Positions 1-37,338 of a stretch of DNA of 37,338 nucleotides are shown here, one piece after another. The position numbers and the translations under genes are program-made. Position 1 is the stretch's first letter. The number at the start of each line of letters is the position of its first letter. The DNA is from Stramenopiles sp. TOSAG23-2. Its lineage: Eukaryota. The notes below the pieces were generated by a model. It searched no databases and was not told where the DNA came from. It was given only the letters and a program-made list of their open reading frames with translations. The stretch is taken from NCBI GenBank assembly GCA_900128395.1, contig LT649327.1:1-37338 (forward strand). The letters run 5' to 3'.

Positions 1-263
1 GTATTAGTTTGCAGAGGTGCATTAGAGCTTTACTATAGTAGGATAGCATATTATTATATATATTATTCTTGCGATTGAGTATTGAGCATATCATATTACT
101 TAGCACGAGAAGTGTAAAATTATTTATAACTTAGATTTTAACCATCATTTATATATATATATATGAGAGCGCTGAGCTAAGAGTCAATGAGAGGGTTAGA
201 GAGTAGGGTATAAAAATTAACAATAACCATCATTGACCAAGTCATTCATTTACTCTCTTTATG

Positions 264-452
264 AGACATCCATACCAAAAATGTGCTAGTTTTTTACATT
301 TTACGAATTTGGAAAAAAAAATTTCAAAAAAAGCTCTCTGTAGGAACATGGAAGCCCCGGGCTTGCATGTTCCTACAGAGCCCGATTTTTGACTTTTTCC
401 CGCATAAATCCGTAAAACGTAAAAAACTAGCACATTTTTGCCATGCTTGTCT
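264..452. repeat. Long imperfect palindrome (foldback, MITE-like)
   Basis: Outer arms CAAAAATGTGCTAGTTTTTTACATTTTACGAATTT (276-310) and its reverse complement (406-440) differ at 2 positions. Inner arms CTCTGTAGGAACATGGAAGCCC / GGGCTTGCATGTTCCTACAGAG differ at 1 position, centred near 358. Weaker pairing extends to AGACA...TGTCT. Confidence 0.85.
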
Positions 453-1328
453 ATTTTTGGCAAATGTGTCCATCAATATCTTTTATAGCCACTTCACATA
501 CATCATTATCATTATCAAAACGTACTAACAATTTTTTTTCATCGTTAAAAATATTTTCTACGACACCTTTGGATCCATCGTAACTTATACGACTGCCAAT
601 AGATGGCAATTTACCCTCTTGCATAAAAGGCGTTTGTAATTCAATTTCCTTGTCAAATGTGCTTTTTAAAGCACCATCTTCTATATTAATAAGATGTAAA
701 AACTCTTCCCCGTTGTCTGTTTAAAATATGTTTGGAAAACCTTTTAAATTGAAATGTCAATGTTTCAATATATATATATATATATAATGTATAATATGTC
801 TGGCCTAACTTGAAGTTAATAAATATATGCGTGTATATCCTGTTTATCGGGATAGCTATTATTAGATGGTAGACATATATAAAAAGACAACACATTTTTT
901 TTAACACAATGTAGTGTGTAACTGACGACAATTATATGATTTTGTGATTTTTCTTTAAGGTAGTTCTATAGATTAGTCCAAAATGTGCAAATCAAAAAAA
1001 AATTTTATAAATTATTATAAATACCTTAATAATAGAACTGAGATCCTCGTCTACGCGATAGCGAGTCGTCGTCTCAACTTAAACTTATCCGGATTATCTT
1101 TTTTTTTTTTTTTTTTATTATTTATTTTTACTGATGATAAATAGCATGCATATACCGTTGATTATGATTATTTATATAAATTTATTTATGCCAATAATAA
1201 TAAATATAAATATATATATAATTAATTACGGTGACATATAACATATAAATAGAAAAAGAGTGTATGGAAAGGGTAAATATTTAGATAATTTTATATATAT
1301 ATATTTATATAATACATTAAACAAAAGG

Positions 1329-4004
1329 ATGAAATTGGTTACACGAATTGCTAATGTAAATAGTCCAGTTATTTATGTAAAAGCTGGGCGTCAAGTTTCT
1401 GGAGCTTTAACCAAAACAGGACTATTATATACATGGGGTCAATTGGTTACACGAATTGCTAATGTAAATAGTCCAGTTATTTATGTAAAAGCTGGGCGTC
1501 AAGTTTCTGGAGCTTTAACCAAAACAGGACTATTATATACATGGGGTCGTTGTGGAAAGCATAATATGCTTGGATATTCTCCCTCGGAAGATGAAATGGA
1601 TGGTGATGAAGGTGAAACAAAGACGTCGCAGCCTATACCACGTTCTGTGCAAGCTTTAAAGCAGGTGGTTGCGTTTGATTTTGGTATTGACCATGCTGCT
1701 GCCGTGACGAAAAATGGTCAATTATTTACTTGGGGAGAAGGAAAATTTGCGCAACTAGGTCTGGAAGATTTAAACTCCCGTACATCACCATCTTTAGTAA
1801 TATTTTCTGATGGTGCAAATATAATTGATGTCGGTTGTGGCACTAGATTTACTATCTGTGTAGCGACATCAGGGAAAGTATATTCTTGGGGTGTTGGCAC
1901 CTTAGGGCAGTTAGGACATGAAGAAAAACGAAGACAACAACAACCAAAAGAAATTAAACGTTTGTCAAATATAACAACTGTTAGTTGTGGGCAAGATCAT
2001 GCTATTGCATCAGACAACAGTGGTGCTATCTATAGCTGGGGGCATGCAGAATATGGGTGTCTTGGTCGGAAGCCAAGAGATGGAAATCATATTCCTGGTA
2101 CAGTGGACATAGGTTCTACGGTCACAAGCATATCATGTGGCTCTAAACATAATGCAGTTATTGTTGAAGGTGGTATCGTATTTTCATGGGGACTTGCCGG
2201 TGATGGACGACTAGGCCTTGGAAAAGCAAATGACAAACCTTTTTATGAAACACCACAAAAAGTAAGCGGTGGAATCATAACAGAATATGGTGGGGCAACC
2301 TCTGTTTCTTGTGGGCATAAGCATACTGCATGTACTACTTTGAATGGGCATGAAATATTAGTATGGGGATGTGCTGATGATGGAAGATTAGGCGTAGTTA
2401 ACAACTCATCAAAAAGTATTAACGCAAAGTTTTCTTGCTCCAAACCTACAAAAGCAACACTAGCAGGTGAATCATGGTCATCCAAACCACATTTTGTAAG
2501 CGTTTCATGTGGAAACAATCATTCACTTGCAATTGATGCAGATGGTAATATGTATGCATGGGGATCCACGTTACCACAAAGTGATTATGGTCAATGTGGA
2601 CACGCAACTTCTTCCTCCGATGGTTTTTCTCAACAGAAAAAAACAGGAGAAGAGGAGAATGAATATCATGGAGGTTCAGATTCAGATAGTAGTGGTGTAG
2701 GAATTATGACACCCCGTCACTCTCGGCGTCCAAAACAATTATTAGTCCTTCAAAAACATGGTGGATCCGATCCACACCCAAGTCTCCATTCCCCAGCATC
2801 TAGAAAAGAACTAATTACTGCTTCATTTCATCATGACAACGATTCTGATTCTGATAGTAGCGGTGTTGGTGAACTTGGAGATGAACATAAGATTTCTACA
2901 ATGAAACGACCTACTCTTTTACGAGTCAGTAGTGATGGTGCCGATCCACACCCTGGTTTACATACTCCCACTATGAGACAACAAGATAATGGAAGCAATT
3001 TTGGCAATATGAATGATCCCATAGTATCAAGTGCAAATGAAAGTAATAGTGTTGCTGTTCTAAAGAAAGCTGTACATGCTTTGCAAAAGAAGCTTTCAAT
3101 ATCTAGTTTAAAGTTTGGACTTCGCTGCATGGTAAAAACATTAAATAAGCACCATACGATTCTTAAATCAAATGCATTACATCATTGGAGAATGATTCAC
3201 ACGATCAATGCTATTTCGGATGTTGCGGTTGGTGAAGTTTCCAGGGTGAGAGATGATCATGATCGCATAGCTCCTCTTTTATTTCGAAATGCATTTCATA
3301 CATGCTACATAAATTTATTGCGACGAGGTTTTAATAAACTTATGCAAAATTGGATGACTCATAATGCATTAGAAAAGACTTACGACGCTAGGAGACACTT
3401 AGAGGAAAAATTAGTACAATTAGTAAAAGATCAAGATCGTGCAAAGCAAAGATTGCATTATAATAGGGAAATATTACGAAGTAGATTATTAAAAACTAGT
3501 GTTAGATATGGGCGGGATAAAATTGTTGCTGTAATAAAAGGTCGGCACAAACATTCTGCAAGAAATGCATTTGCAAGATGGAAATTGCATTCTCAAGCAA
3601 AAGAACGCGCAGACTCATTGCGTCGTGGGCGATTAAAATTAAGAGTAAACATGGATAGAATTGAAATGGAGAGGGAAAAATTTGATATTGCACAAAAAGA
3701 ACTTGCTAGATCACGAAAAATGTTTGGTGTTTTCTTAGCATTTCATAAATGGCGTCAACATAGGCAAAGGCAAATGTATGCGGAAGATATCAAAAAAGTA
3801 TACGAGGAACGTGAATTTTTGAAACGGGAGTTGTCTATATTGTTACAGCATATGGAAGAATTAAAAGAAGCTCGAAATGCAACTCGAAAGACAACGTTAC
3901 AACGTGGAAGTGCAATGCTGCGAGAAGTGGAAGATCAAATTCAACAAGTAACTAGTGCGAGTGAGAAACGGAAAACAAGGATAGAAGCATGGATTCGAGA
4001 CTAA
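1329..4004 (+). CDS. RCC1/BLIP-II repeat beta-propeller protein with C-terminal coiled coil (~891 aa)
   Basis: First ATG in the ORF is at 1329. Repeated RCC1 blades, e.g. FGIDHAAAVTKNGQLFTWGEG..AQLG, CGTRFTICV..SGKVYSWGVG..GQLG, CGQDHAIA..SGAIYSWG, CGSKHNAVI..GGIVFSWG..GRLG, CGNNHSLAID..GNMYAWG. These are followed by a low-complexity linker and a helical tail. Confidence 0.9.
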   Translation: MKLVTRIANVNSPVIYVKAGRQVSGALTKTGLLYTWGQLVTRIANVNSPVIYVKAGRQVSGALTKTGLLYTWGRCGKHNMLGYSPSEDEMDGDEGETKTSQPIPRSVQALKQVVAFDFGIDHAAAVTKNGQLFTWGEGKFAQLGLEDLNSRTSPSLVIFSDGANIIDVGCGTRFTICVATSGKVYSWGVGTLGQLGHEEKRRQQQPKEIKRLSNITTVSCGQDHAIASDNSGAIYSWGHAEYGCLGRKPRDGNHIPGTVDIGSTVTSISCGSKHNAVIVEGGIVFSWGLAGDGRLGLGKANDKPFYETPQKVSGGIITEYGGATSVSCGHKHTACTTLNGHEILVWGCADDGRLGVVNNSSKSINAKFSCSKPTKATLAGESWSSKPHFVSVSCGNNHSLAIDADGNMYAWGSTLPQSDYGQCGHATSSSDGFSQQKKTGEEENEYHGGSDSDSSGVGIMTPRHSRRPKQLLVLQKHGGSDPHPSLHSPASRKELITASFHHDNDSDSDSSGVGELGDEHKISTMKRPTLLRVSSDGADPHPGLHTPTMRQQDNGSNFGNMNDPIVSSANESNSVAVLKKAVHALQKKLSISSLKFGLRCMVKTLNKHHTILKSNALHHWRMIHTINAISDVAVGEVSRVRDDHDRIAPLLFRNAFHTCYINLLRRGFNKLMQNWMTHNALEKTYDARRHLEEKLVQLVKDQDRAKQRLHYNREILRSRLLKTSVRYGRDKIVAVIKGRHKHSARNAFARWKLHSQAKERADSLRRGRLKLRVNMDRIEMEREKFDIAQKELARSRKMFGVFLAFHKWRQHRQRQMYAEDIKKVYEEREFLKRELSILLQHMEELKEARNATRKTTLQRGSAMLREVEDQIQQVTSASEKRKTRIEAWIRD
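1333..1548 (+). repeat. Exact 108-bp in-frame tandem duplication (36 aa)
   Basis: 1333-1440 is identical to 1441-1548; LVTRIANVNSPVIYVKAGRQVSGALTKTGLLYTWG occurs twice. Confidence 0.95.
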
Positions 4005-4631
4005 CATCTCTTGTTTTTATATAAAAATTTAATAAAGAAGGTTTTGGTGAAGCAAAATATTTTTTTTGTGTGTGTATATATATACATGTATCATATGCAT
4101 ATTATATACGAAGTATATATCATATATATCATACCAAAAACTGTACGAAGCACATATTTGTAACGTTCGTCTAACTTAGAAGAGTATGAGTCGTAATGTC
4201 TTAAAAACTTATTTTTTAATTTTACACTCATATGATACTCTCAATAAAGATTACGAATACAATATAACTGAGACAATAAATATCTATCCCACTAAACTGA
4301 AAGATATGCAATGAATGGTAACATTGCGATATAGAGTTTCATTGAAATCCACAGAGTGTGCCAAATATTTTTAAGATATACGAAGCTCGTACGAGTAAAA
4401 AACATTCATGGAGGTAAATAGATGCAATTAACACTTTAATGTTTTATACATATATAAAATATTTATTTAAATACTTCGTATGATATTTTAATATTTAAAA
4501 TAATATGAAAATATTGTCTGCTGTGGTCTCTAGATAACAATACATATAATATTCGTAATATATATTACGAAATATGTATAATTATTATTACTTATCAGCA
4601 TGCGAATTCTTCGTACGCACGTATTTTTATT

Positions 4632-5651
4632 TTATATGGCATTTATTGCATTAACATCTATAGTTGCACAATTTCTACCTTTAAACCCTCCGAAACATGC
4701 ACATGTACCAGTACTATGATCACAAATTCCACGATTTGAACAATCAACATGACACAAATTCCCAGATGCTCCTACATTTGTTGCTGACCATGTTCCGACA
4801 GCAGCTTCACAATGAGCTTGCGATGTTTCCCTGCCACCTTTAAGGATACTACCTGTACAGCCAGCAGCATCGGTACAGATTTTTTGTGTCGAACACCAAT
4901 ATCCTAACGTGGTGCATGCGGTACTTGTATAATAATGATTATTAGTACATGCTGTTGTAGCACCATTATCGGCTTTATTTTCACAATCTGTTTCTATCTT
5001 AGTTGTCATTGGGTCATCGCCCGAAGGACAACGAACTTGTTCGCAAGCAGGACCAAAATATTCAGCTGCCTGTGTTTCGCCAGAATCTAAACCTACCGCC
5101 CATGTAGAATCACAGTGGCAACCGGAAACTAAAGTGGCATCCCACGTTGTATCGTCTAAACCAGTATACGAACCAGCACTAGACGTCAAAGGAAATGCTG
5201 TATCAAGTAAAGCATATTCTCGCATTGTTAAACACTTCCCGTGACCGGAACATTGCAAGAAACATTCTACTCGATCACAAGCAGCGCCTGTCCATGGTGG
5301 AAAACATAGACATTCTCCCAAATCTCGTTGGCAAACGCCATTCCCAGAACATTCTTTCATAGAATGTGCTGCAATAGTACTAGTAGGTATACCAAACCAA
5401 CTTCTTCCACCAGGGCATGAACGCAAAGAGCAATCAGGTGTTTTATAGTCAGCAAGATCAGTAGTTGCTCCCCAACCTTCATCACAACTACAAATAAAGT
5501 AGGGGCTATTAGAGCAAACACCGTGACCACTACATCCATTTTGACAATCGGATATGGCTACAGTACTTTGGCTATTAACTACAATTATTTTAGTCAATAT
5601 TATCTGACTAATGAAAACATAAAACACTGTTTGAATTGTTGTACAATACAT
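4632..5651 (-). CDS. Secreted cysteine-rich EGF/tenascin-like protein, Sig1/Ocm-type tubular mastigoneme family
   Basis: Hydrophobic N-terminus. Motifs CQNGCSGHGVC, DCSLRSCP..W..AH..ECSGNGVC.R..GEC.CF...TGAAC.R..C, CSGHGKC, WD....GCHCD, CPSGDDP and CSNRGICDHSTGTCACFGGFKG.NC resemble stramenopile mastigoneme proteins. Confidence 0.75.
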   Translation of the reverse strand: MYCTTIQTVFYVFISQIILTKIIVVNSQSTVAISDCQNGCSGHGVCSNSPYFICSCDEGWGATTDLADYKTPDCSLRSCPGGRSWFGIPTSTIAAHSMKECSGNGVCQRDLGECLCFPPWTGAACDRVECFLQCSGHGKCLTMREYALLDTAFPLTSSAGSYTGLDDTTWDATLVSGCHCDSTWAVGLDSGETQAAEYFGPACEQVRCPSGDDPMTTKIETDCENKADNGATTACTNNHYYTSTACTTLGYWCSTQKICTDAAGCTGSILKGGRETSQAHCEAAVGTWSATNVGASGNLCHVDCSNRGICDHSTGTCACFGGFKGRNCATIDVNAINAI

Positions 5652-6514
5652 TTTGTAACTATCACAAAAATATGTTTAGCAAAAATAATTTGAATGTGGT
5701 ATACACACAAACAATACACAGAGACAATATGCTTGAACGATATCAACTACACTGCAATTTTAAATGCAATTTCTTTCCAGGACAACAAATTCTCAATCTA
5801 TACTAAGGTGACTTATACTATGAATAATTTCGAATATATATATACATATTATAATATATAATAACAGTAGTAGTATATTAATTATTACCTGGTACCTGCT
5901 GGCCTGGTACAACGTCTTGAGCAAAAAATACATTATAATACAAAGTCTGTATCTGATTCGCTAATAATAAAAAAGTTGGAATTTGGTATTAAAACCGTAG
6001 TATAATATCTTTAGTCAACATATTAATAGTGCTATATAGTATTAATAATTTAAATTATGTATGCGATTGTTATATACTAAGGGGAAAAAGAAACTTGTTG
6101 TAGACGACTGACGACTGTACTGTATAATATGCCTAAAAAACCTAAAACTGGATCTTAGCAGCAGTTATTTGTACCACAAGGTATTGCAGGCTTGGGCAGA
6201 GGCCTGTGGTATTACCTGTATACTGTATTTGCAACCAACAAACAACAGCACTCCAGCACTCGGCAATAAAGCAAATAAACAAGAAGTTGCAAAAGTAGTT
6301 ACTAGCTATAATAGCTAGCTAGACTTATTTTACTAAAAAAATTAATATGTTACCAATAGTGCAATAATAATGATGCATCTAACTGTTGGAAAATGTATAT
6401 AACGGCGAAGATATAAAATTATCCACAGTATATATGTATGTATGAAAATAATATTGAAGAACAGGAAATAACATACAACAACTGTCAGGGTATCTCGTCA
6501 TCAAATTGTTAAAT

Positions 6515-9310
6515 ATGAACGGGTATCAATATACAAATAGCAATCATTCTAGTATAGGAACTTATGCGCAACATCTTACAAGTCCACCAGGTTCCCCAAT
6601 AAAAGAATATGAGAGAAAGCAAAATGTATTATATGGGACTAGTCTAAGTCATTTATCCAAAACTATACCGGCAAAGGAGTACTATATGAGAAGGAAATTG
6701 AGGAAGAAAATACACAGACAATTCAAAGACGTTATAAATGAAAGACATGTTCCATACTTGGAACAATTTGATCACGGTGATGGACCAGAAAGAGTGGATG
6801 ACCAAAATTTTCGTCATAGTAAAGTCCAAAGAGACATGCTTACACTAATGAAACGCTGGGTACAGCGTACGTATACCAGGCAAGTTTGTGTCTTAGTTTG
6901 CCAATTTGACAATATTGATAAATATTTAATGGATTGTGGTATTGTTCACTACAATGCTATCACTGTGCGAACTAGGCAACTATGCCTACCAATTTTTAAC
7001 AAGTATAAAGCGTTATATATTACGACTAATTTGGATAGCTTCTCGGTAATATTTGACACTCCGGGACAAGCAGCCTGTGCTGCTTACGATGTAAAACACG
7101 TGTTGAATGCATATAAATATTCTCTAGAGGCTTCTCGTTCGCAATTTCAAGCACGTTTGAAACGTATAGGCATAGATATGGGAGGGGATATTATCATCGA
7201 TGCATTGGGGCAAATTCATGGTAAGCCAATGAGCAATGCTATTAAATACGTGGAAGGTCAGGTTAATAAACCATTTCAAGAAGGTCCTATATTAATGTCT
7301 CTGGCCCTAGTGAATAAAATTAATGGCATTCCTAGCTTTCAAAATGCTACGTTCACAGTATGTAAGGATTTAGAGTGTTTTGAGCTTGGTGGCGATATTG
7401 ACTACCAAAGTACTGTCGTTCCATATTCGGATATGCGATTTTTAAATCAAAACCTTCATGCATTTGCATTGCGAAATCAAAAAGGAATGGATATAGAGAA
7501 AGTTGAAAAGAACATAATGCTACATTTTGCTAAGAAAATGACGGTCTTGCATCTTAATATAAACGCACCTAATGAATTTTTAGGCAAATTTGGTGTAGAA
7601 TATGCTCTAATACACCGCATTGAAACACCCAAAATAATAGACAGCTGTATTCAAAAATATGATGTACAAGTCATTGCTGATGATATTTATGTATTTAAAA
7701 ATGCAACTGCTGCTGTACAATGTGTCAAAGATATGGTGGAAAGATTGGAAAAATGGAATAGCCAATGTAGAGATGAACGTAATGTACGAAGGATCACAGC
7801 ATATGGTATAGACACAAGCGTCTGTATACATGTACCTAACAGTGATATATACTGGGGAAAAGCGTTTGATGTAGCTAATTTAATTGGAACCATGAATCGC
7901 AATGGCGAAATATTGATTTCAGCGAACGTTTATTCCGATTTAGTTGATAGTGGGATGTTCCAGAGTTTACGTGCATTACCAACACGCATTGATACTTACT
8001 CTGAATCATCCCTATCGCTTTATTCTATATATTTTGTAAATATAGAAGAAGAGCAACAAAATAAATTAAATGATATTCGAAAGGGTAAAACCGTACGTTT
8101 TCATGATGGAAATCAAACACACGTGCCACAACAATTACAAAAACAACACCAATCCCGCCAGCCACAACCACTTTTAATGCCAAATGTAAAAAAAAAATAT
8201 GATATTAATAACGCACCTATATCAAGTCTTGGAGCAATTATTAAATCGGAAGGTGATTTTATCGGGACGGATTGGAGTAAAATTGTTAAAGATCGAGAGT
8301 TAGAAAGATATAGTACTAATAACACCATCGATGCTAGTTTTGATCCAAACAAATTTCAGTCGAGTTCCATGTGGGTACAAAAGACTATGGCTGAACGACA
8401 ACGTGAAGAGTACAATCGTACAAAAGCGGGTTTTGGAAGTTTAGGGAATCCAAATGATGTTTTAATGTATCAGACCTCTATGCGGGGAAGGCGATATGCA
8501 GATGTACCTCGTGGGAATGAAAAATTAGTACGAACACCTCAAAATAGATCTACAGCCAGATTCCAGCGACCTGTTGATACACAAGAAATTTTAAATTTAG
8601 GTGAGCAACCAAGTCCGTTAAAAACACGAAAATTGATAAAAGTGAAACCACATTACGATCCTGTTAGGCAGCAATATCCAGCATATTCACCGCATGCCCC
8701 TAACGCTTTAAATACAGAGAAAACTTCAACATTTGAAAAAGAGTTAAAAGTTCGTAACAGACCGATCGCAGTGAAAGGAATGCACCGCAAGAAGAAAGGA
8801 GTTTATAGTCCAAGACAAGAAGATGCACTGGATTGGAAAGATACTACGTCTGGAGGCGTAAAAAGCAATTTATATAATTATGGAAAAATAGCTCCTGAAG
8901 TTGTAAGTCCAAAATCACCTAGAGGATTGGAACAAAATGCAGGGAATGGGATCAAAGAGTTATTTGTAAGCTACAAAGACTGGAGTGATAACAAACTACT
9001 AGAACCTCTACCTATGAGGCGTTTTGATGGTTCCGGGCGTGAAATTGTGCAAAAAGAACATGAAACATACAACAGGGTTTTTCAACGTCATATGGAGAAA
9101 GGCGCAGAAAGTATTGCGCAAGATCAAGAAAAGCAAAGGGCGCTAAAGGCTGCCAAAGCGAATCTGGATTATCAACTTACTCATGAAAATAAATATAATG
9201 TGATCACATTGAAAGATCGAAAGACAGGAGAAATAGACAGCTCGTATACCAGGACAAAAGGTGTTAGAATTGTGAAAAGGTTGGATCAAAGTAGTTTGAG
9301 TTTGATGTAA
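6515..9310 (+). CDS. Protein with two degenerate class III nucleotidyl-cyclase-like domains and a disordered C-terminal tail
   Basis: Long ORF with ATG at 6515. Two segments (about 6870-7300 and 7530-7945) follow the cyclase pattern: VLVCQFD..., LDSFSVIFDTPGQAACAA, IGIDMG, HGKPMSNAIK, GPILMS; and TVLHLN..., DDIYVFKNATAAVQC, YGID, DIYWGKAFDVA, GEILISANVY. The CDS itself is confident; the domain call is moderate. Confidence 0.6.
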   Translation: MNGYQYTNSNHSSIGTYAQHLTSPPGSPIKEYERKQNVLYGTSLSHLSKTIPAKEYYMRRKLRKKIHRQFKDVINERHVPYLEQFDHGDGPERVDDQNFRHSKVQRDMLTLMKRWVQRTYTRQVCVLVCQFDNIDKYLMDCGIVHYNAITVRTRQLCLPIFNKYKALYITTNLDSFSVIFDTPGQAACAAYDVKHVLNAYKYSLEASRSQFQARLKRIGIDMGGDIIIDALGQIHGKPMSNAIKYVEGQVNKPFQEGPILMSLALVNKINGIPSFQNATFTVCKDLECFELGGDIDYQSTVVPYSDMRFLNQNLHAFALRNQKGMDIEKVEKNIMLHFAKKMTVLHLNINAPNEFLGKFGVEYALIHRIETPKIIDSCIQKYDVQVIADDIYVFKNATAAVQCVKDMVERLEKWNSQCRDERNVRRITAYGIDTSVCIHVPNSDIYWGKAFDVANLIGTMNRNGEILISANVYSDLVDSGMFQSLRALPTRIDTYSESSLSLYSIYFVNIEEEQQNKLNDIRKGKTVRFHDGNQTHVPQQLQKQHQSRQPQPLLMPNVKKKYDINNAPISSLGAIIKSEGDFIGTDWSKIVKDRELERYSTNNTIDASFDPNKFQSSSMWVQKTMAERQREEYNRTKAGFGSLGNPNDVLMYQTSMRGRRYADVPRGNEKLVRTPQNRSTARFQRPVDTQEILNLGEQPSPLKTRKLIKVKPHYDPVRQQYPAYSPHAPNALNTEKTSTFEKELKVRNRPIAVKGMHRKKKGVYSPRQEDALDWKDTTSGGVKSNLYNYGKIAPEVVSPKSPRGLEQNAGNGIKELFVSYKDWSDNKLLEPLPMRRFDGSGREIVQKEHETYNRVFQRHMEKGAESIAQDQEKQRALKAAKANLDYQLTHENKYNVITLKDRKTGEIDSSYTRTKGVRIVKRLDQSSLSLM

Positions 9311-9489
9311 AGTGTAGGTATTGGTGCGAAAAATATACGAAGTATAATAATATATTTCTCAGTGTTAAAAAAAAGGTGTTAGAATTGTGAAAAGGTTGGA
9401 TCAAAGTAGTTTGAGTTTGATGTAAAGTGTAGGTATTGGTGCGAAAAATATACGAAGTATAATAATATATTTCTCAGTGTTAAAAAAAA
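9256..9489 (+). repeat. Exact 115-bp tandem duplication spanning the stop codon and 3' UTR of the cyclase-like gene
   Basis: The unit AAAAGGTGTTAGAATTGTG...TTTCTCAGTGTTAAAA starts at 9256 and again at 9371. Confidence 0.95.
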
Positions 9490-9755
9490 TTAAAATTTTT
9501 TAATATTTTTTTTGATGTATTAATATGGATATGCATACGAATACTCGTATCATACGAGTATCATATATATATTATATATGTGCATATATATATTCATATA
9601 TATATCATATATATCATATATATACGAAGTACGAATATTAAAAAATATCATATATGTATATATTATATAACATATGAGTAAGAGAAAAACACATATATAT
9701 ATATACGTATTTAAAATTATGATATTATTTTTATAAAAAATGATATATACGCGTA

Positions 9756-10000
9756 TATATATTTGTTATTTGTATTTCTGCACACACTACTTTGAAGAAT
9801 CTTTCAAAGTTTTCTCTATTTGTCTTGCTTCCAATTATATATATTACATATTATATATATTTATGAGTAAATAAAATCTTTTTAAATTTTAAGTAAGAGA
9901 ATTTTTTATATATTTGTTATTTGTATTTCTGCACACACTATGATACTTTGAAGAATCTTTCAAAGTTTTCTCTATTTGTCTTGCTTCCAATTATATATAT
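9756..10000. repeat. ~90-bp direct repeat duplicating the stop and 3' UTR of the LicD-family gene
   Basis: 9756-9844 matches 9907-10000 except for a 5-nt indel; the copies are separated by an AT-rich spacer. Confidence 0.9.
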
Positions 10001-10906
10001 GAAGTTTTTTTCTTCTTTTTTCGTAGACGCTTCCGTTTCTTTTTCACTCGTTTCTTCTGTGATGTGGGCTTCTTTTTATTTACATTTTTATTTAAATCAT
10101 TCTTACTACTTCTCGTAACCTTTTTACCATTGGCATTTTTCTGTTCGTCCAATGGCTTTATTTCGTCTGATGCCATTGCTATAACTTGATCTTCCGTCAC
10201 TTTACCAGACTCAACCAAAGCAAGCAATTGGGATTCTGACATCTTGTTTTCCTGGATTAATTTTACAAGTTGAGATGTGGCAATTGTTTCTCTTTTCTTG
10301 TTTTTTCCTTCTGTAGATAATGGTTTTTGTTTCTGTATAGCTTCAACTTTCTTCTTCTTTTTTTTCACCTCCTTCTTTACTACTTTATTTTTCTTAACTA
10401 CTTTATCTTTCTTTCCTACTTTATCTTGCTTCCAATTATATGAAGTTTTCTTCTTCTTTTTTCGTAGACGCTTCCGTTTCTTTTTCACTCGTTTCTTCTG
10501 TAATGTGGGCTTCTTTTTATTTACATTTTTATTTAAATCATTCTTACTACTTCTCGTAACCTTTTTACCATTGGCATTTTTTTGTTCGTCCAATGGCTTT
10601 ATTTCGTCTGATGCCATTGCTATAACTTGATCTTCCGTCACTTTACCAGACTCAACCAAAGCAAGCAATTGGGATTCTGACATCTTGCCTTCCTGGATTA
10701 ATTTTACAAGTTGAGATGTGGCAATTGTTTCTCTTTTCTTGTTTTTTCCTTCTGTAGATAATGGTTTTTGTTTCTGTATAGCTTCAACTTTCTTCTTCTT
10801 TTTTTTCACCTCCTTCTTTACTACTTTATTTTTCTCAACTACTTTATCTTTCTTTCCTACTTTATCTTGCTTCCAATTATATGAAGTTTTCTTCTTCTTT
10901 TTTCGT
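9979..10906 (-). repeat. 441-bp (147-aa) near-identical coding tandem repeat, about 2.1 copies
   Basis: The anchor TCTTGCTTCCAATTATA occurs at 9979, 10424 and 10865 (spacing 445 and 441). The protein repeats KKKKKTSYNWKQDK...KRLRK with few substitutions. Confidence 0.95.
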
Positions 10907-12996
10907 ACTACTTTATCTGGTGATGCAGGAATCTTTCTATCTGTTGCTCTAGATAACTGTTTTTCCAACTTCAAAAACTGTTGTACCAAATCTTGTTTTT
11001 GCTCTGGTGTCCAATGTCTTTTCTTTTTTTCGTTGTCAGGATTTCTAGAATGCTTGTTACCTAGTAACATAGACTCTGCTTCTGCTTCTGATATGTAACC
11101 GTCATCAATTAGATCGACTGTATTAACAACTAATTGTTTCAAATCATCATCGGGGGCTGCTGCCGAGACTTCTTTCGTTACTATGGTTTCCTTTGTCTTC
11201 TTGTTTTTTTCTTCTTTATCTTTCTTCTCTTTATTTACTTCTTTCTGTAAAGCATTTACCGTTTCTTTTGTCATCGTTTTCTTTACATTGTTTTCCACAC
11301 TTTTCACTTTCCTCATAAAAATATAACTAAATGTTGGTCTTTTCTCGCCATCATCAAATTGTATATAATACGTATCGTCTCCATTAACTTGCCTAACAAT
11401 ACCCCTGTAAAACTTTTTCCAATGGCAACATTTACCTTCAATAATTTCACCAACTTCATATTTTTTATATTCAAATTCTGTAGCTTTATACTTGTGTTCT
11501 TTCTTATTTTTAAGATGTAATTGTAACGCTTCGTTTTCCTTCTTTTTTATAGCTTCTTTCATTTTATCGTTTAAGGTACCTTTATTTAATACTTTTTTAC
11601 AATCGTCAATTTTCAACATTATTTGATATGCCTCATCATATTCATATTCTGGTCGATAGTTACCTTCTTTTTCATTGCAGACGTTAAACGCGCGAAATAA
11701 ATCATGTGGGCAAATTAAGACTGTTTTATCCCATCCTGGATATATGCCGTTTAAATATTTTATGCGGCGCTCTTTAGGAGGTACATATGCTTCAACTCCA
11801 GATACATATGTTTTTTCCAATAACATCCCATGCTCCACATCTACTAATATGTCAAACCATTCTGGGCGAAATCCACCTCCGAAACGTTTCCCAGGCTTCA
11901 CACTGGTTAATTGCGCAATATAGTCGTAATAATCACTTGAAGCAGTTTCGCAATATGTATTTTCATCATTAAGGCATTTATAATGGATAAAAATGTCAAA
12001 AATTTTCTGCCCTTTTGCTGCACACTGATTGTGGTATCGAACATGTAGAAATCCCCAATTTAATGCTTCAAATGAAATACAATCTGGTTTGATTCCATTT
12101 TCTTTATTACCAGTCTCTTCCAACATAATGATTCGTACTTTAAAGCAAACGTTCATGTGGTTGCTACCACGACAATATTGATGATAAATAGCAAGTCCAG
12201 GTCTGCTTCTTGAAATATCTGTGTATTTACCAGGCACATCTGGAACTTGAAATATCCGCTCTGCTTCATCTAATGGAACAGTTGTATCTACATCGTCATC
12301 CCATGGAGATGCGAAGAGATTAAATCGTTCCATAGCAAGAAGGGCTCCATCACTTATTGTTTGCCGCAATTTATGATAATTCATAAAGGCAAATGCATTT
12401 TTCAATTTAACGTAATGAAATAAGTCATCGAATTCACTCAGCCAAGCTTTACAAGTTTTTGTCAATACAGATTTTAATGATATCAATGGTTTTTTCTTTT
12501 TCTTTTTCTTCGTAATAACTGCACTTGGTCCAGCTTCTTTTGATTTTTCTTGTTGGTTCTTCTTCATAATTAATTTTTTCAATTGTTCTAATAAATGCAT
12601 CATTTTTTTTGGCTTTAACTCAAAAAATCTCTCTACATCTGATACTATGTGTTTTTCTAATTCATCCCCATTCATGGATTTCTCGTCGTTTTTCCTTTTT
12701 TTTTTTGAAAAAGCATTTACTGCGAATGTCTTATCATCATTACTCTGTGTTCTCAATGCCTTGCCATTAGGACCTATTACAATATTATCCTGGTCATCGT
12801 TATTATTTATGATCCTCCTACTGCGTATTTGTTTATTATCTGTATGTTTGTCCATAGCTATTGGACTAAAATTGGATACATAGCTAGTCTTGAAGTAAAA
12901 AAAATAAAACATTTCAAATACAATGAAAAATATCCAAAATTTATAAATTTTATTGATTTTAAAACCATTATTATTATTTTTTATTTTTTTTGGCAT
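9991..12996 (-). CDS. Type II membrane LicD/fukutin-family (nucleotidyltransferase-fold) protein with Tudor-like domain and Lys-rich repeated C-terminus
   Basis: ATG at 12996 (MPKKIK). N-terminal TM segment FWIFFIVFEMFYFFYF. LicD signature DGALLAMERF...SPWDDDVD (consensus GTLLGAVRH..IPWDDDID), then FDIFIH and AYVP....KYLNGIYPGW. Tudor-like segment YEVGEIIEGK...FYRGIVRQVNGDDTYYIQFDDGE. Confidence 0.75.
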   Translation of the reverse strand: MPKKIKNNNNGFKINKIYKFWIFFIVFEMFYFFYFKTSYVSNFSPIAMDKHTDNKQIRSRRIINNNDDQDNIVIGPNGKALRTQSNDDKTFAVNAFSKKKRKNDEKSMNGDELEKHIVSDVERFFELKPKKMMHLLEQLKKLIMKKNQQEKSKEAGPSAVITKKKKKKKPLISLKSVLTKTCKAWLSEFDDLFHYVKLKNAFAFMNYHKLRQTISDGALLAMERFNLFASPWDDDVDTTVPLDEAERIFQVPDVPGKYTDISRSRPGLAIYHQYCRGSNHMNVCFKVRIIMLEETGNKENGIKPDCISFEALNWGFLHVRYHNQCAAKGQKIFDIFIHYKCLNDENTYCETASSDYYDYIAQLTSVKPGKRFGGGFRPEWFDILVDVEHGMLLEKTYVSGVEAYVPPKERRIKYLNGIYPGWDKTVLICPHDLFRAFNVCNEKEGNYRPEYEYDEAYQIMLKIDDCKKVLNKGTLNDKMKEAIKKKENEALQLHLKNKKEHKYKATEFEYKKYEVGEIIEGKCCHWKKFYRGIVRQVNGDDTYYIQFDDGEKRPTFSYIFMRKVKSVENNVKKTMTKETVNALQKEVNKEKKDKEEKNKKTKETIVTKEVSAAAPDDDLKQLVVNTVDLIDDGYISEAEAESMLLGNKHSRNPDNEKKKRHWTPEQKQDLVQQFLKLEKQLSRATDRKIPASPDKVVRKKKKKTSYNWKQDKVGKKDKVVEKNKVVKKEVKKKKKKVEAIQKQKPLSTEGKNKKRETIATSQLVKLIQEGKMSESQLLALVESGKVTEDQVIAMASDEIKPLDEQKNANGKKVTRSSKNDLNKNVNKKKPTLQKKRVKKKRKRLRKKKKKTSYNWKQDKVGKKDKVVKKNKVVKKEVKKKKKKVEAIQKQKPLSTEGKNKKRETIATSQLVKLIQENKMSESQLLALVESGKVTEDQVIAMASDEIKPLDEQKNANGKKVTRSSKNDLNKNVNKKKPTSQKKRVKKKRKRLRKKKKKTSYI

Positions 12997-13330
12997 TTTT
13001 TCGACTATATTATAATTATTATTACTAATATTATACAACAATCGTCAGTGGAATATAATATATAACCAAGACAACGTTTTTTACTTTAATTTAATCAAAT
13101 AATGCACCATACAATGTATCTGTATATAATAAGACGATAAAAGAGGGGAGAAATGTATGAAAACCTCCCGAAAACATTCGATGTGAGATGACCTCTTATT
13201 ATCTCATCTCTACAAACATATTAATATTAATCAATTTTAATATACATGCATTTGTAAATAAAAAAATGATGATGTTTTTTCGCACGTTCCTCCAGAGCTC
13301 CTACTCAGGAAACCCCGCTATGCTATTCGC

Positions 13331-13368
13331 ATATACAGTATGGCAGCGACAGCTGCCATACTGTATAT
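13331..13368. other. Perfect 17-bp hairpin with 4-nt loop
   Basis: ATATACAGTATGGCAGC-GACA-GCTGCCATACTGTATAT, lying between direct repeats TACTCAGGAAA (13302-13312 and 13368-13378). Confidence 0.9.
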
Positions 13369-13523
13369 ACTCAGGAAATGAATGGCACTATGCTTGACCA
13401 TTTTTTTTTTCAGATCGAAAAAATATCGACATCTAAATTCCAAAAATGTCATCACTGATTTTAGTAAAATTTAGAGTGAAAAATATCATTGCAAAACTGA
13501 TGATATTACTATTTAAATGACGA

Positions 13524-13705
13524 AAACGACAAATAACTTGAAAAATTAAATTATTTAATCTGATAATATCCGAAAATACGCATCTTGTAAAAAAAAAAAA
13601 CAATCAAGCATAGTAAACGACAAATAACTTGAAAAATTAAATTATTTAATCTGATAATATCCGAAAATATGCATCTCGTAAAAAAAAAAAAAGGTCAAGC
13701 AAAGT
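13524..13705. repeat. 91-bp imperfect tandem duplication inside the TIR element
   Basis: AAACGACAAATAACTTGAAAAATTAAATT...TCAAGCA(T/A)AGT starts at 13524 and 13615, with a few substitutions. Confidence 0.9.
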
Positions 13706-14392
13706 GCCATTCGTTTATCAGGTACAGAGCTCCTCCTCCTCCTCCAAAAGTGCCAAAATTGCACAACAATAATTTAAATAATGTCCAATTTAAATTATTT
13801 ATAGAAACTATTTGCAAGTAGCATTTACATTAACACAGCACTATATATACTAGTATATACAGATCAAATGTGGTTTTAGTATACAAATAGTACAGGTGGC
13901 CACCACACACAAATTTATTTAAAAAAAATCGTCGTCGATCCAAAAATTAATTTATAAATTTTCAAATCTCTTTCTGGACAAACTTTTTTACTTTTTGGCG
14001 GGCAATGATGTGATAATGGTATGAACCTGTTATTTAATAAATTCCTTTCCAATTTCGACACTCTTTTTGATTGGAATTGTTGTTGTTGGTAATAATATAT
14101 ATATCATATACAAGATAGATTATAGAAGAGATAGAATAGTAAGAAGAGATAATCAATTGAATATATATATAGAACGATATTATATATAATACAAGACTTG
14201 TAGAAATATTACTAAACCGAAATATTATTTTAACATATAAATAACTTTTTTTGAAACAAAGAACAAAAACTTTATATATATATATATATAAATATATTTC
14301 AATTTGGATTATTAATTTTTCATAAAACCAATTTTGTTATCAAATATAGTTTTAGATAGACAAAAACATTTTCAAATATTTAACAAAATAAC

Positions 14393-17300
14393 ATGGATTT
14401 TTTTCTCAAGAAAAAAAGTACAACTGTAAACAAGAATGTTTCGCCAAGTATAACAACATCGATGTTTGGTGGGAAAGGCACAGGTACTAGTGTAACGAAT
14501 GGAGATAAAATTGTGAACACTGCTAAGAAAGCTGCATCAACTATTGTTGATACTACAACACCAAAAACAACGTTGAAAAATAATAAACAAATAACAACAC
14601 CTGTGCGCAATAATGCCAATAAAAACAAGAAACGAAAATCCAGAAGCAGTGAAAAGAAGAAAAAGCCTAAAAATACAAAACAAGCGGCATTTATGGCTAA
14701 TTTTTTTGGCGCAAAGAAGAAGAAAAAGAAACTCGTAGTTGAAACAAGTGACGGCAAAAATGATACGTTGGATAAAGCATCAGCTTCAGTTGTTACAAAA
14801 CCTGCAACTACAAAAATAAGTAGTAATAATAATGTAATATCAACTACAAGTTCGTCATCCTTGTCGTTAAATAATAAGAAGCGCCCTGTATCTGAATTGA
14901 GGTCTTCACCTAGTGCAAGTTCACCAGAAAATACCAACCGAGCAACTGGTTCTGCCAGTAAAAGTAGTAGTAGTAGTAAAAAAAAGAAAACTCTCAACAT
15001 GTTTTTCATGGCAAAAAAACAGAAAAAATTAACAATGGATAATAGTAATAATGTAGCTGTAACCACAACAAGTGATACGAAAATGGATGTTGATGTAAAC
15101 AGCCCTGCTAAAGAAGCTAGAAATATTCAATTAGCAACATCTACTAAAACTCTTGAGGAAGGGAAGCAATGCGAAGAAGAAGAATCAGATGAAGATAGTG
15201 AGGATAGTTCCAGTGATGAATCTGGACTGGAAGACGATGAAATTGAATTGGTCGACATTGATCCTAAGCAATTGGAATTGCAAGCTCAACAAAAGTTAAA
15301 AGAAGCAGAAGCAATGAAAGCAAAGGCTAGAGCAAAAGCAGAAGCAGAAGCAGCGAGGATACGAGAAGCTGCTGCCAAGGTGCTAAAAGAGCAAGAAGAA
15401 AGAGAATACCAAGAAAACTTGATCATTATTAAAGAGACTATGGATAGAATGTTGAATATTACTACGCTTGACGTTTTAAGAGAAAGGTGTACCAATAATG
15501 GAGATGATATGAACATTAAGGATGTGGTATATTGCTATGATATGACTGGTGTTCGACTTGATAGTGTTATTGCGCCATGCGGTCTTTTGTATAAAGCCGA
15601 CGTATTGAAAATTGGTATGAGAAAGTTTGGTGGTAAAAAATCAAAAAAAGAACGAGAAAAAGCATATACTATTCATTTTCATGGCTTTAGTAAAAAATGG
15701 GATACACAAGTACCCCAATCACGATTGTTAAATGTAAATGCTGCGAGCGATGAGGTATGTGAGGCGAGTGAAATAATATATGACATCGAACGTAAAAAGT
15801 GGGATGAGGAAGAAGCAAAACTCGTGGAAGAAGAAGAACGATTAGCTGCTGAAGCAAAAGCAAGGGAGCCACCAAAAGCTGAGGTGTTGCATCAAGCTGC
15901 AGTGCAGCGATTAGCAACTACAACGTTGCCAATCGTGTTAGATGCATGTTTAAATGGCGGGACAGCTACTGTCTTGAACTTAGGCGAGTTGAAGCCAGGG
16001 CACTTATACAACTCTCAGAAACAACTTTTTCCAGTTGGATATCAAAGTGAATTTTTATATACTTCATACAAAGACGCTACAGCTACAGTCACGTATCTAC
16101 AAACATTGAAACAAGGCTTAAGTGGGTCGAAGCGCCCCATCTTTGAAATTAAATTATTAGGTGAAGGTGCAACGGAAGATGACGTCTTTCAAGGGAACAA
16201 TGCAAATTCTGCTTGGAAAAATATAAATAATAGGCTCCGAGTACAGACAAAAACGCAAGGCATTTCATATAAAAAAGTTAATGGTACGGAGGCATTTGGG
16301 TTTAGCAACAAACAAATCGTAGCACTTTTAGAAGGGCTGCCTAATGTAATGGACGCTAACGGCTACGTTTTTCAAGATCGAAGAATTTTTGAAGGGATTG
16401 AAGAGGAGAAAAGTTCTACTAAAGGAAACGCAAAAACAACTAGTAAAAACTCAAATCGACAAAAGGTTCCTGCGAAAAAGCCATTGCCAGATTTATCACC
16501 AAAGGAAAAGAAAAGAATCCATAATAATTTAGTTGAATATTCTACAAAATACAAAGAATTATTAACAAAATGCGCAACATTTCAAAGCGATGCAAAACGT
16601 TGGAGAAAGCAACGCATGTTAAGAAAATTCGGTACGCAATTTAAAAAAGGTGAAAATGAACATTTTGGAAAAATGAATGAATTTCTTGTTAGTGATGAAA
16701 ATTTACAAATAGCTATTGTGAAATTTATCCAAGGCAGTCGCGCTACATTATCGCAATTAATTAAAAATATATTAAAAACATTGAAGCAAAAGCGGAGTAA
16801 AGTAGATGAGCAATCTTTAGCCACATTCATAACTACCCAGGCCAAACGTGTTCATATCGCTGTAAAGCCAAGTGAAGATTGCAGTACAAAGGAAGAAGAA
16901 AACGAGAATATGGAACGTGAACCATTTTGGGTTTGGATGGTAAAAAAGCCAGAATTTATATTTAAAAATGTTAAAAATGTTTATAAACCTGAGAAACAAC
17001 AATTTCGAGATTTAAAACCAAAAATGGATTCGTTTAGCAAATACGTCACACAATATAAAAAATGCATTGCTATCTTAAAAGATGAATATGTTACTATACA
17101 GAAATGTTTAAATTGCGAGGAAAGTATTAAATCAGCTGGAATGACATATGAAACTGACACATTGAAATACAAACAACGATATGATAAAGCATGTGAAAGT
17201 AATAAAGCTGAGCTAGAAGCTATGAAGGAAAAAGAATTGCGCCGTATTGAAAGAGAGAAAATGTGGAAGGAAAAACGACTTGCAAGAGAACAGGAAAAAA

Positions 17301-19408
17301 TTGAACGACGTCGTCAAGTGGAAATCAGAGCTGCTGAGCGTGCTGCGCTGAAAGCGGAGAAAGAAAGACAAATTTTACTCGCAAAGCAATTGAAGCAGCA
17401 AGAGTTGGAAAAACGTAAATTGACTAGCTTCGGGTTGACGATCAAACGATCAAATAGTCTAAGTGGTCAAACAGGATCAGCAAATACAAATGGTATGTCC
17501 AGTAAAAAATTAATGAAATCTATTTTAATACCACTGGTACAGGAATTAGTAGAAAAGGCATATGGGAACACACTGGTGCAAGACTTAGACAATTTACTTC
17601 AACTTAATTCAGATGGAACATCGAATTTTGATAACAATGCATTATTTCAAGAATTTAAAGATCGTTGTGTTGCTAGTAAAAAAATAAAGTCCCAAATACA
17701 AAAAGGTCAAACATCCAACCGCAAACAATTGTTGCAATTTAGTGAAAATCAACGTCCTGCATTTTGGGGAAATTATTATTTTACTACCAAAAATAATGAC
17801 GAGGAGGAACTTTTGAAAGAAAATGAGGAAAATACTATTGTTTCGTATAACCATGGCACCACTATTAGTAAACTTGCACCATTGACGCAAGATCCAAATG
17901 TAATTGCTTCCTACGAGTTGGATAGTGATGAAGAGTGGGAAGATGGCGCTCCAGCTGAAGAGTTAGGTTCAGATATTGAAGATGATGAAGAAGATGATAA
18001 AGACGGGAATAAAGAAGGAGAAAACGAAAATGATTTGGACTTTGCTGATGGTTGGTTATTAGGAGATGATGAAGTCATATACGAGGGAGAAAATCCAAAT
18101 AACCTAGGTGGTAAAAATATGATGTCTGGCGATTACGAATCAGATAGTGACTCTGATGCCTTCAGTGATGATGAGAACGCCTTAAAAGCGAGACGAGTAC
18201 CTAGTACTTACTTTTTGTGGTTAAACAATAACCGGGAAAAGATAAAAGCTGAAGCAATGAAAAAAGAAGATTTCCAACAATCAAAAGTAGCCGTCTTGGT
18301 ATCTAAATGTGCTGGTGAGTTGTGGAAAGCGTTGACGGACGAAGACAAAAAGCCTTACATATCGATGCGTGAAAAATTACTTGAAGAGTCCAAAGCAGAA
18401 TTTGAAGCGTTGAAATTAGCGAATAAAGACAAACCAAAAGAACGAAGGAAGAAGAAAAAGCATAAATTTGCTAATAATTCAGAGATAGGGCATGAATTAG
18501 TAGTTGGTGTACTATACGATTTAAATGAAGATGACAAAAGCGGGAATGTGCAAGCAGGAACATCTCAATTGTTACAATACAATGTGATGCCTTTAACGTC
18601 GTTGCCTATAAAAATTAACATGACGTCTGCGGATGAAAAGAATGATGATGCTAGCAGTGGTAAAAATGCATTAGGCTTCAAGAGATTGTCGATGAAAGAA
18701 TATAGAAAGAAACAAGCAATCCAAAGGGAGGCGAAACGTGTTAAAATGGAAGCAGAAAAAGCAGAAAAACGCAAAAAGCGAGAGATGGAAAAACAATTAA
18801 GGCAATTAAAATTGGAGAAAATCGAACAAGAAAAGTTGGAAAGAATGAAACAGCGTGAAAAGGAGAAGCAAGATCGATTGGCGAAACTGGAACAAGAGAA
18901 ACTAGAAAAAGCGAAAAAACGTGAAAAAGTAAAACAATTAAAACTTGAAAAGCTTGAGCAAGAAAAACAACTAAAAATAAACAGGGAAGCAGAGCGTGAA
19001 AGATTAAGATTGGAGAAAAAAAGAATTGCCGACCTGAAATTAAAAGAAAAACTTGAAAAACAAAAAGAAAAGGAGATCAAAGCAGTTCATTTAGAACCGT
19101 TCTATTCGTCAATCCATAATAAAGTTAAAAAGGCGGTAGCTTTGGATGCATTTTACGCTCGTTTCCCTATGGTTGGTAAGAAACAGACAGAAAAATTATT
19201 GAAACTTATATGTGTTCGTGAAAGTCGTGATTTTGATCGTATCAAATGGTATGTAAAAGATGAATTTAGAACATTAATCTTAAAGGATCCAGATGAATGC
19301 ATGAAAAAAATCAATGAAATGAGCAACAATAGTAACAAAGGTAAACGAAAATTGAGTGGCGATGTTAGTAACAACGAGAACACGCCAAACAAAAAGAAAA
19401 AGGAATGA
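14393..19408 (+). CDS. CHAF1A: Chromatin assembly factor 1 large subunit (p150/Cac1/FAS1-like) with extra chromo-barrel, FYRN/FYRC and HMG-box domains
   Basis: CAF1A motifs KQLLQFSENQRPAFWG, P...D....YELDSDEEWE..., an acidic tract and DGWL..DDE. KER coiled coil. C-terminal WHD-like F..RFP.VGKKQTEK.LK.I..RE.....KWYVKDE. Plant FAS1-like IQGSRATLSQLI...FWVW. Also YTIHFHGFSKKWDTQVPQSRLL (chromo barrel), VLNLG..LFPVGY...PIFEI...SAW...NGTEAFGF.....LLEGLP (FYR) and PSTYFLW....REKIK...GELWKALTDEDKKPY (HMG). Confidence 0.85.
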   Translation: MDFFLKKKSTTVNKNVSPSITTSMFGGKGTGTSVTNGDKIVNTAKKAASTIVDTTTPKTTLKNNKQITTPVRNNANKNKKRKSRSSEKKKKPKNTKQAAFMANFFGAKKKKKKLVVETSDGKNDTLDKASASVVTKPATTKISSNNNVISTTSSSSLSLNNKKRPVSELRSSPSASSPENTNRATGSASKSSSSSKKKKTLNMFFMAKKQKKLTMDNSNNVAVTTTSDTKMDVDVNSPAKEARNIQLATSTKTLEEGKQCEEEESDEDSEDSSSDESGLEDDEIELVDIDPKQLELQAQQKLKEAEAMKAKARAKAEAEAARIREAAAKVLKEQEEREYQENLIIIKETMDRMLNITTLDVLRERCTNNGDDMNIKDVVYCYDMTGVRLDSVIAPCGLLYKADVLKIGMRKFGGKKSKKEREKAYTIHFHGFSKKWDTQVPQSRLLNVNAASDEVCEASEIIYDIERKKWDEEEAKLVEEEERLAAEAKAREPPKAEVLHQAAVQRLATTTLPIVLDACLNGGTATVLNLGELKPGHLYNSQKQLFPVGYQSEFLYTSYKDATATVTYLQTLKQGLSGSKRPIFEIKLLGEGATEDDVFQGNNANSAWKNINNRLRVQTKTQGISYKKVNGTEAFGFSNKQIVALLEGLPNVMDANGYVFQDRRIFEGIEEEKSSTKGNAKTTSKNSNRQKVPAKKPLPDLSPKEKKRIHNNLVEYSTKYKELLTKCATFQSDAKRWRKQRMLRKFGTQFKKGENEHFGKMNEFLVSDENLQIAIVKFIQGSRATLSQLIKNILKTLKQKRSKVDEQSLATFITTQAKRVHIAVKPSEDCSTKEEENENMEREPFWVWMVKKPEFIFKNVKNVYKPEKQQFRDLKPKMDSFSKYVTQYKKCIAILKDEYVTIQKCLNCEESIKSAGMTYETDTLKYKQRYDKACESNKAELEAMKEKELRRIEREKMWKEKRLAREQEKIERRRQVEIRAAERAALKAEKERQILLAKQLKQQELEKRKLTSFGLTIKRSNSLSGQTGSANTNGMSSKKLMKSILIPLVQELVEKAYGNTLVQDLDNLLQLNSDGTSNFDNNALFQEFKDRCVASKKIKSQIQKGQTSNRKQLLQFSENQRPAFWGNYYFTTKNNDEEELLKENEENTIVSYNHGTTISKLAPLTQDPNVIASYELDSDEEWEDGAPAEELGSDIEDDEEDDKDGNKEGENENDLDFADGWLLGDDEVIYEGENPNNLGGKNMMSGDYESDSDSDAFSDDENALKARRVPSTYFLWLNNNREKIKAEAMKKEDFQQSKVAVLVSKCAGELWKALTDEDKKPYISMREKLLEESKAEFEALKLANKDKPKERRKKKKHKFANNSEIGHELVVGVLYDLNEDDKSGNVQAGTSQLLQYNVMPLTSLPIKINMTSADEKNDDASSGKNALGFKRLSMKEYRKKQAIQREAKRVKMEAEKAEKRKKREMEKQLRQLKLEKIEQEKLERMKQREKEKQDRLAKLEQEKLEKAKKREKVKQLKLEKLEQEKQLKINREAERERLRLEKKRIADLKLKEKLEKQKEKEIKAVHLEPFYSSIHNKVKKAVALDAFYARFPMVGKKQTEKLLKLICVRESRDFDRIKWYVKDEFRTLILKDPDECMKKINEMSNNSNKGKRKLSGDVSNNENTPNKKKKE

Positions 19409-19793
19409 GATTTTATTATATTAATAGATAGTAAAACACCGAACAATGTAAATTGAACTTAAGTGCTTATAAGCATATTATATATATTCTAATTTATACA
19501 CGTATAATAATAATATAAATTATAAATAATATTTTATATTTTTTGTATTTATTTTTTCCATAGTAACTTATAGCGTTGTTAGAGTACCGAAGTACCTGGT
19601 AGCCCGTATTTATAAATAATAAATTAGAATGTTTGGTTTTTTATTCGATGAACTTCTTTACACACCTCTCCATTGAAAATATAGATAGATATACTGAAAG
19701 TACGACTCGTACTAAAAAACAGAAACTGAAGAATTCAAACTTGCTTTAAAACATTAATAATAACATACTTTATAAAATATTATTAGAAAAAAA

Positions 19794-20284
19794 ATGGCTA
19801 CATTTGGTGAATTAATTACCGCAGCTACAGAAGCAGTTGGTGACAATAAAATCGATGGGAAAAAAGCGAAAGAATTAATTGATGGAGGTGATTGTATCGT
19901 CTTAAATGTACAAGACGGTGATAGTAAAATACCTGGGGCATATAATGCTACGCTTGGAACCTTGCCATTCAAAGCCTGTTCTGGCGCCGGTGGTTTTCAG
20001 GATAAAATGTTGACTGATAATAAAACCAGCAAAAAATTTATTGTCACTTGTGCACTTGGTGGACAAGCTTTGTTGGGAGCAAAATTGTAAGTTTTAAAAA
20101 ATCTAATTCATTGTAGCACTGTTCTCTAACAAACCTTATACTATTTTTTTTTATATATATATATAATGATGATATATATATTAATATGTTACACAGATTA
20201 ATTGACTATGGGTATCCAAACGTATATGTAGTATCTGGCGGAGATAAAGGTTGGGAAGATGCAGGCTGTCCATTAGTGAAATAA
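19794..20284 (+). CDS. Single-domain rhodanese-like sulfurtransferase; exons 19794-20086 and 20197-20284
   Basis: IVLNVQD..KIPGAYN and active-loop CALGGQA. Removing the GTAAGT...ACACAG intron (20087-20196) gives in-frame LLIDYGYPNVYVVSGGDKGWEDAGCPLVK*, the typical rhodanese C-terminus. Confidence 0.85.
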
Positions 20285-20632
20285 ATTATGGAAAGCATGG
20301 TGTTTATACGAATATATTTATATATATATTAAAACAATTTACTAAAATAATATATTTTATATTAATAGATGCATATTTATTAAATCACTTTTGATTTGAG
20401 ACTTTAATTTACGGGAGTAAAAGAAATTTATATTATATTTTTATATAACATACGAGAAGTATGTGCGAGTAAAGAGAAAAATTATATATAAATATATATG
20501 CATAAATTATTGCATAAACTTAACATATTATACTTCGAGTACTCGTACATGTGTATACACATCATGGTAATCGCGATATAAAATACAGGGATATATCTCT
20601 CTAATCTCTCTGTCTCTCTCTCTCTTTTCATT

Positions 20633-21841
20633 TTACATATTTGCCCCATCTTGCAATAGAATAACACTTCGAAGTGCTTCCCCACTGTGAAGTTTGTGGA
20701 ATGCTTCATTAATGTCTTTTAAAGGAAAGGTAAAAGTAATAAATTCATCAACCTTTAGTTTTCCATCAAGATATTTTTGGACATAACCACCGAGTTGGGT
20801 GCGTCCACGTGTTCCACCGAATGCCGTTCCATGCCATTCTTTCCCAATTACCATTTGGAAGGAACGTGTCGCGATCTCTTTTCCCTCCGGTGCAACACCA
20901 ATAATACAGCTTTTACCCCAACCCTTATGGCAATATTCAAGCGCTTGACGCATGGTTGTTGTATTGCCAATAGCTTCAAATGTATAATCTGGGCCAGCGC
21001 CTGGATAACCACCACAAAGTTTATTTAAATACGCACCAAGATCTCCACCTTCAACTGTTTTTGGATTAACGAAATCAGTAGCCCCAAAATCTTTTGCCAT
21101 TGGAAATTTTGCTTCATTGATATCAATAGCAACAATTTTCCTGCATCCAGCTTCTTTCAATCCCATGATAACTGCAAGTCCAACACCTCCAAGACCCCAA
21201 ACTGCCCCGATAGTATCTGGTTCCACTTTGATCGTGTTCATTACTGCACCATATCCTGTGGTAATACCACAACCTAATAAGCCAATTTTATCCAATGGTG
21301 CTTCTTTTGGCACTACAGCAACAGAAATTTCTGGGCATACAGTATACTGTGAGAACGTAGAGCATCCCATGAAGTGATGAACCACTTTGCCATCCATTGT
21401 ACTAAAACGAGATGTACCATCAGGCATGACACCTTTCCCTTGTGGTCCACGAATTACACCACACAAATTAGTTTTGGCGAAATTTTTTTTCGTGCAATAA
21501 CAGCAAAAGCCATAGTTTGGTTCATTTTCATATTCGTTTCTGCATTCTGGAATATATAAAGGTATAACGTGGTCACCGACTTTCACACTTGTTACTCCTT
21601 CACCAATTGATTCAACGATACCACCACCTTCATGTCCAAGAATAACAGGGAATTGTTGAGAAGCATATAGCGGTTCTGAATAATCAGTATGGCATACACC
21701 ACTACCAATAATTTTAATACGCACTTCCAATCTTTTTGGCGGTGCAACTTGTACATCAACAATTTGCAACTCACCTTTTCTTTCAAATTGTACAGCAGCT
21801 TTGCATGTAATGACTTTTCCTTCCGTAGCAATAGCAGACAT
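20633..21841 (-). CDS. ADH5: Class III alcohol dehydrogenase / S-(hydroxymethyl)glutathione dehydrogenase (GSNOR)-like
   Basis: ATG at 21841 (MSAIATEGKVITCKAAV). Motifs GVCHTD, FPVILGHEGGGIVES, GDHVIPLYIPEC, KTNLC..IR..QGKGVMPDGTSRF, FMGCSTFSQY, LLGCGITTGYGA, GLGGVGL, CHKGWG.S, GTAFGG. Confidence 0.9.
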   Translation of the reverse strand: MSAIATEGKVITCKAAVQFERKGELQIVDVQVAPPKRLEVRIKIIGSGVCHTDYSEPLYASQQFPVILGHEGGGIVESIGEGVTSVKVGDHVIPLYIPECRNEYENEPNYGFCCYCTKKNFAKTNLCGVIRGPQGKGVMPDGTSRFSTMDGKVVHHFMGCSTFSQYTVCPEISVAVVPKEAPLDKIGLLGCGITTGYGAVMNTIKVEPDTIGAVWGLGGVGLAVIMGLKEAGCRKIVAIDINEAKFPMAKDFGATDFVNPKTVEGGDLGAYLNKLCGGYPGAGPDYTFEAIGNTTTMRQALEYCHKGWGKSCIIGVAPEGKEIATRSFQMVIGKEWHGTAFGGTRGRTQLGGYVQKYLDGKLKVDEFITFTFPLKDINEAFHKLHSGEALRSVILLQDGANM

Positions 21842-21843
21842 AA

Positions 21844-21851
<8 letters not shown>

Positions 21852-21875
<24 letters not shown>

Positions 21876-21998
21876 TTATGTAATTATATAAATAAATAAA
21901 TGAATTAAATAGTATTTTACTATATAGAATTACACACACACACACTTATGTAATTATATAAATAAATGAATTAAATAGTATTTCACTATATAGAATTA
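21852..21998. repeat. ~70-80-bp imperfect tandem duplication with (CA)n microsatellite just upstream of the ADH start
   Basis: (CA)nCTTATGTAATTATATAAATAAA...TAGTATTT(T/C)ACTATATAGAATTA occurs twice, with microsatellite-length differences. Confidence 0.9.
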
Positions 21999-22546
21999 TC
22001 TTTGTATATTAATATTTAAATCTATTATATATTTACATCTTGTCGCGTCGGTCTCTTGTTCAGAATGCCTCGTAGTATATATTTGATATTCATTTTTTTT
22101 ACACAATTGTGCAATTCATGATGTGCTCATCATTATTATCACACAGGATAATACAAAAGATTACCACAGGATTACCAGATTACCACCATCACACCACACG
22201 GTACAAAAGATATTAATATTATACCATAGATTTTCCAGTACCCTGACAAGGAAAACTAGCTACTTGTACAGTATACAGAAGCAGAGAGGATAATAGCGAG
22301 AAGAGTGTTGGTTCAAAGAATTAAATAACAAGGAAATAGCATTACCAGAATTCATAAATTGCAGTATTTTCAGGACGTACTTTTTTATATAGGTGTGCTA
22401 TAGTCTATTAAATACTACATTATAACATTATAATATGCGTGATATACATATACTGTATATATATATATATAGACTGTATCTGTAGAATACATATTCTATA
22501 AACCATTTGAAAGGGAAAAAGAAAATAATAAAAAACAAAACAAAAT

Positions 22547-23698
22547 ATGGAAGATAAAGGAAAAGAAAGCAATGAATTCATGTATGCTGCAAACGAACCT
22601 AATGCATTTACTAATAATGACAGAGTTAAAAACCATACGTCTGAAAGGAGAAATGGCAATGTTATTAGTAACATTTATTGTGATTCTATTTATGATAAAG
22701 AATCTAAATTTATTAGGAACCTTAAGAAAATGCAACAAGGGAAAAAAAAATCTGGAGGAAAACAAAAAACTTTTACAATACAAAGTATAAAACAACTCGA
22801 AAAACAAATGAAAGAGCCGGAGAGATCAGGCGGATTTTATACGCTTCCAGGAGGTATAGCAGGAGTTTATATTTTAAAAAATATGATCAAGCACTTAGAT
22901 TTAAAATCAACTTTGAATCTAAAAGAAACTAGTTTGATAAAACATTTGTCGTTAAAATATGACAACAATGTTATCCACAATAGTATTGATGAATTGGTTA
23001 AAGTGGGTAAAGAAAGGGTTTCAAACAAATTGCATGAAAAATATAGAAAAGAATTTCCAACTGCAACAGCAAATTGCTGTAGTTGGCAAGGTATACCGGC
23101 GCCATTTTTACTAGCCTGTGAAAAAGGTCGTATCAATGATGTTATGAAATTTATCCATTTGCATAATTGCAATGCATATAAATGGAAGGAAAATTACCAA
23201 GTACCAGATCGGATTTGTGTCAATGGAAGTCTGTCTCAAATGTATTATCCGAAACAAATGAATGTTAATACTGCGGGCAGACTTAATGACATGGTAAATA
23301 AAGAAGGCACAACAAGCACCGGTTTTCCTGCTACTCCGTTATGTATAGCTGCTATAAATGAACATCTTCCAGTTTGCAAATTATTGTTGAAACATGGTGC
23401 TGATATTGGACATACAACTACGTTTGGACTGAATTGTTTACATCTCGCGGCAACTCATAACAACAAAAGTACAGAGACAATCAAGTTTTTGTTAAGCAAC
23501 ATGTCGTTAAAGGAGATCAATGGTTTATGTGGATTAAGCCGTGATACAACCCCACTCGATATGGCCTATCGTGACCCTGAACAAAATCCAATTGGTTTTG
23601 ATATTATAAAACTAATTCGTAAATACGGTGGTAAAGCAGACCATCATAATGAAAAAGGTCTAATGGTGGGTTATGGGAATGGCGATTTGTATGACTGA
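22547..23698 (+). CDS. Ankyrin-repeat protein with possible F-box-like motif
   Basis: Ankyrin-like segments PFLLACEKG, TPLCIAAINEHLPVCKLLLKHGADI, GLNCLHLAA and TPLDMAY...IIKLIRKYGGK. Upstream TLP...ILKNMIKHLDLKSTLNLKETS resembles an F-box. Confidence 0.8.
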   Translation: MEDKGKESNEFMYAANEPNAFTNNDRVKNHTSERRNGNVISNIYCDSIYDKESKFIRNLKKMQQGKKKSGGKQKTFTIQSIKQLEKQMKEPERSGGFYTLPGGIAGVYILKNMIKHLDLKSTLNLKETSLIKHLSLKYDNNVIHNSIDELVKVGKERVSNKLHEKYRKEFPTATANCCSWQGIPAPFLLACEKGRINDVMKFIHLHNCNAYKWKENYQVPDRICVNGSLSQMYYPKQMNVNTAGRLNDMVNKEGTTSTGFPATPLCIAAINEHLPVCKLLLKHGADIGHTTTFGLNCLHLAATHNNKSTETIKFLLSNMSLKEINGLCGLSRDTTPLDMAYRDPEQNPIGFDIIKLIRKYGGKADHHNEKGLMVGYGNGDLYD

Positions 23699-24066
23699 TT
23701 TAAGATTAGGGAGGGAGTAAAACATTTTTTGTTTTGGTGTGTGGGCAAAATTGTTTTGGTGTGTGGGCAAAATTGTTTTGTCTAATTAATGTGTGTGTTT
23801 CAGGAAGCAAACACCACATACTTCAATGGTGAGATGTTATTTATATATATATACGAGTATATATATTAAAAATATAATATCATATGCATATAATATTGTA
23901 TTCTTTCTGGAGAGTATGATAGGAATTATCATTGAGTAAATTAAAAAATAAGTTATTGTGCACATTAATTATAAAAATACACGATAATTATATCATATTA
24001 AAAATACGAAGAGTCTACCTTCGTATATTTTTTTATATTTATTATTAAAACATCATATAAAACTCT

Positions 24067-27000
24067 TTAACCACGCTTATTACGCACAGCATTCAATCCA
24101 CCACCTGCTACAGCACCTAAACGTGGATCTGTCCAGCTGGTAGTTTTCGTGTTATGATTTTTGTAATAATAACGACCGCTACTAGCCTTGACTTTAGTAA
24201 TCCATGGTGGCAATGGTCCTAATCCACTATCATCATCCGTTTTAGTTTGCAATCCTAATTTTGGACTGGAAGAACGGCTACTATCACCCCAAGCTATCAA
24301 AGAATCACGAATGCCTTTCATTACTTCGGATACACTCACAGTCTTATCTTTATCATAATCGAAATGAAGCATAACTAATTTAATATGATCTTCATTCAAG
24401 CTTACATTGAAATCTCTTAAACTATCGCGGAACTCTTTTACATCTAACTGTCCATCATCGCCTGCATTAATTTTCAAAAACTTTTCCAATTGTTGCAAAG
24501 ATCGTTCTTTGTTATTTGGATTTCGGACAATTATTTGCTTGCCGATAGTACCCAAAGCTTGTTTCAGCGTATTTTGGTAAATTTGCCACTCTTCCTCTGA
24601 ACTCATCTTTTCTCTAATACTACTTTCTGCTAATTTACGTTTATTTGCAGCTTGTTTCTCCAACGTACGTTTATTAATAGATCGTCGTGGAGATACATTC
24701 ACAGCTGGAGATTGAAGATTTTCTCTTCCAACTCTTGGTCTTGTTGGTGTATTTATGCTGCCACGAATTTCATTTGCTTTAAGACTTTGAGATGGAGATT
24801 GTACTACTTGTACATTGCCTGTATAGGTAAAAAACATTTATGGTCAGTGTTGTGTTCGTAAAATGTTATATATATTAGTTGTGATAATGATTATATATAA
24901 ATATGATCTATTTTTTTGTTTTTTGTACTTACTTCTATCAGCTAGCTTTCTATTTTCCTCATCCTTTTGTTTTAATTGCTCCATTAATTCTTGAACTTTC
25001 TTTTCCTTTGCATCGTTTTCCTCTTTCAATTTCTTTGCATCCTCTTCAGCTTGTTTGGCTTTTGCAGCAATTTGTTCTTTTTCCTTGACAGCTGCTGCAT
25101 GTTCATCCTCTTTCCTTTTTAATCTTTCGGCAATTTCTTTTTCCCTATCACTTGCATTAGCTGATGGTGTAATTGCCATTGCTTGATTTTTCTTAGCCTT
25201 CTCTTTCTCTAATTCCTTCTGTATCTGTTCCATCTTCTGCTTATAATCATTTGCCTCTTTCTCAGCTTTCTCTCTTGCTTTCTGAGCCTGATCTTTCTCC
25301 TTCTGCGCTGCCACTATTTTCGCTTTACTTTCAGCTTTTAGCTTTGTCGAATCAACATTGGACGAAAGATTGGATTTACTCTGATATTGTTTAGAAGGGG
25401 CTGATGGTTTAGCTAATTGCAATTTCAATTTATCTATTTCCTCCTGCATCTTACTCTTTTCCTCGCTGCTGAATATATCCGCAAAAGCCCTGTTGCCTTT
25501 AACCGCCGCGAGTATTTTATTTGTTTTTTTCTTGGAGGTAGTCTTTGCAATGCCTTTTTTCTTTTTATCAGCGACTCCAAAATCCATATGTTTCTTACTA
25601 GTACTGAACGTGTACATGATGCGGATTTCACCAGTTTTTTCAGGCGCTGCAACTTGTTCATACGAATCATTGCGGTATATTGGAAACCACTTGTTGCCCA
25701 CATCATGTCCTAAACTACTTATTAATGAAACAGGGATTTCACAATCACCAATATACTGATCCCCACCTGCACCTTTCATATTGCTCAATGGTGTTGTAAA
25801 TGCAGTCAGCATCAAACGTGGGGTAATCTCCTTCCCTAAATGCAGCACACTGCATTTCAATCTTTCCCATAAATTACTATCAAATTCATCAACAAACTTA
25901 AATACATCTTTCTCGGATTCTTTTTCATTCCGTGCATTTTCCTCTTCGCCTAATGCTTTAGCCTCGCTCTCTAGAACTATTTTCCCTTTATAAGTTGTAT
26001 ACTTTTCTATTTCACCAATATTTTCGGATTTACCATGTACAAAACTTTGCCATCGCTTTTCATCGTCAAATTGCCAGTTAGCAGCTACTCCACCTTTCTT
26101 GGATTTCTCTTCTTCCACTTTACTTCCAGTTAGGAATGGCGGCTTGGCTTCTTGGACAGAATCACTTGCCGATTCGAAATTCCAATTTTTTTGCCAACCT
26201 TTAGGACCAACAATTTCATATTCGTTGGCTGATCGAGAATCATAGGCAGTACCAAAGAGCATGCCACTTTTTGGGTCTCTCCGGACAGAAACAACTACGT
26301 AACGGGGATCTTTCATGATGACACGAGAATTGCCACTTCGTACAACCTTTTCCCGATTACGCAAGATGTATGGTACCATATAAAATGAAATTTCTATAGG
26401 CTTTTCTGTATCATATTGTAATTCCATAACTTCAATGTTTTTGTTCTCCTTTTTCTTCGGCTTCTCTTTCTTATCTTCGTCTTCACCTGTTTCCGCATCT
26501 GTTGAAACTTTCTTTGATTTATCGTTTGTAGACTTATTACTATTTACCTCTTCAGTAGCTTCCGGCTCCTCTTTCTTATCTTCGTCATACTTGCATATTT
26601 GTAACCGTAAGTATTTCTCTTTCTCATTTTTAGCATTTTTGTTTTCATACAAATTATTTTGTAACCAAAATTCCAATGCATGTTCCCCATGGCCACTTGT
26701 TGTACAAATATTTTCGTAAATAATATTTTTTATCCTATCCGGTAGACTTTTAGTATAGCAGCTACGCCCTTTGTATGTAAACTCGCAATTATTGCACCAG
26801 TCTTCAAAATAGTTATCGACATTTGACTTTGGCACGAAAGAGATAGCCTGCACAATTAACAAAAAGAGCGTCTTTTGTGAGATTTCATTTGCATGTAACT
26901 TACGCTTCGATGATTTCTGTTTTTCTCTCCAAATGGTTTTAGGTCGCCCAAATCCTAAATGCATGACATCTGTATGTTTAATAGGCAATGCATTCGTTGT

Positions 27001-30000
27001 TGGGCAATATGGAACCTCAAATGTAGCATTAAACCATGGCTGCGATCCACCATCTTTATCAGCTTTGGTCCGTTGATAGAAATTTCTGAAGCCGTCCGTT
27101 TCTTTGTTTTCATCATGCTTAGGCAACATTTCAACTGATACATAAGGATTTTTCATATTTTCTAAATGGCTGACAAATGTAGTCCAATCCATAGATTCGT
27201 TTGTTGCACCATCACTGGACTGAAATACGACTTTCAAAACAGAAGAAGTTCCACTCAAGTATGCCCTTAATCGTTTCTTTTGTCGAATTGCATCTAAGAC
27301 TCTCTTCCTACGTTTCACGAGTGAGTCTGGGGCATCCGATTGATCTACTTTAACATCTTTAAATCTTGATCCTTTATTAGTAGATGTAGCCATTGCGTCA
27401 TCATCGTCATTTTCTTCATCTTCGACCCTGAATGTCAATGCCTCTGAAGTTGCATTGATGAAGAAATCAAACGAATTCTCTGCAAATGCGTCTTGCAATG
27501 CCTGGACAAATGTTTCACTTTCCCCTAGTTTCAATTCGATTTTTCCTGAAGTACTGTCTCTAGAAATCAACAAACGATTCGCAAACTTCCTGCACGCTCT
27601 CTCCTCTGCTGGCTGTAGCGCTGATACAAAAACTGGGCACATTTTGTCTATTGCATAACGTTGTTCCAAATCACCGCGAGCACGTGAAAGCATTTCATCG
27701 CAATGACTAATATACGCCGTATATTTCGATGATTTCGTTAATCCCCTTTCGCCTTTTTTCAACCGTTTAGGTGAAGCTATTTTTGCGTATTTATTATCGA
27801 GCAATAAATCTGCCAAGATCGACATGTAGGACATGTCTTCCTCGATCACCAGTTTCAGTTCCTCCTGTGATTCTGGATCACGGGCAATAGCTACAATATT
27901 TTTCCTTGTACGGTCTACACCCAATGTTACTAGCCAGTAGGTTATTCCATCTGCATTGTTAGATTTTCGTCTCAGCAAATAACGCAATTTTTCTTCGATG
28001 TGTTCCACGGAAGCACCTTTCATTAGTCTTGCTAGATCAGAGCAAGCAACCTCATTTTGTATATTCAAATCATCTAAAACCATTTTCAGCTTAATCAATG
28101 CTGGAAGTTCATCGTTTTTTTTTACTTTGAATTCCATCAATGCCTTTGCCGCCTTTTCTTCCTCGGATTCTCTGTCAACATTTTTCGTATCATCAGCGGT
28201 TCCGTCAGTATTTGGGGCATTTTCCTCAGATTTCTGCGTTTCATCATCAGCGGTTCCGTTAGTGTTTAGGGCAACGTTAACAGAATCCTGTGCGTGCTCT
28301 GTATCACAAATAGAGTACATTTGTTCATGCAATCGTTCAACAAAATCAGATATTAAAACAACACAAAAATCATTTATGCGCGTTACTTTGAATTTGCTAA
28401 ATGCTTGTGTGACATCTACTGCATCATCCACCTGCCCAGCAACACTAGCTAACGCTTCTAACGCTTGTTTTGCTAATTCGCGGGTCTCTTTTAAATTCAA
28501 AGGATCATCTCCGTCATTACCTCTGGATGAATTTTCAGCTTTAATGGCCAATGTCGGCTTTCTATAAACATGTTCCACCGAGCCCCATTCTGCAACATAC
28601 GTATGTGGTTGTTGCGCAACCTCGCACCCTTCTTTATCTTCCAAAAGTGTTTTCGTTTTCTCATCCCCTTCCTTTAATTCTCCCTCTAGCAAGCTAGTAA
28701 AATAACTCTCCGTTGTTTCTAAATTAGATTCACCGCCACCAGCGTATTTCATTTCGAATACACGGACTACACGCTTTAATTCATCCAATGTTAATGGCTG
28801 CTCTAGCAAATCTTCCCAACTTTCTATTTCACTCTCAGCAGCATCCGCTGCCCTTAGCTTACTAAGTTTAGATGTAACCCCATTTTTGAAAATGCTTCGA
28901 AGTTGAGAAAGTGCACCTTGGTCATTAGATAATGGCCAATGTACTTTTTCATATTCAATTGTACCAGTCTCTTTTTTTGGATCCTCTCCTGTTGCTTCTT
29001 CCTTCGTATCTTTTCTATTTTTTTCTTGTCGTATACTGCCTATGTAAATTTTTTGCATAATCTGTAGGACTTCATGCAAAGATCGACGTTTCACGAGTGT
29101 ATCTTCATTGCTCTTCAACCATAAGGCAAATTCTTTATAGTCAATTTCGCCATCACCTTCCCTATCAAAACGTTCCATCAATGTTTTCACTTCTTTTTTA
29201 TGGAGCTTAAATCCCATAGTCTTTAATGCAGCGGAGAATTCTTTAATATCTATAGTGCCGCTTCTATTTGAATCAAACCGATTGAACCACTTCATAATGT
29301 TTTGTGATTCACGATCTTTCGCAGACAAAACTTTTTCTAATCCTGCAATTCGCATGCACCGTTGCCATATAGGCACGAAGTCACTACGATCATCTCTAGA
29401 CGCTGTCGATTGCAATTTAGAAATTTCATTGGCTTTTCTAGATCCTAAATGTACCTTCTCAATTATATCAATGACAGTAAACACTCGTTTTAATACTACT
29501 GATTCAACATATTCAGCAAGTTGGGTATAAATTGAACTATCAAATACTTTTTCCTCTTTTTTTCTAAACCCAGCAGATACCAAAGTTTTAGGAGTATCGT
29601 CTCCAAAATTATGCCTTGTTTTATTTCTATAATGTTCTCCACTTAAAAGCTCTGCTTTTCCTCCACTCCCCCGTTTCCCAGCGCTAACTTTAACTACATC
29701 AATGTAACGCATTTCATGTTTTGCTTCATCGTCTCGCTGCATATATTTATTTCGCTGCTTCTGTTTGACCCATTTTTTGAATTTGTTAATACGCTTCTTA
29801 TCCAATTCTTGGTATTTTTTTACTTTATGCCGTTTATCCAAATATTTATCCAATGCCGAGTTCTTTCCGCCTTTCTTAGTTTCAATATCATCCTCATCGT
29901 TATCAATTTGTGGATTTTCGCCACCATCTGGTGTTTCCTTTGCTCCTGCGGTAGTACTTGCGGTTGTAGATTCGGAAACTTCCGTGGCGCTGCCACTTTT

Positions 30001-33000
30001 AGCTTTGATATTAATCGTTCCACCTTCTAATACCCACACAGATTTGTCAACATTATCTTCCTTATCATCTTTCTTTGGTTTTTCAACGCCATCATTCTCA
30101 CCTTCTTCCTTTTCCTTATCATCTTCCTTTACCTTGTCATCTTCGTTGATATCTACACTAACATTTTTTTTTGAAAATTCTTTCAAGGCCTTCTCTTTAT
30201 CTTCGTTTTCGTTAATTTCTTTCAATTGTTTTATTTGTTCGTCAATACTCATTTTGTACTTTTTCCACGTGATCGGTTTTGTAGCATCTCCTAACGCACT
30301 GTGTGGACGCCTGAGTTTATTTGCCTCCTCAATGTCTTCTTCGTTTGAATTGTCATGAAGTTTCGGTAAGGAATCGTGTTTTGGGATTTGGATTGTAATT
30401 TTCGTATGCCATGAATACCTAATAGTATATTTCTCTGGATCTTTCTCTTTTTTTGATTTTCCATCTTTGCCCGACTGATGCTCCTCCTCTATTTTCTTAA
30501 ACTTGGTTATCCATGCATCAGCATTGATTGGTACTTCGCGCCAACATGCAGGAACGTTATAATTTTCTTCGCCTTCTTCGTAATCTTCATACGGTAACAA
30601 GGTACGACGTGGAGATTCCAAATTCAGTTTTTTTAGTTCCTCTTCCTTTGGTTTTTGATCGTCGTCATTCTCCCCTTCTGCCTCTAGAGCATTCTTGTTT
30701 TCTGCAGCTTTCTCTGCAGCTATCTCTGCAGCTTTCATAGCATCTTCGGCCATTTTCAATCCATCTTGCTCCCAGTACATGTACATTACGTTCCTATTGT
30801 GTTTCAACGCTTCACCTTTTGAATCTTGCGATACGTTTAATGCAGGAGCCTTCGACGTTATGCTAAAATCTCCATTTTTCCATTGATAGTTTCTCGTAGA
30901 AGGCTTTACATATGGATGATATTTTGCTTCTTTATTTTCATCTGGAACGTCGGATTCCCGTTCGGGGACTTGGAATGAATAGGTTCCATCGACGAGGCCA
31001 TGGCAATCTTTTACTTCTATGAAAAACGTGTTCTCTTTTTTCAACAACGCGTTCTCTTTTTTCTCTTCTTCTTCTTCTTCTTTAGCCTCATCAACTTCCT
31101 TTTTTTCAGCATCTGCTACATCTACCGCCTTCTTGTCTTCTTTTGCAACGCGTGCCTTCAATACTTCCTCGTTTAAGACTTTTTCGCAGAGCATAATAGG
31201 GCGATCTAAAAATAAAGTTACTTGCCAATCATGGTCATCACCCTTATTCTTTTCTTCTTGCTGATTGGCACTGTCTTTGTTCTCGTCGTTCCCTTCGTTG
31301 ACTTTGTTCCCCTCATTTGCTATGTTTTCCCCATTAGATACATCATTTTTTGTTGAAACTTTCTTATCTGCTCGTTTTAAATGTGCAGATAATATGCATG
31401 CTTGATTGAAGTCGACGTTTGAAGTGCCCGCAACATCGCTTGTGCTTGGGGCCCCGATGTTAATTAATCGGCTATTACGAAGTGTCTTGCCATCTTTTCC
31501 TTTTTTCGACATCCATCCCGTTGGTAAGCTCAAATCACGAGCTTCTACTACGTTGATAAACAAGTTTCCAGGTGTTTCAGTGGGTGGTGGGACAAATATT
31601 AAATCATCCTCTGGTTTTGGTACTTTCTCTCGTTCGTACATTGCTTCGTCTTCCAAATGTTGCTCAAACATTACGTAGAATTCATGCTGCGATAATAGAT
31701 TATCTTCCCCGGCCAATACGCCAAAATCATTGTTCGGGCCTTCTGTAGTTATATCACTATTTAAAAAGCCTAATTCCAATAGCCTGTTTTTAAATTCTTT
31801 TGGAGTCAGTACAGGCCCTTCATCATCGCCCTCCGTCGTGGCACTCTTATTTTCTTCTGGTTTTGACACGGCTTTGTCCCCTTTATTTTGTGGCTTAAAC
31901 ATTGTCAATAGTGTTGAAATATGTATACCACGTGTTTTAGACAGTTCGATTATTTTTTCACGAACATTTTCGTATAAAATATCTTTTTTCAGTTCCGCGT
32001 CTTTTTTTAACTGAGATTGAAGCTTTGCAGATGTAGATGGTGGTGGGGGTATTTCACCGTCTTGTTTATCTACGATTGCTTCGTCGTGAAGTTTAATGTC
32101 ATCGGCGCCAATTAGATTCCATGTACTCAGTTTGGTTGGTTTCTTTTTCGTTTCATCAAATTTACACCCAATTACACTTAAATGGAATGGGCCAGAACCT
32201 TGTACCAAATCTTTTTTGCTAACACGTTTATAAGTACTTGGGACGATAAAGTATTTGGCCGGCTTACCATCAGAATATGGTTTCAATACACACCAACATG
32301 AAGTAGCATGATTGAACTTATACATTGCTTGGTCATCTAATATTTCTAAATCTTTCGTCTCTATCGGATTACTATCAGGTAACTGAATTTTCATTTTTGT
32401 AAAATCAATTTTTTTCTTTTTGCGATTCCCTTTCTGGAATGGCGGTGGCAACGTTTCCGGGGTTATTCCTTCATCATTTTCATTCAATAAAATATGAAAA
32501 GCAATAGGATGCGTGCTTTGCCTGTAATCTTTTCCATATATTAATCGCCCATCTGCTTGACTTAACGATATAAACAGCTTTGTATCCTCTTTTATTTCAA
32601 TTTCGTACTTTGGATTTAGGCGCCACGTCTTTAACTGAATACCACCACCAGTTGTATCAGGACTCCATTCACCTTTGATCCTCATGCCATGGTATACACT
32701 ATCTTCCCAAAAAACACCAGTGCCATAACTCGAGAAGTTCAAACAACGGAAAATTATTGTAAAGTTACGTTTCCAGTCTTCATATTCCATATGGAAGATA
32801 CCATCGTCGGTACCAAGGCTAATGTTGACCTGTTCATCCATATCCATTTCATCTTGTTCGGACCATTTGCTTCCATCTAAATCTTTCTTATCTTGCCATT
32901 TTCTTAAACGAGTACATTGCATGGCATCACGAAAGAATAAAGGCATGGAATCATCGCCCCATGGTCCAGTCCATTCTCCGCGGCCCCATGGATTCCTACA

Positions 33001-34880
33001 TGCAACAAATCGTAAAACGCCCTTTTTACCTTTAGGTTGTTTATACTTTTCATACATCTCATTTTCCAGCCATTCCGTTTTATACCATGCCTTAATGTTA
33101 GCAAAATCACTACCTTTGTCAGTATCTTTCAATTTTACTAACCATTGAAGAAGGCGCATTTCTCGATTTCCTTGTTGATTCAATACAGGTTTTTCCAGAT
33201 CCTTATCATAATATGAATAGTGTTTCTCACCCCAATCTTTTCCAATTTTTTCATTTCTGTATGCCTTTGGATCTTTATTATATGTTTCTTTCGCCTTGTC
33301 GTCCAAGTCGAGAAAAAAGACGAAATTGCGAACATCCTCCGTTTCTTTGAATATAAATCCATCATCATCTGTATCTACATCAACGACTTCTTTGTGACGT
33401 TCGTATACCGCTGCAAGATCATTATAAAACTTCTCTACGATTGGAACTCCCATATTATAATTCCTTGGTTTTGCTGGTTTTGATTTATTTTTGCTTTTGA
33501 CTTCCTCTGCTGCATTTTCATAATATTCAACTTCATAAACCCCTGTAATGGAATAGGCATGTCGTTGGTGTAAACCGAAGCCAACTTTTGCTTCCACTTT
33601 AGCAGCATTTTTTGCTTTTGGATCTGGTTGGATCGAACAGCCCATTAAAGAACCGTGTTGTGAAAAGTCATGTAATTGATTCCAGAAACTATCTTTTTCC
33701 ATATTTATTTTCCCTTTGTCCTCTGTTGCAACTGAAACTTCGTTTCTCTCTTCATGGCGTTTTGGATCCCGTTTCAATAACTTACCAGTAGTTTCATGAT
33801 ATCCTAAATGTGACTCGCGCAAAACAACTTGTTCCGATACCATACCAGTCAAATCGGATAAACCATAATCAATGTAACCACCAATTAGACAATCATAAGC
33901 ACCGCTGTGTATATATATATATATATATGTACGTATACATAAATATTTAAATGTGTTAGAACGGAATGTCGAGTTATAATTGTAGTTGGTAGGAATATAT
34001 ATACTTACTGTAATTTTGCATATGCTTTTTCTATCAATGGTACCCATAATTCATTATCATCATCACCATGAGCAAATACTGGTTTGCCACTTTTATCAAA
34101 TACCGGAATACGATCATCGATAATAACATAATACCATTCAAAGTTCTTCATGAAACGGCATACAATAATACCATATTGCTTACACTGTTCAAACAAACCT
34201 GGTTCATCTAGTAATACCATTTTATTGGGATCGTCGTCATCTTCCCTGACGCAGAAGCAATCCCTTATTTTATCCGGTTGTGCAGCTAAGGTAGCAAGTG
34301 CAGATAAAAACCAACAGTCTCCCAGTTTTCCTTGTTTCACATCTTGTGCACCAATTCCAAGAAAAAGTTTGCCTTTCTTGCACCATGGATCGCCGCCGCC
34401 ACCACCACCACCGCCGCCGTATTCGTCTTCATCTCCATATTCATCATCATACTCATCATCCTCATCATCCTCTTCGTCTTCTTCTTCTTCTTTCGCTTCT
34501 TCCTCGTCGCCACCACCTTCTTTGGACGGTTTCCACTTTGGACGGTCCCAGCGTAACGTATTTGGTTGTGGGTATCTGGAATTACCAACAGCTGGTGGAG
34601 GTTTGCCTTTAAAATACAGCGCTTTTGATCCATATTCATCATCCCCATCTGCATCTGGTCCAAAGTGAGGATCAGACCACGAGTTTTTATTATCTTTCTT
34701 CGTTTTCTCCATGATTGCTTTAAGTTTTTTTATCACAATTCCTTCCGTATGTTTATCCTCATTCATTTCATCTCCTTTTCCTAAAGTATTGTGCTTCATA
34801 TGGACACTTTTAATGATGGTATCGGGCAAGGCAAACTCTTCCCCATCTTTCGATGTCCATGTAAACTTCCTATTTGCCAT
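24067..34880 (-). CDS. Giant calpain (CysPc + domain III) with EF-hands, C2 elements, coiled coil and WW domain; exons 34880-34009, 33904-24933, 24818-24067 (~3531 aa)
   Basis: Catalytic motifs QGKLGDCWFLS, HAYSI and RNPWG. Splicing intron 34008-33905 (GTAAGT...ACACAG) restores EKAYAKLHGAYDCLIGG...SDLTG. Intron 24932-24819 (GTAAGT...ATACAG) joins the EF-hand/WW ORF in frame. EF-hands FDSNRSGTIDIKEF, FDREGDGEIDYKEF, FDYDKDKTVSVSE. WW domain LPPWITK...GRYYYKNHNTKTTSWTDP. Confidence 0.9.
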
Positions 34881-35375
34881 ATTTAAAAAAGAAAACAATT
34901 AGCAATAATTCCACACGCAAAAAGATTAGCAACAATCACACTCTTATTTGTTGCGCTTTTTTCTTTTTTAATCTGTAACTTTCCTTCCTCAATCTCTCTC
35001 TTCGTCACCTTTCTACTGTTTATTATTATATTTTTCAAATAATAATTTTATTATTTAAAAAATAATGTTTTTGATGTTGCTAGTAATGCTATTTCAATGT
35101 TATTTGAATTTTTTTTCTAATATTTGAATTTCTTCTTCTTCTTCGGTCAGCAGTTGTAACCATAATACTGTATGAATACTTAGTATATTAAATATTGCAC
35201 TATTATTTCATTATTTGATAGGAGAAAAGAGTCACTCGAGCTTCTTTACTAAACGTATAGTAATGGGTGATCAATTTGCCTATTCAAAAGCAATTAGTAT
35301 ACACACAGGAAAAGAATATACTTTTATTTACACATCATGAAAAAATATTAATTATCTTTTTAACATCACACATCC

Positions 35376-35425
35376 TCTCGTCCTCCTCCTCCTCCTCCTC
35401 CTCCTCATCATCATCATCATCATCT
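35376..35425. repeat. (TCC)n(TCA)n trinucleotide microsatellite
   Basis: A run of TCC then TCA repeats in intergenic DNA. Confidence 0.9.
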
Positions 35426-35555
35426 TTTCGTGTGTATTCCAGTATTCATATATATATATCATGTTTCAGAATTTCTCACCTATTTACTTCTTTTTCGTTA
35501 AACAAGTATCTTTCAAAATTCTTCCCTCTTTTCTTTGTTTTTTTCCTTTTTTTTG

Positions 35556-36739
35556 TTACTTTTTCTTTTTATTAGAATGTAAATAAGAACGACCTGCATC
35601 ATCTGGATCTTTTCTACCAGCACCACTTGTTAATCCTTCTGCTAATCCTATTTTTGCATAACTATCCATCGTACCAAACATATAATCCAAATACATCCCA
35701 CCACCGAAATTCCCACTATTTTTTGTATGGTGAAAATCATGATATGCTGCACCATCACTATTTGTTAATCCAATTTTGTGTAAAAAAGAACCACGAAAAC
35801 AATATCCAGAATGTACTTCATACGTTTGTTGTAATCGAATTGCAATCCAAATGACTACTAAACAAGGATGTGCTGCAGTAACTAAAACACCAGCTAATGT
35901 TGGTATATAATTACTTAAAACAATTTCAACAATGTGTGCATGTTCCGCTGCAACTGTATAAATATTAAATATTTTTGAATGTATGTATATATGTTAGAAA
36001 AAAGAACTATATGTGGTTAAAATTACATACCTATATAGGATATAAATATATAATATATATATATATAAAACTTACATGATACGGTTCCAGTATACATATG
36101 ATGTTGTTTATGTATATATTTATATATTGGTGCGGCATGTAAAAGTCGATGTGACCAATAAAATCCCCAATCATTTAATACATAACAGAAAACAAATATA
36201 TAAAACATTTCTTTATTTTCTGGTAATGGTGCATTTGAGGCTGGCATTCCTAAATATTTTTGTAATGGATACAATACATAATATACTAAAGGTGGTCCAG
36301 TTAGAAACATTCCAATGAATACATCTCTAATATTCTCCATAATCAATTTTTTAGATGGAAGCTGTACTGCTTTACGATCTAACTTGTATTCAATAAACCA
36401 ACCATTTTTTTCAATAATATAAAAAAAACCGTTTACTAGTATCCATACACTAAATTTCACAACTACGAACAGAAGTGTATAAAAAATACGGTCTTGCTCT
36501 CCACTTTTATCGTTTTTCCATATCATTGGTTGTCCAATACAATAATTTAATGCTGGCATAAATAAATATGGATATGCAAAATGAACAAACAATACACATA
36601 ATATTGGGGCACGTACATATGGAATTACAATATTCCATAATAAATCCATGGTGTTTGGAAATTTATCACTCGAAGGGCGCGGTGTTAAGCGGGGTGTGAA
36701 CGTGGCGCCTCCACTTGAATATTTTTTCGCAGTTGGCAT
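35556..36739 (-). CDS. Fatty-acid hydroxylase/sterol desaturase superfamily protein (methylsterol monooxygenase ERG25/SMO-like); exons 36739-36076 and 35953-35556 (~353 aa)
   Basis: His boxes HRLLH, HKQHH, EVHSGY and HDFHH. Removing the intron 36075-35954 (GTAAGT...ATACAG) gives TGTVSFAAEHAHIVE. Also NSGNFG...LDYMFGT, TM segments, and a C-terminal KKKK* ER-retrieval-like end. Confidence 0.88.
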
Positions 36740-37182
36740 GTTTTGATTATCAGTTTTTGTAATAAAATACAAATTTTTCTGGTAAATGGAACGGTTGAAT
36801 AAGAAAGTTTATCGACGGCTCTAAATTGTATTATTCTAACGTACGGAATGAAAATTTAATCTTTTCAATGAATAAATAATGATACAAGTTAATATATATA
36901 TGTACATATATATGTATGATTGTAAAAAGTTATACACGTCGTAGTAAAATCGAATAAAAATCGTATAAATAATAATAAATAATAAAAAAAAGATGCACGT
37001 GCCATAAGAGGAAGAAAAAATAATCGCTTTCGTTCCAACAGGACGGTAATATAATAAGGTATTCTGGTATTCCAGTATTTCCGTATTTCCTTGATATTCT
37101 TCAATTCTCTATGATATACTACACTAATATGGAGCTATACTGATACGAGGATATGCACACAGGCTTTTATGCTTCCTTAATC

Positions 37183-37338
37183 AGCTCTATCCGTAGCTCT
37201 ATCCGTACCTGATAATCGAAAGGCACTACGTATGCTTGATACTTTTTTTTTTTTACGAGATGTGTATTTTCGGATATTATTAGATTAAATAATTTAATCT
37301 TTCAAGTTATTTGTCGTTTTCGTCATTTAAATAGTAAT
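37183..37338 (-). mobile_element. Second, inverted copy of the 13295-13732 TIR element (cut off by window end)
   Basis: The reverse complement reads ATTACTATTTAAATGACGAAAACGACAAATAACTTGAAAGATTAAATTATTTAATCTAATAATATCCGAAAATAC...TCAAGCATACGTAGTGCCTTTCGATTATCAGGTAC...AGAGCT, matching 13505-13731 without the 91-bp duplication. Confidence 0.85.

Follow-up and report, generated by a model that had tools for sequence, protein, structure and literature searches.

Does the long open reading frame (ORF) at this locus encode one protein, and does that protein join the large subunit of the histone chaperone CAF-1 (p150/Cac1/FAS1) to modules that could read chromatin marks? We analyzed the window, by which we mean the whole stretch of 37,338 nucleotides, together with the ORF product (P0001), its homologs and AF2 models of parts of its structure. 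The identity and the architecture of P0001 leave little room for doubt: the canonical parts of a CAF-1 large subunit, of which the KER and the PIP motifs are putative, are present in canonical order, and further chromatin-related domains are inserted among them. The five Pfam domains that score above their cut-offs lie within a few codons of the positions given in the initial annotation, in the same order, and the AF2, Foldseek and PDB searches agree with them. All features are collected in the table below.

Features of the P0001 gene in the window, with the approximate positions of the initial annotation where it gave them
Feature	Residues	Nucleotides	Strand	Evidence	Initial annotation
Whole single-exon ORF (P0001)	1671 plus stop	14393..19408	+		
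PIP-like motif 1 (AAFMANFF, then K run)	98-105	14684..14707	+	regex scan	
PIP-like motif 2 (TLNMFF, then K-rich stretch)	200-205	14990..15007	+	regex scan	
Chromo barrel, MRG15/MSL3/Eaf3 type	~375-452	15515..15748	+	Pfam, phmmer, AF2, Foldseek	~15515-15740
MSL3_chromo-like (PF22732)	398-452	15584-15748	+	Pfam, 34.2 bits (gathering cut-off 28)	
FYRN + FYRC, contiguous, one FYR domain		15953..16375	+	Pfam, PDB matches, AF2, Foldseek	~15955-16380
FYRN	521-570	15953-16102	+	Pfam, 34.6 bits (cut-off 24)	
FYRC	581-661	16133-16375	+	Pfam, 42.1 bits (cut-off 21)	
Middle domain, no known family	761-857	16673..16963	+	alignment, AF2	~16700-16950
K/E/R-rich stretch at canonical KER position, N-terminal to acidic core	~936-1008	17198..17416	+	composition, alignment	KER before acidic core
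Degenerate post-KER PIP position (KLTSFGL)	1009-1015	17417..17437	+	alignment	
CAF1A core with acidic ED stretch	1105-1235	17705..18097	+	Pfam, PDB search	~17720-18085
CAF1A_dimeriz (PF12253)	1112-1205	17726-18007	+	Pfam, 33.5 bits (cut-off 25)	
HMG box (PF00505), between ED and next conserved segment	1268-1338	18194..18406	+	Pfam, 31.7 bits (cut-off 25.4); PDB search	~18190-18420
Post-ED segment (K-rich run, then LVVGV...YNVMPL)	1346-1433	18428..18691	+	alignment	
Second K/E/R-rich single long helix (127 residues)	1434-1560	18692..19072	+	AF2, composition	~18690-19080
C-terminal winged-helix domain (WHD), Cac1/p150 type	1564-1649	19082..19339	+	profile, AF2, Foldseek	WHD-like end

The ORF opens at its first ATG, 12 nt downstream of an in-frame stop at position 14381, and is uninterrupted, as had been claimed. 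When the window was shuffled 100 times by mononucleotide, the longest run without a stop had a mean length of 119 codons and never exceeded 159, versus 1671 in P0001. P0001 belongs to a cluster of 37 proteins; among the 15 members listed, six are near-identical, full-length proteins of 1671-1675 aa, each encoded on a separate contig (5157-5914 nt). One 1671-aa protein that is 99% identical to P0001 (P0002) lies on a contig of 5914 nt. Judged from their sizes alone, these contigs of 5.2-5.9 kb may be transcripts. More divergent orthologs, collinear with P0001 at 34-39% identity, were found on a 20.6-kb contig, on a 57.7-kb contig and in EukProt. The ortholog on the 57.7-kb contig (P0017, 1371 aa, 38-39% identity) aligns collinearly over residues 6-901 of P0001, and a further ortholog of 1366 aa is a EukProt gene model (P0167). 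Between P0001 and P0017, 30-60% of the aligned residues are conserved per region, and the values are similar across Pfam-defined and conserved modules.

These observations bear on the possibility that the ORF is an artefact, with separate genes fused by chimeric assembly or by chance read-through. We found nothing in favor of such an origin, the sole caveat being the type of contigs that carry the near-identical proteins, and we regard it as very improbable given the length of the stop-free run, the six independent full-length copies, the collinear orthologs and the even conservation along the protein. The independent full-length copies and the collinear orthologs thus support a single gene, and P0001 is in all probability the product of a real nuclear gene that has no introns, from a probably uncultured eukaryote whose DNA is AT-rich and poor in introns. 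Elsewhere in the window, a neighboring gene encodes a class-III alcohol dehydrogenase, whose nearest named proteins (54-60% identical) belong to animals, amoebozoans, Thecamonas, Cafeteria, Chrysoparadoxa and Tribonema, a spread that yields no taxonomic assignment and does not confirm the stramenopile one; neither Rfam nor tRNA scans gave a match in the window.

P0001 shares with the CAF-1 large subunit (CHAF1A/p150, Cac1, FAS1) a CAF1A core with an acidic, histone-binding ED stretch and a C-terminal WHD, and it has a K/E/R stretch ahead of the core and PIP-like motifs as candidates for the KER and the PIP. The roles of KER, WHD, ED and PIP have been addressed in yeast CAF-1 (PMC10335832). The best four of the eight PDB matches of the CAF1A core are all human CHAF1A (E 8.8e-08 to 1.5e-05), and the ENQRPAFWG and YELDSDEEWE segments of P0001 align with p150. 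The K/E/R-rich stretch that had been annotated as a KER ahead of the acidic core fits that assignment by its position, by its composition (27 charged residues among the 50 of aa 951-1000) and by its alignment with the K/E/R stretches of P0017 and of two more distant relatives described below (P0029 and P0091), and is thus a putative KER; the Pfam family PF11600 has no match in P0001. For the C-terminal domain, the best PDB match to a profile built from the C-termini of the family is human CHAF1A, residues 736-830 (E 0.0016). The model of this domain consists of three helices followed by a beta hairpin (H-H-H-beta-beta-H, pLDDT 79-89), and Foldseek places the Cac1 C-terminus (5jbm) at rank 1 with a probability of 1.00, a TMt (target-normalized TM-score) of 0.62 and an rmsd of 2.4 A, and the CAF-1 p90 WHD (5ejo) at rank 3, with weak E-values of 0.05 and 0.11. 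Two Pfam results count against the CAF-1 assignment: CAF1A_acidic has no score on P0001, and Cac1_C has none on its C-terminal WHD.

A third result that counts against this assignment is the outcome of a regex scan for the canonical PIP box, Q-x-x-[ILM]-x-x-[FY]-[FY], which gave 0 matches in P0001. Both N-terminal PIP-like motifs follow the pattern h-x-x-F-F with a basic run after it. In the first of them the Q is one residue off the canonical register, and the aligned motif of P0017 is a canonical Q-x-x-M-x-x-F-F; the second is not conserved in P0017. PCNA binding by these motifs is a prediction from their pattern. The post-KER position aligns to AAITSFF in P0029, and P0091 has SLFQFF nearby, while P0001 itself does not have a canonical PIP there.

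The state of the PIP motifs is relevant to another interpretation, in which P0001 is a specialized paralog that retains the histone-binding core of CAF1A and serves as a chromatin-state scaffold (e.g. in repair, silencing or a histone-modifier complex), and a plain CAF1A protein encoded elsewhere in the genome carries out replication-coupled assembly. Besides the absence of a canonical PIP box and the degenerate post-KER position, the heavy load of reader and interaction modules speaks for this, and fungi do have plain CAF1A proteins without such modules. However, all the canonical modules, including the WHD, are kept in order, and the PIP-like motif is canonical in P0017. A search of the whole library with P0001 gave no plain CAF1A protein at high identity, which is a weak argument because the library is not sorted by organism. 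We consider a specialized paralog unlikely, and prefer to view P0001 as a CAF-1 large subunit proper.

To these parts P0001 adds, in cis, a chromo barrel of the MRG/MSL3 type, a complete FYR domain, a conserved middle domain, an HMG box of the HMGB type that follows the acidic stretch, and, immediately ahead of the WHD, a second helix of 127 residues. The chromo barrel is the candidate mark reader. In addition to the MSL3_chromo-like match, Tudor-knot scores just below its Pfam cut-off (20.5 vs 20.8), and phmmer matches the segment to MRG15 (2efi/2f5k). The AF2 model has a five-strand barrel at moderate confidence (pLDDT 45-75), which Foldseek matches to MSL3 (3m9q/3ob9), MRG15 (2f5k), MRG701 and Eaf3 with a probability of 1.00 and TMt of 0.60-0.86. 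In the phmmer alignment P0001 has F, F and W where MRG15 has Y, W and W, at the positions that we take to form the MRG15 pocket. All three are aromatic in three of three orthologs (Y, Y, W in P0017; F, F, W in both P0167 and P0168). P0001 has the barrel fold, the sequence family and a putative aromatic pocket in common with MRG15, Eaf3 and MSL3, but differs from them by the absence of an MRG domain, by a basic loop inserted at aa ~408-421 and, from MRG15, by the residues of the pocket. By analogy with these proteins, histone-mark reading by P0001 is plausible.

The FYRN and FYRC segments are contiguous and are modeled with high confidence (pLDDT 85-92) as one alpha+beta domain. They match KMT2D and TBRG1 in the PDB, and Foldseek retrieves 2wzo (E 1.8e-07, TMt 0.78). 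Among the FYR proteins (KMT2/MLL, plant JMJ14 and TBRG1), the contiguous arrangement as a single domain is that of TBRG1 (2wzo); P0001 has no SET or JmjC catalytic domain, and its FYR domain sits on a histone chaperone. The FYR domain of JMJ14 is described as a protein-interaction module (PMC4659397).

The helical domain noted between the FYR domain and the KER is real: it is conserved in four of four aligned family members, in all of which I793, R819, W846 and W848 are invariant, and its model (pLDDT 70-85) comprises four helices and a beta hairpin with an invariant W-x-W. Its best Pfam match is no better than E 0.018, and the ESM Atlas returned no usable match for either the whole of P0001 or aa 755-905. 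The topology may resemble that of a winged helix, a suggestion drawn only from the H-H-H-H-hairpin arrangement of the model, since the sequence and profile comparisons gave nothing. A test for a second Cac1-type WHD at this position was negative (Pfam Cac1_C E=2; hhalign probability of 0.2% against the profile of the C-terminal WHD). RSC8, the best PDB profile match of the domain, was judged spurious, as the alignment bridges a 40-residue gap.

The HMG box has 33 PDB matches at E<=0.01, all of which are HMG-box proteins (best match 2gzk, SRY/HMGB1, E 6.3e-07, then Abf2, HMGB3 and SSRP1). In the AF2 model, whose alignment contains no HMG homologs, it has low pLDDT (40-66), and the L-shaped fold is not confirmed there. 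At the same place an HMG box was seen only in the P0001 cluster itself and in one fragment (P0020, 51% identity); it is absent from this position in P0017, P0029 and P0091. The segment that follows is conserved with P0017, P0029 and P0020, is modeled as short strands at low pLDDT and has 0 PDB matches in a single-sequence search; it may be the p60-binding region. The second KER-like coil corresponds in the model to one uninterrupted helix (pLDDT 89-95) with 30-32 charged residues per 50.

In a word-indexed protein search P0001 alone retrieved its own cluster only, and the sole further matches of a four-sequence profile were P0167, P0168 and five CAF1A proteins of fungi. FYR and CAF1A occur together in no fewer than four other divergent proteins from environmental data or EukProt, among them Tudor and HMG variants, and two of their clusters include EukProt gene models. 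P0017 and P0167 carry a chromo barrel, FYR and CAF1A and have no HMG box, and P0168 is an FYR-CAF1A relative with a chromo barrel. P0029 has a PTM/DIR17-type Tudor in place of the chromo barrel (Tudor, FYR, CAF1A), P0091 has two HMG boxes, located after the FYR domain and after the WHD (FYR, two HMG, CAF1A), and P0064 combines FYR with CAF1A. These proteins have the backbone of FYRN/FYRC, middle domain, KER, CAF1A core and WHD in common with P0001, at an identity of only 20-39%. In a different lineage, P0034 (zf-CW, HMG, CAF1A, Cac1_C, MBD) and P0031/P0189 (HMG, CAF1A, Cac1_C, MBD) also combine the chaperone core, in one chain, with HMG boxes and with readers of chromatin or DNA marks, but lack FYR, the chromo barrel and the middle domain; to judge by domain type, they may read methyl-CpG or H3K4me-type marks.

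The retrieved fungal CAF1A proteins (PF12253 with or without PF11600) have no chromo barrel, FYR, middle domain, HMG box or second 127-residue helix. To our knowledge, p150, Cac1 and FAS1 likewise have none of these five elements. No description of a CAF-1 large subunit with an FYR domain was found among the papers listed by the literature searches; the main text of a preprint on chromatin evolution (10.1101/2021.11.30.470311) contains neither CAF1, CAF-1 nor FYR, and its supplements may list such architectures. The initial annotation had proposed an undescribed system. What we find instead is a variant protein architecture, and its FYR-CAF1A part recurs in other proteins and is not peculiar to one organism; the HMG box at the site seen in P0001 does hold as a feature of its own cluster and P0020. 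We conclude that P0001 is a genuine CAF-1 large subunit variant, specific to its lineage, with a layout that is unusual and not unique.

We think it likely that P0001 is an enlarged CAF-1 large subunit of its lineage that would work, by analogy with known proteins, in the following way. It would be tethered to PCNA behind the fork, where its acidic core, together with p60 and p48, would hold new H3-H4, and the nascent DNA would be engaged via up to four elements (KER, HMG box, second helix and WHD). The chromo barrel would dock on the methylated tails of histones in recycled parental nucleosomes (H3K36me or H4K20me, by analogy with MRG15/Eaf3/MSL3), and the FYR domain would recruit a partner protein. 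Through this docking and recruitment, the chromatin state of the site might bias the deposition of new nucleosomes or be coordinated with it. Such coupling occurs in trans in animals, where p150 binds HP1 and MBD1. The mark-reading step is more tentative than the rest, and we put it at slightly less than an even chance.

P0001 could also be a CAF-1 large subunit whose added modules do not read marks: the barrel, the HMG box and the extra helix would add nucleic-acid affinity and FYR would be structural, and this set of modules might be adapted to DNA that is AT-rich or to another DNA length measured in tetrasome assembly. MSL3-type barrels also bind DNA, as the title of PDB entry 3oa6 indicates. 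In yeast, the preference for a certain DNA length depends on the KER helices and the WHD, and the WHD can be replaced by a doubled KER (PMC10335832). Two of the three aligned pocket residues of P0001 are moreover Phe and not Tyr or Trp. On the other hand, the aromatic character of the pocket is kept across orthologs of 34-59% identity, and in the relatives the same chaperone core comes with other bona fide readers (Tudor, zf-CW and MBD), a pattern suggestive of selection for the reading of chromatin state. An exclusively nucleic-acid-binding or structural role of the added modules is thus a minority possibility, somewhat more credible than a specialized paralog, and the enlarged CAF-1 large subunit with a candidate reader is the interpretation that we retain.

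It can further be speculated, with considerable reservation, that the backbone of FYR, middle domain, KER, CAF1A core and WHD marks an old subfamily of CAF-1 large subunits, as yet undescribed, that extends over several protist lineages and whose members are only ~20% identical. HMG boxes and reader modules (the chromo barrel or Tudor) would have been exchanged on this backbone, and the chaperone itself would sense parental marks at the fork and steer where, or together with which partner enzyme, new H3-H4 is deposited. If true, this would be a form of epigenetic inheritance wired in cis, which animals, fungi and plants achieve only via separate adaptor proteins.

It is not settled how the chromatin state of parental nucleosomes is passed to the new ones behind the fork, and in model organisms the link between CAF-1 and mark readers is made by separate proteins alone. 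By uniting a chromo barrel, the FYR interaction domain and additional DNA-binding elements in one CAF-1 chain, P0001 offers a compact natural test, and it raises the question of whether the barrel binds a specific methyl mark, and whether such binding would affect the site or the efficiency of tetrasome assembly. The layout hints that nucleosome assembly may be wired directly to chromatin state in this lineage. P0001 also shows that, beyond animals, fungi and plants, the set of domains on a core replication-coupled chaperone varies more freely than textbooks suggest.

Five Pfam families were matched above their curated cut-offs in P0001, the protein encoded by the CAF-1 large-subunit homologue, and the chromo, FYR, CAF1A and HMG domains claimed in the initial annotation lie at the places it had named (see table). 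A search of PDB sequences with the CAF1A core, the histone-binding part of the subunit, gave human CHAF1A as all top four matches (best E 8.8e-08), in an alignment spanning the ENxRPA(F/Y)WG and Y-E-(L/V)-D-S-D-E-E-W-E blocks. The HMG segment matched 33 PDB sequences at E<=0.01, every one an HMG-box protein, and the best were HMGB-type (SRY/HMGB1 2gzk, 6.3e-07, then Abf2, HMGB3 and SSRP1). The AlphaFold2 model is weak here (pLDDT 40-66), with an input alignment nearly devoid of HMG homologues; the segment is therefore predicted to be an HMG box from its sequence only.

Features of P0001 (aa positions) and of the window (nucleotide positions)
Feature	Position	Strand	Basis or size
CAF-1 ORF (P0001)	14393-19408	+	1671 codons
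First h-x-x-F-F motif	aa 98-105	+	sequence
Second h-x-x-F-F motif	aa 200-205	+	sequence
Five-strand barrel	aa 378-448	+	AlphaFold2, pLDDT 45-75
MSL3_chromo-like	aa 398-452	+	Pfam, above curated cut-off
FYRN	aa 521-570	+	Pfam, above curated cut-off
FYRC	aa 581-661	+	Pfam, above curated cut-off
Middle domain	aa 761-857	+	alignment, AlphaFold2
First K/E/R stretch	aa ~936-1008	+	alignment
CAF1A_dimeriz	aa 1112-1205	+	Pfam, above curated cut-off
HMG_box	aa 1268-1338	+	Pfam, above curated cut-off
Unbroken helix	aa 1434-1560	+	AlphaFold2, pLDDT 89-95
C-terminal winged helix	aa 1564-1649	+	AlphaFold2, pLDDT 79-89
Tandem repeat	1333-1548		108 bp, 100%
ORF	6506-9310	+	934 aa
Tandem repeat	9256-9489		115 bp, 100%
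ORF	9991-13041	-	1016 aa
Tandem repeat	9996-10907		441 bp, 98%
Tandem repeat	13524-13705		91 bp, 93%
Alcohol dehydrogenase	20633-21871	-	
Calpain-like gene	24844-34898	-	two overlapping ORFs

In the model of aa 365-905 (mean pLDDT 70.6) the FYR domain is predicted well (pLDDT 85-92). Foldseek recovered both proposed folds, matching the FYR structure 2wzo (E 1.8e-07, TMt 0.78) and the chromo barrels of MSL3, MRG15, MRG701, Eaf3 and MRG2 (probability 1.00, TMt 0.60-0.86). The MRG15 motif Y-x-G-W-x-x-x-W, whose Y, W and W we take to be the methyl-lysine pocket residues, reads F-x-G-F-x-x-x-W in P0001 in a phmmer alignment; P0017, P0167 and P0168, its orthologues, likewise have aromatic residues at the three aligned positions.

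Downstream of FYR, where the initial annotation had proposed a FAS1-like domain, lies a conserved middle domain predicted to fold into four helices and a hairpin bearing an invariant W-x-W, which matched no Pfam family. Its topology gives a winged-helix-like impression in predicted secondary structure; in sequence it shows no likeness to the C-terminal winged helix (hhalign probability 0.2%). The first K/E/R stretch, a candidate KER, occupies the CAF-1 KER position and aligns with the KER of relatives. P0001 has no canonical PIP box. Its two h-x-x-F-F motifs are each followed by lysine runs, the first aligning with the canonical Q-N-F-M-A-S-F-F of P0017, and the usual post-KER PIP position is degenerate in P0001 but canonical-like in the more distant relatives P0029 and P0091.

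The second KER-like coil and WHD-like end proposed earlier were both recovered in the model of aa 1255-1671 (mean pLDDT 66.5), the former as a single helix and the latter as three helices, a beta hairpin and more helices. Pfam Cac1_C gave no score on this end. A profile of the C-termini of five family members had human CHAF1A residues 736-830 as its best PDB match (E 0.0016). In the Foldseek ranking 5jbm, the C-terminus of Cac1, came top (E 0.05, probability 1.00, TMt 0.62, rmsd 2.4 A), and 5ejo, the winged helix of CAF-1 p90, was third. On these two independent lines we take the winged helix as established. For the segment that follows the acidic (ED) region, a putative counterpart of the p60-binding part of p150, a single-sequence PDB search gave 0 hits.

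The gene is a single uninterrupted frame, as had been claimed, with an in-frame stop 12 nt 5' of the ATG; when the window was shuffled 100 times, no stop-free run exceeded 159 codons. Its protein cluster at >=90% identity holds 37 sequences. Full-length copies (1671-1675 aa), 6 of the 15 members listed, each lie on their own contig of 5157-5914 nt, and one is 99% identical to P0001 across all 1671 residues; these contigs look like transcripts, since they barely exceed the ORF. P0017 (1371 aa, 57.7-kb contig), from a whole-library HMMER search, has 39% identity in a single alignment over query residues 6-901, with a similar degree of conservation for each shared module, and P0167 (1366 aa) is encoded by a 20.6-kb contig and is also among the EukProt gene models. 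Beside these copies, we regard an assembly artefact as the origin of the ORF as highly improbable.

The window is eukaryotic nuclear DNA (~34% G+C, few introns), and genes neighbouring the CAF-1 gene encode RCC1-repeat, teneurin-like EGF, class-III alcohol dehydrogenase, ankyrin, WW/EF-hand and giant calpain-like proteins. The divergently oriented neighbour of the CAF-1 gene (1016 aa) has no Pfam family above cut-off (sub-threshold LicD, E 0.015; Tudor_5, E 0.031), and its lysine-rich C-terminus is a tandem duplication of 2.1 copies. The 934-aa ORF likewise matched no Pfam family (top TagH_C, E 0.0041, under cut-off). The downstream neighbour, a class-III alcohol dehydrogenase / S-(hydroxymethyl)glutathione dehydrogenase, has a 99%-identical protein on a 1456-nt contig; its closest named homologues, from widely differing eukaryote groups, are just 54-60% identical and speak neither for nor against a stramenopile origin. 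In the calpain-like gene, Peptidase_C2 profile positions 35-141 fall in 34005-34898 and positions 142-237 at the start of ORF 24844-34047 (3067 aa; EF-hands at aa 1583-1642), which points to a short intron or frameshift near 34000-34050. The two-copy repeats within the RCC1-repeat gene (108 bp), across the 3' end of the 934-aa ORF (115 bp) and in the intergenic stretch 5' of the CAF-1 gene (91 bp) may be true duplications or assembly stutter.

FYR and CAF1A occur together in at least four proteins, as counted among the best 150 of 213 whole-library matches. By Pfam, these are P0017 (chromo, FYR, CAF1A), P0029 (Tudor, FYR, CAF1A), P0091 (FYR, two HMG boxes, CAF1A) and P0064 (FYR; CAF1A at 22.9 bits, under the cut-off of 25); searching with a profile brought in P0167 and also P0168, an N-terminal fragment. 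P0029 and P0091 are just 20-22% identical to P0001, and the FYR-CAF1A backbone therefore appears to be old. Among the matches listed, an HMG box at the P0001 position is found only in its own cluster and in the fragment P0020 (51% identical over 194 residues; Pfam HMG 21.1, under the cut-off of 25.4), whereas the boxes of P0091 lie at other positions. Separate CAF1A relatives of another lineage (P0034, P0031, P0189) carry zf-CW, HMG and MBD (methyl-CpG-binding) domains alongside Cac1_C, which in P0189 is matched in three stretches. The fungal CAF1A proteins retrieved differ in having PF12253 alone or with PF11600; one has an additional CKS domain, probably a gene-model join.

The layout had been put forward as the best candidate for an undescribed system in the window. 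No paper in the literature searched describes CAF1A combined with FYR, chromo-barrel or HMG modules, and the main text of a broad chromatin-evolution survey mentions neither CAF-1 nor FYR. Public sequence data contain the layout, with two EukProt gene models among the examples, and it may be listed in domain databases.

We are highly confident in the identity and architecture of P0001 as a CAF-1 large subunit, and it would be that of its organism; a specialised paralogue alongside a plain CAF1A is considered unlikely. According to PMC10335832, tethering of yeast CAF-1 to PCNA falls to a PIP box and H3-H4 binding to the acidic region; the single-helix KER cooperates with the WHD, both of them binding DNA, and a doubled KER can replace the WHD. 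The HMG box and second helix would supply P0001 with added DNA-binding capacity. That the added modules merely raise nucleic-acid affinity seems somewhat unlikely.

Mark reading by P0001 is proposed tentatively, at a little under even chances. Animal p150 achieves such coupling in trans, via HP1 and MBD1, whereas P0001 and its MBD-, zf-CW- and Tudor-bearing relatives would carry the reader in cis. The chromo barrel may dock on the methylated histone tails of parental nucleosomes that are being recycled. In JMJ14 the FYR domain is a binding module for partner transcription factors (PMC4659397), and that of P0001 may similarly recruit a partner. Through such docking and recruitment, new nucleosomes would be deposited so as to match the local chromatin state.
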